Sequence record: LR597647
Strand: one strand, 5' to 3'
DNA from: Escherichia phage rV5_ev147
Length of the DNA stretch: 64,000 nt
Shown: piece after piece, positions 1 through 64,000 of the stretch
How the letters are laid out: every line of letters starts with the position of its first letter
Numbering within the stretch: the first letter of the stretch is position 1
Notes under the pieces: model-generated
Seen by the model: the letters and a program-made list of their open reading frames with translations, nothing else
What the model was told of the DNA's origin: nothing
The model's database searches: none
Translations under genes and position numbers: made by a program

Positions 1-258
1 TCGCTTCGCTCCCACACATGTTAACAGACCTTCATGTATGCACTTCTGTTATTGTGTGCACCAAGGAGGCCCGGCATCTCGCCCCTCGTAGGCGAGTGCC
101 AATGAAGGGCCGACACTACCTATAGTAAGTAATAAATTTAAAACATGGTACTTAGGATCTAGTATATTCTACATAAGTTAAGTATATGTACTTAGTACCA
201 TAAGTACTAGATCTTTTATTTTTTTTTATTATTTAGTTATTTTAGTTATATTCTTTAT

Positions 259-341
259 GTGTCCGTATCACGGACAGTTAGTGTCCGTATTACGGACAGA
301 TGTGTCCGCGTGACGGACAGTAGTGTCCGTATCACGGACAG
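259..341. repeat. Four tandem 19-bp palindromic sites (GTGTCCGTATCACGGACAG and variants) phased every 21-22 bp
   Basis: Copies start at 259, 281, 302, 323; half-sites TGTCCG/CGGACA; no T-tract after the stems, so operator-like rather than terminator. Confidence 0.8.
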
Positions 342-415
342 TTACTAACCTCTGTTCCAGAGTGAACATAAAACATACGAATCCTTATAGTACAGATATT
401 TAAGTTTTTACTGGT

Positions 416-766
416 CTAACCAGTTGTTGACATTCGAATAACTTCTTCTGGTGGCAAAACTTTGGAAAATGTGCATCTTTTACCTCTCCCTTGTGTGGAT
501 ATTTCAACCACTCCTGCACATTCTAAAGTTTTAACGCACGCTGCTGCTTTTGTTTTCTTTATCCCAATATCTGCTGCAATTTTCCTTGTGCTGGGCGTGA
601 AGCGTGAATTTCCTCCAAGCTTATACCAGTTGTGCAGGTAGCAGTATACGATCTTGTCATATAAGTCAAGAACAACAACCTCACCAGTTGTGTCATTCAA
701 AACTTTTGACATAGACAGTATTTCAAGGGGGACTTTAAGATATAGCAGCTTATCCCCATCTTTCAT
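416..766 (-). CDS. Putative helix-turn-helix DNA-binding protein
   Basis: ATG at 766 with AGGAG upstream; segment STRKIAADIGIKKTKAAACVKTLECAGVV resembles an HTH; lies next to the palindromic site array. Confidence 0.4.
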   Translation of the reverse strand: MKDGDKLLYLKVPLEILSMSKVLNDTTGEVVVLDLYDKIVYCYLHNWYKLGGNSRFTPSTRKIAADIGIKKTKAAACVKTLECAGVVEISTQGRGKRCTFSKVLPPEEVIRMSTTG

Positions 767-813
767 ATCTCCTGATTCTCCTTGTGTGGCAATTTTCTTT
801 AAAATAGCAGGGA

Positions 814-1368
814 TTACTCCACGCTGTCAATAGCAAGACTCATTGCAATACGGTATGCCTCTTCTAATGGTAAGAGTCTCCCCCACACATCCCAACCGAC
901 ATCAAACTGCCTGCCAAACAACTGCTGTGTGGTTCCGTGAGCATGACCGAACAGTTGGACCGATCCGTGAGGCTTTCTGTTCCACTTTGCAAACTGGTAA
1001 TGGCTCATACAGATCAAATTCTTGTTGTGGCGAAGCTCGTAATAATCTACAACCTCATGACCGAACTCTTTCATAATTCTGACAGTCGTCCTTGTGTCAT
1101 GGTTACCACGAACAAGAATAATATGTCCGTTCAACATATTTAGAACATCTGGGAGCAATTTGTTAATATTCTTATCATTAGTGCACGCAATATCTCCTAA
1201 GTGAAACACAGTGTCTGCAGGTGACACAACAGAGTTCCACTTGGTGATGATCCCCGCATTCATACTGTCAAGATTGTGATCATACTGAGATCTGTGTTTT
1301 TGACATGAGTCAAACTCCATGACCCGCTGGTGGAGAAAGTGTGTGTCGCTTGTTACAAAGTATTTCAT
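814..1368 (-). CDS. Calcineurin-like metallophosphoesterase (Ser/Thr phosphatase or polynucleotide 3'-phosphatase type)
   Basis: Start refined to ATG 1368 (MKYFVTSDTHF) with GAGGA SD; motifs DTHF, GDIACTND, GNHD typical of metallophosphoesterases. Confidence 0.65.
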   Translation of the reverse strand: MKYFVTSDTHFLHQRVMEFDSCQKHRSQYDHNLDSMNAGIITKWNSVVSPADTVFHLGDIACTNDKNINKLLPDVLNMLNGHIILVRGNHDTRTTVRIMKEFGHEVVDYYELRHNKNLICMSHYQFAKWNRKPHGSVQLFGHAHGTTQQLFGRQFDVGWDVWGRLLPLEEAYRIAMSLAIDSVE

Positions 1369-1375
1369 ACATTCC

Positions 1376-1786
1376 TCATTTAAGTTTAATGCAGTTTTTA
1401 AGCTGGCGTTCCATACGATCCACAACCCTGTCTGGAACATCATGAATGCTTTTACTACCATGGCGGTTTTCAACCACGATTACGGTATAACTATACCCAT
1501 GACTGATCGCCATGTCAATATATTCTTGCACATATTTTTCTTTTGTAAATGTATTACTTACCACGATACGGTCGTATCCCATACGCATCATATCTTCTAC
1601 GTTATCTTTGCACCATTTTGCTGCAAGTGTTACTTTACTTGCATCCCAGTTGTAATTTCCATCATCGTCGTACCAGAACATGTCGTTCTCAAAATGTGGA
1701 TACAGACCTTCTAAAGATAGCGCACTTGCCAGTGTTGATTTGCCAGACCCTGGTAGACCACGCACGATATATAGCATTTTAGACAT
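1376..1786 (-). CDS. P-loop kinase, polynucleotide-kinase-like
   Basis: Start refined to ATG 1786 (GGAGGA SD); Walker A GLPGSGKST near N-terminus; stop overlaps the SD of the phosphoesterase gene. Confidence 0.5.
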   Translation of the reverse strand: MSKMLYIVRGLPGSGKSTLASALSLEGLYPHFENDMFWYDDDGNYNWDASKVTLAAKWCKDNVEDMMRMGYDRIVVSNTFTKEKYVQEYIDMAISHGYSYTVIVVENRHGSKSIHDVPDRVVDRMERQLKNCIKLK

Positions 1787-1886
1787 AGTAATCCTCCGTT
1801 TTAATTTCAACGATAGTATACCTAACTGTTTTGTTAATTTCAAGTGTTGACACTAGGTTATTTGTGTGGCAGGATAGACTGACAAA

Positions 1887-2822
1887 ATGACAAATGAGGA
1901 ACGTATGATGAAGTATTTTAATGCAGACGACCTAGTTGACAAAGGTCTTGTAACCAGCAGATATCACCCAGACCTTGGGTTAAAGATCTATAAATATGCC
2001 AGAAAAGTATTCTACAACAACTTATGGCATTTGTCTCCTCGATTACTGGAGTGCCGAGGCATTGTTGTCGGTAATGAAGGAAATGTTGTGGCATGGCCCT
2101 TTACAAAAGTGTTTAACTTGGGAGAAAATTCCACCAACCTGCCTGACAATAAGCTTGTGACGGCGGTAGAGAAAAAGAACGGATTCCTTGGTGTGGTGTC
2201 ATCTCATAAAGGTGAACTATTGTTCTCAACAACCGGGTCTCTTGATTCTCCATATTGTAACCTTGCAAAGGAAACCATCCAGGAGCAATGTGGTAATTTA
2301 GATCTTATCAAGAAGGTTATGGGCAATGAAAATATGACATTCATGTTTGAAATTTGTCACCCCTCAGATCCGCATATTGTTCAGGAAGATCATGGCGCAT
2401 ATTTGATAGGTTGCAGATATAATGATTCTGGAATAATGCTACCAGAAGCAGCTTTAGATGGGATTGCCAAATACCTTGGTGCAAAACGTCCTCACACTGT
2501 GCGTGAAATTCCGTTCAGTTATGCAAAAGAATTAGCTGCAGAAACAAGAGGTGAAGGGTATATGATTCGTAAGCCTTACTACCCTTATGATCTGCAGCTG
2601 AAGATTAAGTCTCCATACTATCTGGCACGGAAGGCCGTAATGAGGGGTAAAGCTTGGAAGATTTGGGATGATGATATCTTTAAACGTGTTGACGAAGAGT
2701 TTTACGGCATGGTAAACTTCATTCGTAACAACTACACAGAGGATGTATGGAACTGCCTCCTGGAGCAGGAACGCCGTGAGATACTCGATTACTATTTCCA
2801 CAACGAGAACTATATGCAATGA
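1887..2822 (+). CDS. Putative RNA ligase (Rnl2-like nucleotidyltransferase)
   Basis: Candidate motif I EKKNGF, motif IV EGYMIRK, motif V LKIKS; divergent from the kinase/phosphoesterase pair. Confidence 0.45.
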   Translation: MTNEERMMKYFNADDLVDKGLVTSRYHPDLGLKIYKYARKVFYNNLWHLSPRLLECRGIVVGNEGNVVAWPFTKVFNLGENSTNLPDNKLVTAVEKKNGFLGVVSSHKGELLFSTTGSLDSPYCNLAKETIQEQCGNLDLIKKVMGNENMTFMFEICHPSDPHIVQEDHGAYLIGCRYNDSGIMLPEAALDGIAKYLGAKRPHTVREIPFSYAKELAAETRGEGYMIRKPYYPYDLQLKIKSPYYLARKAVMRGKAWKIWDDDIFKRVDEEFYGMVNFIRNNYTEDVWNCLLEQERREILDYYFHNENYMQ

Positions 2823-3169
2823 AGAAGTTGATTGTGTGGCTAGATGACTTGAGAGATCCGTCAAAGTACGGGCTCCAAGACGCTGTTTGGCTAAAGAATT
2901 CCTCCGAGTTTATAGATTTTATTAACGATAATAGAAAGCTCTACAGACGCGTTTCTGAGTGGCATATGGACAACGACCTTGGAGAGGTATTCGAAGGGTA
3001 CGATTGCCTATCTATGTTGGAGGAAAAATTTGTATTTGGTAAGCCTCCTGTAGTTGACAACGTGAAGATTTTCGTGCATACTTCTAACCCATCAGCGGCT
3101 CGTAAATTCATGCTTGCAGCTGACTCGTTTAAAAAGTTTGGAATAGAGATTAAACAAAACATCTACTGA
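2819..3169 (+). CDS. Hypothetical protein, first gene of the Sir2 operon
   Basis: ORF overlaps the upstream stop (ATGA); 9 bp before the Sir2 gene; no motif recognised. Confidence 0.45.
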   Translation: MKKLIVWLDDLRDPSKYGLQDAVWLKNSSEFIDFINDNRKLYRRVSEWHMDNDLGEVFEGYDCLSMLEEKFVFGKPPVVDNVKIFVHTSNPSAARKFMLAADSFKKFGIEIKQNIY

Positions 3170-3177
3170 GGACACTT

Positions 3178-3939
3178 ATGCGACGACTGATTATTATCTC
3201 CGGTGCTGGTTTGAGCGCTGAATCTGGTATTCCCACTTTCCGATCTGGTAGCACTGCAATGTGGGAGAATTTCAGCATCGATGAGGTGTGCAACATCCAC
3301 ACCTTTGCCAAGAACTACTATAAGGTGCATGACTTTTACAATGCACGTCGTGTAGCTTTAGGCAGTGTTGAGCCTAACCTTGCACATCTTCGGATCGCTG
3401 AGTGGTATTCCCGCTGGTCTGGTCGTGTGATCAACCTTACCACCAATGTAGATGATTTGCTGGAGCGTGCTGGTGTAAAACATGAAGATATTTTACATGT
3501 CCACGGGTATTTGCCAGAAATAGTCTATGAGGACGATGAAGGAAGTGACGTCATTAAGGACATTGGATACTCTGAGGTAGACGCAGGAAAGTATACCTGG
3601 GTTAAGCCTAATGTGGTGTTCTTCGGAGAAGTAGCTCCGAAGTATACAGACATGTATGACCTGTTGACTTCTCTTACGAGCAATGATATGGTTATCCTTG
3701 TAGGGTGCTCCAACACAGTTATCAATTTTAACTGGGAGCTATTCCCTGCCTGCAATAAGGGAACCAAACTACTGATCGTTAATAAATACGACTCACAGCA
3801 TCTAGAGGAGAATGGCATTTCACGTAGTGATATTTACCAGTATGAGGATCGTGGCATCCCAGTTTGGTTTAACGGTGCGGTTGATGCCTTCTCTGATAAA
3901 ACATTCATTGAGACTGTAGAAAACTTTATGGAACTTTAA
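3178..3939 (+). CDS. SIR2-family NAD-dependent deacylase / ADP-ribosyltransferase-like protein
   Basis: Canonical sirtuin motifs GAGLSAESGIPTFRS, TTNVDDL, HVHG; no CxxC zinc module seen. Confidence 0.7.
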   Translation: MRRLIIISGAGLSAESGIPTFRSGSTAMWENFSIDEVCNIHTFAKNYYKVHDFYNARRVALGSVEPNLAHLRIAEWYSRWSGRVINLTTNVDDLLERAGVKHEDILHVHGYLPEIVYEDDEGSDVIKDIGYSEVDAGKYTWVKPNVVFFGEVAPKYTDMYDLLTSLTSNDMVILVGCSNTVINFNWELFPACNKGTKLLIVNKYDSQHLEENGISRSDIYQYEDRGIPVWFNGAVDAFSDKTFIETVENFMEL

Positions 3940-3952
3940 AAGGAGACCTTTA

Positions 3953-4666
3953 ATGCTGAATACTAAATTAATTGACAACCTGGAAAAACTATCCCAACCT
4001 GAAAACTACCTTTGGTCTGCCAACTGGGTGGAAAACTGGAACCGTGTGGCAGCTAAAGTGAAAAAATCATACACACCATTCGAATTACAGCTTAGCTTCA
4101 TTGAGGAAGAGTTCAATGAAGTTTTGGAAGAGCTGGAGAAAGGTGATGGTGGAGATCACCTGCTAAAGGAGGCCTGCGATCTTCACGTTGTCACAAGTTA
4201 TGCAGCTTATCTTGTTAATGACAATCACGAAAAGTGGTCAAACCTGTTTGATAATCCACGAGGTCTTAAGTTCAAGATCGGTGAGTTCTATGATACACTG
4301 ATCGCTGCGAAAAACACCTCTAAGCAAAGAGCATCCGCTTACCGCTTAGCAGAGTTGTCAACAGCTTTGCTGTTCCAGCTTCGCGGCGATGTGTGCGGGA
4401 TGATGCGTAAGGTTCTCAAATCGAATGACAGCAAGTTTGCACGGGTCAACCATCTACGGTATTCACACGGTGCCAGTGCAGATATGCCTGCTGAACAACT
4501 CATCGAGTTGGAGATTAAAGATCTTGAGCGACGCTTTGATGGTCGATATGAAGGTTTTGTTGCTAAGGAAGAATTCTACAACGGTAATAAAGTTATCATA
4601 TTCCTTGACAGTAAAGGTAAGATCATGAAGCCTTCGAGCTTCAAGGATGTAACAGAGTATATTTAA
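3953..4666 (+). CDS. Putative MazG-like nucleotide pyrophosphohydrolase
   Basis: EEEFNEVLEELEK...EACDLH resembles the EExxE...ExxD MazG motif; 14 bp after Sir2. Confidence 0.35.
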   Translation: MLNTKLIDNLEKLSQPENYLWSANWVENWNRVAAKVKKSYTPFELQLSFIEEEFNEVLEELEKGDGGDHLLKEACDLHVVTSYAAYLVNDNHEKWSNLFDNPRGLKFKIGEFYDTLIAAKNTSKQRASAYRLAELSTALLFQLRGDVCGMMRKVLKSNDSKFARVNHLRYSHGASADMPAEQLIELEIKDLERRFDGRYEGFVAKEEFYNGNKVIIFLDSKGKIMKPSSFKDVTEYI

Positions 4667-4672
4667 CAACAT

Positions 4673-4698
4673 AGCCGGGATTACCCGGCTTTACTTGT
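4673..4698 (+). terminator. Rho-independent terminator after the Sir2 operon
   Basis: AGCCGGG-atta-CCCGGCT stem-loop followed by TTTACTTGTT. Confidence 0.5.
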
Positions 4699-4699
4699 T

Positions 4700-5038
4700 G
4701 TGGAAAGTATGCAAGTGAGGCAGATAGTTATGTACAAGCACTCTAGAGATCTTGAAAACGATGCTGTGTTTGGGGATCAGATGAAAGAGTTGGTTAAACT
4801 CATAGGCAGGATAGAGGATAAGTTTGACACTAAGATCTACATCGACAGCAAAGTATTCAACCACAAAATATGGACAAATCTGTGTGTTGGACTACATGGA
4901 GATAAAGATGCGGTAAATTTAGTTGTAATTAAGTTCATAGTGTGGCAGAATAAAACTATAAATTATTACGATCCACATCTGCTTGTTTACCCGATAAAAG
5001 ACCTATTAGATAAGGAGGACTGCAATGCCGTTATTTAA
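4700..5038 (+). CDS. Hypothetical protein
   Basis: ORF in dense co-directional array; start not refined. Confidence 0.4.
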   Translation: MESMQVRQIVMYKHSRDLENDAVFGDQMKELVKLIGRIEDKFDTKIYIDSKVFNHKIWTNLCVGLHGDKDAVNLVVIKFIVWQNKTINYYDPHLLVYPIKDLLDKEDCNAVI

Positions 5039-5294
5039 TCTTGCTAAACCTGTAGAAGCACACCAGTTTGACGGAAGCTCTTCATCAGTATCTGATCTGC
5101 AACGGTGGATTGATACAGGTGTGTTTACATCGTCACCTGTTCGGACCAGAGATCTTCGTCGTATGTGTGAGCTTGTAGAGCCGTTTGGTAACCTAGTCTT
5201 GCACCAGGGTGATTGGCTTGTTGATTTTATGGGGGACTGGTTGGTAATGAGTAAAGAAGAGATGTTTAAAATTTTTAAGGAAGAGGTAGAGTAA
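5025..5294 (+). CDS. Hypothetical protein
   Basis: ORF with GGAGGA-like SD upstream; no motif recognised. Confidence 0.4.
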   Translation: MPLFNLAKPVEAHQFDGSSSSVSDLQRWIDTGVFTSSPVRTRDLRRMCELVEPFGNLVLHQGDWLVDFMGDWLVMSKEEMFKIFKEEVE

Positions 5295-6577
5295 TGCATC
5301 AAATCAAAACAACACTGTACGCACTGAACAAAGATGGCAGCTACCAACAGTGGAAAGTATTCACGGATGGTGATAAGGTTATCGTAGAGTTTGGCAAGCT
5401 TGATGGTAAACTGCAATACAAAGAGACGATCTGCACACCTAAGAACGTGGGTCGCGCCAATGAGACTACAGCTGAGCAACAGGCCGAGCTGGAAGCGATC
5501 AGTAAGTGGGAAAAACAGGTCCGACTAGGGTACGTGGAGAGTATGGAAGATTGTGAGCAAGGTGTTGATCTTTTACCAATGTTAGTGCATGACTACCTGA
5601 AGCGTGGCAAGGCACTTAAATTACCTTGCTGGATCTTGCGTAAGTTAGATGGCCTTCGTCTACTTGTTGTTTTCCAGAATGGTGAGCCTAAATTTATTTC
5701 CCGTGGTAATAAGTCCTACCCTATTCAAGGAAAGCTTCTGGAGCAACTTCGCTCTTTCCACCTAACCACCGGGATTAAACAGCTCGACGGAGAGCTCTAT
5801 ATTCATGGTCTTCCTCTGCAGAAAATAGTGTCTCTTGCTAAACGGTGGCGCACACAGGAAGAAATTCAGGCCGAGATCGATAAAGACTACAAGGCAGATA
5901 AAAAACGCCGTCAGGCTGCGATTAAGGCAGGTTTAGCAACATACAAAAACTTCAACAAGATGGACATTCCTGTTGATGTTGAGCCTGTTCGTGATGATTT
6001 GCGTTACGGAGGGTACTGCAGCTACGACTTAGAGTATCATATTTTCGATATTCCTAGCGATAAGGTGTGGTGGGATCCTGAAACAGAGTCTGGACGCTGT
6101 AAGGATCTTATGGAGGCAAATGGTGCTATTGCTTCTTTGATGCTTGATCATATTAAGGTTGTTGATGCAGAGCTTGCATACACAGTTGATCGGTGCGAAG
6201 AGTCTGTTGGTATATTTATGTCTGAGGGATATGAAGGTACCATTATGCGTAACTTCTGTGGTAAATATGAGTATGGTCAGCGAACATCTGAAGCATTGAA
6301 ATGGAAAAAGTTCAACGACGCAGAGGTGAAAGTTATTGACGTTGAGAAAGATAAGAATGATGAAGGTGTTCTTATCTGTGTTGACAAGGAAGGTGTTGTT
6401 GTTAAAATGAAGATGAAAGGCACGCACGAGGAGCGTAGCTATGACAGGATGCAGGAAATGATCGGCAAGTTTGTCACCTTCAAATATCAAGCAAGGACAG
6501 AAGACAACAACTACCAATTCCCTGTCGGTATCTGCGTCCGAAATGTTAACCCAGACACTTGGGAGGTGCTGGAATGA
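5294..6577 (+). CDS. ATP-dependent DNA ligase
   Basis: Motif I KLDGLR, motif IV-like EGTIMRN, motif V-like KWKKF; ATGA overlap with upstream ORF. Confidence 0.55.
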   Translation: MHQIKTTLYALNKDGSYQQWKVFTDGDKVIVEFGKLDGKLQYKETICTPKNVGRANETTAEQQAELEAISKWEKQVRLGYVESMEDCEQGVDLLPMLVHDYLKRGKALKLPCWILRKLDGLRLLVVFQNGEPKFISRGNKSYPIQGKLLEQLRSFHLTTGIKQLDGELYIHGLPLQKIVSLAKRWRTQEEIQAEIDKDYKADKKRRQAAIKAGLATYKNFNKMDIPVDVEPVRDDLRYGGYCSYDLEYHIFDIPSDKVWWDPETESGRCKDLMEANGAIASLMLDHIKVVDAELAYTVDRCEESVGIFMSEGYEGTIMRNFCGKYEYGQRTSEALKWKKFNDAEVKVIDVEKDKNDEGVLICVDKEGVVVKMKMKGTHEERSYDRMQEMIGKFVTFKYQARTEDNNYQFPVGICVRNVNPDTWEVLE

Positions 6578-6701
6578 TGTAGGGAGGTTCAGTAGGTAAC
6601 GGTAGCCAATTGAATGATGGTTTTTCAATTGGCACCTACATAACCACACTATGCAGTGTTGTTGATCGGGTTAGTTATGAGTAAACTGGAGAGTATGAAA
6701 A

Positions 6702-7190
6702 ATGAAACTTGATAAAAATGTTCAACGAAAAGCTTTCTTGGATATGATCGCATATTCGGAAGGCACAGATAATGGTAGACAACCTACCAAGGATCGGGGG
6801 TACGATGTCATAGTCGGAGGCAAGCTGTTCAGCGATTACAGCAAGCATCCCGGTGTTTACGTTAAGCTAAATGCTAAGCTTACCTCCTCCGCTGCTGGGC
6901 GTTACCAGGTTTTGGAGAAGTTTGCTAAACACTACATGAAACAGTTAGGATTACCAGATTTTGGCCCTGACAGTCAGGACAAGATTGCGTTGCAACTGAT
7001 CCGTGAGTGCAAGGCTCTCGCCGACATTGATGAAGGGCGTATTCATCAGGCCATTTATAAATGCCGCAGCCGCTGGGCAAGCTTCCCACCACCGCCAGGG
7101 GCTGGAAAGCTGTACAATCAGCGAGCAGAAAGTATAGACAAGATGCTGGAGATCTTTAAGAAGGCAGGTGGAGTTGTTACAGATGAGTAA
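6702..7190 (+). CDS. Lysozyme, lambda R-type lytic transglycosylase
   Basis: QRKAFLDMIAYSEGTDNGRQPTKDRGYDVIVGG and C-terminal KEAGG closely match lambda R as recalled. Confidence 0.85.
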   Translation: MKLDKNVQRKAFLDMIAYSEGTDNGRQPTKDRGYDVIVGGKLFSDYSKHPGVYVKLNAKLTSSAAGRYQVLEKFAKHYMKQLGLPDFGPDSQDKIALQLIRECKALADIDEGRIHQAIYKCRSRWASFPPPPGAGKLYNQRAESIDKMLEIFKKAGGVVTDE

Positions 7191-7866
7191 CGGGATTGAC
7201 TGGTGGAGTGTCTTTAGATACGATACAGGCACTGGAAGGTTGTTTTGGAAGTCCCCACCAAAAAACAAACCTCAACTGATGGGAAAGGAGGCTGGATGTA
7301 CTAACATGGACGGGTACAGGGATATAATCTATCGCGGCGTGCATTACTACAGGCATAGATTGGTGTGGGAGATGCATTATGGACCAATTCCAGAAGGGTA
7401 CGAAGTTGATCACATAAAGCCACTTTTCTATTCCGATGGTGTTGCTGATGACAGGATAGAAAACCTACAACTGTTAACACCAGAAGAAAACGCAAAAAAG
7501 GCGGCAGATGACGGATGCCTGGCACGCAAGATACCTAAATCTAACACTGGACACTTGGGTGTATATTTTCATGCTAGAACTGGAAGGTATGCTGCTTTTG
7601 GTAAGGTAGGTCATTACTATAAGAAAGACCTAGGAGAATACGATACCTTAGAAGAGGCCCTTGCTGCTCAAAAGTCTTTTGAAAGTGGCACGTTTGTCAG
7701 GGAATATCGTGGACAGCCTTTAGGGAGGGATAAATCTAGAGGTGTCAGATTTGAAGCAGATAGGGGCAAATGGAAAGTAACTTTCAGAGGAAAAACGCTA
7801 GGCAGGTTTGACACCAAAGAGTCTGCTGAAGCGTGTTACGCAAAGGCTCTTGCTGAAAGATTGTAA
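7183..7866 (+). CDS. HNH homing endonuclease with AP2-like DNA-binding domain
   Basis: Start refined to ATG 7183; HNH region GYEVDHIKPL...ENLQLLTPEEN; overlaps the lysozyme stop. Confidence 0.6.
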   Translation: MSNGIDWWSVFRYDTGTGRLFWKSPPKNKPQLMGKEAGCTNMDGYRDIIYRGVHYYRHRLVWEMHYGPIPEGYEVDHIKPLFYSDGVADDRIENLQLLTPEENAKKAADDGCLARKIPKSNTGHLGVYFHARTGRYAAFGKVGHYYKKDLGEYDTLEEALAAQKSFESGTFVREYRGQPLGRDKSRGVRFEADRGKWKVTFRGKTLGRFDTKESAEACYAKALAERL

Positions 7867-7934
7867 CAGTATCATTGACATGACCACACGGACGTGGTAT
7901 TGTTACCTCATACAATGTTAGGGAGGGTTTAACC

Positions 7935-8141
7935 ATGAAAGATTTTCTGTTGGCAATTTTGTTCATGGCAGCATGTCTGGCCTGTGGTGTCGTGTTTGCA
8001 GGTGAAACAGCGTATCTTGTCGATGTATATCGGGACAATGGTAAACGTATTTGCCTTTATGAGACAAGCCAAGGTGAGCTCTACGAGCTTGTGAAACAAG
8101 GCGAGGCAGGTTCCTGCCCTCGCACCCATTTCTTTGAATAA
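7935..8141 (+). CDS. Small secreted protein or lipoprotein
   Basis: N-terminal hydrophobic signal MKDFLLAILFMAACLACGVVFA with Cys near the cleavage region; GGAGGG SD. Confidence 0.45.
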   Translation: MKDFLLAILFMAACLACGVVFAGETAYLVDVYRDNGKRICLYETSQGELYELVKQGEAGSCPRTHFFE

Positions 8142-8150
8142 GGGGGATAC

Positions 8151-8615
8151 GTGGAAGACGGACGTTTAATGAAGTCTGAACGCAGGCTTATTGTGCAACT
8201 GATCCCAGAAACAGCTTGGTATAATAACCTCCGAAACGCTGTAAAGAAGAGTGAGTGGGATAAGATCCGCAAGAAGTGCTATAGAGAAGCCAACTACACC
8301 TGTGAGGTGTGCGGCGGTAAAGGCAGCAAACACCCAGTGGAGTGTCATGAACTTTACACTTTCGAAGAGGGAGTGATCCGGCTTGTCGGACTGATAGCGT
8401 TGTGCCCAGATTGTCACACATCTGTGCATCCTGGGTTAGCAAATATCCGTGGAAAGTATGCTCAGGCAGTTAGTCAGTTGGCTAAGGTGAATAAGATCAC
8501 CAAGGGTATGGCAGAGGCGTATTACCGAGACTGCTTTGCAGAGTGGCGTGAGCTTAGTAAAGTTCCAGAATGGAAGACTGACTTTTCGTGGATAGAGGGT
8601 TACCTTGATGGCTAA
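8151..8615 (+). CDS. Putative HNH-type zinc-finger nuclease
   Basis: CEVCGG...HPVECHEL...CPDCH arrangement of Cys/His pairs. Confidence 0.35.
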   Translation: MEDGRLMKSERRLIVQLIPETAWYNNLRNAVKKSEWDKIRKKCYREANYTCEVCGGKGSKHPVECHELYTFEEGVIRLVGLIALCPDCHTSVHPGLANIRGKYAQAVSQLAKVNKITKGMAEAYYRDCFAEWRELSKVPEWKTDFSWIEGYLDG

Positions 8616-8898
8616 GAAACCTTTAAAAGAGAAATTTGATAAGACAGCTTTTGTATTCGATACACCTCTGGACGACATCATCAGAGGTATGCAATCCTTG
8701 TATCGGAAGGCTGAATCTGAGCAGTTGTCTGAATCAGAACTTTACTGGCTTGGTTGGTGGGAGTTAAACCTGCCTAAAGCTGAAAGTTCTTGTCTGAGAA
8801 CTGTTAAAACGTGCGCCCAAGAAAACGCTGCACTTGGAATCTACCACAAAAGGAAAAGATCAACAAAAAGCTCTCCAAGAAAGACCAAAAAGTCTTGA
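8605..8898 (+). CDS. Hypothetical basic protein
   Basis: ORF overlapping upstream stop; Lys/Arg/Ser-rich C-terminus. Confidence 0.35.
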   Translation: MMAKKPLKEKFDKTAFVFDTPLDDIIRGMQSLYRKAESEQLSESELYWLGWWELNLPKAESSCLRTVKTCAQENAALGIYHKRKRSTKSSPRKTKKS

Positions 8899-8924
8899 CA
8901 AAAGTGTTATTAATCTGATATTAT
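8895..8924 (+). promoter_or_regulatory. Sigma70-type promoter
   Basis: TTGACA (8895-8900), 18-bp spacer, TATTAT (8919-8924); precedes ORF 8958. Confidence 0.5.
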
Positions 8925-8957
8925 CGGTCAGATATCTATAAACTAGGAGAACTAGAT

Positions 8958-9266
8958 ATGCTTAAAATTTTTATTGTTGAAGATAAAGATATTGTCCAGT
9001 TGTATGCAAACGAGAATCATAAAGGTATGATTCTGAAGAAGGCAAGCAACCTTCATGAAAACACAATTCAACCTGGCGATGTAATTAAGATCTGTGGTTA
9101 TATGATATCAGACTCCTTGATGAAAATAACCCACCACTGGGGGTCTAATCCGTTCCTTTTTGAAAAGTATTGGGATGTTGAGTCACTTATTGCAGAGAGT
9201 GATGATGCATTCCATTACAGCATCCAACCATCTTGCAGAATAACTAACAGGAGGGTCTTTGAGTAG
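8958..9266 (+). CDS. Hypothetical protein
   Basis: ORF with AGGAGAA SD downstream of predicted promoter. Confidence 0.45.
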   Translation: MLKIFIVEDKDIVQLYANENHKGMILKKASNLHENTIQPGDVIKICGYMISDSLMKITHHWGSNPFLFEKYWDVESLIAESDDAFHYSIQPSCRITNRRVFE

Positions 9267-10398
9267 AGAATATCCACTTATTGAGTCCATAGATTGTCTG
9301 GCTGATCTTCTTGAACCTGACGCTATAGTTTATTATGACTTCGATCAGGTTGCATATCAAGCTGCAGCAAGTTGTGAAAAAAGGACAATTGAGGTAACAC
9401 ACAAAGCCTCCGGACGTAAGAAGATGTTTAAAACACGAACAGAGTTCTGGGGGCGGCAGAAGAACACCGTTGGTGGTTGGTTAAAAGCTGAGAATACCAA
9501 CCGTGAAGCTGCATGTAAAAAGGCTGGCAAGGAGTTTATTCCGTGGACACGAGAAGATTTCGATGTCTTGGATATCCAAACCCCTGATCCTGTAGAGAAC
9601 TGCTTGCACACAATTAAGTGTAAAGCTAATGCAGTCCTTAATTATCTCGGTATTCCGGAAGATCGGTGCGTGGGGGTACTTGGAGGCACAGGTAATTTCA
9701 GACTAGATCTTCCCATGCCGGAAAGATATAAAGCCAACCGTAACAATACTCTTCGACCACTGCTGCTTGGAGATGCAAGACAGTATCTCCAAAAGCAGTA
9801 TAATGCTCAAGTGATCAACGGTATCGAGGCTGACGACTGGTTAGCTATCCAGCAATTTGAAGGTTGGAACCACTACCAAAAAACAGGTAAGTTCAACAAG
9901 TTTATTATCTCTATTGATAAGGACCAAAGAACACTACCGGGGCTTGTGTTCGATCCCATGCGAAACGATAAGGGAGATTTTGTAAGAGAAACCCCTATGC
10001 TGATCGATAACGGTATGGGGAACATCTTCATGAAGCCTAATGGAGAGGTTGGTGGTTACGGAATGCTGTTCTTCGGATACCAAATGCTGTGTGGTGACTC
10101 TGCTGACAACATTAAGCCGTATCAAGGACTTATCGGTAAGGGTAAGTTCGGAGATGCCTCAGCATTCTACCTACTGTCTCAGTGCAGCACTCCAAAGGAG
10201 ATGTGGGTGGCTATTATTGATCAGTACAAGAAGTGGTTCCCAAAAGGTGTTGTTAAGTATACTGACTTCAATGGTATTGATCGTAGAATTTCCGTAGGTC
10301 AGTGGATGAGTATAATTTTTGACTGTTTGTATATGAAGCGAACATTCAATGATCAAACAAAACTTGTTAACGTTCTTAGAAATGTTGGAGCAATTTGA
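9259..10398 (+). CDS. 5'-3' exonuclease / flap endonuclease, T4 RNase H-like
   Basis: YKANR, GIEADDWLA and ISIDKD parallel T4 RNase H YKKNR / YEADDHIA / ISSDGD. Confidence 0.6.
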   Translation: MSREYPLIESIDCLADLLEPDAIVYYDFDQVAYQAAASCEKRTIEVTHKASGRKKMFKTRTEFWGRQKNTVGGWLKAENTNREAACKKAGKEFIPWTREDFDVLDIQTPDPVENCLHTIKCKANAVLNYLGIPEDRCVGVLGGTGNFRLDLPMPERYKANRNNTLRPLLLGDARQYLQKQYNAQVINGIEADDWLAIQQFEGWNHYQKTGKFNKFIISIDKDQRTLPGLVFDPMRNDKGDFVRETPMLIDNGMGNIFMKPNGEVGGYGMLFFGYQMLCGDSADNIKPYQGLIGKGKFGDASAFYLLSQCSTPKEMWVAIIDQYKKWFPKGVVKYTDFNGIDRRISVGQWMSIIFDCLYMKRTFNDQTKLVNVLRNVGAI

Positions 10399-10730
10399 TG
10401 ACTAAAAATTCTGTAGATAACGCAATTATGGAAGCTGTTTTTGAGGATGATCACACAACAGGGACACTTAAAACAAAAAATACATTCGTTGTTGCCACAG
10501 GTATGTGGCGGTTGTATGAAGATGACACCATTTCATACATCCTGTACACGGATGATTACGCAGATGACCGTGTATGGTCTGCTGTTTTAAAAGAGGATTG
10601 TGAGCTGATTGAGGGCGAGCGGTTATGCATGTTCACCAGTGTGGAAACAGATGTTAAGCTTTGCTCTCTCGTATTGTTCAAAGATAAGGCTTATGCTCCT
10701 GATGAAGGAGAGGAGGATGAGGAAGCATGA
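10395..10730 (+). CDS. Hypothetical acidic protein
   Basis: ORF, acidic C-terminus EGEEDEEA. Confidence 0.4.
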   Translation: MMTKNSVDNAIMEAVFEDDHTTGTLKTKNTFVVATGMWRLYEDDTISYILYTDDYADDRVWSAVLKEDCELIEGERLCMFTSVETDVKLCSLVLFKDKAYAPDEGEEDEEA

Positions 10731-11356
10731 GAGAGCGTCTATTATCCATAGACCAGTCGTTGACACACACAGCTTGCGTTGTATGGGACGATGGAAAGCC
10801 TGTTCATAAGGTTGTGTTACGAACTCAAAGCTCATCTGCAAAAGAGAAGAAACCAGGGACGGTTTCTTTTGCAACAGCTGCTGAGCGTATTGACTGGATC
10901 TGCAAACAGGTCAGATATTATATCCACACGCACGGCGTTGACACTGTAGTTATGGAAGGGCTTTCCTTTGGATCACGCGGGGATGCCACACGTGAACTGG
11001 CTGGGTTGTTTTACGGTCTTGAAGTTATGCTTTGGGATGCCTTAGCTGATTGTGAAAATGACGGCCTGTTTAAGGTCCACACAGTGACACCAACAACTGC
11101 CAAAAAGTTTGCTCGTGGTCATCTTCCTGAGGAACTTGCTTTCGAGGAGAAGAAAAAGCTTGACAAAAAGACAGGTAAAGAGCATACTGTGAAGAAACCT
11201 GTTACGATGGATAAAAAGTTGATGGTTAAGGCCTGCGAAGTATCTGAACCTGGGTTCCTAGATGGGATCAATTTGGTACAAGGTAAGGCCGATCTCGCAG
11301 ATGCTTATTGGATAGGCAGGGCGCATCTGGAGGGATTATCGCAAAGCGTAAAATAA
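10727..11356 (+). CDS. Putative RuvC-like resolvase (RNase H fold)
   Basis: LSIDQS, VVMEGLSFGSRG, acidic residues spaced as in RuvC/YqgF; weak. Confidence 0.3.
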   Translation: MRERLLSIDQSLTHTACVVWDDGKPVHKVVLRTQSSSAKEKKPGTVSFATAAERIDWICKQVRYYIHTHGVDTVVMEGLSFGSRGDATRELAGLFYGLEVMLWDALADCENDGLFKVHTVTPTTAKKFARGHLPEELAFEEKKKLDKKTGKEHTVKKPVTMDKKLMVKACEVSEPGFLDGINLVQGKADLADAYWIGRAHLEGLSQSVK

Positions 11357-11913
11357 GAAAGAAAGCTGTCAAAGCCCCCGTTCATAACGGGTGGTTAAAA
11401 GATTCTAAGGACATAGCCAACTTTCGAAAAGAATTGTCAGAGGAGCAGGATGGTCTTGATCCTATCTTGTGCGAGCCACTTCGTAAGCCTTGTTTGGATC
11501 ATGACCATCTGACTGGTCGTTGCAGGGGTGTTTTGTCCCAATGCACTAATACCTTTGAGGGGTATGTGCTTAAATACTGGATGAAATACTGTAACGAGTA
11601 TACAGATTGCAGTTTATCAGAGGCGTTGCGCCGGATGGCTGACTATTTGGAGAAAGACTACAGCGACTCCCCGCTCCACAAAAACTACAGAGATGATATG
11701 ACAAAGTTCTTGAGGAGATGCTCTAAAGCTACGATCATTGCACGAGCAGAATCAGATCTCAATCTTGTCATTAATCCGGAGTGCACCAAGCATGAGGCTA
11801 TTGAGTTCTACATGCAGGAGTTTATAAAGAAAACTGAGGAGAGAGATTTCTATGGGGATGAAAAAGGTATTCAATCCTTGCGATTCAGTTCTGATCAGGA
11901 TGAAATACCGTAA
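11308..11913 (+). CDS. Recombination endonuclease VII-like protein
   Basis: CLDHDHLTGRCRGVLSQCTN matches the T4 endo VII zinc/HNH core; start is non-ATG and uncertain. Confidence 0.65.
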   Translation: MDRQGASGGIIAKRKIRKKAVKAPVHNGWLKDSKDIANFRKELSEEQDGLDPILCEPLRKPCLDHDHLTGRCRGVLSQCTNTFEGYVLKYWMKYCNEYTDCSLSEALRRMADYLEKDYSDSPLHKNYRDDMTKFLRRCSKATIIARAESDLNLVINPECTKHEAIEFYMQEFIKKTEERDFYGDEKGIQSLRFSSDQDEIP

Positions 11914-12073
11914 CTGGAAAGGTGTTGTTGCAGATCGCTGCGTTACTGAACCTAATTTATGGTTTGGCTCTACAGAGTATCATAAAGAAGAGCAGTGGTT
12001 GATGCGTGCCTTCGATGTAGACAAGGGCGAATATCGTGACTTCGCTTTAAAAGACATTCTTCAGTTTTACTAA
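11852..12073 (+). CDS. Hypothetical protein
   Basis: ORF between endo VII and the exonuclease gene. Confidence 0.3.
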   Translation: MGMKKVFNPCDSVLIRMKYRNWKGVVADRCVTEPNLWFGSTEYHKEEQWLMRAFDVDKGEYRDFALKDILQFY

Positions 12074-12085
12074 GGAATCTTAACG

Positions 12086-13069
12086 ATGATGACAAAGTTA
12101 ACTCTTGAGCAAATTTTAACACTAAAGCAACAGGGATACACTAATAGACAAATTGCTCGTGAATTTTTAGGCCGTGAGTCACGTGAGAGCTGGATCCGAC
12201 TACAGCTTAAACGTGCACAAGAGAATATGTCAGAGATTGTAGGAGAAGCAACGGAGCGCTTCCTTGAAGAGCACAAAGGTGCTAAAGTTTGGGTGTATGA
12301 TACAGAGACATCTCCAACAAACGGCTGGTTCTTTGGGCACTATAAGACCAACATTCAAACCTGCGGTATTGAAATTATGCCCTACATGCTAACTTTCGCA
12401 GGTAAGTGGTTAGACAGTCCTAGTGTGGTTGACTGCGCTCTTCCTGATTACAAAATGTGGGATGAGGATATTCACAATGATCTCGAATTGATTCAGGATT
12501 TGTGGTATTATCTGGATAAATGTGATGTCGCAGTAGCCCACAATTCAGGTTTTGACTGTGGGTGGGCCAACCAACGATTTGCATTTCACGGATTGCCTCC
12601 AACAAGCCCCTACAAAGAGGTTGACACCCTTAAAATGATCAAGAAGGCATTCCGTTTGAATGCAAACACTTTGGAGTATGCATGCAAATACTTCCAACTT
12701 GCCCGACAGAAACTGATTGACCACACATTTGAAATGTGGATCAAGTGTGTTCACGGTGATCTTGAGGCGTTTAAACAGATGCGGGAGTACAATGTTGGCG
12801 ATATCCTATCTCTGGAAGGCCTGTATTTGCTGGCTCGCCCGTTTGCTAAGCAGCACCCCAACATGTCATTGTACTACCAGGATGAGGAGCCAAAAGTTCG
12901 TTGCCCACGCTGTGGTGGAGAACACCTTCACGAGGAAGAAGCTTTGGCGTATACTCAACTGAGTGCATTTAAAACATACCGCTGCGAAGGTTGTGGATCT
13001 GTTGTTCGTGACCGTAACAACATCCGCACCAGAGAAGAAATGAAAAATACCCTGATTCAGATAATCTAA
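12086..13069 (+). CDS. DEDD-family 3'-5' exonuclease with C-terminal zinc ribbon
   Basis: VWVYDTETS and HNSGFDCGW exonuclease motifs; CPRCGG...CEGCG ribbon. Confidence 0.5.
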   Translation: MMTKLTLEQILTLKQQGYTNRQIAREFLGRESRESWIRLQLKRAQENMSEIVGEATERFLEEHKGAKVWVYDTETSPTNGWFFGHYKTNIQTCGIEIMPYMLTFAGKWLDSPSVVDCALPDYKMWDEDIHNDLELIQDLWYYLDKCDVAVAHNSGFDCGWANQRFAFHGLPPTSPYKEVDTLKMIKKAFRLNANTLEYACKYFQLARQKLIDHTFEMWIKCVHGDLEAFKQMREYNVGDILSLEGLYLLARPFAKQHPNMSLYYQDEEPKVRCPRCGGEHLHEEEALAYTQLSAFKTYRCEGCGSVVRDRNNIRTREEMKNTLIQII

Positions 13070-13077
13070 CAATTATA

Positions 13078-13105
13078 GGGAGGCTTGCGCCTCCCTTTTC
13101 CTTTT
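13078..13105 (+). terminator. Rho-independent terminator
   Basis: GGGAGGC-ttgc-GCCTCCC followed by TTTTCCTTTT. Confidence 0.5.
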
Positions 13106-13114
13106 GGAGGCACT

Positions 13115-13933
13115 TTGAGCAAGAAAGAGTCCAACGACAAATACTACACAAACCCTGAGTATGCAGAATATCTTGTTGGTAAAGTAAAAGATAAGTATGG
13201 GAATTGTGCATACGTTGAGCCTTCTGCTGGAAGGGGTTCTTTTTCAAAACTATTTTCAGAGATACTGTCGTACGATTTAGTACCAGATCCTGAATTTGAA
13301 GGACCAACACCGTGCATTCAGGCAAACTTCTTGGAGGTGCATCCCAAGGCAGATGTCTTCATAGGTAACCCACCATTTGGCAAGAATTCATCCTTAGCTT
13401 GCAAATTCTTTAACCATTGTGCATCATTGCTAGAGCTTGGAGGGGCTATAGCCTTCATCTTGCCACGGACATTTGAAAAAATATTTTTTGCAAACAAACT
13501 GGACATGTCGATGCACCTTGTCTACAGCGAAAGGTGCCCTAAGAATTCGTTTTTACTTAATGGCAAACCTTATGACGTGCCATGTGTTTTCCAAATTTGG
13601 GAGAAAAAGGCGTGCAATAGGGATCCTGTAGAGATTGGAGAGAATAAGTTATTTTCTTTTAGCACACCAGATGACTACGACTTCTGTGTAAGACGTGTTG
13701 GGTATAATGCTGGAAAAGTATTGGGGGATGATGACCCAAAATCTGAAGAATCAACATATTTCATAAAATCTTTAGTTAACGGTGTTGACAGAGTGTTTGC
13801 TGAATGCTATTCTTCTTTTCAAGAAGAAGCAGGTAAGACTGCTGGAATGAAGAGTATAGGTAAGAAAGAACTACAATACATTTTGGAGACCAGGTATGAT
13901 CAAAAGCATAGACTTGACCAAAGAACTTACTGA
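13115..13933 (+). CDS. N6-adenine (or N4-cytosine) DNA methyltransferase
   Basis: Motif I-like EPSAGRGSF and motif IV FIGNPPFG; start moved to in-frame TTG 13115 after GGAGG because the longer ORF begins inside the terminator. Confidence 0.55.
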   Translation: MSKKESNDKYYTNPEYAEYLVGKVKDKYGNCAYVEPSAGRGSFSKLFSEILSYDLVPDPEFEGPTPCIQANFLEVHPKADVFIGNPPFGKNSSLACKFFNHCASLLELGGAIAFILPRTFEKIFFANKLDMSMHLVYSERCPKNSFLLNGKPYDVPCVFQIWEKKACNRDPVEIGENKLFSFSTPDDYDFCVRRVGYNAGKVLGDDDPKSEESTYFIKSLVNGVDRVFAECYSSFQEEAGKTAGMKSIGKKELQYILETRYDQKHRLDQRTY

Positions 13934-14354
13934 TGCAAAAGCTTTTGGTGAGACAGCGGTACAAAGAGGACAGGCGATGGGACTGGCACTACCTTTCGTC
14001 TTAAAAGAGCACTTTACAGATTTTCAACTTATCAAAGGTGATAAGGGAATGCTTATCCTGGAGCATAAGTTGAGTAAGAAACGCTATAAAGTCGTTTTTA
14101 ATTCTAAAGCTCCAACAAAACTGGGATTCAGAACTTACAATCTTAACCCATCCTACACTAAGGGTGTTGGAAGGGTAGAACAACAGCATTTCAGTGCCAG
14201 AGCTTCTTTAGCCCCTTTGATGCTAAATTTCTCAGGGGTGGCTTTAGGATACCTTGATAAGAAAAGGGTTCTTCATGTTCGTTTCACAGACTTTGTAACG
14301 CTTTTAGCTAACAACGAGGTTGATGAGAAGGGACGTGTAAAAACAAACTTCTAA
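13896..14354 (+). CDS. Hypothetical protein
   Basis: 152-aa ORF; no motif recognised. Confidence 0.4.
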   Translation: MIKSIDLTKELTDAKAFGETAVQRGQAMGLALPFVLKEHFTDFQLIKGDKGMLILEHKLSKKRYKVVFNSKAPTKLGFRTYNLNPSYTKGVGRVEQQHFSARASLAPLMLNFSGVALGYLDKKRVLHVRFTDFVTLLANNEVDEKGRVKTNF

Positions 14355-14369
14355 TAACGCATAGTATGA

Positions 14370-14573
14370 TTGGAGACCGAAATGACACTAGAGTTAACAA
14401 TTCCAGACAGCTTTTCAGAAAACTTTATCCCAGAAATGATGAGTAAGATGCGATCATTGCTTGATCAGATTGAGGAGGTTGTTTGGGAAGACGATGCTGT
14501 AGTGGCTAACGAGCTGGTAGATAAGTGTAAAAGTATTATTGATGCAGTTGAAGAATACCACGGAGGTTTTTAA
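14370..14573 (+). CDS. Hypothetical small acidic protein
   Basis: ORF with GGAGACC-like SD. Confidence 0.35.
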   Translation: METEMTLELTIPDSFSENFIPEMMSKMRSLLDQIEEVVWEDDAVVANELVDKCKSIIDAVEEYHGGF

Positions 14574-15187
14574 TGGATATTATTGTTCTTAACGCCCCAC
14601 CCAGCAGTGGTAAGGATCACATTGCAGATCTCTTGTTGGAAGCTATTCCTAACTCACACCACCGTGAGGTTAAGGAAATGCTCTTCAGTGTGGCAATTAA
14701 GGCAGCTGGTGTAACTCCTCAACTCTGGAATGCACTTTATGACCGCCACTACAAAGAAGAGCCTTGCCCTTTCTTAATGATAGACGGCAAGCATGTTTCT
14801 CCGCGAGAATGGATGATCCATTGTAGTGAAAATCTGATTAAACCTATCTTTGGTGAAGATGCTTTCGGTAAAGCCGCAGTCGCATCTTTGAAGAAAGATT
14901 TCCCTGAAGGTAAAGGGGTTATTGTTTACTCCGATGGGGGATTCAAAGAGGAGCTGGCATGCCTTAGCGAGTACGCATACAGCACAGGTGGAGATCTGTT
15001 GTTGTTCCGTATTCACCGTGTAGGATATGACTGGGGAAATGATTCCAGAACCTATCTAAGTCTGGAAAAGAACGGAATAAAAGGGGTTGAGTTTGATGTT
15101 GTAAACCCTGAAGGTGCACCTTGGGAGTGTGCATCGGAGATTGTGTGCAAGTATATTGATGCTAAAGAGGCCCAAGAAGAATGTTAA
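14573..15187 (+). CDS. Putative deoxynucleoside monophosphate kinase
   Basis: N-terminal P-loop variant NAPPSSGKD resembles T4 gp1 SGKD. Confidence 0.45.
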   Translation: MDIIVLNAPPSSGKDHIADLLLEAIPNSHHREVKEMLFSVAIKAAGVTPQLWNALYDRHYKEEPCPFLMIDGKHVSPREWMIHCSENLIKPIFGEDAFGKAAVASLKKDFPEGKGVIVYSDGGFKEELACLSEYAYSTGGDLLLFRIHRVGYDWGNDSRTYLSLEKNGIKGVEFDVVNPEGAPWECASEIVCKYIDAKEAQEEC

Positions 15188-15774
15188 TCGGAATTGATGT
15201 AGATCTGACACTGGTAGATTCAGGAACAGCATGGTGGGAGTGGTTGGAGCGTTTGTATGGTCCAGCCAGTAAGACAGTAGCTAAACCTTCTAATGGGCTA
15301 ATGTATTACGATCTGTCAAAGTATTGGCCTGATCGTCCCAAAGAAAACATCATAGGACCTTTTGATTTCTGGAGTGATCCGTTCCTCTACGACTTCCTTA
15401 AGCCTGAAGAGGGGGCTATTGAGGTTATGAAAGATTTGGTGGCTCGTGGTCACAAGCTTGCATTTATCTCGGTATGCAAGAAAGGTCACCTTGCATCTAA
15501 ATCAAGGTTCTTAAAGCGTTGGACCAGTGATTTTATGGATCTGGACGATCACACCCAGGGCCACGGCTTCTACGCCACACATTTCAAAGGGAATGTGGCT
15601 GTAGATGTTATAATTGACGACAGGCATGAATACCTGAACCAATTCGCTTCACGACCTGAAGTTATTAAAATCCTAAAAGATACGCCTTATGAGCAATTCG
15701 AGGAGTTAAAGGTCAGTGTTGACTATACCGCTAATAGCTGGTATAAAATAGGAAAATTTTTAGAAGGTATTTGA
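15181..15774 (+). CDS. HAD-superfamily hydrolase (possible 5'-nucleotidase)
   Basis: HAD motif I IGIDVDLTLVDS; later IIDD motif. Confidence 0.5.
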   Translation: MLIGIDVDLTLVDSGTAWWEWLERLYGPASKTVAKPSNGLMYYDLSKYWPDRPKENIIGPFDFWSDPFLYDFLKPEEGAIEVMKDLVARGHKLAFISVCKKGHLASKSRFLKRWTSDFMDLDDHTQGHGFYATHFKGNVAVDVIIDDRHEYLNQFASRPEVIKILKDTPYEQFEELKVSVDYTANSWYKIGKFLEGI

Positions 15775-15775
15775 A

Positions 15776-15976
15776 ATGGGCAGATGTTCTAAAGGTGGCG
15801 ATCCTGTAGTCAGATACGGTGACTGGCTAGAGGTGTATGATCTAGGAGGTAAGCTAGTGTATGCCTCTAGGATCACCCAAGATATGTGCTCTGACATGTT
15901 CAACAGATACCTTGCATTTAAGGCCAACATAAACCCAGACGAAATTTCCAAAATTAAAACAAGGAGAGCTAAATAA
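15776..15976 (+). CDS. Hypothetical protein
   Basis: 66-aa ORF tightly packed between HAD and thyX. Confidence 0.35.
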   Translation: MGRCSKGGDPVVRYGDWLEVYDLGGKLVYASRITQDMCSDMFNRYLAFKANINPDEISKIKTRRAK

Positions 15977-16959
15977 TGCTAAAACTGTGCACTGCAAAGA
16001 TTATTGCTGACAGCATTTCCGAGAAAGGTAAGCGTATCACCACTTTTGAACTAGAGTATCCTCGAATTATTCACTCAGAGCTTATGACGCACCGAGTGTT
16101 CAGCCGAAACGCCATGTCTTCCCGTGCAGTACCTGTCGGCAAGATGCTGCAACAGATTGTGGAGAATCCGGCAATGCCAGTTCGCTTCGGTGTAAATAAG
16201 CGAGGAATGGAAGATGGTGGGGAACACGATCAAAAGATCCGTGTAGAGTACACTGACATGGAGCTAACTCCTGAAGAGTTTTGGAAAGAAGCTGCAAAAA
16301 ACGCCGCTTGGCATGCAGAGAAGTTCGCCCTTGCTGGTTACCATAAGCAAGTATGTAACCGCTTAGTGGAGCCGTTCCAGCGCATGAAAACAGTTGTAAC
16401 AAGCACCGAGTGGAATAATTTTTTCCACCTCCGTTGCTGGCACGATGCGGATCCTACGATTCAGATGTTAGCTAATTGTATGTGGGAGGCTCTTGAGAAT
16501 AGCACTCCTGAAATCCTTAAACCGGGTCAATGGCACACCCCATATGTAGAGCACGTTTATTTGGACGGAGAGTTTAACTACGCTGTACGTGACACAGAAG
16601 GAAAGCTCTGCATTCTCGATACTAAAGAAGCTCTGTCTATCAGTGCTAGTTGCTGTGCACAAGTATCTTATCGAAATATTGACAGCACGTTTGAAAAGGC
16701 AGATAGTGTGGCTAAAAAATTGATTGGTGGGGATCGTATTCATGCAAGCCCTTACGAGCACCAGGCAACACCTATGGATCACGATAACGCAATGGAACGT
16801 TTAAACTACTACCTGTCTTCATGTGAAATCACACAAGACATCAGTACTTGGCAGGAAGGTGTAACCCATCAAGACCGTGATGGTAAATTCTGGTCTGCCA
16901 ACTTTTGTGGGTGGGTTCAGCACAGACAACTGCTTAATAACCACTTCGTGAAAGGTTAA
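15976..16959 (+). CDS. thyX: Flavin-dependent thymidylate synthase (ThyX-like)
   Basis: HRVFSRNAMSSRA resembles the ThyX RHRxxxxxxS signature; protein is longer than typical ThyX. Confidence 0.55.
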   Translation: MLKLCTAKIIADSISEKGKRITTFELEYPRIIHSELMTHRVFSRNAMSSRAVPVGKMLQQIVENPAMPVRFGVNKRGMEDGGEHDQKIRVEYTDMELTPEEFWKEAAKNAAWHAEKFALAGYHKQVCNRLVEPFQRMKTVVTSTEWNNFFHLRCWHDADPTIQMLANCMWEALENSTPEILKPGQWHTPYVEHVYLDGEFNYAVRDTEGKLCILDTKEALSISASCCAQVSYRNIDSTFEKADSVAKKLIGGDRIHASPYEHQATPMDHDNAMERLNYYLSSCEITQDISTWQEGVTHQDRDGKFWSANFCGWVQHRQLLNNHFVKG

Positions 16960-16988
16960 TCCTATCACAGCGATAGGTAACTTTTGTG

Positions 16989-17018
16989 TTGACTAATAGT
17001 ATTAGATAATCTATAATA
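16989..17018 (+). promoter_or_regulatory. Sigma70-type promoter
   Basis: TTGACT (16989-16994), 18-bp spacer, TATAAT (17013-17018). Confidence 0.5.
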
Positions 17019-17057
17019 ATGGCTCACTTTGTTGGTGAGCCAGAAATGGAGACAGAT

Positions 17058-17519
17058 ATGAGTAATGTTATGATTCCTAAAAAGACATTTATTTCAGTTA
17101 CTTTAGATTTTCTATCTACCGTCCCCGGGTTTAACGTTCGCACACGAAACGGTCTCCGAGCTGCACTCTTTGCCGTAGGGTTTGATTTAAAAAGTATTGA
17201 TGTTCTTCGTGGAAAAAACGTTCGATGCAAAAATAAGCCAACACATTATCGAAAGGCAGATGTATTTGCTGGTGTCATGCGTGCAGACTTTAGATACCCA
17301 CAAATGTATAACGGTGTAGATATTTTAGATGTAGATAAAGCACCTGGTGAGGCAATGCTTGTTCAAGATCTCCCGTATGATATCCCTGTAGAGGATCGTG
17401 TTAATGTAAGAAAGTATACAAAACAATCTGAAAAGGCTGAAGATATTCATATTGTTGATGAACCTTTCAATTTTGAAGATCTGCATCGCCTGGAAAAATT
17501 ATTCGGTATTGAAAGCTAA
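17058..17519 (+). CDS. Hypothetical protein
   Basis: Start refined to ATG 17058 downstream of the promoter. Confidence 0.4.
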   Translation: MSNVMIPKKTFISVTLDFLSTVPGFNVRTRNGLRAALFAVGFDLKSIDVLRGKNVRCKNKPTHYRKADVFAGVMRADFRYPQMYNGVDILDVDKAPGEAMLVQDLPYDIPVEDRVNVRKYTKQSEKAEDIHIVDEPFNFEDLHRLEKLFGIES

Positions 17520-17529
17520 GGTGGTGAAG

Positions 17530-17760
17530 ATGAGTCATAACTCCAAGTGGAAGGATCTTGGTTTTGCAAGTCGGGCAGAGTATGTTGGTTGGCTTTGGTT
17601 CAATGGCCTGACAAACGATATTAAAATGTATGATGATGTCTATTATGACGAGTATACAGGTAAAATTATAAATATCTCTGTAGAAGAGGATACTTTTATC
17701 CAGCAAGATACTGATACCTGCCTTGATAAATACGTTAGTGAAGTGGAGGAAGCAAATTGA
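17530..17760 (+). CDS. Hypothetical protein
   Basis: Start refined to ATG 17530 with AAGGTGGTG SD. Confidence 0.4.
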   Translation: MSHNSKWKDLGFASRAEYVGWLWFNGLTNDIKMYDDVYYDEYTGKIINISVEEDTFIQQDTDTCLDKYVSEVEEAN

Positions 17761-20072
17761 TCACCAAGGTAATTAAAAGCAACGGATGTGAAGTGGCATT
17801 CGATCCAGAACGTTTAAATAAGGCAGCTATTTTCGGTGACGATGGTAACGGCAATTGGTCACATATTGCACTGGATGCCTACAAGCGGTTGTATGATGGA
17901 TGTACAACCAAAGAAGTTAACCAAGCTATTATAGACTCTTGTGTTAGCCGTAAAGACGAAGCACATTCCCGTATGGCTGGTCGTGTTCTTATTGGTCAGA
18001 TCTATAAAGAGGCTTTTGGAGGGTTTACAAAGATCCCTTCCTTACCATCATTTTACAATGACATGGTTGAGAAAGGTTATTGGGAGGATATGGGTTATAG
18101 CTTTACCGAGCTAAACACTTTAGACGCTGTTATTGACCACAGTAAAGATCTCGGTTATGGCTATGCAGTCCTTAAACAGTTTCGCGACAAATACGGGATC
18201 AAGGATACTCTTAAAGACACCTTGTTTGAATCTCCCCAGATGATGTTTATGGGGATAGCAATGGCTGTCATGAAGAATATGCCGAAAGAACGTCGTATCA
18301 ACGATGTTGTAAAATTATACACTTATCTGTCCGACTTAAAGATCAATGCCCCAACACCGTACTTAAACGGGCTGCGCACAGGTAAGACAGGGTATGCATC
18401 TTGTTGTGTAATAAAAGCTGACGATACAGCAAAATCTATTGGTGTGGCACGTGAAGTTGCGTACACAATGACGGTTAACCAAGCAGGTATCGGCTACTAC
18501 TTATCCTCAAGATCTGCAGGCGATGGTGTTCGTGGTAACACTATTAAACATATGGGTAAGATTCCATATTATCGAGGTATTGATGCTGGGGTTAAGGAGA
18601 ACAGACAACAATCACGTGGTGGTTCTGCAACAGTATCATTCCTTGCACTGGACCCGCAGATTGATGAGCTAATCCGTTTGAGAAACCCTATGACTGTTGC
18701 TTCAAAAAGAATCAACACCATGGACTACTCCATCGGTATTAATAGGTCGTTTATCAACCGTGTGGCTAAGAATTTAGATTGGATGCTTGTTTCTTATAAG
18801 CACGCGCCTCAACTGCATGAGGGTATCTTCACCATGTCTATGGAGGAGTTTGATGCAGAGGTTGATCGTATTGCTAAAGATGACAGTATTCCTAAAACAT
18901 GGATCCGAGCTAGAGATCTTGCTGTTGAACTGATCACGCAGCGCACTGAGGTGGGAAGGCTGTACGTATACTGGACAGATGAGATGAATAGACATACACC
19001 TTTTAAAGATGTGATCTATTCAAGTAACCTGTGTGCAGAAATAGCCCTCCCGACAAAAGGCTATTCAGATATGCGTAATATCTTCAAGTACGATGCTGAT
19101 GATGGAGAGGTTGCATTGTGCTTCCTGTCATCTCTTGTAGCTGGAAGGGTTACTCCAGAGGAGTATGAGGATGTTGCATACTACACGGTGCTTATGATTG
19201 ACAATGTTATGGAAATCATGACATATCCGTATGAAAATATGGAAAGCACAGTTAAAAAACGCAGATCCATCGGGGTTGGCCTTACCAATGTTGCACATTT
19301 TATTGCCAGCCACAAGGTTACTTACGGGTCTCCTGAAAGTAAACAGCTCGTTCACGATCTTGCAGAACTTCACAGCTACAGCTTGCATAAGGCAAGTTTA
19401 CGGTTGGCAAAAGAGCGTGGTGTCTGCGAGTGGATGCATAAAACAAAATATCCAGAAGGTTGGTTACCAATCGACACCTATAACAAAGAGGTCGATAGCG
19501 TGGTGAAAGATCCTTCTCTTAAACAGGATTGGGAAGGGTTACGTAAAGAAATCATTGAGAATGGTGGGCTACGTAATAGCGTTCTTGAAGCATATATGCC
19601 TAATGAAAGCTCTTCGCTGGCAACAAACACCACTAACGGGGTTTATCCTGTCCGTGAGCACATTATCTTTAAAAAGTCGCCACAAGGGCAGGTGCTGTTT
19701 ATCGTTCCTGACTATGATGAGTTGAAAGAGTATTACACCTCGGCTTGGGACGTTGATACTAACGACATGATCGATATGTATGCCGTGATTCAAAAATTCA
19801 CAGGTCAGGCAATCAGCGCGGATTTATACATAGACTACACCAAGTTGAAAGATGGTAAAATTTCAATGAAGGAGCAGTTAGGGTACCTTATCCGTGCCAC
19901 TAAATTCGGGATGAAGACATGGTATTATTTAAACTCTAGGGTTGGTGCTGGTGACTCCTTGGCAGAGGAACTTCATGCCAAGAAACAGGCTGAAGATGAA
20001 ACCAGAAAGAACTATCCTTTGATTGCAGATAGTTCAGTTGAAGATCCGTATTGCGAAAGCTGTGCACTATAA
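17757..20072 (+). CDS. nrdA: Ribonucleotide reductase class Ia large subunit
   Basis: 771 aa; ATP-cone-like N-terminus (VIKSNGCEVAFDPERL), C-terminal Cys pair CESCAL; TTG start after GGAGG. Confidence 0.85.
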   Translation: MITKVIKSNGCEVAFDPERLNKAAIFGDDGNGNWSHIALDAYKRLYDGCTTKEVNQAIIDSCVSRKDEAHSRMAGRVLIGQIYKEAFGGFTKIPSLPSFYNDMVEKGYWEDMGYSFTELNTLDAVIDHSKDLGYGYAVLKQFRDKYGIKDTLKDTLFESPQMMFMGIAMAVMKNMPKERRINDVVKLYTYLSDLKINAPTPYLNGLRTGKTGYASCCVIKADDTAKSIGVAREVAYTMTVNQAGIGYYLSSRSAGDGVRGNTIKHMGKIPYYRGIDAGVKENRQQSRGGSATVSFLALDPQIDELIRLRNPMTVASKRINTMDYSIGINRSFINRVAKNLDWMLVSYKHAPQLHEGIFTMSMEEFDAEVDRIAKDDSIPKTWIRARDLAVELITQRTEVGRLYVYWTDEMNRHTPFKDVIYSSNLCAEIALPTKGYSDMRNIFKYDADDGEVALCFLSSLVAGRVTPEEYEDVAYYTVLMIDNVMEIMTYPYENMESTVKKRRSIGVGLTNVAHFIASHKVTYGSPESKQLVHDLAELHSYSLHKASLRLAKERGVCEWMHKTKYPEGWLPIDTYNKEVDSVVKDPSLKQDWEGLRKEIIENGGLRNSVLEAYMPNESSSLATNTTNGVYPVREHIIFKKSPQGQVLFIVPDYDELKEYYTSAWDVDTNDMIDMYAVIQKFTGQAISADLYIDYTKLKDGKISMKEQLGYLIRATKFGMKTWYYLNSRVGAGDSLAEELHAKKQAEDETRKNYPLIADSSVEDPYCESCAL

Positions 20073-20079
20073 TTTTAAA

Positions 20080-20099
20080 GGGGCTTCGGCCCCATTTTA
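20080..20099 (+). terminator. Possible attenuating terminator between nrdA and nrdB
   Basis: GGGGC-ttcg-GCCCC followed by ATTTTAG. Confidence 0.35.
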
Positions 20100-20110
20100 G
20101 AGGTAGAATA

Positions 20111-21199
20111 ATGGCTGTATTTAATGCTGAGAACACCGCTCATAAAACTGGTGACTATCCGCTGTTTCTGGGACAGCAAATGGGTATGTACGACTCTATC
20201 AACAAAAAATATCCACAACTGTTTGAACTATACAAAAAACAAAAAGAGCAAGATTGGGCAGAGGATGAAGTGGATTTGTCGCAATCTATTTCAGATTTTG
20301 TAACATGCTCAAAGTCAACTTATGACGTGATGGTGCAGACCTTGATGTGGCAATGGGAGGCTGATAGCGTTGCGGCAAGATCGATCATCTGCCTCTTTTC
20401 ACCATTCATCACTAATAGTGAGCTTTTCACTTTATTGATGAAACAGTCAGAGATTGAAGTTCTTCACGCACTAACTTACTCAGAGATTGTTAGACAATGC
20501 CTCCCCAATGCCCGTGAGATTATAGAAGAGATTCAGGAAAACCAAAACGTTCTGAGCAGATCCGGCGTTATTGTCAAATACATGCAAGAGCTTGAGGTTA
20601 TTGGTGCAAAATACCGCCTGGATCCTTCTAGTGTTGAAGAAGATATTGTGCGGAAATGCATTCTTAGAGCGCTTTTTGCGCTTTTAGCTCTGGAAAGTAT
20701 TGAGTTTATTGCAAGTTTTGCATGCACTTTCGCAGTAGCTGAACAGGGTATCTTTGTTCAGGTGGCGCAGCTTGTTCAAAAAATCATGCTTGACGAAATG
20801 CTACATTCGAAAGGTGATTTTGCCATCATTGATATCTTGCTTAATGATCCCGCATGGGAGAAAAGCTTCCTTGAGATAAAGGGGGAGTTAAAAGAGATTC
20901 TTGATGAAGTACGAACCAAAGAGTACGGTTGGAGTGACTATATTTTCAGCGAAGGAAGAGCGATTATAGGTCTTAACTCACCGTTGCTTAAAGAGTGGGT
21001 TGACTATAACTGCTCACCGATTTATGATTACTACGACATCGACAAAGACTTTGTGCCGCCAACAAAGGACCCGCTACCGTTTATGCAGGTGTGGATGAAA
21101 CCTTCATTACAACAGACGGCGAACCAAGAAATGTCGAACACTGACTACCGCGTCAACACAACTGTTAACGACGCTGAAGAAGAAATTTGGGAGTTTTAA
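20111..21199 (+). CDS. nrdB: Ribonucleotide reductase class Ia small subunit
   Basis: Start refined to ATG 20111; size and position after nrdA; ferritin-like E/H-rich helices. Confidence 0.75.
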   Translation: MAVFNAENTAHKTGDYPLFLGQQMGMYDSINKKYPQLFELYKKQKEQDWAEDEVDLSQSISDFVTCSKSTYDVMVQTLMWQWEADSVAARSIICLFSPFITNSELFTLLMKQSEIEVLHALTYSEIVRQCLPNAREIIEEIQENQNVLSRSGVIVKYMQELEVIGAKYRLDPSSVEEDIVRKCILRALFALLALESIEFIASFACTFAVAEQGIFVQVAQLVQKIMLDEMLHSKGDFAIIDILLNDPAWEKSFLEIKGELKEILDEVRTKEYGWSDYIFSEGRAIIGLNSPLLKEWVDYNCSPIYDYYDIDKDFVPPTKDPLPFMQVWMKPSLQQTANQEMSNTDYRVNTTVNDAEEEIWEF

Positions 21200-21202
21200 T
21201 AT

Positions 21203-21481
21203 ATGAGCTGCGAAAAATCTTTTTTCATCATCATTTACGGTAAGGATAACTGCCCACATTGTGTCAGAGCAAAAGAATTTGCAATCAGCAAAGGTCTGCC
21301 TTTTGTATATAAGACACTTGGCGAGGGCTACACAAAAGAAGAGCTTATTGAGAAGTGCAGTCCAATTGTCCCCAGAACGTTGCCGCAGATCTTCTTAGAA
21401 AGCGATCTTGACAGTGTCCATATAGGCGGTGCCGACGATTTCATCTCTTTTGTTAAGAATGGTTTTGGAGAGAAAAAGTGA
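21203..21481 (+). CDS. Glutaredoxin/NrdH-like redoxin
   Basis: CPHC active site near N-terminus; 92 aa between nrdB and nrdD. Confidence 0.6.
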   Translation: MSCEKSFFIIIYGKDNCPHCVRAKEFAISKGLPFVYKTLGEGYTKEELIEKCSPIVPRTLPQIFLESDLDSVHIGGADDFISFVKNGFGEKK

Positions 21482-23601
21482 AAGTTGTAAAACGGGACGG
21501 TAGAGAAGAGTTCTATAACGGAATTAAGGTGATCAAGGCGGCAGAGTCCGCCTTACTTGAGTCTGGACATACTGAAGAAGAAGCTTACCGGATCGCCTGC
21601 GCGGTTAATGAAGTTGTTGCTAACAATCTACCAACCGACCAGTGCACGATCTCTGTAAAAAATATCCATATCCTTGTTGAAGATGCTCTTATGGATATGG
21701 GTTTAAAATGTGCAGCCAGAGAATACATCCAGTATAGACAGACAAGAGATAATAACAGAGAGGCAGGTGGAAAACTGCTTGCAGATATTAGTGGCTTCTT
21801 GGATCGAACTTGTGATGAATTTACAAAAGAAAACGCAAATAAGCCTACTAATCATGTACACACTCATCGCGACCTGCTTGCAGGTATTCTTAGCAAACAC
21901 CTTGCATCAACACAGATCCTGCCAGACCGTGTCTCCGAAGAGCACAATAAAGGATTCATCCATGTGCATGATCTTGACTACTTGATCAGTCCGTTAACAA
22001 ACTGTTGTTTGGTAAATTATCCAGATATGTTGGAAAACGGATTCAACATTGGTAACGCCCATGTCAGTAAGCCGAAGTCAATAGGGGTTGCAACAACAAT
22101 CCTTAGCCAAATCTCTAGTGCGGTAGCTAGTGCTCAATATGGTGGTCAGACTATGAGCCATATTGATCATTATCTGGCACAGTATGCTGAAGCAACCTAT
22201 GAGAAGAACCTTAAATTTTGCCAGGAACATTGGTTGCCGGATGCTGAAACTGTTGCAATGCAAATGACAGATAAAGACGTATTTGACAGCATGCAGACTT
22301 TGCTCTATCAAATCAACACGTTAACTTCTGTCAACGGGCAAACTCCATTCATCACATTGAGTTTAGGACTGGATACCTCGGTCTTTGGTAGAATGATTAC
22401 CAAAAACTACCTGAAAGTCCACAAAATGGGTCTTGGTGAAGAACGTATCACACCTGTGTTCCCTAAAGTGCTGTTCTTCCTGGAAGAGGGTGTCAACATG
22501 AACCCTGGGGATCCTAACTATGATTTGAAACGATTAGCTCTGGAATGCTGTGCAGAACGTATCTATCCTGACTTCGTATCTGTACCACTAAATAGAAAAG
22601 TGACAGGCTCGACAGATGGCAAAGTAACTAGCATGGGTTGCAGGAGTTTTCTTAGCAAATACAATGACTTGGAAACAGGCGAGGAGAAATACCTTGGCAG
22701 ATTTAACTTAGGCGTTGTTAGCCTTAACCTGCCAATGATTGCGGCAAAAGCCAAGACGGAAGGTGTTGATTTCTTTGCAGTTCTTGACGAATACTTGGAT
22801 CTTGCATACGAGGCTCACCTTGTAAGGGTTAATCGTCTAAAAGGAACAAAGGCAGGGCAGAACCCCATCATGTGGTGTGAAGGCGCTCTTGCTCGCCTGG
22901 ATCCTGAAGAGAGTATTGATAAACTCTTCTATGACGGGTACGCTTCCATCAGTATTGGGTATATCGGTGTGTATGAAACCTGTCAGATTTTGGGCAGAGA
23001 GGGTGACAAGGCTTTAGCTCTTGGAATCCTTCAGCACATGAGAGATGCTTGTGAGCGATACAAGAAGGAAAGTAGACTAGCATTTAGCTTGTACGGCACT
23101 CCTTCTGAGAGTCTATGCTATAAAGCTGCAACCTGTCTGGATCGTGAATATCCGGAAGTGTTGAAGCACGAGCATGAATATCTCACCAACAGTTTCCATC
23201 AGCCAGTATGGATAAATAGCTCTCCTTTTGATAAGTGGGAGTATGAGGAAGGTTTTGCTATGATCTCCTCTGGTGGCAACATCGGATACGTAGAAACACC
23301 TAACCTGAAAAACAACCTAGATGCTTTAGAGGCTCTTGTTGACTTCGGGTATAAACACATTATGTATTTTGGTATTAACCAACCTGTGGATAAATGTCTC
23401 AAGTGTGGTTTCTCTGGTGAGTTCAGTGCAACAGCTAAAGGCTTTGTATGCCCAGAGTGTGGAAACCATGAAGAGGGAACGATCAGTGTAATTCGACGTG
23501 TGTCTGGATACCTTTCCAGTCCTAACTCCCGTCCTTACAATAAAGGTAAGCAAGCGGAAGTTATCGAGCGAGTTAAGCACTACGGAAGTTGTGGTTGCTG
23601 A
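21478..23601 (+). CDS. nrdD: Anaerobic ribonucleoside-triphosphate reductase (class III)
   Basis: 707 aa; C-terminal zinc ribbon CLKCG...CPECG and glycyl-radical motif RRVSGYL; GTG start after GGAGAG. Confidence 0.85.
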   Translation: MKVVKRDGREEFYNGIKVIKAAESALLESGHTEEEAYRIACAVNEVVANNLPTDQCTISVKNIHILVEDALMDMGLKCAAREYIQYRQTRDNNREAGGKLLADISGFLDRTCDEFTKENANKPTNHVHTHRDLLAGILSKHLASTQILPDRVSEEHNKGFIHVHDLDYLISPLTNCCLVNYPDMLENGFNIGNAHVSKPKSIGVATTILSQISSAVASAQYGGQTMSHIDHYLAQYAEATYEKNLKFCQEHWLPDAETVAMQMTDKDVFDSMQTLLYQINTLTSVNGQTPFITLSLGLDTSVFGRMITKNYLKVHKMGLGEERITPVFPKVLFFLEEGVNMNPGDPNYDLKRLALECCAERIYPDFVSVPLNRKVTGSTDGKVTSMGCRSFLSKYNDLETGEEKYLGRFNLGVVSLNLPMIAAKAKTEGVDFFAVLDEYLDLAYEAHLVRVNRLKGTKAGQNPIMWCEGALARLDPEESIDKLFYDGYASISIGYIGVYETCQILGREGDKALALGILQHMRDACERYKKESRLAFSLYGTPSESLCYKAATCLDREYPEVLKHEHEYLTNSFHQPVWINSSPFDKWEYEEGFAMISSGGNIGYVETPNLKNNLDALEALVDFGYKHIMYFGINQPVDKCLKCGFSGEFSATAKGFVCPECGNHEEGTISVIRRVSGYLSSPNSRPYNKGKQAEVIERVKHYGSCGC

Positions 23602-23604
23602 TTC

Positions 23605-23636
23605 TTGACAAAAGCCACAAGGATGTGGCATATTAT
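23605..23636 (+). promoter_or_regulatory. Sigma70-type promoter
   Basis: TTGACA (23605-23610) and TATTAT (23631-23636); spacer about 20 bp, so alignment uncertain. Confidence 0.35.
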
Positions 23637-23664
23637 TGACACACAGTGAGCTAGGAGGTGCAGT

Positions 23665-23781
23665 ATGTCATCAGGTATTTATAAAATTTGCAAGTGCGGC
23701 TGTAGTTGTAATCTTCGTTGGTGCAAGGCACTAGACGATTTTATTTGGCATTGCCCTAAATGTGATGCGGAGTATCTATGA
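23665..23781 (+). CDS. Small Cys-rich zinc-ribbon protein (38 aa)
   Basis: ATG 23665 after AGGAGGTG; CKCGCSC...CPKC; stop overlaps nrdG start (ATGA); below the ORF-track size cutoff. Confidence 0.4.
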   Translation: MSSGIYKICKCGCSCNLRWCKALDDFIWHCPKCDAEYL

Positions 23782-24251
23782 ACATTGCTGGATACACAGA
23801 AATATCTTACACCGAAGGACCAGGTATTAGAACTGCCTTGTGGGTATCTGGGTGCCCACACGCTTGCCCTGGTTGCTTTAATCAGGCATTTTGGTCAAAA
23901 GATAAGGGGAGGAAGTTCACTGAAGAAGACTTGCAAAAAATCTTGTCAGATTTAGATAACCCGTCTGTGTGCGGTATCTCTCTACTGGGTGGAGAACCCT
24001 TAGCATACTATAATGAGCCAGATATTATTAGCCTGATGGAGAAAATTAAGGAAAAATTTGGTGACAAGAAAACTATTCTTGTATATACTGGGTTCACATT
24101 TGACCATATCTCTAGTGATGTTCTTAAACTGGCTGATATCATCATTGACGGTAAGTATGTAAAAGATTTACCAACCAAGAAACCGTTCCGAGGCAGTGAT
24201 AACCAAAGAATGTTTAAAAAAGTATCAGGCGGTTGGGTTCAGGTAGACTAG
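23778..24251 (+). CDS. nrdG: Anaerobic RNR activating enzyme (radical SAM)
   Basis: CPHACPGC radical-SAM cluster motif; directly follows nrdD. Confidence 0.8.
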   Translation: MNIAGYTEISYTEGPGIRTALWVSGCPHACPGCFNQAFWSKDKGRKFTEEDLQKILSDLDNPSVCGISLLGGEPLAYYNEPDIISLMEKIKEKFGDKKTILVYTGFTFDHISSDVLKLADIIIDGKYVKDLPTKKPFRGSDNQRMFKKVSGGWVQVD

Positions 24252-24254
24252 TTG

Positions 24255-24284
24255 TTGACAAAGCTTTGTTGAGTTGGTTATAAT
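24255..24284 (+). promoter_or_regulatory. Sigma70-type promoter
   Basis: TTGACA (24255-24260), 18-bp spacer, TATAAT (24279-24284). Confidence 0.55.
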
Positions 24285-24423
24285 TGCCGTAATGAAAGCA
24301 GAGGAGGTGCCAAATGGCTAAAAAAGCCTTGAAGAAGGCGTACAAGAAAGAGATTGCGCTTGAGCTTAAGAAAAAACACAAGCGTGAAAAGAAACATCAT
24401 GAAGATGAAGAGGGGGTGCAACA

Positions 24424-24774
24424 GTGACACAAGAACGTATCGATTTGGCTAATAAGTTTGTAGATCTCATTTTGCCACGGTTAGTTACTCAACATGCAGA
24501 TGCTATTTCTACTAATCTTGATGGCTTACGCCTAATGCTGAATCGCACAGATGACCCTCGTATTCGGGCTGATTTAGAAGCCTCTGCCAACAAACTGGAA
24601 AAGTTCTTGCAAGTAGACACGCAAGAAGCCTTGCACAAGATTATGGTGGAAGGTTTCTCTAAAGAATTTACCATTAAAGAGCTTAAGGAGCTGATCCACC
24701 AAGAAGAGATGAATATCCGAGTTCAGGCTGTTGCAAGCAGCATGGAAGCGGCTATTGAAAAACTGTTGCAGTAA
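24424..24774 (+). CDS. Hypothetical protein
   Basis: 116-aa ORF; a short Lys-rich ORF (24313-24426) lies just upstream. Confidence 0.4.
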   Translation: MTQERIDLANKFVDLILPRLVTQHADAISTNLDGLRLMLNRTDDPRIRADLEASANKLEKFLQVDTQEALHKIMVEGFSKEFTIKELKELIHQEEMNIRVQAVASSMEAAIEKLLQ

Positions 24775-24812
24775 AAGTACTTGGCACATCTCAATCTGAA
24801 AGGAGTCCCAAC

Positions 24813-25601
24813 ATGGGTCGAGCTAAAGAAACAAAACGCATGCGTGATGAAGCTAGAGAGGCTCGCAAATCTGATCGCCTGCGTAAGGCTGCTGAGAAAT
24901 TTGCTGACGAAAGAGAGCACACCGCTCCAGCTCTCCGACCAATGAATAAGAAGCAGCAAAAGTATCTTGATTATCTAGGGTCACGTAAGATTATTATTGT
25001 AAACGGTGTGTTTGGATCCGGTAAGACATTCATGGCATCTGCATATGCAGGTGATCTTCTGCGTAAGAACGAGATTGATAAGATTATTGTTGCACGTCCT
25101 TACGTTCAGACAGGAAAGACTTCAGGATTTAAACCTGGAAATGCAATGCAGAAACTGTGGCCCTATCTTCGAAGCATGATGGACACGATTTGTCGTCGTG
25201 TTGGCAAAGGTGCTTTTGCCGCAATGCTGGGAGACGGTCAGAACAGCCGTATCGAGATTTGTGAAGTTGAAAGCATTCGTGGTCGTAGTTTCGATGAGCG
25301 ATGCTTTGTCCTGATTGACGAGGCACAGCAAACTAACCCTGAAGAAATGTTGTCAATTATCACAAGGATCTCTGATCAAGCCACCCTTGTAATTATGGGT
25401 GATAATAGCCAACGTGACATCCCTGGTAAATCTGGCCTTGCATGGGTGACGGATTTCTTTACTCGTCATCCAGATCCTGAGGTTGGAATGATCAGCTTTG
25501 ATAGTCCAGACGATGTCGTTCGTTCTGGGTTGGGTCGTCAGATCGCACTCAATCTTATTGAGGATCGTGCAAATCATATTTGGACCCCTGTTTCCGAGTA
25601 A
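24813..25601 (+). CDS. phoH: PhoH-like ATPase
   Basis: Walker A GVFGSGKTFMA, DEAQ Walker B-like box; AGGAG SD. Confidence 0.8.
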   Translation: MGRAKETKRMRDEAREARKSDRLRKAAEKFADEREHTAPALRPMNKKQQKYLDYLGSRKIIIVNGVFGSGKTFMASAYAGDLLRKNEIDKIIVARPYVQTGKTSGFKPGNAMQKLWPYLRSMMDTICRRVGKGAFAAMLGDGQNSRIEICEVESIRGRSFDERCFVLIDEAQQTNPEEMLSIITRISDQATLVIMGDNSQRDIPGKSGLAWVTDFFTRHPDPEVGMISFDSPDDVVRSGLGRQIALNLIEDRANHIWTPVSE

Positions 25602-25645
25602 TACAGAAGGGTGGTTATTCCACCCTTAAATATCTAAAACAGTTG

Positions 25646-25674
25646 TTGACAAATAGGTAAGCTTTAGATATTAT
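25646..25674 (+). promoter_or_regulatory. Sigma70-type promoter
   Basis: TTGACA (25646-25651), 17-bp spacer, TATTAT (25669-25674). Confidence 0.5.
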
Positions 25675-25702
25675 TATCGGACAAAACAGAGAGAAGGACA
25701 GT

Positions 25703-26014
25703 ATGGCTACAATACAAGAGAAACTGAATAAAATATACTGCCTGTTTGTCTATAACGGCGAGACAATTTTGGCAAATAAGGGATCCAAGAATGTGTGGAC
25801 CAAGGACAGCGGTGGTAATATAATTAACTTAGCGTTGCTACGTGAGCGCCGACACAGATTCTTTATCGAGTCTCGAATTATTGAAAGCAGCACTTGCTAC
25901 AGAACAGGCGATAAAGTAATTGTTGACAATGATACGTGGTATGTGGTAGACTGGCAATCATCGAGTTGTGATGCTTCTGACAATCGTAAGTATTCCATAG
26001 TGATTGCTAAATAA
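25703..26014 (+). CDS. Hypothetical protein
   Basis: 103-aa ORF downstream of predicted promoter. Confidence 0.4.
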   Translation: MATIQEKLNKIYCLFVYNGETILANKGSKNVWTKDSGGNIINLALLRERRHRFFIESRIIESSTCYRTGDKVIVDNDTWYVVDWQSSSCDASDNRKYSIVIAK

Positions 26015-26074
26015 AGGTAAATGTGAATCAGGTTTAAATAAATAGCTTTCAACTTCCAATATTAAGGATTTCTC

Positions 26075-27124
26075 ATGAATTTAACACCTCGCAGAACCAT
26101 GGTACACGGCATGAAAGAAAAACAGAACGGTTTCGAACCTATGAGTAATAAAATGTTTGGTATGCCGGGCGGTATCATGGAAACATACAGCTACCCAACA
26201 CCTGTTGTTGACCACGTTCTTTATATCGACGATTTGGAAGACTTACAAGATCATATGTCTCGTCTGCAGACGATCCGTATGGCTCAGCCGGAAGAAAGCA
26301 TTCGGGTGATCATCAATAGCCCTGGGGGTTGCGTGCACATTGCAATGGCTTATCTGCAGGCATTCCGAGAGTCTCAGGCAAGCGTTGTTGCACATGCTGA
26401 AGGGATGTGCTGCTCTGCTGGAACAATCTTATGGCTTGGTTGTAAAGAACGTACTGTGGCTCCGGACACAGAGTTTATGTTCCACTACTATCAAGGTGGC
26501 ACTTATGGTAACGGTGTGAACATGAATACTCAGGTCAGCTACTGGAAAAAACGTTTTGAACGCCTGATCGAAAAATACTACGGTGGGGTGCTGACAGAAG
26601 ATGAGATCGCATCCATCACAGCTGGTGGCGAAGTGTGGTTGGACGGAGAAGAGCTGGCAGCACGCACTGGAGCTATTATTCTGGATGAAGGCAACATACA
26701 ACGCATCCAGAACGGACAAAAACCGAAAAAGCTTCTGGCAAAAGGTGATGAAGAAGGCGTGTTAGGTGAAGCAGGTCTTCCGGAGATTCACCAGTGCACA
26801 TCTTTAGATGAGTTAGTTCATGCTGTTGAATCTGCAAAAGCGGGTGGTTCGAAAGGTGATGTTCACACTGTGTTCCTGAATCTGCAGATGGAAAGTGGCG
26901 AGACCGTCAGAATTGCCCTGAGTGAGATTACTTCAGAAGATCTGCAGAGATTCTCTGTCGTTGAACTTCAGGATATTCTGTCTCAATTGAAGACTACTCT
27001 GAACGGCGGTGAAGAGGTTAAGGTGAAAGATAAGACTCGCAAGCGTCTGGTGGACAATATTATTAAAACAGCAAAAGAGCTCAATGAAAAAATCCTGGGT
27101 GCAGGAATTGTCGAAGAAGCTTAA
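26075..27124 (+). CDS. ClpP-like serine peptidase with C-terminal extension
   Basis: INSPGGCVH and GMCCSAG resemble ClpP active-site regions; 349 aa. Confidence 0.55.
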   Translation: MNLTPRRTMVHGMKEKQNGFEPMSNKMFGMPGGIMETYSYPTPVVDHVLYIDDLEDLQDHMSRLQTIRMAQPEESIRVIINSPGGCVHIAMAYLQAFRESQASVVAHAEGMCCSAGTILWLGCKERTVAPDTEFMFHYYQGGTYGNGVNMNTQVSYWKKRFERLIEKYYGGVLTEDEIASITAGGEVWLDGEELAARTGAIILDEGNIQRIQNGQKPKKLLAKGDEEGVLGEAGLPEIHQCTSLDELVHAVESAKAGGSKGDVHTVFLNLQMESGETVRIALSEITSEDLQRFSVVELQDILSQLKTTLNGGEEVKVKDKTRKRLVDNIIKTAKELNEKILGAGIVEEA

Positions 27125-27136
27125 ACATTAATTCTA

Positions 27137-27161
27137 AAGCCCTCTTCGGAGGGCTTTTATG
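27137..27161 (+). terminator. Rho-independent terminator
   Basis: AAGCCCTC-ttcg-GAGGGCTT followed by TTAT. Confidence 0.55.
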
Positions 27162-27175
27162 ATCTGGAGATTTGC

Positions 27176-27709
27176 ATGACTTGTGCTAGAAAACCTGATG
27201 AACAACGTAACGCCTACGATGAGTATGTGACACCGGAGTGGTGTGCAGAAGGGCTGTATGACCTTATTCCGTTCCCAGAAGACTGGACCTACTTAGAGCC
27301 TTGCAGGAATAGTGCCTCAGGTGTGTTCTACTCCCGTATGCCGTTAGGATCTGCATGGGGAGAAATACAAGAAGGTGTTGACTATCTGAATACAGAATAC
27401 AACCATGTTGACTGTATTATCACCAACCCACCATACAGCCTGGCTCGTGAGTTTGTAGACAAGGCGTTGAAAGATGCTGACGTAGTTATTATGCTTTTGC
27501 GTCTTAATTTTCTGGAAAGCAAAGCCAGATTTGAATGGTGGCTTGATAATGCACCTACTACTGTGATCACAATATCTAAGCGTCCATCATTTCAATCAAA
27601 CGGCAGAACTGACGGGCAAGCATATGCATATTTTGTGTGGGATAAGAAAAACCGTTTAGACTTGCCGCCGTTTATGTGGTTGGCACCCCCAGAGGTAGAC
27701 CTGAAATGA
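27176..27709 (+). CDS. Small phage-type N6-adenine DNA methyltransferase
   Basis: Motif IV ITNPPYS; 177 aa. Confidence 0.5.
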   Translation: MTCARKPDEQRNAYDEYVTPEWCAEGLYDLIPFPEDWTYLEPCRNSASGVFYSRMPLGSAWGEIQEGVDYLNTEYNHVDCIITNPPYSLAREFVDKALKDADVVIMLLRLNFLESKARFEWWLDNAPTTVITISKRPSFQSNGRTDGQAYAYFVWDKKNRLDLPPFMWLAPPEVDLK

Positions 27710-27990
27710 AAATGAGTGCTAAGGACAAATTACACCAGCTAGCGCTAAAACGCCCTGTAACGCTCCCTGACGAGCTTAACTCCATTTATGATGCGATTGT
27801 AGGGGAGATACAAAATAAAGCGTTAGCAGGCTTTCTGGGGTGCGGATTTTCGATAAATCTACCCTCGCATCTCTCAGATTACTTCCCGCACATTGTTGGA
27901 GATTTAAGGGCAGGAGGTCTGCAGGTAGATGTTGTTGGCATCTCCCCAGAGAAAAATAATACGGTTGCCTACTTGACAGTAACCTGGTAG
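27706..27990 (+). CDS. Hypothetical protein
   Basis: Start refined to ATG 27706 (ATGA overlap). Confidence 0.35.
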   Translation: MKMSAKDKLHQLALKRPVTLPDELNSIYDAIVGEIQNKALAGFLGCGFSINLPSHLSDYFPHIVGDLRAGGLQVDVVGISPEKNNTVAYLTVTW

Positions 27991-28026
27991 TTGTGTATTG
28001 TTGTTTTCAACAAGAGGGGGTCATTT

Positions 28027-28266
28027 ATGTACAAGTCATTTTCAATCTACTCAAGACAGGCGAAACACTGCACAGAGATCCTGATCACTCAGAAAAAATC
28101 TGTGGAAGGTGAGTGGGAATATCACCATAAAATGTTGCGTCCAGACTGGGTTTTTGATAGACTTATTGCTATGATCCCTCTCGGAGAAGTATACCCTCTG
28201 ACAGCCCATCGCGATGCTTGGGATTTAATTGATTACATAGATTCATTTAAGGAGCCTAGATTATGA
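28027..28266 (+). CDS. Hypothetical protein
   Basis: Start refined to ATG 28027 after AGAGGGGG. Confidence 0.35.
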   Translation: MYKSFSIYSRQAKHCTEILITQKKSVEGEWEYHHKMLRPDWVFDRLIAMIPLGEVYPLTAHRDAWDLIDYIDSFKEPRL

Positions 28267-28661
28267 AGATTGAGATTACTAAAGAAGGTAAGAAAGTGTC
28301 CGGCAACTATGCAACAGTAATTCGGGATTTAATGTTTGAAGCCACCAAGATCGGTACATCTAAAGTTGGTCAAACTGTTAGTGTGAAAAGTAATATCTCC
28401 ACAGGAGAGAAGGTATTCATTGTGGTCAAAGGGCAGGATCCCGTGGAAGGAACAGTGGGCCGAGGTGGCTACCTGTGCATTTCTGAAGAGCCGCGTATGT
28501 TAGTGGCTGACGCTACTATGGGTGGGAAACGTGTGTGCGAGGCGGATGAGGTAATGATTATCCAACCTGTTGATCCAGATGACCCAGCAACTTGGGTGGT
28601 AGGAAATGAAATCTTCTCTTTAGAAGAGTTATCCTTCCCAGCACCGCGCTCTGTTCAGTAA
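28263..28661 (+). CDS. Hypothetical protein, possible distant member of the small acidic family
   Basis: MKIEITKEG start and acidic tail; GGAG SD. Confidence 0.4.
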   Translation: MKIEITKEGKKVSGNYATVIRDLMFEATKIGTSKVGQTVSVKSNISTGEKVFIVVKGQDPVEGTVGRGGYLCISEEPRMLVADATMGGKRVCEADEVMIIQPVDPDDPATWVVGNEIFSLEELSFPAPRSVQ

Positions 28662-28698
28662 TAATTTATCTTACCAGGGACGGTAGGTAGGAGGTAGC

Positions 28699-28932
28699 AT
28701 GAAAGTTAAATTTCTTACAGATTTAGGGTACCCTTCCTTGGTTGACTGTGTTGGTAAAATTGTGGAAGCAAAACGGCTATCTGCAAACGAGAATGTTGTC
28801 CTGGTTAAAGGGAAGGATTTACTAGCTGCAGGTGCAGAGTCTGGCAGGATCTCTCCTGATTATATGTATTACCTATCTTTAAGTAATCTGCCAGAGCGAG
28901 GCGGTAAAGGCCTTGAAGTTGTGGAGGAGTGA
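28699..28932 (+). CDS. Small acidic protein, paralog family A
   Basis: MKVKFL...VGKIVEA...VLVKGKDLLAAGA...LEVVEE aligns with ORFs 32258, 32475, 34346. Confidence 0.5.
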   Translation: MKVKFLTDLGYPSLVDCVGKIVEAKRLSANENVVLVKGKDLLAAGAESGRISPDYMYYLSLSNLPERGGKGLEVVEE

Positions 28933-29462
28933 CAGGTATGCTTCTGATTAACTGGGAAGACCTCTATGGGGACAAAGACCCTGTTGCGTTTGTTGATCGT
29001 AGGTGGAGATACACTGAAGAACAACTGGCGGCAAAAAATTTAACTGCAAAACGCAGAAAGATCATCCAGTGCAAGTACAAATACGCACAGTTTGCTGCAA
29101 AAGTGTCTCCACAAATCGAGAACTTTGTGCTTAAATTGTATGACGAGTACCTCAAATTCAAATTGGATTTTGTGCAGGTGTACCGTGCACAGGTACGACC
29201 AGATACCAACATATGTAGATGGAAGGTTGTTTGTGAAGGTAAAGATTTGCCGCTCAGCTTGACAATTGAGTGGCGTTATGGGTATCATGAGTGTGGTCTG
29301 TATGATATTTGGGATGTCATTGTAGATCCTGCTAAGCATCTGAACACAGAGGAGCTGGAATATATCAATAAGGTTATTCTCGATATGTTTTTCAGCTACA
29401 CACATGAAAACTCTGAGAAAGAACGGGATAATTTTCTTGACACCCTCAGCGACCATTTGTAG
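28929..29462 (+). CDS. Hypothetical protein
   Basis: 177-aa ORF; no motif recognised. Confidence 0.4.
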   Translation: MTGMLLINWEDLYGDKDPVAFVDRRWRYTEEQLAAKNLTAKRRKIIQCKYKYAQFAAKVSPQIENFVLKLYDEYLKFKLDFVQVYRAQVRPDTNICRWKVVCEGKDLPLSLTIEWRYGYHECGLYDIWDVIVDPAKHLNTEELEYINKVILDMFFSYTHENSEKERDNFLDTLSDHL

Positions 29463-29492
29463 TATACAATTTAACCTACAAAGGGAGGACCA

Positions 29493-29720
29493 ATGAGTAT
29501 AAATGTTGTGCTAATAGGTTACCTGGTAATGTCCGTTATAACAGCGGTATTCTTGACAGGTGTATGCATCGTGTCCAGACGAAGGGTGAAGTTTGATGAT
29601 TTTATCACCATCATCACTGCTGCACCTTTTTGGCCTGTTGTTATCTTCATCGTAATAATGTGCCTAGTTGATTACTACAAGAATATCAGGAAGGAGAGTA
29701 GGGATGGAGACCGCACCTAA
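29493..29720 (+). CDS. Small membrane protein (two predicted TM helices)
   Basis: Hydrophobic stretches VVLIGYLVMSVITAVFLTGVCIV and IITAAPFWPVVIFIVIMCLV. Confidence 0.4.
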   Translation: MSINVVLIGYLVMSVITAVFLTGVCIVSRRRVKFDDFITIITAAPFWPVVIFIVIMCLVDYYKNIRKESRDGDRT

Positions 29721-29921
29721 AACTATCTATACTGTTCTTAAAGAGATTGCGTTCTACGCAGATCTTAGCCAGGCACCTTTATGGGAAAAGAGCATGTATT
29801 TAAAATGGTGCGTTAATTTAGGGAGACCTTCCAGTGTTTCAAGCCATGTTTATTGAGATGCTATCTGGGATATTGTTACTGGTAGCCATCTTAGGTGGTG
29901 CAGTTCTGATGTATAACTATC

Positions 29922-30125
29922 TTGAAAAAGGAGACAGCAATGGTAAAAAATAAATCTTTAGAGCAGGCTGAAAACCTTCTCCACGAGCTGGTAAAGGAGT
30001 GGAAAGTTGAATACTCAGATTTTAATGCACGAGAGGGTGAAGATTATTGGCCTACGGAGCGCTCAGAGGGCGAATGGTATCAAGATTTTATAGAGTGGTT
30101 ATATCAGACGTGCGATGAGGGGTGA
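29922..30125 (+). CDS. Hypothetical protein
   Basis: 67-aa ORF. Confidence 0.3.
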   Translation: MKKETAMVKNKSLEQAENLLHELVKEWKVEYSDFNAREGEDYWPTERSEGEWYQDFIEWLYQTCDEG

Positions 30126-30592
30126 CGATGTTTGTTAAATATGTAAAAACGTGCCTCAACAGTCTTGGCAGAGAGCATTGGTACACCTTGCTTGAAAAAG
30201 GGGAAATTTTAACAAAATCTGGAAAGATAACTTTGATACCTCTTGATAGTAAAGGTAAAGACCCGTCACGACTTGTTATAGATGATTACGTTACAGGTGT
30301 GACGTTCGAGGTCTCTGTGGAGAGGTTAATACGCAGAGCTGGCGGCCCTTATGACCGAAGAGAGTATGTTTTCGATTCCGTTACAGAGATGGGGGAGCAT
30401 CCGTCTTTAATGTTCAGGATGGTAATCAGAGATATGAGGTCATCTATAGATAGGATCGTAAAGGACATTAAGGAACCTTTTAGAGTAAAAGTTAAGAAGT
30501 TTTTCGATTCTAAGATTAACATACTCGCCGTTGCACTAGGTGTAGTTCAACTTCTGTTAATTTTGCACTATTTTGAACTACTATTTAAGTAG
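30122..30592 (+). CDS. Hypothetical protein
   Basis: 156-aa ORF with hydrophobic C-terminus. Confidence 0.4.
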   Translation: MTMFVKYVKTCLNSLGREHWYTLLEKGEILTKSGKITLIPLDSKGKDPSRLVIDDYVTGVTFEVSVERLIRRAGGPYDRREYVFDSVTEMGEHPSLMFRMVIRDMRSSIDRIVKDIKEPFRVKVKKFFDSKINILAVALGVVQLLLILHYFELLFK

Positions 30593-30654
30593 TAGTTGAG
30601 ATATGGCACAAAGGATGTGCCATAGTGAAATAAACTAAGAAAGAGGTAGAGAGA

Positions 30655-31002
30655 ATGCCAAAGATTAAAACGTTATTACTGTGGGTAGCTGTTTTAGCTT
30701 TTATAGGGTACTGGACTTGGGAAACTGAATTAAAAGATATCGGATATACCAGTCTTGAGAGCAAGGCGTGCATTGGCATAACCGATGCGTTCAGGCAAAA
30801 TGCTATGGATCACGAATGTGTTGATGCAGATATAGATGAGAAACTGTCTAAGGACAAAGATTTTTACCATGGGCATGCTTTACTTGATAGTGGTGACACT
30901 GTAGAGTTCTGGTCGTGGTTTCGTGAAGATGGAACAATAAAAACAGCAGTAAAGATCTCTAACAAAGAGTTAATGCTGTTGCAGCAAAAGGAGGCTCAAT
31001 GA
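30655..31002 (+). CDS. Hypothetical membrane-anchored protein
   Basis: N-terminal TM segment LLLWVAVLAFIGYW; AGAGGTAGAGAG SD. Confidence 0.4.
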   Translation: MPKIKTLLLWVAVLAFIGYWTWETELKDIGYTSLESKACIGITDAFRQNAMDHECVDADIDEKLSKDKDFYHGHALLDSGDTVEFWSWFREDGTIKTAVKISNKELMLLQQKEAQ

Positions 31003-31286
31003 TCTGGATATCCTATGCTGATGGCACCATGCTGTATACTGCAGGTACCAGATATGAAGTTCAGGAGAACGATAAAAAATTTATCGTAAAAACATTTGAC
31101 AAGGACGACAACCTTTTGCTAGAATTGACTTACAAAGTTGGAGAGGTATCCAATATCCAGTTGGATTGTGGTCATAAAGATAATCCACTCAAAAAACCTG
31201 GAGTAGGTAAGGCTTCAGAAGAACGTCTGTCTCGTATTGCAGAAAGCGTTTCTCCCCAAAAATCTAAGAAGAGGACTAGAAAATGA
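30999..31286 (+). CDS. Hypothetical protein
   Basis: ORF overlapping by ATGA. Confidence 0.35.
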   Translation: MIWISYADGTMLYTAGTRYEVQENDKKFIVKTFDKDDNLLLELTYKVGEVSNIQLDCGHKDNPLKKPGVGKASEERLSRIAESVSPQKSKKRTRK

Positions 31287-31477
31287 AAAACTTACGTTTT
31301 AACACTTATTACTACAACACATTGAATGATTTGTATTATATTGTTCGAAGTAAAAGTCCTGAAACAGTCCTATTCTGCCGCGAACCTTTCAAAGGGGAGG
31401 AAGTAGAGTCTGAGATGAATGTTAGCCAGATCACCTCTTTGTTGCTCTCAGGCGCAATGGAAGAAGCAATATTCTAA
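31283..31477 (+). CDS. Hypothetical protein
   Basis: ORF overlapping by ATGA. Confidence 0.35.
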   Translation: MKNLRFNTYYYNTLNDLYYIVRSKSPETVLFCREPFKGEEVESEMNVSQITSLLLSGAMEEAIF

Positions 31478-31495
31478 ACCAGGCAGGAGGGTTTT

Positions 31496-31684
31496 ATGAA
31501 GCACTATTGCCTGTCTGGTAGAATGGGTGCAGATTGTGATTGGGTTTTCTTAAAACTTGTCAGCATTCGAGAGTTCATCCCAGAGGAAGAGCAAGAAAGC
31601 GAGCTGATGTCATGGATCAACCATTACGGTAACACTTTTCGGCATGTTAAGGTAGAAGAGTTGCCAAGCGAGGCTGAATTATGA
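31496..31684 (+). CDS. Hypothetical protein
   Basis: ORF with GGAGG SD. Confidence 0.35.
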   Translation: MKHYCLSGRMGADCDWVFLKLVSIREFIPEEEQESELMSWINHYGNTFRHVKVEELPSEAEL

Positions 31685-31977
31685 AACTTTTTGAGTGGTT
31701 TAAAAAGTTTAAATATAAAGCTGTAGCCATCGTGCCGTGGTCCATTCAGTGGGTTGATGAAGGTGGTCTACCGATACCTGGTGACAAAGATACTGGGTAC
31801 TGGATTATGATGGAGAACGGGTTTGGAAAGCGAAAGTATACGTGCACAAACTCTACTCGATCTGCACTTAATAGAGTGCCTGGTTACAAACTTATGGTTG
31901 TGTGGAAAATGTCAGGCGTGCCTCCAGCCAATGCTCAATTTCTTACTGACAATCCGACCACGGTAGAGGGAGATTGA
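31681..31977 (+). CDS. Hypothetical protein
   Basis: ORF overlapping by ATGA. Confidence 0.35.
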   Translation: MKLFEWFKKFKYKAVAIVPWSIQWVDEGGLPIPGDKDTGYWIMMENGFGKRKYTCTNSTRSALNRVPGYKLMVVWKMSGVPPANAQFLTDNPTTVEGD

Positions 31978-32261
31978 TAATGAAAAAGATTAACAGTAGT
32001 GAAGTAGAGTTTAAACTTGTCGGAAAAGGCACTTACTGGGAAGTTCGTCAAAAGGTATATTTGTTCGGTCTTATTCCCTACTGGTCTAAATTCTACTGGG
32101 GAGCTAACGAGTTGGGAAGATACGCCACCAAATCAATGGCACTTATTGGTATAGCAGAGTACATTGCAGCCCGAGACAGGGTTGGAACCACTTATTACTA
32201 CACTGCTGACGATATTCGTAACAGTGTTTACGTCCCACAACCACCTGATGGAGACCGTTGA
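31974..32261 (+). CDS. Hypothetical protein
   Basis: ORF overlapping by ATGA. Confidence 0.35.
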   Translation: MIMKKINSSEVEFKLVGKGTYWEVRQKVYLFGLIPYWSKFYWGANELGRYATKSMALIGIAEYIAARDRVGTTYYYTADDIRNSVYVPQPPDGDR

Positions 32262-32485
32262 TGAAAGTTAAAGTTTTAGATTCAAGCTTCTATATTGGTC
32301 AGGAGCCTTTAGTAGGAAAAGTGTTTACTGCTGTCCCTAACGAAGATTACCCTGACCTTTTAAAAATAAAAGGAGCAGATCTTATTGCCGCTGGTGCATC
32401 TCAGGAATGCTTTGACAGTCAGTGGACCTATAACTTTGCCCTAGGTGAGGATGTAGAGGTAGTGGAGGACGATCATGAAGGTTAA
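32258..32485 (+). CDS. Small acidic protein, paralog family A
   Basis: MKVKVLDSSFYIGQ...GKV...KGADLIAAGA...VEVVEDD. Confidence 0.5.
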   Translation: MMKVKVLDSSFYIGQEPLVGKVFTAVPNEDYPDLLKIKGADLIAAGASQECFDSQWTYNFALGEDVEVVEDDHEG

Positions 32486-32729
32486 AATTCTTGATTCTAA
32501 CGTCTACTTGGGACAATCCTTCCTGAATGGAAAGGTCGTTCCTGCGGTATACTTTGAAGGGTTGCCGTGGGATGATCCTGTGCGGCAACATCACAGTTAT
32601 GTAGGCCACAACGTGGTGTTTATCTTGGGATCAGACCTGATCACCGCTGGTGCACCTGAATATTATTTCGGGGAAGAGTCCTATTATGCCTTTGGGGCAG
32701 GGTCAGATGCAGATATTGTAGAACTGTGA
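32475..32729 (+). CDS. Small acidic protein, paralog family A
   Basis: MKVKILDSNVYLGQ...GKVV...LGSDLITAGA...DIVEL. Confidence 0.5.
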   Translation: MKVKILDSNVYLGQSFLNGKVVPAVYFEGLPWDDPVRQHHSYVGHNVVFILGSDLITAGAPEYYFGEESYYAFGAGSDADIVEL

Positions 32730-32741
32730 TGGGTAACCGTT

Positions 32742-33140
32742 GTGAAAAATAAACTATTCAAAGTTACAATGAAAATTCGCGGAGCTTGGAGCGTAAAGCA
32801 AGGGCGTATCCCAGAATTTGAGAAAGACTTCTACGTAGTCTCCACCTCGGAGGAGGCTGCATGCTGGCAGGCTGGCTATGCCTATGCAAGAACCTGGTAC
32901 GAAGGATACCAGACCGGGGGATATGACGGAGAAATTATCAGCAGGGGTGTGGAAGAAATTAATGTGTTGACAAGTGAAAAAGTTTTTGTTATAGTGCATC
33001 CAGATTCCAGAGTGAAGCATTACTGGAACGCCAGAACAAAAACTTGGACACCGTTTGCAGATTCTGCTACGCCACTTTTAAACCAGAAAGCTCTTGACTC
33101 TGCCCCAAGTTATGGGATTGTTGAAGAAAAGCTAAACTGA
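32742..33140 (+). CDS. Hypothetical protein, paralog of ORF 34946
   Basis: FVIVHPDSRVKHYWNARTKTWTP matches FVMRHPHSNIAYYWDVLNNEWTP in ORF 34946-35341. Confidence 0.45.
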   Translation: MKNKLFKVTMKIRGAWSVKQGRIPEFEKDFYVVSTSEEAACWQAGYAYARTWYEGYQTGGYDGEIISRGVEEINVLTSEKVFVIVHPDSRVKHYWNARTKTWTPFADSATPLLNQKALDSAPSYGIVEEKLN

Positions 33141-33157
33141 AACAGTGAGGTACTAAC

Positions 33158-33448
33158 ATGATGGATTTAGTTCTGGACACGGATAACACCGGAGAGTTTA
33201 AAAAGGATGGTGTAACAAGCGTTGACCAATCCTTCCCTGCCAAGATTGACTCAAAATGGACCTACAAGTTTGATGGAGAGATCTTCGCAAATGATGAGAA
33301 GGTTGTAGATGCTGCAGCCATTTTGAACGCTCTAGGGTACGACCCTGTGAATTCTTTGATCAAGGATCCTGTTGAGTTTGCAGAGTATGTTCGAAAAATG
33401 GCAGATCTTGCTGTGGATATTTTAAAAACTATCGACGACAAGCTGTAA
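33158..33448 (+). CDS. Hypothetical protein
   Basis: 96-aa ORF. Confidence 0.35.
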   Translation: MMDLVLDTDNTGEFKKDGVTSVDQSFPAKIDSKWTYKFDGEIFANDEKVVDAAAILNALGYDPVNSLIKDPVEFAEYVRKMADLAVDILKTIDDKL

Positions 33449-33454
33449 AAACTG

Positions 33455-33484
33455 TTGACACAACGCTTCAGATTTAGTATCATT
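33455..33484 (+). promoter_or_regulatory. Sigma70-type promoter upstream of hpf
   Basis: TTGACA (33455-33460), 18-bp spacer, TATCAT (33479-33484). Confidence 0.45.
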
Positions 33485-33530
33485 GTTTTAAAAGAGGGTT
33501 TGGTTCCCTCTTCTTTAAAAGGAACACGTT

Positions 33531-33848
33531 ATGCAAATTGAAATCACTGGCAACGTAGAAATCACTGAAGGTATGGTGTCTTTCATTTCCCACAAAATGT
33601 CTAAGCTGGAGCGTTTGCACCCATCTGCCAACTATGCACGTGTGAGTGTAAAAGTTGAAAATGATCACCAGGAAGTTATGGCGTTCATTTTTGACAATTC
33701 TGGAAAAGAAGTTATTGCCAAGGCTAAAGGCAGTGATGCTTACGAGGCAACTGACCGTATGGTAGATGTTGCAGCACGTCAGCTGGCTAAATGCGGTGGA
33801 AAGAAAGGTAAGGGGAAAGGCAAAGTAAAGATTGACTTTGGAGAATGA
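33531..33848 (+). CDS. hpf: Ribosome hibernation promoting factor / RaiA-family protein
   Basis: MQIEITGNVEITEG...KLERL...VSVKVEN...AKGSDAYEATD...ARQLAK parallels E. coli HPF over its length, as recalled. Confidence 0.7.
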   Translation: MQIEITGNVEITEGMVSFISHKMSKLERLHPSANYARVSVKVENDHQEVMAFIFDNSGKEVIAKAKGSDAYEATDRMVDVAARQLAKCGGKKGKGKGKVKIDFGE

Positions 33849-33985
33849 GGTGCTACAATGGGTGTGATTGAGAAATTAGTCCCAAATGTAGAGATTGCAT
33901 GCTTTGAAATTATGTTTGCAATCGCAGTTGTAGTTAATGTGTTAGGTTACGGCTATTAATATCAAATAATTGAGGAGACCTCTAA

Positions 33986-34255
33986 ATGAAAATTAAATTA
34001 TTCAAAACTGAGCTGGCAGACAAAAATTGTGGTCTGGTTGAAGGCATGATTGTTGAAGCACAACCAGTGGACTATATGAAGGTGGTTCGTGATGCCCTGG
34101 GTGAAGGTTTTGATCTGATGGAGCCAGCCCTGCGGGAAGATGTTATCGAGATGGCTAAAAAGCACACACCTGAAGGTTTGGTGGTGTTTATTGCACCGGG
34201 TAACGGAGAAGAGTTGATTGTAACTCCTGATGTGTATGAGATTGTAGAGGAATAA
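33986..34255 (+). CDS. Small acidic protein, paralog family B
   Basis: MKIKLFK...GEGFDL...VVFIAPGNGEE...YEIVEE aligns with ORFs 35418 and 35679. Confidence 0.45.
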   Translation: MKIKLFKTELADKNCGLVEGMIVEAQPVDYMKVVRDALGEGFDLMEPALREDVIEMAKKHTPEGLVVFIAPGNGEELIVTPDVYEIVEE

Positions 34256-34345
34256 TCCTGCTTGGATTAGCATACTTCCTCGATAAGGAAGGTTTGTAAT
34301 TATTTGTGGGAAAGGAATCCCATCTCTTACCAGAGGTGATACTAT

Positions 34346-34609
34346 ATGATTGTTTATTTTAAAACTTCAGGTGGATACCCTGATTCTCAAAGCTTGATCG
34401 GAAAAACGTGCACAGCATACTCACCTCTTGATGAGGAGGTAAGCGATATTCTACGAAATATGTATCGGATTGATCCCCAAGAAGCTTTTGATCAAAACCT
34501 TGTATTTGTCAAGGGCTCAGACATGAAGTCTTTGGGAGCATTCCCTGAAGCAGATGATGATGCCGTTTATTCGTTCATGACCCCTTTTGAAGCTATGGTT
34601 GTTGGGTGA
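34346..34609 (+). CDS. Small acidic protein, paralog family A
   Basis: GGYPDSQSLIGK...LVFVKGSDMKSLGA shared with ORF 28699. Confidence 0.45.
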   Translation: MIVYFKTSGGYPDSQSLIGKTCTAYSPLDEEVSDILRNMYRIDPQEAFDQNLVFVKGSDMKSLGAFPEADDDAVYSFMTPFEAMVVG

Positions 34610-34613
34610 TAAT

Positions 34614-34946
34614 ATGAAAGTACGCTTTATTGGTGAAACAATTCCTGTGCATCTCAGGTCGCCTGAAGATTCTGCGGATCTTGCATCTCAGAAGGCGAGA
34701 GGTTATGATAAGAAAGTAATCTCAACCGATGTAGAACTTGAGGCTACTAGTCTACCTGACCCTGCTGCATTCTTTAATCATTATGGATACTATTTCAGCA
34801 ATCTGATGAATATCGGTGAGCTTGTGTTTATTAGTGGTGGAGAAATTGTTAGCAAGCTTGGCGGCGATCCGGATATCTTTCATGAAACCTGTCCTTTTGC
34901 ATTTGTGGTAGGTTCAGATGTGGAAGTTATTGAGGAGGTGCGGTAA
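34614..34946 (+). CDS. Small acidic protein, family-related
   Basis: Start refined to ATG 34614 (MKVRFIGE); ends VEVIEEVR. Confidence 0.4.
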   Translation: MKVRFIGETIPVHLRSPEDSADLASQKARGYDKKVISTDVELEATSLPDPAAFFNHYGYYFSNLMNIGELVFISGGEIVSKLGGDPDIFHETCPFAFVVGSDVEVIEEVR

Positions 34947-35341
34947 TGGTAAGCCTATACCGTGTTGAGTATAGCTCAGATACTGTATACAACGTAAGAA
35001 GCAAAGATCGCAGCGACAGAGTGCAAGAAATGTATGTTCTTGCCGACAGTCCGTTATCTGCAGCGTTCAAGGCAGGGGCTCTTGCATCTCGTTGGAAATT
35101 TGAAGGTGGATCTTTCTATGAAGAAACCCTTGAAGATTCTGTTGTTATTTCTTCTGTAGAGGTTTCAGATGACTACGAAGGGAAAAAGTTCGTAATGCGG
35201 CACCCACACAGCAACATTGCGTACTACTGGGATGTTCTGAACAACGAGTGGACCCCAGATCTTCAGAAGGCTACTGTGCTAACACCGTTTTTGGCAGATA
35301 AGTTCCCACCAGAAGGTAATTTATCCGCACTGTTTCAGTAA
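34946..35341 (+). CDS. Hypothetical protein, paralog of ORF 32742
   Basis: Shared HP(D/H)S...YW...WTP block with ORF 32742-33140. Confidence 0.45.
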   Translation: MVSLYRVEYSSDTVYNVRSKDRSDRVQEMYVLADSPLSAAFKAGALASRWKFEGGSFYEETLEDSVVISSVEVSDDYEGKKFVMRHPHSNIAYYWDVLNNEWTPDLQKATVLTPFLADKFPPEGNLSALFQ

Positions 35342-35417
35342 TTTTCTTGCACACAGGTGTTGACAACGCCAACCCTGTGTGAAATAATACCTTCATCTTA
35401 ACAAGACAGGGGACCGA

Positions 35418-35678
35418 TTGATGAAGATTAAATTGAAAAACCTTGAAACGGCAGAGATTCAGGACGGTGTTGATTTCCGTTCTAAAGATGGTGACATCTT
35501 AGAGGTAAATATTCCAACCTACGAGCTGATTAAAGGTTTTGGCAACGTTCCGGAAGAGGATATTACAGAAATTCTTATGATGTTGATTCTTGACGGAACT
35601 GTGTTTGTAGGTGAAGGTGAGAACGCTATTGCAATCCCAGGCCATTTTTATGAAGTAGTTGACGAAGAGGTGCTGTAA
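35418..35678 (+). CDS. Small acidic protein, paralog family B
   Basis: MMKIKLKNL...KGFGNVPEEDITEILMM...VFVGEGENAIAIPGHFYEVVDEE. Confidence 0.45.
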   Translation: MMKIKLKNLETAEIQDGVDFRSKDGDILEVNIPTYELIKGFGNVPEEDITEILMMLILDGTVFVGEGENAIAIPGHFYEVVDEEVL

Positions 35679-36029
35679 ATGAAAGTAGAAATTACCGGTT
35701 TTGATGTGAATGTGGTTCCGGAAGATATTTTAGCTAAACTTCCAGAAGGTTTTGGTAACGGCGTTGTGGTGGATGCTGTTCCTCCTACCAAAGACATTCT
35801 GCTGCAGTATGGTGTAGCAGAGGAAGATGTCGATAAAGTTCTTACAATGATGGCAATCGATCGTGTTGTCGTTGTTAAAGGTCTCGATAATTTTGAGAGT
35901 GATCCCCTGATTATTCGTGGAGATGACTACAAAATCATCGATAATGAAGGCCAAGAGTTCTATGAACCTTGTGCAGAAGATATTCTTAACTTATTACTGG
36001 AAGCAGGTACCGAAGAGGAGGACGAATAA
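35679..36029 (+). CDS. Small acidic protein, paralog family B
   Basis: MKVEITGF...EGFGNG...VLTMMAIDRVVVVKG; acidic tail. Confidence 0.45.
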   Translation: MKVEITGFDVNVVPEDILAKLPEGFGNGVVVDAVPPTKDILLQYGVAEEDVDKVLTMMAIDRVVVVKGLDNFESDPLIIRGDDYKIIDNEGQEFYEPCAEDILNLLLEAGTEEEDE

Positions 36030-36358
36030 TGAAGATTGACCCGTTACTGAAGGCTCGTGCAGAAAAAGCGTACACCATTAAGTTGACCAACTTGGTTCCT
36101 ACTTGTCATCCGGATGTAGGTTGGCCCGAAGGTTTGGTGGAGGGAACTGTAACAGCTGCATACCTTCCTAACATCAAATACCTCATGGAAATCTTGGAGC
36201 TGGATGAGGAAACGGCAGAAGAGTTCCAGTTGGACATGAAACAAAGTGGGACTCTGGTTATTCACGGGTGGTACAATACTAAAGATGCAGAAGACCCTCT
36301 GGTAACTTCTAATCTGGCATATGAAATCTTAGGGCCTTTGAACCTGGAGGAAGACTAA
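36029..36358 (+). CDS. Hypothetical acidic protein, possible family member
   Basis: 109-aa ORF, ATGA overlap, acidic C-terminus. Confidence 0.4.
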   Translation: MKIDPLLKARAEKAYTIKLTNLVPTCHPDVGWPEGLVEGTVTAAYLPNIKYLMEILELDEETAEEFQLDMKQSGTLVIHGWYNTKDAEDPLVTSNLAYEILGPLNLEED

Positions 36359-36645
36359 TGAAAGATCTGGTTAAGATTAAGATTAAAGATACCAATGGAG
36401 AACTCAGCCATTTTGGAATTAATGATGGTGACGAGCTGATCGCACACCTGCCTACCAAGGAGGTTGTAAGCAAAGCAGTTGCCGGAGAAGAAGCTGCAAT
36501 GCAGGCTGCAGGTGTGGATGAAAACTATGTAGCTATGTGCATGTGCCGAGATCAGGTTGTTCTGTATAAAGCGTATCGACCAAACGGAGCCACGGAGTGG
36601 CTTGTATTCCGACCCGAAGGATATGAAATCTTAGAGGCACTATGA
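36358..36645 (+). CDS. Hypothetical acidic protein, possible family member
   Basis: 95-aa ORF ending YEILEAL. Confidence 0.4.
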   Translation: MKDLVKIKIKDTNGELSHFGINDGDELIAHLPTKEVVSKAVAGEEAAMQAAGVDENYVAMCMCRDQVVLYKAYRPNGATEWLVFRPEGYEILEAL

Positions 36646-36734
36646 TAAATCTTGCCAAGGTTGCAACGGCACTGTTAATTATTTGCTGGTCAGTAACCTT
36701 AACACTGTGTCTTGTATTTCAGTGAGGTGCTTGT

Positions 36735-36998
36735 ATGAACATCCTGATGTGGGTTATAGCAGTGGCGTTTGTTGCATGTTTTTGCTGCTGGGTTGCGGTG
36801 AGGATTTCTGTAGCTACCCTTCGGAAGTTGGGGTTCTCAGAATGGGATATTAATATCCTTTCTTTTCGCAATGAAACAATCTCAGCCGCCCTGCTTTGTA
36901 AGAAATTTAAGTGGGAACCTTGTGAGGTCATGAGCTATCTAAGAACAGGCGATATCCCTGAAAGATTTAAAAAAGTTCTTGACGGCAAGGATAAATGA
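36735..36998 (+). CDS. Small membrane protein
   Basis: N-terminal TM segment ILMWVIAVAFVACFCCWVAV. Confidence 0.4.
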   Translation: MNILMWVIAVAFVACFCCWVAVRISVATLRKLGFSEWDINILSFRNETISAALLCKKFKWEPCEVMSYLRTGDIPERFKKVLDGKDK

Positions 36999-37153
36999 CA
37001 GTATAGTGACTAACAAGAGGTGAGGGGTGACTGATTTTACTGAAGCTTTAATGATGGCCTTGTCTGTTTTAGCGCTATCGGTGTGTTTTGGGGCGTTATT
37101 CACATCTCTGGTTAAAGTTTTACATACAGTATTATTACCCAAGGAGCGCAGTA

Positions 37154-37405
37154 ATGACGAAGATTGACTTGAATGCTGGTGATCATGTTGTTGTCAAATG
37201 CGTTGGAGATTATCTTGGATTCACAATCGGCAATACTTACGAGGCGGTAGTGGCGAAGGTTTATCATGATAAAGTCCTCAGTCTTGTATTTGACTGTGAT
37301 GATGACGGAGATGACCGTTACGTCTGTGAGGTGCTGGCTCGTGACGATAGTGAAGACCAGAAATTCCTGGTTATTGAACTGAACGGTATTTTTGTAGAAC
37401 GTTAA
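37154..37405 (+). CDS. Hypothetical acidic protein
   Basis: Start refined to ATG 37154 after AAGGAG. Confidence 0.4.
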   Translation: MTKIDLNAGDHVVVKCVGDYLGFTIGNTYEAVVAKVYHDKVLSLVFDCDDDGDDRYVCEVLARDDSEDQKFLVIELNGIFVER

Positions 37406-37433
37406 TTTAAAACAACATAAGGAGACTCTTACT

Positions 37434-37739
37434 ATGGCTAAATCTAAAGTTGAACTGTTCACCTCTCTTCCTTCTGACACTGCAGAACGTGATCGCCTTC
37501 GCAAAACAATTGAAGAACTGGTGGAACTCCAGCTTCAGATTAAAGATTTGAAAGATGCCATCAAGGATATCATTCTTGTTGAGAAGCAGGATCATCTGTA
37601 TTCTCCTAAATTCATCAAATCTTTGGTGGCTACAGAGTTTGATATCCGCTACGAAGCTGAAAAACGTCGCGCTAAGATTGAAGAAGAGGTTGAGCACATG
37701 TCTGAGGCAGACATTCTGTTCAAACGCTCTGTAGAATAA
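37434..37739 (+). CDS. Hypothetical coiled-coil protein
   Basis: AAGGAGA SD; charged heptad-like sequence. Confidence 0.45.
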   Translation: MAKSKVELFTSLPSDTAERDRLRKTIEELVELQLQIKDLKDAIKDIILVEKQDHLYSPKFIKSLVATEFDIRYEAEKRRAKIEEEVEHMSEADILFKRSVE

Positions 37740-37745
37740 TATGGC

Positions 37746-37776
37746 AGAGGGGCTACGGCCCCTCTTTCACTATTTG
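37746..37776 (+). terminator. Rho-independent terminator
   Basis: AGAGGGGC-tac-GGCCCCTCT followed by TTCACTATTT. Confidence 0.5.
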
Positions 37777-37791
37777 CAAAAGGAACCAGCT

Positions 37792-38118
37792 ATGAGAATG
37801 CCAATCACTGTGAAAGAGCTAAATGAACGTGATGCAGGTGGTCTATGGCCTGCACGAAAAATCCGCTACGTCTATATGAAAGAGAATCTTGAACATCTTG
37901 ATCAACAGATCAAGGTCGGTGATATTTTCGAGGTCTTCTATTCCAATCGTCGCAACTGGGAAACCATTCAGCCTTCTGGTTTTGTTCTTGCCAAACTTGA
38001 CACTGGAGAAGTGATTATTCCTGGGTTGGATATTGTCTTCAAAATTATCCAGGAGTGGGATCCGGATAAGATTAGATATGAAGAGTTATTCGGTGAAGGT
38101 ATTATCAAACCTGTGTGA
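37792..38118 (+). CDS. Hypothetical protein
   Basis: Start refined to ATG 37792 downstream of the terminator. Confidence 0.4.
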   Translation: MRMPITVKELNERDAGGLWPARKIRYVYMKENLEHLDQQIKVGDIFEVFYSNRRNWETIQPSGFVLAKLDTGEVIIPGLDIVFKIIQEWDPDKIRYEELFGEGIIKPV

Positions 38119-38126
38119 GGTGGATT

Positions 38127-38426
38127 ATGTCTACAAAGGCGGCTAAATACTCCTATATGCCATCAACCTCTGCAGAGGTAGACTTTAGTTTCGATGTGTT
38201 TCCACTGTTTGAGGTGGTTCTGGCATACCCAACAATACTATCTACTCCTGAATCACTTGTACCTGTTAAGTTGCAGAACGCTATGCATTCCATGCACTAC
38301 AACAACAAATGTAGGCACAGATGGTGTCAGGACGAGGAAAAAGATTTGGATAGTTTGAGAGATTTTGACAGTCACCTTTTGACACCTTTCAGCTACTCCA
38401 ACCTTGATAAGCCCTCGTGGGTATAG
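38127..38426 (+). CDS. Hypothetical protein
   Basis: Start refined to ATG 38127 after GAGGTGG. Confidence 0.4.
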   Translation: MSTKAAKYSYMPSTSAEVDFSFDVFPLFEVVLAYPTILSTPESLVPVKLQNAMHSMHYNNKCRHRWCQDEEKDLDSLRDFDSHLLTPFSYSNLDKPSWV

Positions 38427-38450
38427 CAAAATATCAAATTTAAGACACCT

Positions 38451-38479
38451 AGGACGCTCTGTGGCGTCCTTTTCTTTAT
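38451..38479 (+). terminator. Rho-independent terminator
   Basis: AGGACGC-tctgtg-GCGTCCT followed by TTTCTTTAT. Confidence 0.55.
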
Positions 38480-38786
38480 CTGGTGCACGATTGCATACCT
38501 TGGGTAGTTAATCTCATTACAGAGCGTTTAAGAGCTCCCTACAAACAACTCCATATTTCGAGCGTAGCGAGAACGCACGTCCGTTTTGACCCAAATCACC
38601 ATACGCTCGGATTTTAACCAAACCCTCGCGGCGTTTCTGTTGACACATTACCGATCCAGTGATAGTATCCACACATAGTTTGTAGAATATGGAGTACACA
38701 ATGAGAACATTGTCCGAAGTTTTAGTGGTGATCCTGATGATCATTACGTCCATAGCGGCTGTTGCCGGAATACTCACGGGTGGAAC

Positions 38787-38999
38787 ATGATCAACACACA
38801 TGCATCTGAAGAGACATCCGAAGGAGTGACCATCTGTCCCTTGGCCGAGCCGGGGAAAGAGGAAAACTTCGATTCTGAAGATTCTCCATCTCCGTCCCAG
38901 GTAGACCCTGAGGCTGATGACCTGACGTGGGAGGACATCGTAGACATCTGGTTCTCTATTATGCCTGAGCACGAAGAGTTCAGAGGTGGTAGACTATGA
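38787..38999 (+). CDS. Hypothetical acidic protein
   Basis: 70-aa ORF preceded by a 29-codon hydrophobic ORF at 38700-38789. Confidence 0.3.
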   Translation: MINTHASEETSEGVTICPLAEPGKEENFDSEDSPSPSQVDPEADDLTWEDIVDIWFSIMPEHEEFRGGRL

Positions 39000-39120
39000 A
39001 GCACCGAGCCCACACCGGTTCCTCATGCTAAAGCATGGCCTGAAGAGGCAAACGTGTATAATTCCTGTGCATTAGAACGTATAAAACCCTGTTCACACTT
39101 TCATTCCCAGAGGAGATTTT

Positions 39121-39336
39121 ATGAAGATAGAGATATTTGGTGGAGCTGACAACACTCGTGGCCTGATTTACCTTGAATTCGATGAATCATACCTGCCAGA
39201 GGTGTTAAATATAGACTCTGTTGCTGAGGCTTTGGGAGTAAACCCTAAAGAACTCCACTCTTGTGCTGAGATCGATGGTTGGGAAGAGACCATGAACATT
39301 GATTTCAGTGAAGTAGAGGATGAACCGCTGGACTGA
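39121..39336 (+). CDS. Hypothetical small acidic protein
   Basis: MKIEIFGG start, acidic tail; last + strand gene before the non-coding region. Confidence 0.4.
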   Translation: MKIEIFGGADNTRGLIYLEFDESYLPEVLNIDSVAEALGVNPKELHSCAEIDGWEETMNIDFSEVEDEPLD

Positions 39337-39463
39337 CACACAATTAGCTGCCCGGCTAAAGTGCTGGAAGCACCTATAACACATCTTTCAACTAAATTTC
39401 CTACCACCACAATCACTTACCTCCCACACATGACTGTTTGCTTGTTTAGTGAGCAGTCATGCC

Positions 39464-39491
39464 TTGACATTCTTGCCTATCCTGATAAAAT
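39464..39491 (+). promoter_or_regulatory. Sigma70-type promoter with extended -10 and overlapping 8-bp inverted repeat
   Basis: TTGACA (39464-39469), 16-bp spacer, TGaTAAAAT; CATGACTG...CAGTCATG palindrome just upstream; no ORF follows. Confidence 0.45.
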
Positions 39492-39497
39492 TAAGTT

Positions 39498-39775
39498 CTT
39501 CTCTTTTCTTTTACCGAGTAATTCGGGTTTTCTGTTCTCTTCGGTTTGAAGGGGTATAGAGATACACCTGAGTGAACAGGGTGAACAACCGAACCATTAG
39601 CTATGGCATTAGCATGGCGAAGCGGACGGGTGACGAAAGAGGGGCCGGAGGACACCAGTCACTGCCATATGATATATGGGTGATAACCTGAAGAGTCTGA
39701 ATAAGTGTTTAAGTACCAGTCAGAGGAAAAGGTGAATGGTAGCCGAAGGGGGGGAGGGGGGTTTCTTGTATCTTT
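39498..39775 (+). ncRNA. Candidate non-coding RNA ending in a G-rich tract
   Basis: About 280 nt downstream of a good promoter with no ORF; local hairpin CCGAGtaatTCGG; ends GGGGGGGAGGGGGGG + T-run. Confidence 0.25.
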
Positions 39776-40806
39776 AATTTGTATATTATGTATACACTTG
39801 TAAACCAATCTAATCTGAATCTGTTTACCACACAAAGCGGATAGAGACAAATATTGCCTATTAAACTTGAATTATTTATAGAAAATACCACAACACCCCT
39901 TAAGTCTTTGATTTTACACACAAATCCTACAGATATTCAACCTCCATATTTAACATACTTGTAACATATTCCATACTCTACCTGTCTGATCAATTTCCCC
40001 AACTACATTCTCATATTTTCCCTGTCTGTACTACCCCTGCCCCGCCGGGAGTCCCGTCATATCTGGCTTTCCAGCAAATATCACACCCACAAATATCATT
40101 GCCTGAAGAGGGTTTCATCCCATAATACCTGCCTTACCTGAAGAGCGCTTCATACACCACGTAAATTTTTTAATTGACCTCCCCCTGCCCCGCCGGAGAG
40201 GTTGGCTTTTCCCACACAGACCTGAAGAGTCAGCCAGAAATATCTGAATAGGCCCAATTCTACCACGATTTTGACCTGACCTACAGGGAGGCCCGAAGGG
40301 TCTAGCTTTCAGCTAGAGTCCTTGCAGGACCTACAGGAGCGCTGCCAGGCGGACGGAATGGGAATACTTCTCATTCTTATAACAATTCTCAAATATCGAG
40401 GCAGTGAGAGAAATTAATAGGCCAGGCCGTTCACACAGTGGCACAACATTTGCAACCTATTTTGTGTGGATGAATGAGAATACCTATCATTGTGAGAACT
40501 GTTATCATTACGGGCAATTTAACATAATACCCATTATGCGCACCACTGGCGATACATACAAGGATTGATAACATGAGTTACAGTTTACGCATATAACAAT
40601 CATATTTCTTACTATTTGTGTGGGATATAGTTAGCAGCCAATAGATTAGATATTGACCTGCGGACTTCCAACCGTCTAGACGTCTAAACGCCCACACAAC
40701 AAGGATTATACATACATTACTGAATGTAAACAGGACCGCAAAAATGCTACCATACCAGTTTGTAAATTTTTCATGCAGCACTTGACAAAGAGGAGGAAAA
40801 CTTGTC

Positions 40807-40852
40807 TGACATAATGGTGACATAACTGACACGATTGACATAATTGACATGC
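40807..40852. repeat. Five tandem TGACA(T/C)(A/G) boxes at about 10-bp phasing
   Basis: TGACATAA at 40807, 40818, 40836 and variants at 40827, 40845. Confidence 0.7.
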
Positions 40853-40936
40853 CTGACTGTTCACGCTCTCATTATTCCCGCCCTTACTATTCACGCCCTT
40901 TACTGCTTACATTCTTGATAGTCTACATGCTTAATG

Positions 40937-40992
40937 GTTTACATGACTAATAGTTTACATAGCTAACTGTTTACGCATAAACTGTTTACACA
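40937..40992. repeat. Four GTTTAC(A/G) iteron-like repeats at 15-16 bp spacing
   Basis: GTTTACATG 40937, GTTTACATA 40953, GTTTACGCA 40969, GTTTACACA 40984. Confidence 0.7.
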
Positions 40993-41002
40993 GATATGAT
41001 AA

Positions 41003-41302
41003 GCCATGCCATTCGTTTGCATGATAACAATAACGATCAACAACAATAAAGACTGAAATGATAACGTTGTTGATTTGACTGACTAACAATTAACAGGCTA
41101 ATAATCTATGACATAATATAAAAGCAGGGCAACTATTAGCAGATCTATAGTTGCCTTGCTTGTTATGTCATGATTAACTAAATACAAGGCAACTATGATC
41201 TGATTAATAGTTTGCAGACAAACTATCACGGGGGTGATGGTTACTGCTTTTATATTATGTCGCGACTCCGTCGCGCCATGCCATTCGTTTGCATAGTTGC
41301 CT
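41003..41302. repeat. Composite repeat locus: 20-bp direct repeat, 18-bp inverted repeat and GGCAACTAT palindromes
   Basis: GCCATGCCATTCGTTTGCAT at 41003 and 41275; GACATAATATAAAAGCAG (41110) with exact reverse complement at 41244; GGCAACTAT/ATAGTTGCC palindrome at 41128-41155. Confidence 0.75.
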
Positions 41303-41955
41303 TATTGTTACAGATAAAATAATTGTATTGTTAATTATTTCTTATCTTTCTATTAGTCATCTAATGATTCCAGTTAGTATAGTAACGTACAGTAAACATT
41401 AGACGACTAAAGATTTCTCTGATTATGATAACTTGCCGTGACAATTTCAGACTGTTTACGAAAAATGTTGACACCTGAGCTGATTTATGTTATGCAATTT
41501 AAACGAATAATTATTTTATGCAGGTATTGACTATTCTGTTATTCTATGGTCGGAATAAATACTTAGCAGGCTATAGAATGGTGAGCGTACGTAAATTCTG
41601 AGATCTGTCGGCTATAGTTATACTCGATTTTTCACGTAGAACACGCTTTTTGGTTTGTGTAAGTGTATGACTTATAAAGATTTTTAGTTGTTGACAAGAT
41701 ATTGAAGATGTGCATCAGGTTAAATTTTGTGCAATAGCTGCATTACGTGCAATTTTGGAAGGAAAACGGGTAAAAATAGCACCGCTACCACACAATGAAA
41801 GGTTATGCAATAGTTATTTTACATGTATATTTGTACAGTGTGTGGGATTGATGGCTCGTCAATTATTCCACTTGCCAGGTAGGGCCGTTTATGGTAGGGA
41901 GGAAGAGCAGACAAAAAGAAAGGGACCTAAGCCCCTTGATAATTCAGTTAAAAAA

Positions 41956-42375
41956 TTATAATGATTCGTATATTTCAAAAATCCGATTTGCCAGGTCGTT
42001 ACGGTACCGGAATTTTTCATCACGTTTGATCATAAGATCTTTATAGCCGTACTCTTTAAGCACTTCATTAACTTTATGGCGGCACACCTTCATATTATCC
42101 TGAGCGTCACCAATAAACCTGTTGCTATGGTGCATGGCTTTAATTTCTTCTTCCAGGACCAGGGCAACTATGCGGACCGGATCAAGCTGATAGGCGGTAA
42201 CATCCATGCGGCATTGTAAACGGCTTTTTACGTCTGCCACCGGATATACTGCAACCTCTTCCCCGTCAACATTGACAATAATTAGTTTACCATCGATTTC
42301 GAATCCTTTCGCCGCCGGACCGTGACAAAAAGCGTTATCAAAGCTATATGCCGGATTATTAGATTTAATGTTCAT
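41956..42375 (-). CDS. Hypothetical protein
   Basis: 139-aa ORF with minus-strand promoter 42424-42452 and SD upstream. Confidence 0.45.
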   Translation of the reverse strand: MNIKSNNPAYSFDNAFCHGPAAKGFEIDGKLIIVNVDGEEVAVYPVADVKSRLQCRMDVTAYQLDPVRIVALVLEEEIKAMHHSNRFIGDAQDNMKVCRHKVNEVLKEYGYKDLMIKRDEKFRYRNDLANRIFEIYESL

Positions 42376-42423
42376 GGTGTTTTTACCTCTTAGTTAATTT
42401 TCTTACAACTTCCCTTCAAAAAA

Positions 42424-42452
42424 GAATATAGCAAAACTGCCGATCCCTGTCA
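42424..42452 (-). promoter_or_regulatory. Sigma70-type promoter (minus strand)
   Basis: On minus strand TTGACA (42452-42447), 17-bp spacer, TATATT (42429-42424). Confidence 0.5.
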
Positions 42453-42518
42453 ACCAGGGATAGCATAATTTTTATGTGATCAAGGGGCTTTAAGCCCCTG
42501 ACCGTGCACCTTGTTGTA

Positions 42519-42782
42519 TTATTTGTTGCTCATCCAGTTTTCCCAAGCTGCCTGATAATCTGCCTCACTACGGCGGATCTCTTCTTGCTCTTCAAGTCGG
42601 ATCTCTTCTTCCAGGTACCCCAAGATGTCAGCCTTTTTGGTCTGGCGTAGCATCCAGTCATCTTTTTTGCGAGTGAAGATCTTATAAGCTTTCTCGCAAA
42701 CCTCTTTTTTGCTACCTTTCTGGACTTCAAGAACACGATAAGCCATATATTGAACTAATTTGAGCTGATCAAGGCGTTTCAT
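42519..42782 (-). CDS. Hypothetical protein
   Basis: 87-aa ORF; 5' hairpin GGGCCaaaaGGCCC then AAAGAGGAAAAA SD. Confidence 0.45.
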   Translation of the reverse strand: MKRLDQLKLVQYMAYRVLEVQKGSKKEVCEKAYKIFTRKKDDWMLRQTKKADILGYLEEEIRLEEQEEIRRSEADYQAAWENWMSNK

Positions 42783-42844
42783 GATGTTTTTCCTCTTTAT
42801 GTGGTTTTTGTTTAGTGGGCCTTTTGGCCCGTGTCATTATCTTA

Positions 42845-43117
42845 TTACTTACGGCGGCAGAATTCAAGCGTTTTTAATTGATAATCTTCCTCAGCCTGGA
42901 GTACAACCGCCTCGATCATTTCGTTGGCATTGTTGAAGCCATATCCTTTAGCGAATTCATCCGCACCACCTTCGTGATCATGTTCTGCGTTCATCGCTTC
43001 CACGAAATGGAATTCAAGATTATTGAGATAAGGGCTTGATGTTCCGTCCTCTTTTTCGATGAGATCCCAAATAGCATTGAAACGTGATTCAACTTCTTGG
43101 TTAATCCAGCTTAACAT
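42845..43117 (-). CDS. Hypothetical protein
   Basis: Start refined to ATG 43117 (GGAAGAGAGG SD); minus-strand promoter TTGACA-18-TAGCAT at 43202-43173. Confidence 0.45.
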   Translation of the reverse strand: MLSWINQEVESRFNAIWDLIEKEDGTSSPYLNNLEFHFVEAMNAEHDHEGGADEFAKGYGFNNANEMIEAVVLQAEEDYQLKTLEFCRRK

Positions 43118-43329
43118 GGCGTTTTCCTCTCTTCCGGTTGTTGTGTGGGCGCTTTTGCCCCCTTCGAGATAAATGCTACCCCACCACCTGGCAGATGTCA
43201 ACGGTTTTTATAGTTTTTATATAGCAGGCACACCCGGTGATTGTCTCCCCCCGTCGCCAGGTGCCTGCCGTGAAACAAGTATAACAAAAAACAGGACCAT
43301 TGCAAGCCCTGTTTTGTAGTTTATAAGGA

Positions 43330-43521
43330 TTATATTTTTTCGCCTATGTAGTCCGGTCGGTTTTTCTCTGTCATGCGCTTTAGCAATTCTTGCATGTTAC
43401 TTATGGCTTGTAGTGTATCCCCTTCCAGGCTTGAATCGACATAATCAGGATCGTCTATGACCTTTCTATGATTATGATAACGCAGTACCGCCAATACCTT
43501 TCTAACTTGTTCGATATTCAT
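43330..43521 (-). CDS. Hypothetical protein
   Basis: 63-aa ORF. Confidence 0.3.
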   Translation of the reverse strand: MNIEQVRKVLAVLRYHNHRKVIDDPDYVDSSLEGDTLQAISNMQELLKRMTEKNRPDYIGEKI

Positions 43522-43670
43522 TTTTACCGCTCTTTAAAACAAGGTGCCAACCGTTTCCAATAGATCACTGACTACCAGGACAATACCGATCAGTACATAC
43601 CTAACCATAAGGAGAAAGAGCGCCAGCGATCCCGCCACAATCCCCAAGGTGATGATTATCTTTCTCATGG

Positions 43671-43955
43671 TTAACGGTTTACGTAAGTTTTCCCGTTTAC
43701 GGTGATGGGCAGATCCTCCAGGTCTGGATCTTCCTTAAGGTCGCGAGCAAGTTCACCGCACCGGACACCCTCGAATCCGTAGTACTCTGTCGTGCCGTCC
43801 TTAAAAGTTTTAGCGGCAAGGCATAAGCGATAAGTAACCCCGATTCGATTGACGGCATGAATATCCGTTAGATTAACCTCTTTTGCCAGCTCTTTAGCCA
43901 TTACAGGCGCATTAAGTCCAACAACCAGGGCAACCACTGCGATCATCTTTTTCAT
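43671..43955 (-). CDS. Small secreted protein
   Basis: Signal-peptide-like MKKMIAVVALVVGLNAPVMA. Confidence 0.45.
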   Translation of the reverse strand: MKKMIAVVALVVGLNAPVMAKELAKEVNLTDIHAVNRIGVTYRLCLAAKTFKDGTTEYYGFEGVRCGELARDLKEDPDLEDLPITVNGKTYVNR

Positions 43956-44046
43956 TGTGTCTATCCTCTTTCTGCTACGTTTAAGGCGGCGGTAACCGCC
44001 TGTTTATGCTTTGTTGGTTAATTTTCGGGTATCGGTATAAATTAAA

Positions 44047-44262
44047 CTATGCTGTACGCTCAACTATAACAACGGTTTGAGGGATCTCACCTTCCACCAC
44101 TATCAAGGCCTTTTTCTGCGTGATGGATATCTTTGCCCGTTGCAGCGTGGCGGTGAAGTCTTTCATTTCGTCACGTGGTGTTTTAGTGCAATACCAGATC
44201 TCAGGCTTGCCGATCTGTAAGTTGCGTAAAAATTCCGTTTTGCCTGTTTTGTTAGTGATCAT
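44047..44262 (-). CDS. Hypothetical protein
   Basis: 71-aa ORF. Confidence 0.35.
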   Translation of the reverse strand: MITNKTGKTEFLRNLQIGKPEIWYCTKTPRDEMKDFTATLQRAKISITQKKALIVVEGEIPQTVVIVERTA

Positions 44263-44271
44263 TTGCCAACC

Positions 44272-44376
44272 TCACCCGATACCGTTGGAAGACAAGATCA
44301 CATTAGCCATGGTTGCAATCAGGCCAATACCCAGGGCAATAACCAGGATCACCGCATCAATTAATTTCTGTTTCAT
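44272..44376 (-). CDS. Small hydrophobic peptide (34 aa)
   Basis: ATG 44376 after GAGGAAAA SD; MKQKLIDAVILVIALGIGLIATMANVILSSNGIG; below ORF-track cutoff. Confidence 0.35.
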   Translation of the reverse strand: MKQKLIDAVILVIALGIGLIATMANVILSSNGIG

Positions 44377-44466
44377 TTTGTTTTCCTCTTCTTGTTCCAG
44401 GTGGCGGACCATTCCACCGCCTTATGTATTATGCTTTGTAAGATGGTTGTTTGTTTTCAAACTATT

Positions 44467-44646
44467 TTAACGATAATCATCGTACGCTTTATTAACCTGG
44501 CGAATATAACATTCAAAAGCCAGATCAATAGATTTATATTCACGGATATACTCACCATAGGAAACCACATACATTTCTATAGCTTCCTCATATGCGAGGA
44601 GAATAGAATCCAAGCCTACGATCTCAGTCTTTGCAATAATAGCCAT
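44467..44646 (-). CDS. Hypothetical small protein (59 aa)
   Basis: ATG 44646 after AGAGGATAAAAA SD; below ORF-track cutoff. Confidence 0.35.
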   Translation of the reverse strand: MAIIAKTEIVGLDSILLAYEEAIEMYVVSYGEYIREYKSIDLAFECYIRQVNKAYDDYR

Positions 44647-44717
44647 GATTTTTATCCTCTTTGTGGTTGGTGGGGCTTGCCCCTTTGATTTATATACTAC
44701 AGTCTTATATGGTCATG

Positions 44718-44951
44718 TCAACTATTTTCAAAAAATTTTTCTGCTGTGATATTTTTCCCGGTAGGGTTCGCTACTTTCAAAATTTTATCATGCACTGGAC
44801 GCCCAAAAGAATAAGCGCCGTACACAGTACACCAATAATCGCCGTCAGGCTGTACTATTACCGCCGCATAGGGTACGCCTTTTTCGTTTTTGCTGACAAA
44901 ATAGATCACGTTGCCATTAATAGCCTCGGCGCGTTTAATTTGTTCCATCAT
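44718..44951 (-). CDS. Hypothetical protein
   Basis: 77-aa ORF; 5' hairpin GGGGCCgaaaaGGCCCC and AAGAGAGG SD. Confidence 0.45.
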   Translation of the reverse strand: MMEQIKRAEAINGNVIYFVSKNEKGVPYAAVIVQPDGDYWCTVYGAYSFGRPVHDKILKVANPTGKNITAEKFFENS

Positions 44952-45006
44952 GATGATTTGCCTCTCTTTATTTTCATAATTGGGGGCCTTTTCGGCCCCG
45001 CCAGGT

Positions 45007-45291
45007 TTATTTGTTGATAGCGTGCAGCGGGAAAGGTACGCCAGGTTGATAGATAACTTTTACAACCTCATCAGGGCAAAAGAAATTACAAAATTCACCC
45101 TGATAAGCCTCATCCTCTTTTAATTCTTCATCAACATACTGGAAAAAGTAGTCAATGCTTGGATAATCCTGACCGGGATTATATTCAACCATGGTTAATA
45201 ACAATTCTTGATCATTCCGTATGATATGCATACCAGCTTTTAAGTATTTGGCTTCCATTTCTACTACATCGCCAACGGTAACAATAGCCAT
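45007..45291 (-). CDS. Hypothetical protein
   Basis: 94-aa ORF. Confidence 0.4.
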   Translation of the reverse strand: MAIVTVGDVVEMEAKYLKAGMHIIRNDQELLLTMVEYNPGQDYPSIDYFFQYVDEELKEDEAYQGEFCNFFCPDEVVKVIYQPGVPFPLHAINK

Positions 45292-45498
45292 GGTTTTAAC
45301 TCCTATCTATCCGGTTAATGATTGGAGGCCTCACCGCCCCCCCGACACCCTTTATTATCCATATTGTAGGACTTGATGCAAGTACTTCTTTAAAAATTTT
45401 TTAAGCGCCTTGGGGGCCGCTGTAACGCCAAAATAATAAAGGCTATGCAACCGCATAGCCTTTATGTGATTATATCGCTGCAGGCCCTGCCAGGGGCC

Positions 45499-45849
45499 TT
45501 ATTTTGCATTCTTTCCTATATTGCCGCTACGGTACCAGCGTTTACGGTGAAAATGGTAATAATCACCATCGGCATTAAACATCAGATGATTTTCAATAAC
45601 CAGCTTACGAAGGTGGGCCGGATCTTGTTCCATTCTTGCCAGATTCTGGCGGCTGTTACGTAAGCGGATAAATTCCATATTCAGGCCGTTGATTGCAGCA
45701 TGGATGTCAAAGTAACCACCTTTGAGACGTTCACGCATGGAGTTAAGCTCAACACAATATACAGATTTCTCACAAATCAAGGTATTAGCCAGGGCGCGGA
45801 CCTGGGCAAGGGGGTTAAGCTCATTAAGGTAATATAGTTTTACTTTCAT
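45499..45849 (-). CDS. Hypothetical protein
   Basis: 116-aa ORF. Confidence 0.4.
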   Translation of the reverse strand: MKVKLYYLNELNPLAQVRALANTLICEKSVYCVELNSMRERLKGGYFDIHAAINGLNMEFIRLRNSRQNLARMEQDPAHLRKLVIENHLMFNADGDYYHFHRKRWYRSGNIGKNAK

Positions 45850-45866
45850 AAAATCACCTGCTGAAA

Positions 45867-46172
45867 TTAGTTTGAGAAAACATCGTTCACAATAGCGATC
45901 ACAATGCCGCCCACCTTGTCACGGTCAACAATGCACAAATCACCATAGATCATGTGGTAGTCTGGATGATCTTTCACGGAATAATCAATGAGTGTTTTCT
46001 TGTCATCCAGCTTACTAACTTCCATTCTCATAACGATATGAGAATCATCAAAGGCATTATTCCGAAAAGTCATAACCTGACCGCCAGGGCACCCGGTGAT
46101 TTCCACCTCCACGCCGTCTACGATCTGACCATCAAAGAAATAAAGATTATTAGCCTGGATAAACATGATCAT
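45867..46172 (-). CDS. Hypothetical protein
   Basis: Start refined to ATG 46172 after AAGGAG; driven by 44-bp repeat copy 1. Confidence 0.4.
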   Translation of the reverse strand: MIMFIQANNLYFFDGQIVDGVEVEITGCPGGQVMTFRNNAFDDSHIVMRMEVSKLDDKKTLIDYSVKDHPDYHMIYGDLCIVDRDKVGGIVIAIVNDVFSN

Positions 46173-46210
46173 TACTCCTTTTTGCACTGATTATTTTAAC
46201 AGGGTTTAAA

Positions 46211-46254
46211 TTTACTTTATTGATGGCCCTGGAGTCAAGGCCATCTAAAAATAA
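46211..46254 (-). promoter_or_regulatory. Conserved 44-bp element copy 1: promoter-like with palindrome around -35
   Basis: Exact 44-mer TTTACTTTATTGATGGCCCTGGAGTCAAGGCCATCTAAAAATAA; on minus strand GATGGCC-TTGACTCCAG-GGCCATC then 18 bp to TAAATT. Confidence 0.5.
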
Positions 46255-46257
46255 ATT

Positions 46258-46458
46258 TTACAGGCCTACAATCTCTTTAATTCGTTTTACTGCTGCCTCA
46301 GCGCCTTGAGGGTAAAAATTATGGTAACCAATCACGCGAGTGATACTAATCGCCGTTTGATGATCTTCATAATCACCTTTAAAGATTTCTTGACCGTCAA
46401 TCAGCACGGCAATTTTTTCTTCTTTTTTGAAGTTAATAACGCGGATATTGTTGCTCAT
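46258..46458 (-). CDS. Hypothetical protein
   Basis: 66-aa ORF; 5' hairpin GGGGAGacaCTCCCC and AAGGAG SD. Confidence 0.4.
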   Translation of the reverse strand: MSNNIRVINFKKEEKIAVLIDGQEIFKGDYEDHQTAISITRVIGYHNFYPQGAEAAVKRIKEIVGL

Positions 46459-46552
46459 TTTGTTTCTCCTTTTGGAACTTTGTCTATGCGGTGGGGAGTG
46501 TCTCCCCGTTGATTGTTATTATCCATATTCTGGATCGGATTGCAACACTCAG

Positions 46553-46594
46553 GGAGAAAAAAATTTGAAAAGTTAGGCCCCAGGGATCGGGGCC
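46553..46594 (-). terminator. Rho-independent terminator (minus strand)
   Basis: On minus strand GGCCCC-gatccct-GGGGCC followed by TAACTTTTCAAATTTTTTT. Confidence 0.5.
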
Positions 46595-46598
46595 GTTA

Positions 46599-46718
46599 TC
46601 AATTACTTACAGCGATAAAATACATCCCTACGCCTAACAATATTTCAAGGGCGATGATCTCAAGCCATACCATAACACGGCGCGCCTTATCGGTGCGGGG
46701 CTTATCCTTGGGTGTCAT
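46599..46718 (-). CDS. Small hydrophobic peptide (39 aa)
   Basis: ATG 46718 after GAGGAAA SD; hydrophobic core; below ORF-track cutoff. Confidence 0.3.
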   Translation of the reverse strand: MTPKDKPRTDKARRVMVWLEIIALEILLGVGMYFIAVSN

Positions 46719-46937
46719 CGTCTCCCCCTTTCCTCCTGTTAGCAGTGACGTGGTTTGCAATGGCCCCCAGGAGTATTATCACCACGCACATTACAAGAAA
46801 AATTATCTCTGTCGTTGTTCGATCCATTGTTATAAAATTCCTTAAGATCAGGCCTGAAAATAAAGCTTTCGTTATTGAATCCATCCCGCCAGGCGGCTGG
46901 CTTCAAATCTTCACTAAAGGGGTTAATTAACGTGGCA

Positions 46938-47309
46938 TTATTTAAACGGCTGGTCCACATATTTTCTATTCCTCTCAAATAGGCGATCCGCCTCAGTTAA
47001 ACAAATCTCATGGGCGTGATCTCTGGTTTTAGCTTCATCGAAAACCTGTTGTGCAAGGCTGCAACGTAGGGAGACTGGAAGATCGCTGTAGTAGGCGTTG
47101 ACAAATGTTTGAGCGTCGTACAGGTCTGAAAATACTTTACCCTTTCTATTATTCCCCTTGTCAACAATTGCAAGGATAACAAGTACAATAGTTGCAACCA
47201 CCCCCAGGAAAATAGATATAATAAACCATAAAAAAGCGGATCTACCCATCTTGCCAGCGATCCAGGCGTTGAACAAGGCAACTACTACAGCCAAAATAAT
47301 AAATTCCAT
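46938..47309 (-). CDS. Membrane protein (two TM helices)
   Basis: Start refined to ATG 47309 after AAGAGG; MEFIILAVVVALFNAWIAG...FLWFIISIFLGVVATIVLVILAIV. Confidence 0.45.
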   Translation of the reverse strand: MEFIILAVVVALFNAWIAGKMGRSAFLWFIISIFLGVVATIVLVILAIVDKGNNRKGKVFSDLYDAQTFVNAYYSDLPVSLRCSLAQQVFDEAKTRDHAHEICLTEADRLFERNRKYVDQPFK

Positions 47310-47373
47310 TCTATGTACCTCTTTTGCAGTTCTGTTTAACAATAAGGCGGCAAATATGCCGCCTGTTACCTGA

Positions 47374-47754
47374 TTAAAAAATATCGCCGTAAATCTTTCC
47401 GCTTTCTGCCCACACCACCACGCGGGGCATGTTATCCCATACATCTTGTTTCAGATTTAACGCGTGCAATTCTTCGGTGGTGCTCATACCGGGCACGGGC
47501 TGATTGTATACTGCAAAACGACCGCCTGCATAATCATAGGCCAGAGTTAAATCACACTGGATCATCTTTTTGATCATGGCGTTAAGCATAGCGTTAGCCG
47601 CGTACTGGTCACGTTTTAAAGGCAACTCTTTGATTAGTTTGCGATAGTTTTCGATATGGTCGCACACTGTTTCACGTGGAAGATCTTTCATATCTTCACG
47701 GAATGTAACCAGGTTAAACATAACGGTGTCAATAGCTTTAGTAGTGTTTTTCAT
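47374..47754 (-). CDS. Hypothetical protein
   Basis: Start refined to ATG 47754 after AAGAGGAAAA. Confidence 0.45.
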   Translation of the reverse strand: MKNTTKAIDTVMFNLVTFREDMKDLPRETVCDHIENYRKLIKELPLKRDQYAANAMLNAMIKKMIQCDLTLAYDYAGGRFAVYNQPVPGMSTTEELHALNLKQDVWDNMPRVVVWAESGKIYGDIF

Positions 47755-47844
47755 GATGTTTTCCTCTTTGTTTTGTGGGGGGCAAGTCATCTCGCCCCTT
47801 GAGTTTTTAATATAGCAGGTTTTTAGATTATTGCAACACTTTAT

Positions 47845-48468
47845 TTATGAAAAACTCATCTCCCCATATTCATCCACATCAAACCGCCAATCATTGGCTT
47901 CAATAAGGCCGATCAGGTTTTCGGTAGTAAACTGTTCAAGATAGGCCTCCTCCAGGTCTACGTAAACCTTGCGGGATAGCTCCCGTACCGTCTCGGTGAT
48001 CAGCTCTTCCAGCTCTTCAACTTTGTCCTCTTGCTTGGTGGTCAGGTCTAGCCAATTAGTATCGATGCACCCTCCTATTGTGTTTTCGTGATGATAATGG
48101 CTAAACGGGATACGTTCAACACTGGCTGATAACTCGCCATCGTGCATTGTGCCGAACAAGTGACGAATTGATCGGAACTTGGTCAGGGCCTTTACTTTAC
48201 GCAAGAATTTTTCTAAATCCACGTTTTCAGCACTGATTGACGCGCCATCGCCTTGACACCAAAAGCCGGACCAACGTACTTCGGTATCTTCAAGGCCGTA
48301 CTCTGGAAAGACATATTCTTTATAGTGTTCAATTACACTTTCTGCAAAAAAATTATCCCCGCTGTGTTCTTCTCTTTCGCGGACCATTTCAATAGCTTTT
48401 TCTTTTTGTTCGTCGGTCAGCACGTCGAAAGATAAATTGTAACCTGTGGTAATGTTAACGGTGGTCAT
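47845..48468 (-). CDS. Hypothetical protein
   Basis: 207-aa ORF; promoter TTGACA-16-TATACT, 5' hairpin GGCGGGAAaactTTCCCGCC, AGGAG SD. Confidence 0.5.
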   Translation of the reverse strand: MTTVNITTGYNLSFDVLTDEQKEKAIEMVREREEHSGDNFFAESVIEHYKEYVFPEYGLEDTEVRWSGFWCQGDGASISAENVDLEKFLRKVKALTKFRSIRHLFGTMHDGELSASVERIPFSHYHHENTIGGCIDTNWLDLTTKQEDKVEELEELITETVRELSRKVYVDLEEAYLEQFTTENLIGLIEANDWRFDVDEYGEMSFS

Positions 48469-48542
48469 GATATTTTCTCCTATTTTCTTTGTTAGTGGCG
48501 GGAAGTTTTCCCGCCTGTGTGTTTAAGTATACTTATCGAGAT

Positions 48543-48803
48543 TTACTTGTCAACACTATTTTTTAAATTATTGTGGCGTAAAATGTTCAAGATCTCTTCA
48601 ACGTCATCAACACGGCGGCAATTTTTAAACGCTACCAGTTGCCCCAGTATTTTAATCACTGGACGGCCTTGCCAGTGCCCTTGGAGAAAGCGAGCTTTAA
48701 CTTTATCGGTGGAACTATCACGCCACCAAATGGCCTTGTTGTTGCAGTAGTAAAAATTATTCAGGACAACATCAACTTTATCAAAATTTTTTAATTTACG
48801 CAT
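48543..48803 (-). CDS. Hypothetical protein
   Basis: 86-aa ORF. Confidence 0.4.
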   Translation of the reverse strand: MRKLKNFDKVDVVLNNFYYCNNKAIWWRDSSTDKVKARFLQGHWQGRPVIKILGQLVAFKNCRRVDDVEEILNILRHNNLKNSVDK

Positions 48804-49045
48804 GGCGTTTACTCCTTTCTCTCTTTGATGTGGTTAGTATAGCTAACCTGTTTAAGATGTCAAGCTTTAAATAAAATCACTGTCAATGATATTTTTAACG
48901 CCATAAAACGGCCCTAAGCGATGTTTTCAGGTTAAAGGGGGGGCGATTGCATAGGTGGGGCCTTTTTGGCGCTTACAGGGCCAACCGGGGGCGCTATTCG
49001 TAGGATAGAAATAAAAAGCCCCGCACAATGGCGGGGCGTTGGTTG

Positions 49046-49243
49046 TTATTTGCCTTTGTGGCGGTATCGTTCCGCCTGTCGTTCACGTTCCAAAAGCAGG
49101 CCCGGTAATTTGCGATCATAATGATTCCGCCAGATCTTCCCAAATCTTTTTGGCTTATTCAGTTTATTGTTGCGCTGGCGGCGTTCCGGCAGCTCTTCGG
49201 AAGCATGAGATCGCTTTACAATCTTCTCAAAATTAATCTTCAT
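49046..49243 (-). CDS. Hypothetical basic protein
   Basis: Start refined to ATG 49243 after AAGGGGGG; Arg/Lys-rich. Confidence 0.4.
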   Translation of the reverse strand: MKINFEKIVKRSHASEELPERRQRNNKLNKPKRFGKIWRNHYDRKLPGLLLERERQAERYRHKGK

Positions 49244-49297
49244 ATATTCCCCCCTTGCTAACTTCAATATTGGCCTGAATAGCCCGGATACGGCGCT

Positions 49298-49585
49298 TTA
49301 TAACTTCCTGATCTGTGTGATCGTATCCCAAAAGTCTACGATTTTTGCGCCTCCAGCCTTTAGGCGGTATAGTGTTTCTTGCATCTTGTAAGCCGGGATC
49401 GGTCGCGGTGTTACCTGGTCGCCCTTCTCATTCTTGTACTTGATAATATAGTCTTCATTGTCGTTGAATACCCAAAACGGGTATTCTGTAAGGGCGTTGC
49501 TATCTTTTTCGTTTTTAGATTGGATCTTGTTTACAATTAAAGCCGTAGCAATAGCGCCAATAATAAAACTTGCCCCGCTGATCAT
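49298..49585 (-). CDS. Membrane-anchored protein
   Basis: Start refined to ATG 49585 after AAAGGAGAAAG; N-terminal TM ISGASFIIGAIATALIV. Confidence 0.45.
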   Translation of the reverse strand: MISGASFIIGAIATALIVNKIQSKNEKDSNALTEYPFWVFNDNEDYIIKYKNEKGDQVTPRPIPAYKMQETLYRLKAGGAKIVDFWDTITQIRKL

Positions 49586-49660
49586 GTACTTTCTCCTTTC
49601 ATTGTATTGATAAACTATCTTTATAGATGGCCCTGCTACCAGGACCACCGAAAAAACAGC

Positions 49661-49906
49661 TTATTTGACGATACCGACAAAACAGATCCCGCCTTCCCCT
49701 ATATAGGCAATATCGGTAATTTTATAATTTGTCAAGATCCGCGTGTTCAGATCATTAATAAAATCGGTCATCGCGTTGGTGTAGTTGTCTTCCGTGTCTA
49801 AGGCATAATCCCAGGTGTACACCTTTTTACGTCCGAAGCCTTTTACCATGATACGGGCGCTTTTGGTGTTGGTAGGGGCATAATATTTGGTGATTAGTGC
49901 TGCCAT
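49661..49906 (-). CDS. Hypothetical protein
   Basis: 81-aa ORF driven by 44-bp repeat copy 2; TAGGAG SD. Confidence 0.45.
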   Translation of the reverse strand: MAALITKYYAPTNTKSARIMVKGFGRKKVYTWDYALDTEDNYTNAMTDFINDLNTRILTNYKITDIAYIGEGGICFVGIVK

Positions 49907-49949
49907 GGTTTTAACTCCTATGCATTAGTTCAGTGTTAACAGTATAAAG

Positions 49950-49993
49950 TTTACTTTATTGATGGCCCTGGAGTCAAGGCCATCTAAAAATAA
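49950..49993 (-). promoter_or_regulatory. Conserved 44-bp element copy 2
   Basis: Identical 44-mer to 46211-46254. Confidence 0.5.
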
Positions 49994-49995
49994 TC

Positions 49996-50337
49996 TTACT
50001 CGTTTTCTTCCAGTTCTGCAAGCTCTTCTTTTGCTTCTTCTAACTCTGTCTGTAATTCCTGGTATTCTTCATCGTCCTCAATATCCAGGCTGTCGATGTA
50101 GTCGCTAAATCCGCAGCGGTAAGCGATAGGATCTAGCTCCTTGAGGATACGCGACGGAAGAAAAGAAATGTTTCCGATCATAATTTCGCCGTAGATCTCG
50201 TCTAACCATTCATCATAGTTTTCGTCGTACTTGTCCTCGTCGATTTCAAAGTTATCGATCTTGTTCTCAAGGTCTGCGATCTGTTTTTTCAGTGCGGCGA
50301 TCTGAATAGCTTTTTCTGCGGCGGTCATAGTAGTCAT
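49996..50337 (-). CDS. Hypothetical acidic coiled-coil protein
   Basis: 113-aa ORF; promoter TTGACA-16-TATACT and 5' hairpin GGGAAaactTCCC upstream. Confidence 0.45.
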   Translation of the reverse strand: MTTMTAAEKAIQIAALKKQIADLENKIDNFEIDEDKYDENYDEWLDEIYGEIMIGNISFLPSRILKELDPIAYRCGFSDYIDSLDIEDDEEYQELQTELEEAKEELAELEENE

Positions 50338-50416
50338 GGTGTTTTCTCCTTTTGTGTGCTCTGGGAAGTTTTCCCGTTTACGTGTTTAAGTATATCAATC
50401 TAAGTTAGCTTGTCAA

Positions 50417-50536
50417 TTAAAAATTTAAGAAAAATTTTGCAAAACTGTTAGCGCTACTCATTAACATTTGCGCCAGGATGTAACCGACAACGCAGGCGAT
50501 AATAGTTACCTTTGTGTATTGGCGTGTAGTGCTCAT
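50417..50536 (-). CDS. Small hydrophobic peptide (39 aa)
   Basis: ATG 50536 after AAGGGGG; MSTTRQYTKVTIIACVVGYILAQMLM...; driven by 44-bp repeat copy 3; below ORF-track cutoff. Confidence 0.35.
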   Translation of the reverse strand: MSTTRQYTKVTIIACVVGYILAQMLMSSANSFAKFFLNF

Positions 50537-50570
50537 CTTAAAGCCCCCTTTTTCGCTTAGCTGAGATTAA

Positions 50571-50614
50571 TTTACTTTATTGATGGCCCTGGAGTCAAGG
50601 CCATCTAAAAATAA
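50571..50614 (-). promoter_or_regulatory. Conserved 44-bp element copy 3
   Basis: Identical 44-mer to 46211-46254. Confidence 0.5.
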
Positions 50615-50616
50615 AT

Positions 50617-51021
50617 TTAGTAAGTTTTAAGTACTTTACCGTCTAACCTGTCAAGCTGGATCTCAATAGCTGCAGAGAATCTATTGTACACCACATCGCC
50701 CATAGAATCCAACCAGTCTATGACATTATACACTTGCTCTTTGTTCTTGCAGGTCCGGATCCGTTTCATGATGTAAGCCGGATCAATATTGGTACTCTCG
50801 TTGGTGCTCCCCTGTACCTGGTTTGCCGTATTAGTTACATCTTTAATGGCCTTTACCACCACCTGGAATGGCTTTAAGGTGCCTTTTGCGTTCATCTCAC
50901 GCGCTTTTGCGGCGCGGTTGTTATATGTTACACAACGGCGGCAAATGTTGATCAAATGCATGTCAATAATTTTTTCATCGTTTGCCAGTTCATTCATGAT
51001 GCGGCGTACGTTCTTATTCAT
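50617..51021 (-). CDS. Hypothetical protein
   Basis: 134-aa ORF; 5' hairpin GGCGGGAAtgtTTCCCGCC and SD upstream. Confidence 0.45.
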   Translation of the reverse strand: MNKNVRRIMNELANDEKIIDMHLINICRRCVTYNNRAAKAREMNAKGTLKPFQVVVKAIKDVTNTANQVQGSTNESTNIDPAYIMKRIRTCKNKEQVYNVIDWLDSMGDVVYNRFSAAIEIQLDRLDGKVLKTY

Positions 51022-51103
51022 GATCTTTTTCCTTTGTGTTGGCGGGAAACATTCCCGCCTTTTGTGACTAGTTTACTTGAATTTTGCAGCGTGTCAACAA
51101 TTT

Positions 51104-51502
51104 TTATTCGTGGGCGCATGTTACAATGTGCTTTTTATAGCCAAGGTGGTTAGCAAGTGCCGACAAAAACTCTTCTTCATAGATCCAGCCGTTGGCAGTG
51201 ATCCCCATAGCATTTAATGCGCTCTCAAGTGCTGCATTAGCTTTATCGTAACCGTGACCGCTCGCCTTCCCGCCAGTATAACCGTACTTATTGTTCTTGT
51301 TGTCGTGAATCCAAAAAACGCAGTATTGAGTGTTCCCGCTGGCGGCGGCATAATACCGGATCTCAGCTACTTCGTGCAAATTATTGTCATCGTCCAGGCC
51401 AACCAGATTATAAGCCTTGTAGAATCCACGATCACGGCGGCAGTTCTTGACATCAGAAAAAGAAAAGTCCGCATTATCAAAGTTAAAGGTAGTGGTTTTC
51501 AT
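51104..51502 (-). CDS. Hypothetical protein
   Basis: 132-aa ORF. Confidence 0.4.
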   Translation of the reverse strand: MKTTTFNFDNADFSFSDVKNCRRDRGFYKAYNLVGLDDDNNLHEVAEIRYYAAASGNTQYCVFWIHDNKNNKYGYTGGKASGHGYDKANAALESALNAMGITANGWIYEEEFLSALANHLGYKKHIVTCAHE

Positions 51503-51566
51503 GATTTTATCCTCTTAGTGTCTTTTGTGCTTTTAGTGTATTTGGTGTCGGACTATATGTCAATAC

Positions 51567-51764
51567 CTATTTTTTATTAAACCAGTGGTTGATCTGGCCT
51601 TTTGTCAGGGCGCAACGATTAAGCTGTTGCCGGGTATAGCTCTGACCGCGACGGAATTTATAAAGGCCTTGCCCGTTGTTGATGGTTACGTCCGCCTGGC
51701 AAACCATTTGATCGGTGACGGCCTGGCGAGTGTTGCGACGTACTTTAATTCCGTAGGCGTTCAT
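51567..51764 (-). CDS. Hypothetical basic protein
   Basis: 65-aa ORF. Confidence 0.35.
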   Translation of the reverse strand: MNAYGIKVRRNTRQAVTDQMVCQADVTINNGQGLYKFRRGQSYTRQQLNRCALTKGQINHWFNKK

Positions 51765-51851
51765 GATTTTTATCCTCTCTGTTAATTAGTGTGGTGTTGT
51801 TCACCTTGCGAGGATAAGAATAACAGAACTATCCGAGCTGTCAACCATTGG

Positions 51852-52022
51852 TTAGAATTTTTTTGGTAAGAATTCTCCAGCCGCCGCCCCTGCCAGGTTA
51901 ACCATCATTTTTTCGTACTCTTCTTTATGTTCCAACGCTCCCGCCATAGCCTTTTCAACCAGGGCGATAGCCTCAGCGTCATTAATAGCTACATTTTCCA
52001 GGGGGATCATATTACCTTTCAT
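51852..52022 (-). CDS. Hypothetical small protein (56 aa)
   Basis: ATG 52022 after GAGGAGG SD; below ORF-track cutoff. Confidence 0.35.
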   Translation of the reverse strand: MKGNMIPLENVAINDAEAIALVEKAMAGALEHKEEYEKMMVNLAGAAAGEFLPKKF

Positions 52023-52239
52023 TTTTGTACCTCCTCTTCAATTGTTACCTATCCTATAGCATAGGCCCACCAGGTTTGCAAGCCTTCATTCTCTCCTACC
52101 TGGTCAGTTAGGTCCTGCCAGGCTGGCCCCGCCAGGTTGCAGCGGTCAGCGCATCAGGTTAGAAAAATTTTTTTGAAAAGTGTTGACAGCGGCCCCGCCA
52201 GGTGGCACAATATACCTATCGAAAGGACGGCAGGCACCG

Positions 52240-52440
52240 GTGACGGGGAGACAACCACCGGGGATGGGCGCTGCATAAAATGAGAACGGTTATCATTATC
52301 GTCTAAAAATTTATGCAAAAACTTCTTGCTTTCTTTGTCCTGTGTGTTACTATAATAACAAGCCGGGGCAGTAGGGGCCGGGAGACAATCACCGGGGGTG
52401 CCCGTTATTCTGCAAACGAGAATGATTATCATTCAAAATT
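52240..52440. repeat. Two tandem diverged GC-rich units, each followed by an ATGAGAA/GAGAATGA box
   Basis: GGGGAGACAACCACCGGGG (about 52248) and GGGAGACAATCACCGGGGG (about 52383), each followed by ...TGAGAA...TTATCATT; ATGAGAActtttCTCATTTC hairpin at about 52445. Confidence 0.6.
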
Positions 52441-52566
52441 CTAAATGAGAACTTTTCTCATTTCATAAATTTAGTTAGCATGCTAATTACCTACCGTGAC
52501 AATTCTATATAAAATAATACCTCCTAAAATATTTCCATATACAAATTTTAAAAATCCATTTCCGAA

Positions 52567-52718
52567 AACGAAAAATCGCTTTCGTTCCCAAAAATTTTAG
52601 ACCTGGTGCTGGACCAATTTCAAGAAAATCCGATTCAGAAAACGAAAAACAGATCGAGTACTGAGAAGTTTATCGAGAAAAATTTTCAGAAAATTCAATC
52701 TTTGAAACGAAAAACAGA
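52567..52718. repeat. GAAAACGAAAAA direct repeats in a non-coding stretch
   Basis: GAAAACGAAAAACAGATCGAGTAC at about 52637 and 52695 (24 bp, exact); related GAAAACGAAAAATCGCTTTCGTT palindrome at about 52567. Confidence 0.6.
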
Positions 52719-53038
52719 TCGAGTACCTAGAAAGCTGCACCGCAATTTCAAGATGGTGGTTAGATTATTACCATAAAAGGTCAAGGGTGAGTGGGAAAGT
52801 TCTGGTAGAGGGGTGTGAGCATACGCGGAAAATCTAGAATGGTAGTCCGGAATATGGTGCAAACGATAGGATGAGTGGTTCAGCTCGTCGTGCCTACTCT
52901 GAAAAAATCCATTTTAGTTTTCGATCCATTTTCTGATTTTCTAACAATTTTAAAATATCTGGCCGGGTGAAATATCAAAAGGAGGAAATCCATTTTAGAA
53001 ATCCTCCTTATACTTGATATGTCAGAAATTTTCAAGTA

Positions 53039-53368
53039 TCAGCTATCTTTGTTTTTAGGTTTATACATGCGGAGAGGTATAGTCTTTGTAACATTCCATT
53101 TACTCAACCCTTCCCAGCTCCAGTTGTGGGCATGGTATCCGGTTATGCATGCACTGCTGGAGTGATCGTAAGCATAAGAGAACGCTAAGCGCACCAGGTG
53201 AGGCCAGTCTTTCCACGGTTGTGGTCCGTAAGCTTTTCTCCAACACCGACACAAACTAAATGTCTCAAGAATAGGCAGGATAACAAATCCATACACCGCC
53301 ACCAGAATAGCCAGCGCAATGATTGTCAGGAATACATACCCTGCAGTTGAAACGATGATCTCTGTCAT
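53039..53368 (-). CDS. Membrane protein
   Basis: N-terminal TM segments IIVSTAGYVFLTIIALAILVAVYGFVILPI. Confidence 0.45.
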   Translation of the reverse strand: MTEIIVSTAGYVFLTIIALAILVAVYGFVILPILETFSLCRCWRKAYGPQPWKDWPHLVRLAFSYAYDHSSSACITGYHAHNWSWEGLSKWNVTKTIPLRMYKPKNKDS

Positions 53369-53568
53369 TTGTCGTCCCCTTTCTTACGGATATAGATGTG
53401 AGAGCCTGCCTGTATATAAATTTCTCGACCATCTTCTGCAAAGATATGAAATACACGATCACCTTCATACTCGATACGTGATATCTTCATAATGGTCTTT
53501 CCACCTGGGATGCGGATCTCGTCCCCCACAGCGATGTTCCATGCAGATTTAAGCTTAAACATCTGCAC
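53365..53568 (-). CDS. Hypothetical protein
   Basis: 67-aa ORF, ATGA-type overlap. Confidence 0.4.
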   Translation of the reverse strand: MQMFKLKSAWNIAVGDEIRIPGGKTIMKISRIEYEGDRVFHIFAEDGREIYIQAGSHIYIRKKGDDK

Positions 53569-53800
53569 CCTCCTTTGGGAACTTAAACTCTGGCATAGCC
53601 ATATACGCTACAACAGGGTTGTGATCAAAGTAGAACTGACCGTTAATTATCCCGGTTTTGTCCACATAGTTACCAGATCCTGCAAGAACAACCTCGCAAG
53701 CTCCGAAATCCACATTGCCATCCTCATCAGCCATGGCTACGATATACTTTCCAAGAGGCATGTTTTTAACGCCGTCTACAAATGTCCACCCTTTGTTCAT
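53555..53800 (-). CDS. Hypothetical protein
   Basis: 81-aa ORF. Confidence 0.4.
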   Translation of the reverse strand: MNKGWTFVDGVKNMPLGKYIVAMADEDGNVDFGACEVVLAGSGNYVDKTGIINGQFYFDHNPVVAYMAMPEFKFPKEGADV

Positions 53801-53820
53801 ACTTTATCTCCTGCATTCTC

Positions 53821-54153
53821 TTAAGGTAACCAGTAAACAATCTCGCCTTTCAGCTTCATGTCGTTTCCAACATAAATTTGCCAGCCATCCATCTTAGCAG
53901 CTGCAGGCCCAAAGTCATCCGCACCCCTTACCTCTTTCCAGGTCCCGTAGTCAGGTTGCCAGATGTAAAATCCACCTTCTTTGTCCCATGCTCCATACAC
54001 TACGTTTAACAAGTTTCCCATTGCAACAATAGTGGGCCGTGGGAACAATGCATCTACAGATGCGCCACAATATCTGGTATCTTTTAAATTGCACTCCCAA
54101 AAGATGTCTGCCAGTGTGGCGGCGATAGCTTTACGTCTTTCTAATGTTACCAT
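53821..54153 (-). CDS. Hypothetical protein
   Basis: 110-aa ORF. Confidence 0.4.
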   Translation of the reverse strand: MVTLERRKAIAATLADIFWECNLKDTRYCGASVDALFPRPTIVAMGNLLNVVYGAWDKEGGFYIWQPDYGTWKEVRGADDFGPAAAKMDGWQIYVGNDMKLKGEIVYWLP

Positions 54154-54160
54154 ATCATAC

Positions 54161-54352
54161 TCACTTGTTGTTAATAAGTTCTAAAACTTTCTGTCTTACC
54201 TTATCAATATCTGTTGATTCAAAAACTGTACGATATCCCCAACTTTGCCCATAAGAATGGCTGCAATCACCATAACACCATTGCTCAATTTGATAGTATT
54301 CAAGGAACGGGTGCTGTCTAACTATGATACCGTCCCGGTTAAAAATTACCAT
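54161..54352 (-). CDS. Hypothetical protein
   Basis: 63-aa ORF. Confidence 0.35.
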   Translation of the reverse strand: MVIFNRDGIIVRQHPFLEYYQIEQWCYGDCSHSYGQSWGYRTVFESTDIDKVRQKVLELINNK

Positions 54353-54415
54353 AATACATCACTCTCTGTTAGTTTATGCGTATATTATACACTGCAGTTT
54401 TCAGATGTCAACCTC

Positions 54416-54610
54416 TTACAGATTGCTCCAGTACAATCGGCATTTACATTTTGGGCAATGAGGTTCTTTTATGTAATAACCGTCAGTCTTTGGAACACTT
54501 TTTGGTGCAGTTTTAATATTGTACCTGGTAAAACATCGGAAGCAGGTTACCTCTCCAATCTGTTGATCGTTGATCCACTCGCCAGAGTAAAGTTCTTTCT
54601 TGTTCCTCAT
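54416..54610 (-). CDS. Small zinc-ribbon protein
   Basis: CFRC...CPKCKC Cys pairs. Confidence 0.4.
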   Translation of the reverse strand: MRNKKELYSGEWINDQQIGEVTCFRCFTRYNIKTAPKSVPKTDGYYIKEPHCPKCKCRLYWSNL

Positions 54611-54819
54611 AAGCCCTCCTCAGTCCTCCAGAACAAATACCAACTCTCCGGTAAATGTTTTTGCAAAGTAATAGCCTGAACATTCATCACTTTTGTACAG
54701 CCACCACGTGTCCCAGTCAGGAAGTCGTACAAGGATATGCTAGGCCCATCTATTACTGGGTATTCTTCAAACGGCCCTTGATTATCCGATTGCGTGGACA
54801 CACATATGCAGGTTTTCAT
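54607..54819 (-). CDS. Hypothetical protein
   Basis: Start refined to ATG 54819; a 56-codon GTG-initiated ORF (about 54816-54986) with AGGAGAG SD lies just upstream. Confidence 0.35.
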   Translation of the reverse strand: MKTCICVSTQSDNQGPFEEYPVIDGPSISLYDFLTGTRGGCTKVMNVQAITLQKHLPESWYLFWRTEEGL

Positions 54820-55040
54820 GCCAGAATCTCCAGCCAGAAAGCGCACGGGAACACTTTGATGATTGAATCTTTACCCGGTTCGGCAGTTCTTTTTCCGTAG
54901 GGTAGGTAGAAATACCCTCCTGCAGATTCGAACACAGCCCCTTCGGTTGTATCTATCACAGCTAGAATTAAGATTTTAGTCTCCACAGTGCTCTCCTCTC
55001 TTAGTTGTTGTGGAAACTATATCACCTCAGAAGATGGTCG

Positions 55041-55499
55041 TCAACACTTTTTGTACTCTACTACAACCACATCAATATCTGTGGTTGCAAGATTAATTAC
55101 ATCTTCTACATGTTCCCACTTTAGACCGCCAATACCGCATCCGATTTTAGGAATGTAGAACGGCAATGACACACCTTTGAATACCTCGTTGACTCGCTCA
55201 AAACCTTTCATGATTGAGAAGTATTCAGCATTGGGCCCTGGGTAGAACTGGGTATACAGGTTGATTCCATATACGACCCTGTTCTTGGCAAAATGCTCCC
55301 AACAAGAAAACATACCCAGCTTGTCTAGATTCCCATAAGCAGTCTCTTTGTCGGCTGCCAGTGCTTGAGGGAACTCACGGGCAATATCTTTCGCTATGCC
55401 TGCACCCATTGTGTGAAAGCAGTTACAACCGTGGATCATGTGGCCTGACCCTTTCTTGAAAATGGAGATTAGATCTCCCTTTACAGTATCAATAATCAC
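55041..55499 (-). CDS. Macro-domain protein (ADP-ribose binding/processing)
   Basis: GDLISIF...HGCNCFHTMGAGIAKDIAREFP and C-terminal IPKIGCGIGGL resemble macro-domain motifs; start set to GTG 55499 after GAGGAG, ATG alternatives lack SD. Confidence 0.55.
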   Translation of the reverse strand: MIIDTVKGDLISIFKKGSGHMIHGCNCFHTMGAGIAKDIAREFPQALAADKETAYGNLDKLGMFSCWEHFAKNRVVYGINLYTQFYPGPNAEYFSIMKGFERVNEVFKGVSLPFYIPKIGCGIGGLKWEHVEDVINLATTDIDVVVVEYKKC

Positions 55500-55914
55500 G
55501 GTATTCCAGCTCCTCTTCTGCAATTTCCAAAAACTCATCCCAACCCTGTGGCATATTTGAGTTGCCGAAGTGGCTTTCGTAGTAGAGATTTTTACCACTT
55601 GGAAGGTAGAAATCTGTTACCTCATAGAATCCACAATCGTCGCACTCACCTTCTTCAAACTTGGCCTCAACCTTAATACCGAGGAAGGTGAAAAGTTTAT
55701 GGATATCTTCAGTTTCGAACTCCCAGTGAATGTTGTTTTCCGCATCGGTGTAGAACTGGATCAGCAGACCATTGTCCAGTTTACCAAAATACTCTGTGAA
55801 GTAACTTCCTTCCCAGAAATCTTTATGACAAATAATATCCATGCGTTTGCCCATAATAATGGTGTGAGCGTTTTGGGCATCGTCACGAATCAGTTTTGGC
55901 ATTTCATAGATCAT
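55489..55914 (-). CDS. Hypothetical protein
   Basis: 141-aa ORF overlapping the macro-domain gene start. Confidence 0.4.
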   Translation of the reverse strand: MIYEMPKLIRDDAQNAHTIIMGKRMDIICHKDFWEGSYFTEYFGKLDNGLLIQFYTDAENNIHWEFETEDIHKLFTFLGIKVEAKFEEGECDDCGFYEVTDFYLPSGKNLYYESHFGNSNMPQGWDEFLEIAEEELEYRDY

Positions 55915-55982
55915 CTTAGTTCTCCGGGTTCAACAGGTGGTGGTGCTACAGGAAGATCATAAAACATGGCTATCACAGTCTC

Positions 55983-56180
55983 TTACACAGGAATTGCTTC
56001 AAATAGACCGTTATCTATACCGTCCTTCAGATAGAGATTATATTCTATGTCGGTATCTGTATAAAGGGCAGCATCCAGCATTCTATCTGTGAGTCCATCC
56101 ATCGGGTGGAGAAACCACCACCCACGCCAGTCAAAGTAACAGCCTGGTGCATCTTCTCTTACACGGATTCGATAAATCAT
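55983..56180 (-). CDS. Hypothetical protein
   Basis: 65-aa ORF. Confidence 0.35.
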   Translation of the reverse strand: MIYRIRVREDAPGCYFDWRGWWFLHPMDGLTDRMLDAALYTDTDIEYNLYLKDGIDNGLFEAIPV

Positions 56181-56276
56181 GGGCAGTGGCCTCCTGTTAG
56201 TTATACATCCCAGTTTTCTTCGTTCATCACGTCCTCCCGTTCTATGAAGTTATAATTGCACACCTTTCAACTTGTG

Positions 56277-56693
56277 TCAACAGAAAACTTCAACAAATTC
56301 TTCCACAGTTTTAATGTCGTGGGAAAAAGGTTTACGGCTATAACGGGCAATAGCACTATCAACCACCGCCCGGTACTCCAAATCTTCAGAATATTTCATG
56401 AAGCATTGCAGCGTCTCTGGGCAGATAGCTAAATAGCTCCACCACCCCTCTTCAGATTGGTAGTCGAATCCCATACTCTCCAACCATGAAGCATATACGC
56501 CTGCACCTTCAAGCCAGTGAGTATTTTCATCCAGAAACTTGTTAATAGACATGTGAGCTTCTAAGCATTTATCCAGCTCTTTTCCGTTAACCAGCCATGC
56601 ACTGACTGTGGCGCATCCGAGGTCTACAGATTGAGTTGACAGGTTGTATTGGTCATAGTTCTCAGGTTTAACAATGATATCTTCTAATGTCAT
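56277..56693 (-). CDS. Hypothetical protein
   Basis: 138-aa ORF. Confidence 0.4.
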   Translation of the reverse strand: MTLEDIIVKPENYDQYNLSTQSVDLGCATVSAWLVNGKELDKCLEAHMSINKFLDENTHWLEGAGVYASWLESMGFDYQSEEGWWSYLAICPETLQCFMKYSEDLEYRAVVDSAIARYSRKPFSHDIKTVEEFVEVFC

Positions 56694-56755
56694 TTTTCAG
56701 ATCTCCTTATACAAAAATGCCCCACCCTTTCGGGCAGGGCTATGTTAACTAGATG

Positions 56756-57982
56756 TTAGAATGGGATGTCATCATCAAAGGCGTACTGTGCTGGATTCTG
56801 ATCCATCGGGTCATCTTCCTCGTCATTTACAGGAGGAGCGTCTACAGTGTTTTGCTGTGGAGCTGCTTCCTGTTTGGCAGCTTGAGGTTCTTGATGGTCA
56901 GTGGACTCAGCACCGTTCTTGATCCAATCGTACAACGGCTCAGCCAGATTAGTCAAGACATCTTTTGCTTCTGCAGTAATTGCCGCTGCAAAATCATCAA
57001 CTTTCGTTTTCTTGTCAATACGGCGACAAGCGTTCAACACCGCATTACCGACACTGGCACCTACTTCATCTTCAGTTCGGTTGGTGGCTTGAGCATACTC
57101 TTTCTTAAGCTCAATGGTGACTACGTGCAGTGTTTTAGCCACGCTTAGTGGGTCATCCACTTTAAACCCGCGATCCAGGATGATCTGCAAAGCATTGATG
57201 CTATGCCCCGTCTCTACACCAATAGGGTCGTAAGAGGATTTACGCTTGCCACCAGAGCCTTGAGTGCCGTTCTCTGCCTTAGGTGGATAGGCTTTGAAAC
57301 CACTGATAATGTTTCCGGTGTCTTTGTCAACAATGGCTGCAACACGACCACCTACTACCAGGTCTTTAAGCTGCTCATCAGTGACAACCATAGCACCTTC
57401 GCCAATCTTGTGGTCATTAACAGTAACCACGTTGCCAACAATCTGAGTCACATCACCATAGATGCGTAAAACGTCCTGATTGGCATTCTGCTGAGGTTTC
57501 TGCTTCTGGCCTTGTGATTGTGCACCTTGTTGCTGTTTTTGCTGTTGAGTCGCTGCTGGGGCCTCTCCTGCACCCAGCTTAACCATTTTAGCCAGTGATC
57601 CTTTATAATAGGTCTTACCGTTATGCTCGTTTGCCTTCAAAGGGATATTTACGATCCATCCCGGCGTTACGGTTTCCCACTTGTCATCAATTTTAACAGA
57701 GACAGAGTCTTGATGACCAGGTTTAAGCAGCTTATCACCCATACTGATCCAAACTTCTTCACCACCTTGAAGCAGGTTATCAGAGGAATCCAGTTCAGAA
57801 ATCAGTAAAGAGATGGTGTGGCTGGATTCAATTTTCTTACCTTGCCACACAGTGGTTTTAATACCTGTTGTAGGATCAGCACCTTTGATAGGTTTGATGC
57901 TGACACGTTTAATCATGCCGTGAGCCAGTAAAACAGTTTCACGCGGATTCATCGGGTTAGCAAATTGTTGAATAACGCTCAT
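56756..57982 (-). CDS. Putative single-stranded-DNA-binding protein with host-SSB-like C-terminal tail
   Basis: 408 aa; Gln-rich low-complexity linker; terminal residues FDDDIPF match the E. coli SSB tail; AAGGAGA SD; N-terminal OB fold not verified. Confidence 0.5.
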   Translation of the reverse strand: MSVIQQFANPMNPRETVLLAHGMIKRVSIKPIKGADPTTGIKTTVWQGKKIESSHTISLLISELDSSDNLLQGGEEVWISMGDKLLKPGHQDSVSVKIDDKWETVTPGWIVNIPLKANEHNGKTYYKGSLAKMVKLGAGEAPAATQQQKQQQGAQSQGQKQKPQQNANQDVLRIYGDVTQIVGNVVTVNDHKIGEGAMVVTDEQLKDLVVGGRVAAIVDKDTGNIISGFKAYPPKAENGTQGSGGKRKSSYDPIGVETGHSINALQIILDRGFKVDDPLSVAKTLHVVTIELKKEYAQATNRTEDEVGASVGNAVLNACRRIDKKTKVDDFAAAITAEAKDVLTNLAEPLYDWIKNGAESTDHQEPQAAKQEAAPQQNTVDAPPVNDEEDDPMDQNPAQYAFDDDIPF

Positions 57983-58347
57983 TATTTGTCTCCTTGTTCT
58001 TCGTTAGTGTTTGCCGTGTGTGCAAACCCTGCTTGAATTAATTTGTCCTGAACTTGAGCCAGCAGGCCCATTGCAAAACTTGTGGTCCCAGAGAGGGCCA
58101 TCAGCATATCTCGTTGTTGAGCTACCCAACCTAAGGCATAGTCCAAACGACGATATTTTTCTTCTTCACGCAAAGCTTGGAATAATTGTTCAGCCTCTGG
58201 CTGTTGTGTGAGCTCCTGAAGTCTTCCCATGAAAGAAGAAAGCACTAGCAGAAGAGACACTTGATCTTTACTTAACCCTAAGAAAAATTCTTGAGGTTGT
58301 TCTTGCTCGTTCATCGCAACCGACGCTTGATCGTTCATTTGTTCCAT
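57982..58347 (-). CDS. Hypothetical protein
   Basis: 121-aa ORF; stop overlaps the SSB start (TAATG). Confidence 0.45.
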   Translation of the reverse strand: MEQMNDQASVAMNEQEQPQEFFLGLSKDQVSLLLVLSSFMGRLQELTQQPEAEQLFQALREEEKYRRLDYALGWVAQQRDMLMALSGTTSFAMGLLAQVQDKLIQAGFAHTANTNEEQGDK

Positions 58348-58430
58348 TATGGAATCTCCGATTTTATTTGAACAACATAGAAGGAGACACTATTTTAGCA
58401 TCCCCTTCTGTAAATTACAATAGGTATTTG

Positions 58431-58676
58431 TTAGCCAATCACTTCGAAAGTTCCCCAATTCCCGTCCAGCAGGCAGGTGATCGGATCTCCATCGTCGTCA
58501 AAGATTTCAAAGTTTTCAGCATCCAGGATGTGGCCCTCGAACACAATACTCTCGTCGCCACCACCAGAAATAACAGCGTATTCCTTACCTTGAGTCAAGT
58601 TTTGACACCCTTTGCCACCAAAACCTACTTCCACACAACGTACTTTCTGTCCTGCGCGAGCAACTACTTCAGCCAT
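58431..58676 (-). CDS. Hypothetical protein
   Basis: 81-aa ORF. Confidence 0.4.
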   Translation of the reverse strand: MAEVVARAGQKVRCVEVGFGGKGCQNLTQGKEYAVISGGGDESIVFEGHILDAENFEIFDDDGDPITCLLDGNWGTFEVIG

Positions 58677-58693
58677 CTTAAGGTCTCCTGATA

Positions 58694-59014
58694 TTAATCG
58701 TCAAGTTCAAAATAGATTTTAACAGCTTCATCAAAGATTGGAATCCCGATGTTGTTGATAAGCTGCCAAACTACCATATCTTTACCTGGATCTGGGAGAA
58801 TGTCAACCTTTCTCCATGCGCTGTATATCCAGTTCGGACCACCTTCTGCACTAACTGGCAGATTTTCACCAGCTTCCTGTAGATACTTATACAGCAAAAG
58901 ATATTCTGGATACTCTAGAACACTGTCCTCTGTAGTATATAGCAGTTCACGGTATACTTTTAAAAACCCTGCGGGGGTGATGTTTTCAGTCTTCATTTGC
59001 TGCTTCTCCTGCAT
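58694..59014 (-). CDS. Hypothetical protein
   Basis: 106-aa ORF. Confidence 0.4.
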   Translation of the reverse strand: MQEKQQMKTENITPAGFLKVYRELLYTTEDSVLEYPEYLLLYKYLQEAGENLPVSAEGGPNWIYSAWRKVDILPDPGKDMVVWQLINNIGIPIFDEAVKIYFELDD

Positions 59015-59378
59015 TCATCAGATCTGCCATAGCGTCACCAACGAAGAGGACAACCACATCGTTGACAGCGTCAGCATCATCTTTGTTGACGTTGCTGAAT
59101 TTAGGACACACAGCAATGATCATATAGACACCGTTGCCCACCTGAACTGTCCGTGTGGTGCACATCATGGCGGTATTTGTGCCTTCTTTGAAGGCGAAGC
59201 CTTGAAGACGCTCCTCTAGAGTGTTACCGGTAGATTTCAGAAGCGCCAGCTCGTCCAAGGCATAGATGATATCTCCGGAAGTTAGTGTTGCCTTTCCATC
59301 AGACACCATAATCACTCCATCAGCACCGTCAAGCTTAGAGGCTTCAAAGATATCAATATCCCAAATATTTTTCATCAC
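58986..59378 (-). CDS. Hypothetical protein
   Basis: 130-aa ORF. Confidence 0.4.
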   Translation of the reverse strand: MMKNIWDIDIFEASKLDGADGVIMVSDGKATLTSGDIIYALDELALLKSTGNTLEERLQGFAFKEGTNTAMMCTTRTVQVGNGVYMIIAVCPKFSNVNKDDADAVNDVVVLFVGDAMADLMNAGEAANED

Positions 59379-59707
59379 GCTTCCTCGTCGTCTAAGTAAT
59401 CATCAAGAGAGGTGAAGATTTCACCGAAGTATTCTAAGATTTCTAGCTCACGTGTGGTGCAGCAAACATAATCTCCTTGGTCGTCCTTAATAGTGGCCTC
59501 TTTACCCAGAATATCTACTTCAAGTTCATCGTTCAACAGGACGGCCCCTGTGTAAACTTTGTCAGCTGTGCAGTCCCGAAAAGCAGAGTCCTTCTCCAGA
59601 TAGTCTGGCTTAACCTTGGCTTTAATTCGTTGATATTGTTTGGTCATTGCTGTGGTCCCCTTTCGTTTTGATAGGGCCATTATAGTAGGCCCTATCACTG
59701 TTGTCAA
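59375..59707 (-). CDS. Hypothetical protein, paralog of ORF 59711
   Basis: SAFRDCTADKVYTGA matches RAFKDCTVGAIYEAE in the neighbouring ORF. Confidence 0.4.
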   Translation of the reverse strand: MTTVIGPTIMALSKRKGTTAMTKQYQRIKAKVKPDYLEKDSAFRDCTADKVYTGAVLLNDELEVDILGKEATIKDDQGDYVCCTTRELEILEYFGEIFTSLDDYLDDEEA

Positions 59708-59710
59708 GTA

Positions 59711-59965
59711 TTAATGTTCAGGTTTTACAAAAACTACTTCATTAACAGTGCACCAGACAGAGTCTCCTTCATCATCTTTAAAGGTAAGGCACTGTGCTGA
59801 GTTTTCCAGCTCATCGATCTCTTCTTGTGATAAAGGGGCCCCTTCTTCCAGGAGGGCTTTTACCAGAGGGTTCTCACAAAACTCTGCTTCATAAATTGCA
59901 CCGACTGTGCAATCTTTAAAAGCTCGGTCATTTGCAACGCATTCTGACTTCAAAGTAATTTTCAT
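59711..59965 (-). CDS. Hypothetical protein, paralog of ORF 59375
   Basis: Shared (A)F(R/K)DCT block; acidic Cys-containing small protein. Confidence 0.4.
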   Translation of the reverse strand: MKITLKSECVANDRAFKDCTVGAIYEAEFCENPLVKALLEEGAPLSQEEIDELENSAQCLTFKDDEGDSVWCTVNEVVFVKPEH

Positions 59966-60041
59966 CTTAGCAGTCTCCTTAGTTATTTAAAAATCAACGC
60001 TCTGTTTGTGTAAAGCATCTTATATCTAATCTTACTTCTTG

Positions 60042-60413
60042 TCAATGACTATTTTCAATCAGCCACACAGGGTCGAGGTAAATTTGTTGGCGTGTTGCCC
60101 AATGACAAACTTCATTGTACATCTGAACCTCTTTGTCCGTCAGTTCACGAATAGGCTCATCTATACCCCCATTTTTGTGGTAATCCCAGTCGGCATCGAT
60201 TTCCCACAGCCATGACTTGTTGTCACCACGCTTACGCACACAGAAGTCACCAGGACGGCCTGCCAGTGCATTTAAGAACTCGTTCTCCGCTCGCTCCTGA
60301 AGAATACTAAGGAGCAAAACGTTGGAGCATGACCGTAAAATATGCTTCAGCTCACAATCATCAATCTCAACTTCAATACGTTGTTTGACTGTGTGGGTAC
60401 CTTTTACTAACAT
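60042..60413 (-). CDS. Hypothetical protein
   Basis: Start refined to ATG 60413 after GAGGAGG. Confidence 0.4.
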   Translation of the reverse strand: MLVKGTHTVKQRIEVEIDDCELKHILRSCSNVLLLSILQERAENEFLNALAGRPGDFCVRKRGDNKSWLWEIDADWDYHKNGGIDEPIRELTDKEVQMYNEVCHWATRQQIYLDPVWLIENSH

Positions 60414-60423
60414 ACTACCTCCT

Positions 60424-60618
60424 CTAAACGAACTCTGCAAGAGTTGTGTTGTTCACTGCACCGCAGTAAATGGAGTATCCCAGCCCATTAGAGTGCAGAA
60501 ACCACGGCGTGCCGAAATTATCTTTCACGTAGACATCACCGTTGTTTGTAAAGGGCCAATATTCTTCCCCAAGGGTAAAATACCTATTCATACCTTCAGC
60601 AAGATACTTTACTTTCAT
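60424..60618 (-). CDS. Hypothetical protein, paralog triplet member
   Basis: GTPWFLHSNGLGYSIYCG matches GVAWFISHLANGEYHIYG in ORF 60615. Confidence 0.4.
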   Translation of the reverse strand: MKVKYLAEGMNRYFTLGEEYWPFTNNGDVYVKDNFGTPWFLHSNGLGYSIYCGAVNNTTLAEFV

Positions 60619-60842
60619 AGGTCCTCTTCAACAACTACAAACTTGGCAAGCAAAGTGGTTCCGTAGATATGATACTCGCCGTTTGCCAGATGGGAGATAA
60701 ACCAGGCAACCCCTTCCTCGTCTTTAATCATTTTATTTGCACGAGCTTTATCGTAATAAACCTCGTAGGTCTTTCCTTCTTTAAAGAATGACAGGTCTGT
60801 CATCTTTTCTTCTACAAAAGTAGCTTTAACCAAAGTTGTCAT
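60615..60842 (-). CDS. Hypothetical protein, paralog triplet member
   Basis: Shared WF(L/I)SH...G...IYG block. Confidence 0.4.
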   Translation of the reverse strand: MTTLVKATFVEEKMTDLSFFKEGKTYEVYYDKARANKMIKDEEGVAWFISHLANGEYHIYGTTLLAKFVVVEEDL

Positions 60843-61156
60843 TGATCGGTCTCCTTCTTGTTAAGTCTGAATACTGCAATAATAGCATTCCCAAGGTGCA
60901 GTGTCAAATCATTTCCAAGATACCACAGCATCCCACGGTCATCTTTAATGAAAGGGTAGCAATTTGGTGCCTTCTCTTTAATGAAAGGGTGACAATCTGG
61001 TGCCTTCCAGACATTGTACACTTTCCCAACCTGAAAGAAATCAGGCCCTGTCGGGATTTTGGTGCCTGGCCACACTTGAGATACCTGAACACACTCCACC
61101 TGCATAATAACAGGGATAGTCATGGATGTAAATGTTTTTGTTGGCTCTACTACCAT
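60839..61156 (-). CDS. Hypothetical protein, paralog triplet member with internal 11-aa tandem repeat
   Basis: Start refined to ATG 61156 after AAGAGGAG; GMLWYLGNDLTLHLG block; 33-bp tandem duplication at 60943-61008. Confidence 0.4.
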   Translation of the reverse strand: MVVEPTKTFTSMTIPVIMQVECVQVSQVWPGTKIPTGPDFFQVGKVYNVWKAPDCHPFIKEKAPNCYPFIKDDRGMLWYLGNDLTLHLGNAIIAVFRLNKKETDQ

Positions 61157-61205
61157 AAAAGTCTCCTCTTTGCTCAACAACACTTCCATGTGTTGATAGT
61201 TTACA

Positions 61206-63983
61206 TTAGTGACAATCACCCCAATTACGACCACACAAGTATTCACCTGTGATCTGGAACGGGACTCCCATCATTTTAGAAGCTTGCCAGAAGCAATGCA
61301 CCACCATTTCACCCACAGGGCTCCAGATAAGTTCAAGCTTCCCGTCATCGTTCAGGATAGGATCGTACACCGTGTTTCCGTCTCTGTCAACCACTTCGTT
61401 TCCGTTCTCATCCTTGCGTGCCTTTTTGTACTTATGACCGTCAAACACATGAAGTTTGGCTTCCTGCTCTGCCTTAAATGCTTCCAATTCTTCAATTGTG
61501 TCGAAGGTGTACACAGTCTTATACTTAGGCGTGTCAGGGACTTGAAGTTGGTACTCATCATGGTAATAAATAATACGACGAACACCTTCATCGTACCACC
61601 CACGCTTCACCATTTGGTGGTGCATGAGTATCCCAACTAAGTCACACAACGATGCACCGCCATTTTGTTGGTATGCATTGAGTAAAGAGTGTTTAGATCG
61701 AGTCCAGATAGCATGACCATCAAAAGAGTAGATAAACTTCTTACCCGTTGCTTCCCAGAATTTCTCCAGATCTTCTTTACGCCCCTTAAGACCCGGGTTG
61801 GCATCCCAGAGTGCATCGATTACCCTTTGTCCCAACTCTGGAGAGATATCCAGCATATCTGCAACTTTATCTTTTTGTGCCCCGTACATAACCCCATACG
61901 TGATAGGTTTACCGTCGTTACGAGATACCTCTCTGCCTGCTACTTTTGTATATGCCTCGGCGTTGTTTTGGTGTGCGTCTCCGTTACTTACAACATCATA
62001 ATACAAGCCGTTGTCGAACTCAAAGGCACCCCAAGCCCCGATAAGCTGCTCTAAGTTGGACCCGTCAATACCGATCTCAAAGTATCCCGGAGGAACACCC
62101 CACAGACTACGCATCTCTTTACCCATAACCACTTTAGGAGATGGTTTAGGCATGTTCGCACAAATACTGTGTTTCTGTCGGGAAGTGTTTGTTAACCCAG
62201 AACTTTTAGCAGGAAGCTTATGGTCAATCTTCAAACGTGGGTGATTAAGAAGACCAGTATCAACCTTATCCTCCTTGATTGGATCAAGTACCGATCTGCG
62301 GTTTCGCAATGATAACCACAAGACGATATCTTTAGCCATCTCTCCGTTCAATTTTTCAAGATTAGGGCATAGGTGTCCAAACGTATCTTTCAGTTGCGGA
62401 GAAGTAATAAGTGCCCTAGCTTTTCTACGTATTTTCCCGAATACTTCCTTTTTAATCCTTTCGGAGTTAGGAAAGCTTCGGAACTTGTGCACGGTTGTCT
62501 GGAACTTAGCATCAGTTTTGTTCCAGAAGTTGATAATCAGGTCACAATACTCTGACTCTAAAAGCTCGTCCATATATGCATATACTCGTGCATCAACATC
62601 TGCATCAGGTAGAGCTTTCTTCTTGCTGTCTTTAGTTACATCCTTAGTTCTCCACATTGTCGGAAGCCAACCAGCACTGATCAGGTATCGCTTAATGTCG
62701 TCCTGGTTGCTGATTTTCATAGGTATCTTGCAGTCCGGCATTCGCTTCTGCTGTAGATCACTTATTGCCTGATCCATTAGCTCTTTAGGTAAAGGTTGTG
62801 GTGTGGAGGTGCCCTTAATATAGCCTCTCAAGAAATCAGCCATCTTATCGGGGTCTTTGCAGCCCATCTCTTCACACCATTTTATCCCCATCTTACTGAC
62901 ATCTCCTGTAGAGGTAAATGCTCGCTTAGGCGGGGCTTTGAACTCTAAAGCGCTCATATCTACAGGATAGCCAAGCTTATCTTTTAACCATTTCCAACCA
63001 TTATTGGAGATTGTCCCATCTTGGTTAAACGGCTTTTCAGGGAACTTGGGCCGCTGAGACATTGACAGCTCTTTTAAAGGTAGTTGCGGTTCAACACGAT
63101 CAGCGATTTCTTTCATCCACGCATCGCAACGGTCACGTAAAGCAATAGCCCCATCTATGTCAAAATACACACCCTGACGGGCCTGCAGCTCCATCAGGAA
63201 GTGCTGCAGCATGCCTCGGCGTAATGCGTTCTTCCAGGTGATCTTCTTGAACCCTTTCGGCTTCTCTTTGGCAGGATCGTACATAAAGTTCTGCATGTCA
63301 GATTTGCCGTAGAATACACCTTTTGATTCCGCTACCAGCTCTTTCCAGAGCAGCTCCTGGATGATAACGTCCTCGAATACACGATCCACATACTTCCACA
63401 ACGGAAGATCGCGCCAGTCATCAATTTGAACTTTCTGGTTACCAAGGGCGTAGCCCCATGCCATAAGGCCGTGAGGACCGACAGGCTGCATTTTCTTAGT
63501 AACCGGGTTGAATACAGAGTCCGGACAACCTTTTGGTAAAGGGCGATCAGGCCATAAGATTCGGCTCATCGCCAACGTATCAAACAGGTTGACCTGGTGG
63601 TCGTTGATAGTCCCCATGCATTTAGGATCACGGAACATATCAAAATGAATACCGGATAATCTTTCCATCAGCATAAAGTCATAACTGTAGCAGTTATGGC
63701 AGTTCAAAGCTGTTGGTGACCAGTCGGAATTGCCTGTAAGCCAACCTTCTAACTCCGAAAAATCTGCTATGCGAACTTCAAAATCTTTATAAAGAGTTTT
63801 CTTTGCCAGAATAAAGTTCTTAGCCTTCTCTATATCCTCCTCGGAGTAGTGTGTGCGGTCATTTAGAGGAAGGAACAGCATAAAACGGTTCTTATTCAGC
63901 TCTTTAAACAGGCCGCAGTGATAATAAAGATCTGGGTCTTCCAGCAAACCGGATGACTCAAAATCGAAAGACCACATGCTCAT
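61206..63983 (-). CDS. Family A DNA polymerase, T7 gp5-like, with 3'-5' exonuclease domain
   Basis: 925 aa; FDFESSG (Exo I), LMAWGYALGNQK, GIDGSNLEQL, TYGVMYGAQ (motif B), YYHDEYQ (motif C), C-terminal GRNWGDCH parallel T7 gp5 as recalled; AAGGAG SD. Confidence 0.8.
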   Translation of the reverse strand: MSMWSFDFESSGLLEDPDLYYHCGLFKELNKNRFMLFLPLNDRTHYSEEDIEKAKNFILAKKTLYKDFEVRIADFSELEGWLTGNSDWSPTALNCHNCYSYDFMLMERLSGIHFDMFRDPKCMGTINDHQVNLFDTLAMSRILWPDRPLPKGCPDSVFNPVTKKMQPVGPHGLMAWGYALGNQKVQIDDWRDLPLWKYVDRVFEDVIIQELLWKELVAESKGVFYGKSDMQNFMYDPAKEKPKGFKKITWKNALRRGMLQHFLMELQARQGVYFDIDGAIALRDRCDAWMKEIADRVEPQLPLKELSMSQRPKFPEKPFNQDGTISNNGWKWLKDKLGYPVDMSALEFKAPPKRAFTSTGDVSKMGIKWCEEMGCKDPDKMADFLRGYIKGTSTPQPLPKELMDQAISDLQQKRMPDCKIPMKISNQDDIKRYLISAGWLPTMWRTKDVTKDSKKKALPDADVDARVYAYMDELLESEYCDLIINFWNKTDAKFQTTVHKFRSFPNSERIKKEVFGKIRRKARALITSPQLKDTFGHLCPNLEKLNGEMAKDIVLWLSLRNRRSVLDPIKEDKVDTGLLNHPRLKIDHKLPAKSSGLTNTSRQKHSICANMPKPSPKVVMGKEMRSLWGVPPGYFEIGIDGSNLEQLIGAWGAFEFDNGLYYDVVSNGDAHQNNAEAYTKVAGREVSRNDGKPITYGVMYGAQKDKVADMLDISPELGQRVIDALWDANPGLKGRKEDLEKFWEATGKKFIYSFDGHAIWTRSKHSLLNAYQQNGGASLCDLVGILMHHQMVKRGWYDEGVRRIIYYHDEYQLQVPDTPKYKTVYTFDTIEELEAFKAEQEAKLHVFDGHKYKKARKDENGNEVVDRDGNTVYDPILNDDGKLELIWSPVGEMVVHCFWQASKMMGVPFQITGEYLCGRNWGDCH

Positions 63984-64000
63984 ATACAGTTCTCCTTAAA

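Follow-up and report, generated by a model that had tools for sequence, protein, structure and literature searches.

What occupies the left edge of the large gene-free region in the genomes of rV5-like phages? The stretch of DNA analysed here (the window; 64,000 nucleotides of Escherichia phage rV5_ev147, sequence record LR597647) is DNA of a Vequintavirus, an rV5-like myovirus of E. coli; its segment 39300-40300 shows 100% identity with Escherichia phage rV5_ev156, and a search with this 1-kb query gave matches in 120 phage records at 90% identity or more. The plus-strand gene cluster ends at 39336 and the minus-strand cluster at 41956, leaving between them 2.6 kb without credible genes, which correspond to the box labelled 'non-coding' on the 2013 map of rV5 (PMC3606486). 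The authors of that map expected bidirectional terminators in the gap and found none, and they attributed the GC-skew switch located there to the change in the direction of transcription (PMC3606486). The interval 39464-39775, which forms the left edge of the box, had been picked out in a preliminary description as a promoter driving an ORF-less transcript, possibly a regulated small RNA, that ends in a G-rich tract. The promoter is absent from the published promoter table of rV5 (PMC3606486), a literature search returned nothing on the locus and no evidence of a transcript, and some GenBank records annotate hypothetical proteins at this place.

The locus exists in two sequence types. Type A is found in 118 GenBank Vequintavirus records at 95-100% identity, while type B, which shares ~70% identity with type A, is represented by eight metagenomic contigs, five of them from phage-sized assemblies of 121-141 kb, and by no isolate in the GenBank phage collection. 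IMG/VR and metagenomes were scanned with exact patterns of three conserved blocks, and nhmmer was then run over all of the loci fetched; scanning with the most conserved block recovered additional type-A copies as well as type B, and no lineages besides these two were detected. The remaining pattern hits were chance matches, including one (L023) that was checked by inspection and found to be unrelated. A third lineage, consisting of A73 and LTH01, carries the flanking 139-aa gene at 86% amino-acid identity and has the tract G5AG5AG5 in its non-coding gap, in the same orientation. Since nhmmer and Smith-Waterman comparisons of these two genomes with the RNA body detect the G-tract only, homology of the RNA body is not claimed for them. 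The phAPEC8-type phages have the flanking 139-aa gene in common, and their adjacent non-coding gap is devoid of a G-tract and of similarity to the locus. Synteny based on the DsbA-like regulator did not reach other genera, Mydovirus and Seunavirus having this gene elsewhere. In one type-B contig (L007), an HNH homing-endonuclease gene is found on the other strand ~70 nt past the G-tract.

The locus is also the least variable part of its surroundings. In an alignment of 17 type-A genomes spanning 5.3 kb, 7-8% of the columns are variable in 39520-39719, which is the minimum of the whole 5.3 kb compared. The corresponding value is 13-79% for the neighbouring genes, with 20-37% for the adjacent 71-aa gene and up to 79% for genes further upstream, and 46% immediately beyond the G-tract. 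Sequence conservation stops at the G-tract, and several type-A genomes diverge right after GGGG-TT.

The promoter, a sigma-70 promoter on the plus strand (39464-39491), comprises a -35 hexamer TTGACA (39464-39469), a 16-nt spacer, a TG dinucleotide (39483-39484) and the hexamer TAAAAT (39486-39491). The sequence TTGACA-16-TGaTAAAAT is as initially described, an 11/12 match with an extended -10, and only two sites of this quality, the studied promoter included, are present in 37000-43000. Transcription would start near 39497-39499. The hexamers are invariant in the 17 type-A genomes, one of which has a 2-nt insertion in the spacer, and type B has a promoter at the same place (TTGCAA-17-TGcTATAAT). 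The hexamers and the TG are therefore kept in both types, while the spacer differs in sequence and varies between 16 and 18 nt in length.

Upstream of the promoter, the preliminary description had placed an operator-like palindrome overlapping it. Both arms of the 8-bp inverted repeat are present in the sequence (CATGACTG at 39429-39436 and CAGTCATG at 39454-39461), but the repeat ends 2 nt before the -35 hexamer and does not overlap the promoter. As RNA, the plus strand of 39429-39461 forms a 14-bp hairpin with a 5-nt loop (ΔG = -18.4 kcal/mol; z = -6.4 relative to shuffled sequences), four of whose pairs are G-U and can form in plus-strand RNA only. In type B, an unrelated hairpin (8-10 bp, 4-8-nt loop) occupies the corresponding position, immediately upstream of the -35 hexamer, and the variants inside each type keep the stem, some of them through U-G pairs. 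It is thus the position and the ability to form a hairpin that are conserved, and not the sequence, the arm length or the loop length. A repressor operator, which needs fixed half-sites and spacing and an overlap with the promoter, is not supported, given the differences between types A and B, the G-U pairs and the 2-nt gap to the -35 hexamer. The lack of conservation of sequence and spacing, together with pairs that can form on one strand only, points to an RNA hairpin belonging to the upstream operon instead of a site for a dimeric repressor. As it is not followed by a U-run, it is not a classical terminator either, and it is probably a 3'-end, insulator or stabiliser hairpin of the upstream plus-strand operon.

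The region downstream of the promoter opens with a pyrimidine (CU) tract, UUCUUCUCUUUUCUUUU (39496-39512), which consists entirely of pyrimidines in both types, with different sequences, and is a candidate pairing partner of the G-tract. It is followed by hairpin H1 (39514-39526; CCGAG-UAA-UUCGG) and GUUUUCUGUU, which the terminator scan flags as weakly terminator- or attenuator-like; in type B, H1 reads CCAGAA-UACGC-UUCUGG, with two base pairs changed on both sides. Hairpin H2 (39529-39562), with pyrimidines in its 5' arm, purines in its 3' arm and the conserved apex CUUC-GGUUU-GAAG, is present in both types. H1 and H2 together fold with -17.4 kcal/mol (z = -2.8), and the A/G polymorphism at 39558 retains a U-A or a U-G pair, on the plus strand only. 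Hairpin P5 (39658-39684; GUCAC-UG-CCAUAU-GAU-AUAUGG-GUGAU, with the triloop at 39671-39673) occurs in six sequence variants in type A, in all of which the stem is intact: the triloop takes up four of the changes, another produces a U-G closing pair and the last is located 5' of the stem. In type B, P5 has the same architecture (lower stem, bulge, AU-rich upper stem and triloop) built from a different stem sequence, and in one sequence (L011) a U-to-C change strengthens a pair. The local stem-loops suggested at first sight are supported by comparison, H1, H2 and P5 being kept in both types through different sequences. Two blocks of the RNA are, on the other hand, almost invariant in sequence. 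Block 1, CUGAGUGAACAGgGUGAACAaCCGAA (39568-39593), is identical between types A and B at 24 of its 26 positions and shows zero variation in the 17 type-A genomes, and block 2, AGuGUUUAAGUACCAG (39704-39719), is identical in the two types but for one base; both blocks are probably exposed. An 11-12-nt unit is duplicated at 39595-39618, the sole repeat of its kind within the RNA.

The RNAalifold consensus contains 47 pairs, ten of them with compensatory changes, each of which counts as a single evolutionary event because only two sequence types are available. The consensus folds of types A and B disagree in the middle of the RNA, and a global fold is not claimed, since the whole-RNA fold shows no extra stability relative to shuffled sequences (z = -0.76). 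In the consensus, the CU tract and the G-tract pair as a terminal helix, which also appears in the minimum-energy folds of the window and of L007 and is absent from that of L012; this pairing is beyond the reach of covariation because any pyrimidine pairs with G.

The plus-strand ORFs of the interval are short (19-39 aa), have no convincing Shine-Dalgarno sequence and are not conserved in type B. Every frame is broken between the types by 1- and 5-nt indels, so that types A and B share no ORF in frame, and the one GTG start common to both runs out of frame after seven codons. The locus is thus indeed ORF-less, as first described, and the ORFs annotated here in a few records are spurious. The covariance-model search against Rfam that the preliminary description had called for was run and yielded no known-family match for the locus: with Rfam 15 there were no hits at gathering thresholds in the whole window, and at E ≤ 10 in 39300-42000 there were two chance hits only, both outside the interval. 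A search for tRNA and tmRNA genes found none. The CUGANGA core of a hammerhead ribozyme occurs in CCUGAAGAG and CCTGAAGAG, but a hammerhead was rejected, as no ribozyme model scores at E ≤ 10, inspection gave no convincing stem III and this copy of the motif is deleted in part of type B. The GGA motifs typical of CsrA binding are not enriched (five observed versus seven expected). A search for targets of the RNA yielded none: complementarity of the conserved blocks to the rest of the rV5 genome is at chance level and no similarity to the RNA was found among 5,426 E. coli genomes.

The G-tract, GGGGGGGAGGGGGG (39748-39761), lies on the plus strand ~250 nt from the predicted start and marks both the end of conservation and the presumed 3' boundary of the RNA. 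The G-rich tract of the preliminary description is therefore present, with the length G7AG6 in place of the G7AG7 given there. The T-run said to follow it is also present in the window (TTTCTT, directly after the tract), but is not conserved across relatives, the tract being followed by TTAGGCAC in type B, by TTACCTAC in some type-A genomes and by TCCGATG in A73. No other place on the plus strand of the 64-kb window has at least 11 G in 14 nt, and the same holds, on its strand, for the counterpart of the tract in the complete rV5 genome of 137,947 bp. G4Hunter likewise gives its highest peak in the window at the tract, the other strong peaks being found only 280-430 bp downstream, on the opposite strand. 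The run lengths differ even between genomes that are almost identical otherwise: they are G4-7 A G5-6 in type A, most genomes having G5AG6, and G4-6 (T)A/T G5-6 in type B, while A73 and LTH01 have G5AG5AG5; some of the differences among assemblies may be homopolymer errors. Both strands of the complete rV5 genome lack a canonical quadruplex motif (four runs of at least three G with loops of 1-7 nt). The quadruplex envisaged in the preliminary description can thus not be the canonical four-run intramolecular form; because the tract has two long runs, the possible forms are two-layer, intermolecular or RNA:DNA hybrid quadruplexes.

No intrinsic terminator is predicted at the tract. None was called at 39740-39775, where there is no local C-rich partner and where type B and A73 lack the U-run, and the terminator scan predicted zero terminator-like sites on the plus strand in 39526-41221, that is, to ~1.4 kb past the G-tract. 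Beyond the tract, a block of distinct composition (39762-40250, plus strand) comprises ~100 bp of AT-rich DNA (60-71% AT) and then ~300-400 bp of C-rich, G-poor DNA with a GC skew of -0.3 to -0.63, and may be where Rho loads and ends transcription or, alternatively, where the DNA unwinds. The order G-rich, G-tract, AT-rich, C-rich is common to type A, type B and A73/LTH01: in the three lineages, the 100 nt before the end of the tract contain 34-40% G, the next 100 nt past the tract 60-71% AT and the following 300 nt 28-31% C and 10-17% G. Since A73 and LTH01 keep the tract and this composition without the RNA body, the tract may have a role that is independent of the RNA, and a role in cis is favoured.

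The reading that best accounts for the locus, to which we assign a probability of about 0.5, is that of an unannotated gene of rV5-like phages for a stable non-coding RNA of ~265 nt with its 3' end set at the G-tract. The presence of the promoter in two sequence types, the absence of a shared reading frame, the hairpins maintained through different sequences and the conservation that stops at the G-tract all fit an RNA gene, in line with the small RNA first proposed. We infer the existence of the transcript, the way in which its 3' end is made and its action in trans as follows. The sigma-70 host RNA polymerase would initiate at the strong extended -10 promoter, near 39497, while the hairpin at 39429-39461 would close the transcript of the preceding operon, thereby giving the RNA its own 5' end. 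The RNA would remain untranslated and would display at least three conserved hairpins (H1, H2 and P5), with the two invariant blocks between them. Being G-rich and C-poor (31% G and 16% C), it should be a poor substrate for Rho, in contrast to the C-rich, G-poor 400 nt downstream; the polymerase would pass the tract and enter the AT-rich and then the C-rich, G-poor stretch, where Rho would release it. Exonucleases would then trim the 3' end back to the G-tract, where a helix with the 5' CU tract or a quadruplex would stop them. The product would be a stable early RNA acting in trans on a protein or RNA partner through the invariant blocks, which are likely to be its contact surfaces.

There is a precedent for such a gene in this group of phages. 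Pseudo-ToxI of phiTE is a non-coding RNA with an anti-defence role, encoded in an ORF-free locus of an rV5-like myovirus (PMC3475682), which shows that ORF-free loci of rV5-like phages can be functional RNA genes. Unlike pseudo-ToxI, which is an antitoxin mimic made of a tandem 36-nt repeat, the RNA studied here has no comparable array, and it has no Rfam hit. 6S RNA and the Y RNAs are stable RNAs closed by base pairing between their 5' and 3' ends, and the terminal helix predicted here, in which the CU tract pairs with the G-tract, would likewise shield the RNA at both ends; there is no match to these families in sequence or structure, and the helix consists almost entirely of G-U and G-C pairs. 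On this reading, the locus represents a new RNA family within a familiar general class, that of non-coding RNAs encoded by phages, with an unusual boundary element.

A second reading, the main rival but clearly less probable, places the function in replication. The G-rich transcript would form an R-loop or hybrid quadruplex at the tract, the nascent RNA pairing with the G-rich non-template strand so that transcription stalls or terminates, and would prime leading-strand synthesis by the T7-like DNA polymerase in the AT-rich stretch, the non-coding region being the origin. The locus might then be, with the same reservation, the leading-strand priming module of the Vequintavirus origin, in which a PIF1-like helicase resolves the hybrid and the sequence types and the P5 triloop act as specificity or copy-control determinants. 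Such a mechanism would parallel those of the mitochondrial LSP-CSB II system, ColE1 RNA II and the T7 primary origin.

By analogy, the closest counterpart of the G-tract is found in mitochondrial DNA. Transcription ends and primers arise at CSB II through a G5AG7 core, with either the mitochondrial or the T7 RNA polymerase, and this G5AG7 alone forms no DNA quadruplex (PMC4176368). The nascent RNA folds into a quadruplex, or into a hybrid quadruplex with the non-template strand that stabilises the R-loop, so that an R-loop primer is left (PMC4176368; PMC3488243), and Pif1 has been proposed to resolve the hybrid (PMC3488243). The rV5 tract (G5AG6 and TTT) is nearly the same motif as human CSB II, both being a G-run, an A and a second G-run followed by T's on the non-template strand (GGGGGAGGGGGGGTTTG in CSB II and GGGGGAGGGGGGTTT in rV5), and the G7AG6 of the window also conforms to the CSB II-type sequence, G5-7 A G5-7 on the non-template strand downstream of a promoter. 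In both systems the tract is located one to a few hundred nucleotides past the promoter, within the main non-coding region, and is polymorphic in run length. The genome moreover encodes a T7-type DNA polymerase and a Pif1-type helicase, the relevant rV5 genes being those for a T7-like DNA polymerase, a gp4-like primase-helicase, an SP6-like exonuclease and a PIF1-domain helicase. On the other hand, the phage locus would use a bacterial multi-subunit polymerase, its T-run is not conserved across the rV5-like lineages and its upstream RNA differs from CSB II primers in its length, its structure and its very strong conservation.

The likeness to ColE1 RNA II lies in a sigma-70-driven, untranslated and structured transcript of a few hundred nucleotides, with discrete sequence types and a variable loop; in the phage, the types and the variable P5 triloop may correspond to the specificity loops of ColE1. 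According to Masukata and Tomizawa, a G-run in RNA II reportedly helps to form a persistent hybrid with the template. The phage differs in having no RNA I-like antisense gene that could be found, no known RNase H site and no Rfam match, and in possessing its own replisome. The T7 primary origin and the T4 origins oriF and oriG are transcript-primed and consist of a promoter followed by an AT-rich unwinding region, an arrangement that recurs at the phage locus, and rV5 has a T7-like set of polymerase and primase-helicase. Those origins, however, have neither a G-tract nor a long, conserved, structured RNA, and T7 has its own RNA polymerase.

The uniqueness of the tract in the genome, with strong G4Hunter peaks elsewhere only on the other strand 280-430 bp downstream, and the persistence of the G-rich, G-tract, AT-rich order in three lineages, including A73/LTH01 without the RNA body, also agree with priming. 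Tandem iteron-like arrays, ~1 kb from the G-tract, and a 24% GC island in the same non-coding region are circumstantial evidence in the same direction. Against it, skew analysis of rV5 points to transcription-linked switches only, and, as the genes converge on the region, replication forks moving out of it would run against the direction of transcription. No tract of this sort is known to halt E. coli RNA polymerase, the T-run varies between lineages, A73 has no predicted strong promoter upstream of its tract and no antisense regulator was identified. In addition, 265 nt of near-invariant sequence exceed the needs of a primer.

It is unlikely that the locus acts purely at the DNA level, with the blocks, the G-tract and the repeats being protein-binding or structural sites for replication, packaging or nucleoid organisation and the promoter being incidental or serving only to open the DNA. 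This reading draws on the two GTGAACA copies in block 1, an inverted form of TGTTYAC, the iteron-like repeat that occurs downstream and at 39090, on the conservation of the tract and motifs, and not of the RNA, in A73 and LTH01, and on CCTGAAGAG and other motifs that are strongly over-represented and strand-biased. CCTGAAGAG occurs eight times in the window against 0.47 copies expected, five of the eight lying within 39039-40229; the plus-strand copy at 39687-39695 is one of five same-strand copies in or just upstream of the non-coding region, and must be dispensable for the RNA because it is deleted in part of type B. The G-U pairs of the hairpins and the substitutions that create such pairs reveal, however, a constraint on one strand, and the promoter hexamers are conserved across the types despite the change in the spacer. 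A packaging role meets the further difficulty that Vequintaviruses are packaged by a headful mechanism and are circularly permuted, with no fixed ends in this region (PMC8407724). For the same reason, physical genome ends in the region were rejected, and the ends of records found there are assembly choices. The poly-G tract coincides with at least one contig end.

Very unlikely is a short sRNA or attenuator, in which most transcripts would stop at H1 and its U-run (~39535) to give an RNA of ~40 nt, the remainder being conditional read-through. The single-stranded, CU-rich seed followed by a terminator hairpin is the usual build of Hfq-type sRNAs, a form that the CU tract, H1 and the U-run reproduce, and CCGAGTAATTCGG with GTTTTCTGTT is flagged as terminator-like by the scan, the hairpin and its U/C-rich tail being kept in type B through compensatory changes. 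Nevertheless, the stem is weak (4-6 bp), the U-run doubles as the 5' arm of H2 and the strongest conservation, in 39520-39719, lies downstream of H1. A small protein, such as that of the 39-aa GTG ORF at 39572-39691, is close to excluded on the available sequences, for, despite the plus-strand ORFs of 19-39 aa and the hypothetical proteins of some GenBank records, a convincing Shine-Dalgarno sequence is absent and the indels break all frames, the products being unrelated past residue 7.

Phages of the rV5-like group are isolated widely and find use in cocktails for therapy and biocontrol. Within the 2.6-kb box that has stood unexplained on their map since 2013, the most strongly constrained element has now been identified, together with its boundaries, promoter, hairpins and unique G-tract, and an RNA gene should replace the spurious hypothetical ORFs in the annotation of the locus. 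Two hypotheses that can be tested now follow for the element: it encodes a stable RNA that acts in trans, or it is an origin primed by a transcript. Were priming to prove true, a phage with a T7-like replisome would prime its replication at a G-tract in the manner of mitochondria, a bacterial-virus counterpart of D-loop priming, and this would be relevant to the long discussion of whether the machinery that replicates mitochondrial DNA descends from phages.

Within 200 nt of the proposed non-coding RNA that are otherwise invariant, the triloop of hairpin P5 (39671–39673) is a hotspot of substitution, at which GAU, GGU, AGU and GAC are found, together with one further variant that has a U-G closing pair; either the triloop is unconstrained or diversifying selection acts on the loop. 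The G-tract in which the conserved part of the RNA ends (39748–39761) and its homologues vary in run length between near-identical genomes, from G7AG6 in the window to G5AG6 in rV5 and most other genomes, with G6AG6, G5AG5 and G4AG6 also represented, and these differences may reflect real slippage or homopolymer sequencing error. The end of one 2-kb GenBank contig falls no more than about 10 nt from the tract. In L007, a contig of the metagenomic type-B lineage, a gene for a 256-amino-acid HNH endonuclease (7716–8486; PF13392, E = 1.6e-18), encoded on the strand opposite the G-tract, ends approximately 70 nt past it, a position that identifies the tract as the boundary of a module.

Close by lie two copies of the C-rich repeat CCCCTGCCCCGCCGG (40031–40048 and 40179–40196), which are G-rich on the minus strand. 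The rV5 counterparts of these two copies and of the G-tract all fall within 450 bp, and they supply three of the top five G4Hunter peaks in the whole rV5 genome. A73, from the third lineage, carries two copies of a related repeat, CCCCCGCCATACTCTGGCAAT, plus a third, degenerate one. The motif CCTGAAGAG occurs eight times in the window, against an expectation of 0.47; five copies, all on the plus strand, lie in the non-coding region and just upstream of it (39039, 39687, 40102, 40137 and 40221), and the remaining three are in-frame Pro-Glu-Glu codons. Five copies in the equivalent orientation are also present in L007, and A73 has a single copy of the motif, as GGCCTGAAGAGGC.

Farther along the non-coding region, three tandem arrays abut at 40807–40974, composed of 4.7 copies of TGACATAAT, 3.3 copies of CCTTACTATTCACGC and 3.5 copies of a 16-nt unit of the TAGTTTACATGCT type. 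This iteron-like cluster, to which TGACATAA is confined in the window, varies more among type-A genomes than anything else in the region (85–99% variable columns). A perfect 18-nt inverted repeat follows, the arms of which (41110–41127 and 41244–41261) are separated by 116 nt, with AGGGCAACTAT-type repeats in both orientations between and around them, in a stretch that includes 41220–41319. A second island of high conservation (8% variable columns) contains one of the arms and adjoins a stretch of 24% GC at 41300–41399. Several independent Vequintavirus records, namely those of YN3, Gotham, ECP2309, EcoIv14a_Aya, the bov phages and isim, start or end at positions that map to approximately 40350–40810 of the window. 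Since these phages are circularly permuted, such ends are assembly or orientation choices, and the repeats probably favour their falling in the non-coding region.

Directly past the final gene of the minus-strand cluster, a terminator-like hairpin with a T-run on that strand (AAGGGGCTTAGGTCCCTT TCTTTTTG; 41920–41937) may be one of the terminators that the 2013 rV5 genome paper (PMC3606486) expected here yet left unlisted. On the other side, 1.7 kb upstream of the RNA, lies a 101-amino-acid gene (37434–37739) to which some records assign the product name DsbA-like double-stranded-DNA-binding transcriptional regulator. The gene is conserved, with 42–58% identity, in Mydovirus, Seunavirus, Certrevirus and further rV5-like genera, where its gene neighbourhood differs.

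The most conserved block of the RNA contains, at 39572–39582, the sequence GTGAACAGGGT, complementary to ACCCTGTTCAC (39086–39096) in the leader of a 71-amino-acid gene, a match that is at chance level by a genome-wide count. The type-B counterparts, GTGAACAGC and GCTGTTCAC, differ by one compensating change, and the complementary site there lies after the 71-amino-acid gene rather than in its leader. TGTTYACRC-type repeats cluster, within the window, in the non-coding region (plus-strand copies at 39090, 39822, 40582, 40858, 40888, 40968, 40983 and 41453), and two inverted copies (GTGAACA; 39572–39578 and 39581–39587) fall inside the most conserved block, which suggests that this block might also be read by a DNA-binding protein.

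Follow-up and report, generated by a model that had tools for sequence, protein, structure and literature searches.

Short direct terminal repeats (DTRs) of the virion DNA have been reported for several rV5-like and phi92-like myoviruses: EdH4 and HdK5, with terminal redundancies of 458 bp (Korf et al., PMC6563267), KPP-1 (514 bp), BME3 (342 bp) and Schickermooser (328 bp). For KPP-1, the repeat was deduced from a twofold read coverage and the termini were classified as T7-like by PhageTerm (PMC9862379). These reports give the length of the repeat only; in those consulted, boundary motifs, flanking arrays and hypervariable zones are not described. In T3 and T7, packaging specificity has been mapped to no more than 5% from the termini, and maturation begins with a pause of RNA polymerase at the junction (PMC3276506). 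The genome paper of rV5 draws the stretch considered here as a "non-coding" box (PMC3606486), and in the literature on Vequintavirus we found no transcriptome and no description of this gene-free region.

We analysed the region within a stretch of 64,000 nucleotides from Escherichia phage rV5_ev147 (sequence record LR597647), hereafter called the window. An earlier note on this DNA had proposed a replication origin, a partition site or a packaging signal; the packaging part of this proposal is kept here, and the origin and partition parts are not supported. Considering both the sequence and its relatives, we think it likely that the region is the Vequintavirus concatemer junction, at which the products of replication would be cleaved to give virion chromosomes. 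This would be a packaging site of a known kind and no new kind of system. The DTR itself has already been published; the anatomy of the junction was not found described in the literature.

A gene-free gap between convergent gene blocks

According to the ORF list and the record annotation, the last gene on the + strand ends at 39336 and the last gene on the - strand occupies 41956..42375, which leaves a gene-free region of 2,619 bp (39337..41955, no strand) between the convergent transcription units of rV5 ORF163 (+) and ORF164 (-). The earlier note had seen about 2 kb without a convincing ORF, and the 2.6-kb gap indeed has no credible gene inside; the six internal ORFs (54-90 aa) have no PHROG match and both flanking genes do match. 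Rfam gave no match over the whole window at gathering thresholds and none in 39300-42000 at E <= 1, and a tRNA/tmRNA search returned none. Most Vequintavirus records, that of the window included, have arbitrary start points, with the gap unannotated or filled with spurious small ORFs.

In an alignment with 16 relatives, flanks of about 900 bp on the left and about 600 bp on the right are 88-100% conserved and without coding capacity. The promoter scan revealed an orphan sigma-70-type promoter (39464..39491, + strand) made of TTGACA, a 16-nt spacer and TAAAAT with an upstream TG (11/12 matches); it is directed at the DTR, no gene lies downstream, and the 50-nt bins around it (39400-39549) are 99-100% conserved in the 16 relatives. 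The AT-richest 100 bp of the region (41300..41399, no strand) has 24% G+C, and a terminator of the ORF164 transcription unit (41920..41937, - strand) was found by the terminator scan and is annotated in the Murica and Alma records.

The terminal repeat and its edges

In the records of EdH4 and HdK5, both ends consist of the same 459 bp without a mismatch, and this repeat starts at window position 40348 and ends at 40806. The ends of the window phage are assigned by homology to these relatives, so that the DTR of its virion DNA would span 459 bp (40348..40806, no strand), with 40348 as the left and 40806 as the right end of the genome; the record of the window has a single copy. The element is the same in EdH4 and HdK5 (92-98% identity), and it is 92-98% conserved in 50-nt bins of the alignment with 16 relatives. 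At the left boundary 25 bases are identical to EdH4, and at the right boundary one base is different. Furthermore, the records of bov10K2, bov11CS3, bov22_2, bov25_3 and YN3 start at 40348, that of bov11CS3 ends at 40347, and those of ECP2303, Pr121LW and EcoIv14a_Aya end at 40806; the termini of the four bov records were typed with PhageTerm (PMC8407724). Exactly 40348 or 40806 is the start or end of 11 records, from several laboratories, among the matches listed, some of these records possibly being reoriented by convention and not by measurement.

Inside the DTR, Fur-box-like half-palindromes GAGAAY-N3-TATCATT form a tandem pair with an 18-bp period (40471..40512, + strand), annotated as repeat_region in the navn and Alma records. 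The motif is found 5 times in the window versus 0.26 expected, and is also enriched in the KPP-1 and BME3 junctions. A distant search with the core by blastn gave Vequintavirus records only and no deeper homologues by DNA similarity, and a scan of IMG/VR with a DTR 26-mer gave 2 loci only; a scan of IMG/VR with a degenerate right-boundary motif gave more than 100 evidently random matches and was dropped as too unspecific. The extra ~500 bp of phage I29, a 546-bp duplication with a 120-bp inverted junction in the DTR region, is most likely an assembly artefact at the chromosome ends and was left out. Each of the two cut positions is the centre of a short palindrome (GCC-A-GGC and TGTC-T-GACA); as KPP-1 does not conserve them, these palindromes were given no weight.

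Both edges of the DTR have conserved contexts, GGAGYGCTGCCA followed across the boundary by GGCGGACG on the left and CTTGACAAAGAG..AAAACTTGTC followed across the boundary by TGACA on the right, and the adjoining DNA consists of repeat zones of variable copy number. On the right, five TGACAYR boxes with the consensus unit TGACATAAT (40807..40851, + strand) begin at the first base past the DTR and are located at 40807, 40818, 40827, 40836 and 40845 (spacing 11, 9, 9 and 9, hence 9-11 bp). Over the window, TGACAYR is at chance level (42 versus 38 expected), and nowhere else do five occur within 45 bp on the same strand. A TGACA box stands directly after CTTGTC in 16/16 relatives, in 1-7 copies. 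Nine TRTTYAC-type units with 15-16-bp spacing follow (40853..40992, + strand). The four GTTTAC iterons of the earlier note do exist at this spacing (40937, 40953, 40969 and 40984; 16, 16 and 15 bp), and they are the last four units of this longer array. In the 16 relatives the phasing of the TRTTYAC units is retained and their copy number is 1-8, bov11CS3 and navn being viable with a single unit. Mean identity to the 16 relatives falls to 20-71% in the right edge bins (40800-41099), and the arrays could be tolerated slippage products beside recombinogenic ends.

On the left, which is the right-end unique side of the junction, four CCTGAAGAG boxes (39687..40229, + strand) are located at 39687, 40102, 40137 and 40221. 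This motif occurs 8 times in the window versus 0.47 expected, the other four being Pro-Glu-Glu codons within genes, and the equivalent flank of KPP-1 has the related CCTGAAGTGTCAGCC. The C-rich 15-mer CCCCTGCCCCGCCGG, present twice (40034 and 40182; 40034..40196, + strand), brackets AAATATCAY boxes at 40076 and 40091, a motif that is also found near the left DTR boundary in KPP-1. Finally, an alignment of 17 genomes delimited a left hypervariable zone adjoining the DTR (40250..40347, no strand), composed of an optional 50-nt three-hairpin module (~40281-40330) flanked by CCTACAGG[GA]AG repeats and then of the left cut-site context; mean identity to the 16 relatives goes down to 53-71% in the left edge bins (40250-40349). 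We found the module in 31 records, each time as one copy at this locus, and it is absent from other genomes; because of this single copy and constant locus, we rejected the idea of a mobile element.

Further to the right, a 20-bp direct repeat, GCCATGCCATTCGTTTGCAT, has two exact copies at 41003-41022 and 41275-41294 (41003..41294, + strand). FV3 has one copy and is without everything between (41003-41274 missing), so the 272-bp cassette between the 20-bp repeats is dispensable. An exact 18-bp inverted repeat is located at 41110-41127 and 41244-41261, and GGCAACTAT is found at 41128 (+), 41147 (-), 41188 (+) and 41293 (-), with 6 occurrences in the window versus 0.45 expected. Two overlapping convergent rho-independent terminators largely account for the inverted repeat and the GGCAACTAT palindromes. 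For leftward transcription (41110..41161, - strand), a 15-bp stem with GGCAACTAT and ATAGTTGCC arms (41122-41161) is followed by TTTTATATTAT, the left arm of the 18-bp inverted repeat serving as U-tail; the records of Murica and Alma independently have a terminator annotated here, at the equivalent of 41124-41164. For rightward transcription (41221..41261, + strand), the terminator scan gave a stem at 41221-41242, and the right arm of the inverted repeat contains its tail ACTGCTTTTATATT. Both sites have a G+C-containing hairpin and then a U-run on the transcribed strand. Together they make a 150-nt palindrome (41111-41261) that folds as single-stranded DNA with z = -9.3, which bears out the cruciform-capable DNA of the earlier note, and sliding RNA-folding z-scores on both strands make this palindrome alone stand out.

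More generally, all the repeats listed in the earlier note are present and non-random, a few of them displaced by 1-10 bases: the four CCTGAAGAG boxes, the two CCCCTGCCCCGCCGG copies, the five TGACAYR boxes, the 20-bp direct repeat and the 18-bp inverted repeat were all located. The note had also remarked that absence of these repeats from close relatives would speak against its proposal; since every kind of repeat is kept in the 16 relatives, except in FV3 for 41003-41274, this objection does not arise.

A probable packaging junction weighed against other readings

Since a 459-base repeat is found at both packaged ends, with arrays at its edges, DNA is probably cut for packaging here. By homology, the same sequence stands at both virion DNA ends as a direct repeat, and short-repeat arrays beside the terminal repeat, which are typical although not strictly defining of T7-type junctions, are present. 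The packaging signal of the earlier note is supported, with chromosome ends mapping to 40348 and 40806 and phased arrays abutting the right end of the DTR. Rightward of the left genome end at 40348 would come the arrays and, beyond them, the - strand gene block; the + strand gene block would lie ahead of the right genome end at 40806. In the manner of T7-type packaging, the terminase would recognise and nick the two boundary contexts, after which strand-displacement synthesis would duplicate the DTR. The TGACAYAAT and TRTTYAC arrays, together with the left CCTGAAGAG, C-rich and AAATATCAY boxes, may be accessory protein-binding or DNA-architecture elements; their counterparts may be the arrays of short repeats that adjoin the terminal repeat of T7, and their dosage would not be critical. 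The palindrome at 41110-41261 would act as overlapping convergent terminators insulating the flanking transcription units. Counter-evidence comes from a headful packaging with partial permutation inferred for one Vequintavirus whose genome was assembled out of a phage cocktail (PMC13211470), from Certrevirus, in the same subfamily, which was reported to be circularly permuted (PMC7344957), and from KPP-1, in which there is no obvious array past the DTR.

An iteron-type origin, in which a phage initiator would bind the phased TGACAYR/TRTTYAC repeats and melt nearby AT-rich or cruciform DNA, appears improbable to us. The repeats are direct and phased (at 9-11 and 15-16 bp), but they number 1-8 among relatives, with arrays down to one unit in viable ones. 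The 24% G+C stretch (41300-41399) would suit DNA melting, but lies ~300 bp away from the arrays, and the strongly folding 150-nt palindrome belongs to a cassette that is missing in FV3. Several sigma-70-like sites might provide activating transcription; against this, the region has no DnaA-box cluster. The cumulative GC skew does turn in the region, but this turn is a maximum (terminus-like) and coincides with the switch in gene orientation (PMC3606486). Moreover, the sole initiator-like gene (416..766, PHROG 12838, HTH_36) is ~40 kb off, and the TGTCCG-N5-CGGACA sites beside this gene are found nowhere in the gap region. Four of these sites and an AT-rich run occur at 214-340, next to this winged-helix "replication initiation" gene (116 aa), in a sequence unrelated to the arrays of the gap region; judged by its layout, 214-340 is a far more canonical, lambda-ori-like origin candidate, and the origin half of the earlier note's proposal is not supported. 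A partition site would have no relevance in a lytic phage, and no support for it was found.

Two further explanations involve transcription. Convergent terminators and orphan promoters could be nothing else than transcriptional punctuation, with arrays that are neutral, slippage-prone and functionless DNA near recombinogenic ends. In favour of this, both strands carry terminators, the hypervariable arrays come close to disappearing in some relatives, and the 50-nt hairpin module is present or absent between genomes; nevertheless, the first TGACA box stays directly at the DTR edge in 16/16 relatives, the 15-16-bp phasing is kept, the unrelated phages BME3 and T7 have the same layout of a DTR and then an array, and both flanks are conserved without coding capacity. 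Punctuation as the whole explanation is in our opinion unlikely. We give very little credence to one or several non-coding RNAs, transcribed from the promoter at 39464 or from the TGACATAAT array to the + strand terminator (41221-41258). The absence of an Rfam match even at E <= 1 and the predicted transcript 39495-39780, which folds no better than shuffles (z = -0.75), argue against such RNAs, in spite of a strong and conserved promoter without a gene downstream, of TGACATAAT units that make overlapping -35/-10-like pairs, of + strand terminators downstream and of 120-nt windows from 39340, 39380 and 39500 (+ strand, 39340-39619) that fold at z of about -2.9 to -3.6. In addition, the relatives are too alike for a covariation test, and the array part is too variable for a conserved RNA.

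If the packaging junction is retained, chromosome ends placed here would give the correct genome orientation, and the 2.6-kb "non-coding" box, unexplained in the rV5 genome paper, would be accounted for. The boundary motifs and flanking arrays are candidate packaging signals, useful for engineering broad-host-range therapeutic or biocontrol phages and bearing also on the transduction risk of such phages. The search for the replication origin is redirected to another, more canonical site. More speculatively, and with a low probability, the hypervariable arrays at the DTR edges might be a small-terminase recognition code. If so, their quick turnover among co-circulating Vequintaviruses that are otherwise 95% identical would adjust the specificity of packaging and block cross-packaging in mixed infections. 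In a related scenario, the Fur-box-like palindromes, conserved in the DTRs of three genera, might place the processing of the ends, or transcription close to them, under a host regulator such as Fur.

Comparison with known systems

The nearest counterparts are found in the related myoviruses. In the Mydovirus KPP-1, the DTR likewise occupies the gene-free site where genes converge, and its boundary contexts are related to ours: TGCTA/GACGGAC versus TGCCA/GGCGGAC here (the slash marks the boundary), and CTTGACAAGGAGAGAGAATTGTGT versus CTTGACAAAGAGGAGGAAAACTTGTC here; inside the DTR, the similarity between KPP-1 and the window is weak and mostly collinear. In the phi92-like BME3, a DTR of ~342 bp is directly followed by four CAACAAATA boxes.

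A lambda-type iteron origin has four dyad-symmetric iterons and an AT-rich segment, next to the initiator gene or within it, a layout that is matched at 214-340. The gap region resembles it by its phased direct repeats with AT-rich DNA nearby; it differs in having no adjacent initiator gene, in a number of repeats that is not kept constant, and in a period of 9 bp or 15-16 bp (1.5 helical turns), which is out of helical phase. In the headful pac sites of SPP1 and P22, small-terminase binding boxes flank the cut. The repeated boxes on either side of the cleavage position are alike in our region, but the ends of these phages are permuted and terminally redundant without an exact fixed repeat, whereas the ends here are apparently fixed.

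The likeness to T7 covers the short exact direct repeat at ends that are apparently fixed here, the gene-free junction, the phased short-repeat array within ~14 bp of the inner edge of the terminal repeat and, not far from the junction, orphan promoters (phiOL of T7 at 405). In the T7 sequence, we checked that the 160-bp terminal repeat (1-160) is followed by CCTAAAG-type arrays at 174-340 with a 13-bp period; to our knowledge, the function of this array is not firmly established. Packaging in T7 and T3 is carried out by the terminase gp18/gp19. The TerL gene of our phage lies outside the window, that of rV5 being ORF64ABC, annotated in three pieces. The differences from T7 are a repeat of 459 bp versus 160 bp with unrelated sequences, a 136-kb myovirus without a phage RNA polymerase, two classes of arrays here (9-11 bp and 15-16 bp), and genes that are transcribed toward the ends on both sides, whereas all T7 genes run from left to right.

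Chromosome ends inside a gene-free gap

The + strand gene block of the window stops at 39336 and the outermost - strand gene occupies 41956..42375, which leaves 2,619 bp between them. This gap region is 100% identical to that of rV5_ev156 (LR694165.1; window position equals record position minus 64,000) and 90-99% identical to 120 further records, all of them Vequintavirus. None of its short ORFs matched a PHROG family and both flanking genes did, in agreement with the earlier note, which saw no convincing ORF here. The rV5 genome paper draws the gap as a grey "non-coding" box and gives it no function (PMC3606486). Among the matches listed, 19 records at least 92% identical to the gap region are titled "Campylobacter phage". 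The record A142, so named, is flagged UNVERIFIED and classified as Vequintavirus, and the "Campylobacter" host label of these Vequintavirus-like records looks wrong (EI-SP-GF, a non-Campylobacter UNVERIFIED_ORG record, was also inspected).

Records with experimentally determined ends break inside this gap, at the same two bases every time. EdH4 and HdK5, for which the source study gives 458-bp terminal redundancies (PMC6563267), each start and finish with one and the same 459-bp sequence, an exact repeat that opens with GGCGGACG.. (window 40348) and closes with ..AAAACTTGTC (window 40806). The record start also falls on 40348 in YN3 and in four records of the bov phages, whose termini were typed with PhageTerm (PMC8407724); the bov11CS3 record ends at 40347 and therefore carries a single repeat copy. 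Those of ECP2303, Pr121LW and EcoIv14a_Aya end at 40806. Because relatives' records break at those two bases, we assign window 40348-40806, by homology, as the packaged chromosome's direct terminal repeat (DTR); the same homology establishes the end positions and the conserved boundary contexts. The convergence point of the earlier note is the concatemer junction, and the packaging half of its proposal is supported by the fall of relatives' chromosome ends inside the gap. Two reports count against fixed DTR ends: headful packaging was inferred for a Vequintavirus whose assembly came from a phage cocktail (PMC13211470), and Certreviruses, of the same subfamily, were reported as circularly permuted (PMC7344957).

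Repeats and hypervariable zones at the DTR edges

All the repeats previously listed are present, with coordinates needing minor correction only. Briefly, CCTGAAGAG lies at 39687, 40102, 40137 and 40221 (8 copies in the window versus 0.47 expected, the remaining four being Pro-Glu-Glu codons within genes) and CCCCTGCCCCGCCGG at 40034 and 40182. Five TGACAYR copies occupy 40807-40851 with spacings of 11, 9, 9 and 9, and the window has no other cluster of this kind. The direct repeat of 20 bp lies at 41003 and 41275, and four copies of GGCAACTAT, two per strand, at 41128-41301 (6 in the window versus 0.45 expected). The four GTTTAC iterons (40937, 40953, 40969 and 40984) are real, but the array had been undercounted: they are the final four of nine 15-16-bp units with the core TRTTYAC, at 40853-40992.

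In an alignment of 17 genomes, identity is 94-100% at 39250-40249, 92-98% in the DTR and 88-97% at 41150-41899, and two hypervariable zones (40250-40347 and 40807-41100) abut the DTR edges exactly. Variation in the left zone comes from a 50-nt module, optional among the genomes and made up of three small hairpins (window 40281-40330, immediately left of the DTR), with CCTACAGG[GA]AG direct repeats of 9-10 bp on either side. Of about 120 Vequintavirus records, 31 carry it, at an identical locus each time, and its middle hairpin is inverted in the bov phages, the TTTC loop becoming GAAA. In the right zone, a TGACA box immediately follows CTTGTC in every aligned genome; 1-7 such boxes at 9-11-bp spacing precede 1-8 TRTTYAC units, with the unit spacing kept at 15-16 bp across the aligned genomes; bov11CS3 and navn have a single such unit. 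Since unit counts vary while type, site and spacing hold, these flanking arrays, likewise established by homology, are conserved in kind, position and phasing and not in number. Further right stands the 20-bp repeat, itself conserved, and after it one of several alternative modules, which is a + strand terminator, CACCCCTTCGGGTGTTTCT, in many of the relatives.

Two further observations concern this region. A near-consensus extended -10 sigma-70 promoter (39464-39491, +), 130 bp past the final + gene, leads into no gene; conservation reaches 99-100% in the surrounding 50-nt bins (39400-39549), and a weak hairpin with a T-run follows at 39514-39535. In the record of phage I29, a 546-bp duplication is joined by an inverted stretch of 120 bp midway along the DTR region (positions 770-1909 of the extracted segment L014); the chromosome ends probably gave rise to it as an artefact of assembly.

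Terminators and the origin question

Strong structure is confined to one segment of the gap, 41110-41261 (z = -9.3 against shuffles). It comprises two convergent rho-independent terminators that overlap, also established by homology. The - strand one (stem 41122-41161, tail to 41110, arms GGCAACTAT / ATAGTTGCC) is independently annotated in the Murica and Alma records; the + strand one (stem 41221-41242, tail from about 41243) reaches the right arm of the 18-bp inverted repeat. This inverted repeat (41110 and 41244) is exact, as first described, and consists of the U-tails of the two terminators. FV3 retains one copy of the 20-bp repeat (L021 1711), with a clean deletion of 272 bp between the direct repeats (41003-41274) that takes out the double-terminator palindrome; the cassette is therefore dispensable in the FV3 record.

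A replication origin in the gap, the other half of the earlier proposal, is not supported, as nothing positive for it was found there. Array copy number is not maintained among relatives, the palindrome can be lost, the gap has no cluster of DnaA-type boxes, and its AT-richest 100 bp (24% G+C, 41300-41399) lie about 300 bp away from the arrays. Cumulative GC skew is at a maximum in the gap and tracks gene orientation; in rV5, the skew change at 104425-105475 was ascribed to the switch in transcription direction (PMC3606486). On sequence grounds, window 214-340 would be a better candidate, with a lambda-ori-like layout: a run of about 45 bp at about 90% A+T (214-257) precedes four dyad-symmetric TGTCCG-N5-CGGACA sites at 260, 282, 303 and 324 (spacing 21-22 bp; 4 matches versus 0.04 expected), an array kept in rV5. 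The - strand gene 416..766 (rV5 ORF79) stops about 75 bp before reaching these sites; it encodes a 116-aa winged-helix protein matching Pfam HTH_36 at cutoff and PHROG 12838, "replication initiation protein", in agreement with its rV5 RefSeq name.

Packaging model and comparison with other phages

By analogy with T7-type phages, terminase would cut at both boundary contexts and the DTR would be doubled during packaging. The arrays and left-flank boxes may be accessory elements, for binding or for DNA architecture, and the terminators may insulate the transcription units on either side. Rightward transcription reading through would pass the junction before either + strand terminator, since both are located to the right of the DTR; a role for such transcription in rV5_ev156 is speculation, recalling the T7 junction, where transcription has a role (PMC3276506). 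The terminal repeat length was already published, several GenBank records are oriented on the DTR, and the junction type is known from T7; the boundary motifs, DTR-edge arrays and two hypervariable zones were not found described in the searchable literature.

Several motifs were noted apart from this model. The left DTR boundary has AAATATCAY to either side of it, both in rV5_ev156 (40076, 40091, 40391) and in Klebsiella phage KPP-1 (L022 1915, 1932, 2060), and phi92-like BME3 has a similar AAATATCAA 44 bp inside its DTR. A Fur-box-like palindrome, GAKAAY-N3-TATCATT (AATGA..TCATT halves separated by 3 or 9 nt), is overrepresented in DTR/junction regions of the three genera, with 5 matches versus 0.26 expected in the rV5_ev156 window (40360-40512, 52279-52462), 8 versus 0.02 in KPP-1 (L022 2417-3160) and 5 versus 0.07 in BME3 (L023 53-1235). 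The sites at 52279-52462 belong to a second stretch without an annotated-looking gene (about 52030-53030), where local GC and AT skew reverse and two tandem units each combine the palindrome with a sigma-70-like promoter and about 60 nt of GC-rich, hairpin-rich sequence; it had no Rfam match, and megablast matches extended to a small number of records for phages of Enterobacter, Serratia and Acinetobacter. Outside the window, the rV5 terminase large subunit (ORF64ABC; L027 1-873, NC_011041 58027-60872) is annotated as three joined pieces, which suggests intervening sequences.

KPP-1 (Mydovirus) supports the DTR reading from outside the genus. Its 514-bp DTR, determined from twofold read coverage and typed T7-like by PhageTerm (PMC9862379), has a convergent gene-free position as in rV5_ev156. 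The boundary contexts are recognisably related, on the left (TGCTA/GACGGAC versus TGCCA/GGCGGAC in rV5_ev156, the slash marking the boundary) and on the right (CTTGACAAGGAGAGAGAATTGTGT versus CTTGACAAAGAGGAGGAAAACTTGTC); the two DTRs show weak, mostly collinear similarity throughout and have 54 9-mers in common, versus 29 +/- 7 in shuffles. The layout of a DTR followed by an array recurs in BME3, with four CAACAAATA boxes immediately after the DTR, and in T7, where the 160-bp terminal repeat is followed by CCTAAAG-type arrays from base 174 (sequence checked), with phiOL, a promoter without a gene, lying beyond them.

Follow-up and report, generated by a model that had tools for sequence, protein, structure and literature searches.

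Positions 41,956-51,100 of Escherichia phage rV5_ev147 (LR597647; the window is the whole 64,000-nt stretch of DNA that was analysed) form the far end of the minus-strand early block of a Vequintavirus and hold about 26 small genes whose functions have not been assigned. The locus raises the question of how these genes are equipped for expression and what the GC-rich hairpins between them do. A sequence-only reading had proposed that most of the genes are preceded by a near-consensus promoter, a hairpin about 10 nt further on that would lie at the 5' end of the mRNA, and an AGGAG-type SD. Its description of the gene content held, with 18 of the ~26 genes encoding fewer than 100 aa and several of the ORF translations hydrophobic, and in the same interval the density of GC hairpins was about five times higher between genes than within coding sequence. 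The proposed arrangement was real in eight units but overstated in extent. With a little more confidence than doubt, we interpret the interval as a hyperplastic region of small genes at the end of an rV5-type myovirus's early transcription block, built of modular cassettes of the PeSL kind, in which a hairpin at about +4 of each cassette's own mRNA would shield it against 5'-end-dependent decay and the repeated sequence would supply homology for shuffling.

Architecture and spacing of the cassettes

In eight minus-strand genes a promoter is followed by a GC hairpin, in the order A/T-rich upstream tract, strong host sigma-70 promoter, short GC stem-loop with the G-rich arm first, A/C-rich linker, strong SD and small gene (z, folding of the predicted 5' UTR against shuffled sequences):

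43115..43201, minus strand: promoter TTGACA-17-TAGCAT (43201-43173), hairpin 43162-43147 (GGGGGCaaaaGCGCCC type), CA-rich linker, SD, ATG 43117 of a 90-aa gene (42845-43117); dG -10.8, z -1.7
44644..44721, minus strand: promoter TTGACA-16-TAGTAT (44721-44694), hairpin 44683-44672 (GGGG-caag-CCCC; counterpart in relatives GGGGC-aacaa-GCCCC), SD, ATG 44646
45289..45382, minus strand: weaker promoter (C)TTGCA(T)-16/17-GATAAT (-10 end 45354), hairpin 45341-45324 (GGGGGC-ggtgag-GCCTCC, one G.U pair), SD, ATG 45291; z -0.1
46456..46545, minus strand: promoter TTGCAA-16-GATAAT (46545-46518), hairpin 46507-46493 (GGGGAG-aca-CTCCCC), SD, ATG 46458; z -3.2
47752..47836, minus strand: promoter TTGCAA-16-TATATT (47836-47809), hairpin 47798-47779 (GGGGCGAG-atga-CTTGCCCC), SD, ATG 47754; z -3.6
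48466..48553, minus strand: promoter TTGACA-16-TATACT (48553-48526), hairpin 48515-48497 (GGCGGGAA-aac-TTCCCGCC), SD, ATG 48468; z -5.2; shares a 54-nt repeat with 50363-50416
50335..50416, minus strand: promoter TTGACA-16-TATACT (50416-50389), weak hairpin 50375-50363 (GGGAA-aac-TTCCC), SD, ATG 50337; z -1.1
51019..51097, minus strand: promoter TTGACA-16-TAAACT (51097-51070), hairpin 51059-51041 (GGCGGGAA-tgt-TTCCCGCC), SD, ATG 51021; z -3.8

The hairpin starts 10 nt past the -10 element in five of these cassettes and 12-13 nt past it in the other three, whereas anything from 18 to 34 nt separates the hairpin from the ATG; with the first spacing fixed and the second variable, the hairpin is tied to the transcription start and not to the ribosome site. 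A pyrimidine-purine step 7-8 nt past the -10 in all eight units gives a predicted start site that would leave about three unpaired nucleotides and place the hairpin from about +4. The predicted 5' UTRs fold as a 5' hairpin followed by an open linker and SD, with folding stronger than in shuffled sequences for four of the eight (z = -3.2 to -5.2) and weak by this comparison for the remaining four (z = -0.1 to -1.7). The linkers are unstructured (54% A, 20% C) and lead into an AGGAG/GAGG-type SD; an AGGAG-type SD had been described in the earlier reading.

The spacing is not random. Judged against hairpin density and for the strictest promoters only, four of eight in 41.9-51.2 kb have a hairpin 9-13 nt past the -10, compared with 0.21 expected (P = 3e-5), and the same enrichment was found in phAPEC8 (P = 8e-4) and EmilieFrey (P = 2e-10). 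The layout recurs in phAPEC8, EmilieFrey (phi92-like) and PVP-SE1, giving four phage genera in all, and the distance between -10 and hairpin is kept across them despite unrelated stem sequences. Across ten loci, 21 of 45 unit calls have the hairpin 10 nt past the -10, the commonest offset. Offsets fall into discrete classes, peaking at +10..+14 and -40 in rV5, phAPEC8 and EmilieFrey and at -15 in RB49, where none lies at +10.

The extent of the arrangement is smaller than "most" small genes: eight of the ~26 genes and eight of the 19 intergenic gaps of at least 30 nt carry it, and the strong early promoters at 51563, 51844, 54411, 55044 and 59707 of the same block have no hairpin. The near-consensus minus-strand sigma-70 promoters named earlier were recovered at 48553-48526, 50416-50389 and 42453-42425, the last one base off the coordinates first given. 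This last promoter has a hairpin (42461-42443) that overlaps its -35 and none downstream. The promoter-to-hairpin distance of about 10 nt applies to the eight genes (10-13 nt), but two of the four hairpins cited for it, GGGCCaaaaGGCCC and GGGGCCgaaaaGGCCCC, have no recognisable promoter and therefore cannot form the 5' end of a primary transcript.

Hairpins in other positions

The remaining hairpins of the region, together with its terminators, are as follows:

42817..42830, minus strand: promoter-less hairpin GGGCC-aaaa-GGCCC (GGGCCaaaaGGCCC), 17 nt past the upstream stop codon and 34 nt before ATG 42782
44983..44999, minus strand: promoter-less hairpin GGGGCC-gaaaa-GGCCCC (GGGGCCgaaaaGGCCCC), 9 nt past the upstream stop codon
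43984..44001, minus strand: promoter-less hairpin AGGCGGT-tacc-GCCGCCT upstream of a 94-aa gene; the phAPEC8 orthologue has a different stem, GGGCG-gtaa-CGCCC
44400..44421, minus strand: hairpin GGCGGTGG-aatggt-CCGCCACC within the 5' UTR of a hydrophobic 34-aa ORF that probably starts at ATG 44376; promoter decayed here, intact in the phAPEC8 orthologue (TTGACA-17-TAAAGT)
42425..42461, minus strand: promoter P164, TTGACA-17-TATATT (42453-42425), with hairpin ATCCCTG-gttga-CAGGGAT over the -35
48832..48863, minus strand: promoter TTGACA-16-TATACT (48863-48836) with weak hairpin GGTTAG-ctata-CTAACC (48848-48832) over the -10, the RB49 PeSL position
46209..46258, minus strand: 50-nt repeat, copy 1, hairpin GATGGCCTTG-actc-CAGGGCCATC (46245-46222) enclosing a TTGACT -35, putative -10 TAAATT
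49948..49997, minus strand: 50-nt repeat, copy 2, hairpin 49984-49961 over the TTGACT -35
50569..50618, minus strand: 50-nt repeat, copy 3, hairpin 50605-50582 over the TTGACT -35
49613..49662, minus strand: diverged copy of the 50-nt repeat (68% identity), hairpin GGTGGTCCTG-gtag-CAGGGCCATC (49649-49626)
42478..42503, minus strand: hairpin GGTCAGGGG-cttaaagc-CCCTTGATC, one partner of a cassette-level indel
41920..41937, minus strand: T-tailed terminator hairpin AAGGGGCTTAGGTCCCTT, the other partner of that indel
43315-43288, 45465-45436, 46594-46576, 47364-47345 and 49037-49018 (and 41937-41920): ordinary T-tailed terminators

The earlier reading had not remarked on the repeated, recombining PeSL-type cassettes in several positional classes. 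Since similar hairpins persist without a promoter (42830, 44001, 44421 and 44999), a 5'-terminal role would not be their sole function.

Could the stem-loops instead be attenuators or terminators that insulate each cassette from upstream transcription, a role that has been put forward, and in part tested, for the T4-type PeSLs? One RB49 stem-loop lowered lacZ expression as strongly as rrnB T1 (PMC2839356). The promoter-less hairpins at 42830 and 44999 and the -35 hairpins (50-nt repeats, 42461) can form only on read-through RNA, and some hairpins of the region are true T-tailed terminators (this analysis; rV5 Table S4). The absence of T-tracts asserted earlier holds for the cassette hairpins, which have 0-3 T in the next 8 nt. 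Yet the +4 hairpins lie inside their own transcript, where efficient termination would kill expression of the cassette itself; the eight have no U-tract, and ending upstream transcripts does not require a fixed 10 nt from the -10. We consider insulation an unlikely alternative to 5'-end protection.

Hairpin evolution and probable cassette exchange

Orthologues of 16 hairpins were compared across seven relatives. Changes per column amounted to 0.083 in stems, 0.19 in flanks and 0.46 in loops (stem versus flank, P = 5e-5; loop versus flank, P = 2e-6), and all 27 variant orthologue hairpins still fold. The P164 hairpin has a compensatory C-G to T-A change, five relatives having an ATCCTTG/CAAGGAT stem. 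As judged from these substitutions, stems are under purifying selection and loops drift; a conservation of stems more than twofold above that of flanks, with pair-preserving changes, points to selection on pairing and not to mere copying. The G-rich arm comes first in 10 of 10 5'-UTR hairpins (P = 0.002), a strand-specific property. Sense and antisense folding energies showed no consistent G.U asymmetry, so action at the RNA level is not proven over a single-stranded DNA structure.

The hairpins of each genome fall into one or two sequence families. Duplication explains these families, and a sequence-specific binding factor would fit too: the hairpins could be sites for a phage-encoded RNA-binding regulator or antiterminator, a hairpin-binding recombinase, or an operator repressor that shuts off the early promoters through the palindrome at +4..+22. 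That interval is where the lac operator sits, and the missing G.U asymmetry suits such a factor. So does the dominance of one family per genome (GGCGGGAA(A)..TTCCCGCC in rV5 and EmilieFrey, GGGCGGCAATGGTGCCGC in phAPEC8, GGCCGGGGA..TCCCCGGC in PVP-SE1), as does the 20-mer GTAGGGCGGCAATGGTGCCG, repeated identically in phAPEC8 and present in PVP-SE1 with a truncated stem. However, whole-cassette duplication accounts for the families, and stems differ widely within one genome (GGGGAG, GGGGCGAG, GGGG, GGCGGGAA). Loops are the fastest-evolving part, and their 3-8 nt vary between orthologues in a way that a dimeric double-stranded-DNA operator could not tolerate. A G-rich arm that always comes first is unexpected for a symmetric operator, and neither boxA nor a conserved loop of the GNRNA type seen in lambda nut sites was found. 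A factor-binding site is thus rather improbable.

Patches of 20-54 nt (promoter plus hairpin, SD plus ATG) are common to several cassettes and offer homology for recombination that inserts, deletes or swaps small genes. Where genes have been gained or lost between relatives, the breakpoints lie within hairpins or SD-ATG repeats. In nimi and ECML-10 the 42503-42478 hairpin is fused to the 41937 terminator as a hybrid, and the cassette of a 139-aa gene between them is absent. Recombination is the probable cause of these indels, with the caveat that random recombination followed by selection would leave intergenic breakpoints as well. Such junctions, the hybrid hairpin included, and the 54-nt and 50-nt repeats would also be expected if the hairpins had no role in expression and were passengers of duplicating or recombining promoter cassettes, or DNA structures that only promote recombination, the role proposed in the PeSL model (PMC2839356). 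The selective conservation of stems over flanks with drifting loops and compensatory changes, and the fixed -10 distance across four genera with unrelated stems, make this very improbable.

Another possibility is that the hairpins end antisense (plus-strand) transcription or are RNase III processing sites, the latter also raised by the earlier reading. Three hairpins have moderately T-rich plus-strand tails and were flagged as terminator-like (48497-48515, 51041-51059 and 46489-46511), but most plus-strand tails are not T-tracts (e.g. TGTGTGTTTA and GTTGATTGTT in the window, TACGTGGTAA in EmilieFrey). RNase III needs roughly 20 bp, and the stems, at 4-10 bp, fall far below this. Neither role accounts for the constant distance to the sense promoter, and we give them hardly any credence.

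Proposed 5'-end protection and known systems

E. coli mRNA is stabilised by 5' secondary structure, RppH and RNase E requiring single-stranded 5' ends (PMC3997798). The geometry of the eight units and the selection on their stems match this known requirement for 5'-terminal structure. The stabilising role suggested earlier fits these units at their predicted 5' ends, including the absence of a U-tract, but not the half of the cited hairpins that lack a promoter. We propose that the hairpin forms on RNA and, at the extreme 5' end of its own mRNA, would impede RppH as well as RNase E entry that depends on the 5' end, which would prolong and standardise early-gene expression; the three unpaired 5' nucleotides may leave some RppH action possible. 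On read-through RNA from an upstream cassette the same hairpin could punctuate the message or form a 3' barrier, and the shared patches would serve insertion, deletion and exchange of small genes. rV5 encodes a predicted Srd homologue, gp11 (PMC3606486), and Srd of T4 makes RNase E more active on host mRNA (PMC4980113); for a phage with such an effect on RNase E, shielding its own mRNAs would presumably be of benefit. No transcriptome paper was found in the literature on rV5-like phages, and the 5' ends given here are predictions.

The 5' stem-loop stabilisers of E. coli ompA and papA (work of Emory, Bouvet and Belasco, reviewed in PMC3997798) are alike in having a short hairpin a few nucleotides from the 5' end, an open leader and a strong ribosome site. 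It is their structure that matters for function, not their sequence, in agreement with the conserved stems and freely varying loops seen here. They are single cellular genes with measured half-lives, whereas here the element is repeated across many phage genes and its 5' end is predicted. The leader stem-loop of phage T7 class III (phi10), used in pET vectors, likewise opens a phage promoter transcript with a G-rich-first stem-loop before a strong ribosome site, but is transcribed by T7 RNA polymerase and exists in one or few copies; it is not known to have a role in cassette shuffling.

The features labelled "Putative promoter determined with PHIRE" in the phAPEC8 record NC_020079 are the same objects, the 20-mer GTAGGGCGGCAATGGTGCCG being the hairpin at +1..+20. 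They lie 10 nt past a consensus sigma-70 -10 and ~20 nt before the ATG, and the record calls them phage-specific promoters; a separate promoter would not fit into this space, and a repeated 5'-UTR hairpin has probably been misread as one. The cassettes also resemble phage morons as autonomously expressed accessory genes between other genes. Morons consist of a gene with its own promoter and terminator, the terminators being classical and the flanks without conserved repeats, in contrast to the tandem arrays with shared linker sequences described here.

The early-gene cassettes most closely resemble the PeSLs of the T4-type phages RB49/phi1, T4/PST and KVP40/nt-1 (PMC2839356, PMC4122927), and are only moderately novel. 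In both, an A/T-rich tract lies upstream of a strong sigma-70 promoter, with "AAAATAGTTGACA" as a common context, and the other parts are a stem-loop of polyG then polyC, a CA-rich linker, and SD with ATG. Both stand upstream of small genes without assigned function in a hyperplastic early region. Both occur in several positional classes, rV5 also having -35 and -10 hairpins, and in both the indels of close relatives end in cassettes; some of the cassette genes of rV5 have homologues in RB49 (36% identity; notes in NC_011041). The phages that carry the present cassettes are Vequintavirinae and Stephanstirmvirinae and not T4-type phages, and, unlike in RB49, where the modal hairpin spans the -10, the dominant stem-loop lies downstream of the predicted start, in its own mRNA. 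This +4 geometry argues for a role at the 5' end of the message and not for the terminator role attributed to PeSLs.

Promoter-hairpin units in the distal early region

The 9.1-kb region at 41,956-51,100 matches Escherichia phage rV5_ev156 (LR694165.1) at 100% identity, the window corresponding to approximately 64-128 kb of that genome, and shows 92-98% identity with numerous further Vequintavirus genomes. GC skew and annotation delimit a plus-strand gene block reaching ~40 kb and a minus-strand block (DNA polymerase, helicase) running from ~64 kb down to 41,956, so that the region studied forms the far end of the early minus-strand block. It contains ~26 small genes, and with 18 of them encoding proteins below 100 aa the abundance of very small products described in the sequence-only reading is borne out; gene content differs between relatives. 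Ten encoded proteins tested gave no Pfam family and matched only PHROGs of unknown function, with nothing in either resource pointing to an RNA-binding or regulatory partner. The region contains no tRNA gene. Nor does it contain an Rfam family: with a permissive cut-off, 41.5-53 kb gave a single chance match in Rfam 15, scoring 33 bits where the gathering score is 94.

For all minus-strand gaps of at least 30 nt between genes, the best sigma-70 match and all simple hairpins were tabulated. Eight genes, starting at 43117, 44646, 45291, 46458, 47754, 48468, 50337 and 51021, are preceded by a promoter and then a GC hairpin. The promoters follow TTGACA-16/17-TAnnnT, with 9-11 of 12 consensus matches and aaaaatag-type tracts upstream; the distance from the -10 box to the start of the hairpin (-5 to -16 kcal/mol) is 10 nt in five units and 12-13 nt in the other three, and the SD comes next, with the ATG 18-34 nt past the hairpin. 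A makes up 54% of the linker from hairpin to start codon, C 20% and T only 8%. This order of promoter, hairpin, SD and small gene had been attributed to most minus-strand small genes; it is present, but in eight of ~26. Two hairpins cited as promoter-preceded, GGGCCaaaaGGCCC and GGGGCCgaaaaGGCCCC, lie directly after stop codons with no promoter in front, and the promoter cited at ~42452 carries its hairpin over the -35 box and none downstream. Further elements of the region are:

42830, 44001, 44421 and 44999 (first coordinates), minus strand: promoter-less hairpins upstream of an SD
46209-46258, 49948-49997 and 50569-50618, minus strand: three near-identical copies of a 50-nt repeat
49613-49662, minus strand: one diverged copy of the same repeat
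42461-42443, minus strand: hairpin over the -35 box of promoter P164 (TTGACA-17-TATATT)
48863-48836, minus strand: promoter with a hairpin (48848) over its -10 box

The 50-nt repeat forms a 10-bp hairpin enclosing a TTGACT -35 box. Table S4 of the rV5 paper lists promoters P164, P168, P174, P185, P186, P192, P194 and others together with 20 terminators; the ordinary T-tailed terminators of the region are those of this table, and none of the 5'-UTR hairpins is present in its promoter and terminator listing. Our search of the rV5 literature returned no earlier description of these hairpins and no transcript mapping in rV5-like phages. A unit of like design occurs in the plus-strand small-gene block at ~33455-33530 (TTGACA-17-TATCAT, 8 nt, hairpin AAGAGGG-tttggtt-CCCTCTT, SD, ATG; rV5 P144).

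Untranslated regions were folded from the Y-R step 7-8 nt after the -10 box, taken as the predicted start. From these predicted start sites the hairpin begins at +4, leaving 3 nt unpaired, in six of the eight units (the eight hairpins are referred to as +4 hairpins below), and linker and SD are unpaired. Compared with dinucleotide shuffles, four of the leaders are significant singly (z = -3.2 to -5.2), the other four being weak (z = -0.1 to -1.7). More telling is position: a hairpin starts 9-13 nt after the -10 box in four of the eight strictest promoters at 41.9-51.2 kb, where 0.21 would be expected from hairpin density (P = 3e-5). By a strand-symmetric definition, the density of GC hairpins is 5.3 per kb between genes against 1.0 per kb within coding sequence, and the G-rich arm comes first in all ten 5'-UTR hairpins (P = 0.002), a strand-specific property. 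The association of promoter and hairpin is real and non-random.

Several observations concern annotation and the surrounding sequence. A 1-bp indel distinguishes the window, whose 95-aa ORF (gene 49298-49585) stops at 49298, from LR694165.1, where the annotated gene has 117 aa and runs into the following one; one of the two sequences carries a frameshift or sequencing error at ~49298-49300. For the gene at 44272-44412, the start at 44412 in the rV5_ev156 record falls inside the 5'-UTR hairpin, and the SD-supported ATG at 44376 yields a 34-aa hydrophobic peptide. A strongly hydrophobic 44-aa ORF at 43534-43668, unannotated in rV5_ev156, equals ORF 170 of the rV5 list. Between the convergent plus- and minus-strand blocks, ~1.1 kb at ~40850-41950 holds no convincing ORF and ends at the terminator 41937-41920; GC content at 40-42 kb is low (0.387). 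Another gene-free stretch, 606 nt at 52434-53039 between minus-strand genes, contains a ~52-nt direct repeat in three copies (52542-52593, 52616-52667, 52681-52732; core GAAAACGAAAAA), and AAATCCATTT motifs recur there as well. The stretch is probably the 'non-coding' box of the rV5 genome map, and its iteron-like layout suggests a replication origin or other cis site.

Selection on the stems and possible hairpin functions

Sixteen hairpins were compared across seven Vequintavirus relatives by counting distinct changes per alignment column. Stems changed least (0.083), flanks more (0.19) and loops most (0.46; stem versus flank P = 5e-5, loop versus flank P = 2e-6), and each of the 27 variant orthologues keeps a foldable hairpin in the same position (dG -6.9 to -18 kcal/mol). 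Loops vary freely between orthologues (aca to gctaa, tgt to aaca, caag to gcaacaag), and substitutions in stems preserve pairing: a G.U pair became A-U in the 47798 hairpin, C to U changes gave G.U pairs in one of the 50-nt repeat copies as well as in 42830, and the P164 hairpin shows a full compensatory C-G to T-A exchange (ATCCCTG/CAGGGAT in the window, ATCCTTG/CAAGGAT in five relatives). The phAPEC8 orthologue of the 44001 hairpin is built of different pairs, GGGCG-gtaa-CGCCC, upstream of the homologous gene, and stem sequences of paralogous units are unrelated. A MAFFT alignment of 31 paralogous hairpin units was out of structural register, and counting covariation on hairpins selected for pairing is circular; for these reasons we relied on the orthologue comparisons. 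Selection on the stems argues against the hairpins being passive repeats. Sense and antisense folding energies, compared as a test of G.U asymmetry, showed no consistent direction, and with mismatches in both senses this test does not settle RNA versus DNA; the position of the hairpins makes it likely that they act at the RNA level.

As the sequence-only reading had stated, the eight hairpins are not followed by T-tracts: 0-3 T occur in the next 8 nt, as also for three promoter-less hairpins, while other hairpins of the region do have a U-tract and thus the feature of an intrinsic terminator. The latter function was rejected for the +4 hairpins on this count, and a hairpin so placed would not sensibly be a terminator because transcripts of its own promoter would stop too. 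For the other hairpin classes an attenuator is plausible. RNase III sites comprise ~20 bp or more of double-stranded RNA. Reading the hairpins as RNase III processing sites, which had also been proposed, or as terminators of antisense transcription is contradicted by stem lengths of only 4-10 bp and by tails that are mostly not T-tracts. A dimeric-repressor or lac-like operator in double-stranded DNA, whose half-sites should be conserved and their centre-to-centre distance fixed, was set aside because half-sites and loop lengths vary between units and orthologues and all hairpins have G-first polarity; a Q-type pause site because the initial transcript has no -10-like element; and an N4-type hairpin promoter because the units already have a sigma-70 promoter and the phages lack a virion RNA polymerase. 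The lambda nut site consists of boxA and boxB, the latter a 5-bp stem with a GNRNA-type pentaloop. No boxA was seen here, loops are variable (3-8 nt), and a GAAAA loop occurs only in 44999-44983. That hairpin, GGGGCC-gaaaa-GGCCCC, keeps its loop in six of six relatives; its likeness to boxB is probably coincidence, as no boxA-like sequence lies nearby.

Since the distance from the hairpin to the -10 box is fixed and that to the ATG is variable, the hairpin is tied to the transcript 5' end. In E. coli both RppH and RNase E require single-stranded 5' ends (PMC3997798), which underlies the long-known stabilising effect of 5' stem-loops. On these grounds we adopt a 5'-terminal role for the +4 class, in which the hairpin would protect and standardise the mRNA of its own cassette at the predicted 5' end. 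On read-through RNA the same hairpin would serve as a 3' barrier or punctuation point, a role that would also cover promoter-less hairpins and those over a -35 box. The rV5 protein gp11 is a predicted homologue of Srd (PMC3606486), which in T4 activates RNase E on host mRNA (PMC4980113); if RNase E is activated in a Srd-like manner, shielding its own mRNAs would benefit the phage. Alternatively, the hairpin could be a binding site for a factor, for which the genome-specific hairpin families speak; the varying stems and loop lengths and the fast evolution of the loops speak against it.

Recurrence in other phages and cassette-level indels

The layout recurs in three other genera, Phapecoctavirus, Justusliebigvirus and Seunavirus, with Stephanstirmvirinae among the groups represented. 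About 110 records of these groups each contain the hairpin family 3-6 times. In phAPEC8 (Phapecoctavirus), TTGACA-16/17-TAnnnT is followed by 10 nt (gtatCACrTA), the stem-loop GGGCGGCA-atgg-TGCCGCyC or related stems, and the SD. In the phi92-like phage EmilieFrey (Justusliebigvirus), 9 kb contain 12 units or more, most of them GGCGGGAAA-tgg-TTTCCCGCC, and 9 of its 22 strict promoters carry such a hairpin against 0.45 expected (P = 2e-10). Salmonella phage PVP-SE1 (Seunavirus) has GGCCGGGGA-type stems. In the phAPEC8 GenBank record the hairpin 20-mer GTAGGGCGGCAATGGTGCCG is labelled "putative promoter determined with PHIRE"; as it lies between a consensus -10 box and an SD, it may more simply be read as a repeated, mislabelled 5'-UTR hairpin. 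A motif GTAGGGCGGCAATGGTGCC is common to phAPEC8 (L002 11233-11252, 12648-12667, 13879-13898) and PVP-SE1 (L012 ~26360-26400), a member of another subfamily, and the 3' arm of the PVP-SE1 copy is truncated, so this sequence is kept beyond the needs of pairing.

At the cassette level (REARRANGEMENTS), six indels were found relative to six relatives, five of them with at least one breakpoint in a hairpin or SD-ATG repeat. Phages nimi and ECML-10 lack the 139-aa gene with its promoter (41936-42482), and in its place the GGGGCTTA hairpins from either side are combined into a single hybrid hairpin. Four relatives carry an inserted 81-aa gene with a 32-nt direct repeat on its flanks, made up of SD, ATG and the first codons (44361-44392); three relatives have a 103-aa gene in place of the terminator 43289-43328; and in nimi 44318-44451 is replaced by 621 nt with two promoter-hairpin cassettes bearing phAPEC8-type stems. 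Two relatives lack the 116-aa gene (45509-45874), one breakpoint of this indel being at a hairpin, and the deletion 48041-48483 extends from a gene's interior to that gene's SD. Repeats of 20-54 nt are common to cassettes. An identical 20-nt patch ATAGGAGTTAAAACCATGGC, comprising SD, spacer, ATG and the next two bases, stands at 45287-45306 and 49902-49921 before two unrelated genes, and ACAAAGAGGAWAAAAATCATG-type leaders precede four further genes; it is such SD-ATG patches that flank the inserted gene in relatives.

A wider reading makes the +4 hairpin not just a general stabiliser but the cis-acting tag of a mobile, integron-like system of early-gene cassettes in unrelated large myoviruses (T4-, rV5- and phi92/phAPEC8-type), in which each lineage's hairpin family (GGCGGGAA, GGGCGGCA, GGCCGGGGA) would be recognised by a lineage-specific factor, either an RNA-binding regulator timing early expression or a structure-specific recombinase moving cassettes. 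We regard this as quite unlikely.

Comparison with promoter-early stem-loop cassettes

Promoter-early stem-loops (PeSLs), reported from RB49/phi1 and subsequently from further T4-type phages, consist of a strong sigma-70 promoter with a polyG/polyC stem-loop before small genes of unknown function in hyperplastic regions. The stem-loop falls into five positional subclasses (upstream of the -35 box, over it, between the boxes, over the -10 box and just before the start site), and roles as terminator or attenuator and as recombination linker were proposed (PMC2839356, PMC4122927). The six indels and the shared repeats match the PeSL shuffling model, which is supportive and not decisive because junctions between genes are also what selection for viability would favour.

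If the interpretation holds, the PeSL principle would not be confined to T4-type phages, and self-contained cassettes of promoter, stem-loop and ribosome site, built around small accessory genes, would be a general plan of large virulent enterobacterial myoviruses. It would add a second use of the stem-loop, at the 5' end of its own mRNA, implying decay protection rather than termination, and would concretely link phage manipulation of RNase E by Srd-like proteins to phage mRNA design. Annotations such as the phAPEC8 'PHIRE promoters' and the wrong start codon at 44412 would be corrected, the units would offer compact natural promoter-plus-leader parts for expression, and the cassettes would mark where therapeutic rV5-like phages gain and lose accessory genes, probably for anti-defence or host takeover.

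Like 5'-terminal stem-loop stabilisers of mRNA, the rV5 hairpins show that structure matters and sequence does not, as seen from the rates in stems and loops and the refolding of variants. Such stabilisers place the hairpin ~0-4 unpaired nt from the primary 5' end; at the predicted starts of the rV5 units, 3 nt would be unpaired in six of eight.

With PeSLs the rV5 cassettes share the strong sigma-70-like early promoter with an A/T-rich upstream part (the same promoters as in rV5 Table S4), the adjacent stable GC stem-loop of polyG then polyC, the SD and start codon at the 3' end before small genes of unknown function in a hyperplastic region, and insertions, deletions and replacements between close relatives that end in cassettes. 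RB49 cassettes, read directly, have the aaaatagTTGACA context, a CA-rich linker and an SD as in rV5. The rV5 90-aa protein shares 36% identity with its homologue from the RB49 hyperplastic region in direct pairwise comparison, and further homologies are given in record notes; a protein search with the 90-aa gene at the default threshold did not list the RB49 homologue.

Of the five PeSL positions, those over the -35 box (42461, 50-nt repeats) and over the -10 box (48848) are occupied by some rV5 hairpins, but the main class in rV5 starts 10-13 nt after the -10 box, past the predicted start site; this class is absent from the RB49 sample, where the hairpin GGGAGTA-gtaaga-TACTCCC spans the -10 box. 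In the histogram of hairpin offsets, rV5, phAPEC8 and EmilieFrey have their peak at +10 to +14 and a further class at -40; the RB49 peak is at -15, with none at +10, and PVP-SE1 has both kinds. Unlike the known PeSL carriers, the genome is a Vequintavirus and not T4-type (Straboviridae). The units are best classed as a PeSL-like system of cassettes in phages that are not T4-type, and the distinct dominant position of the hairpin implies a primary function that would differ from that of PeSLs.
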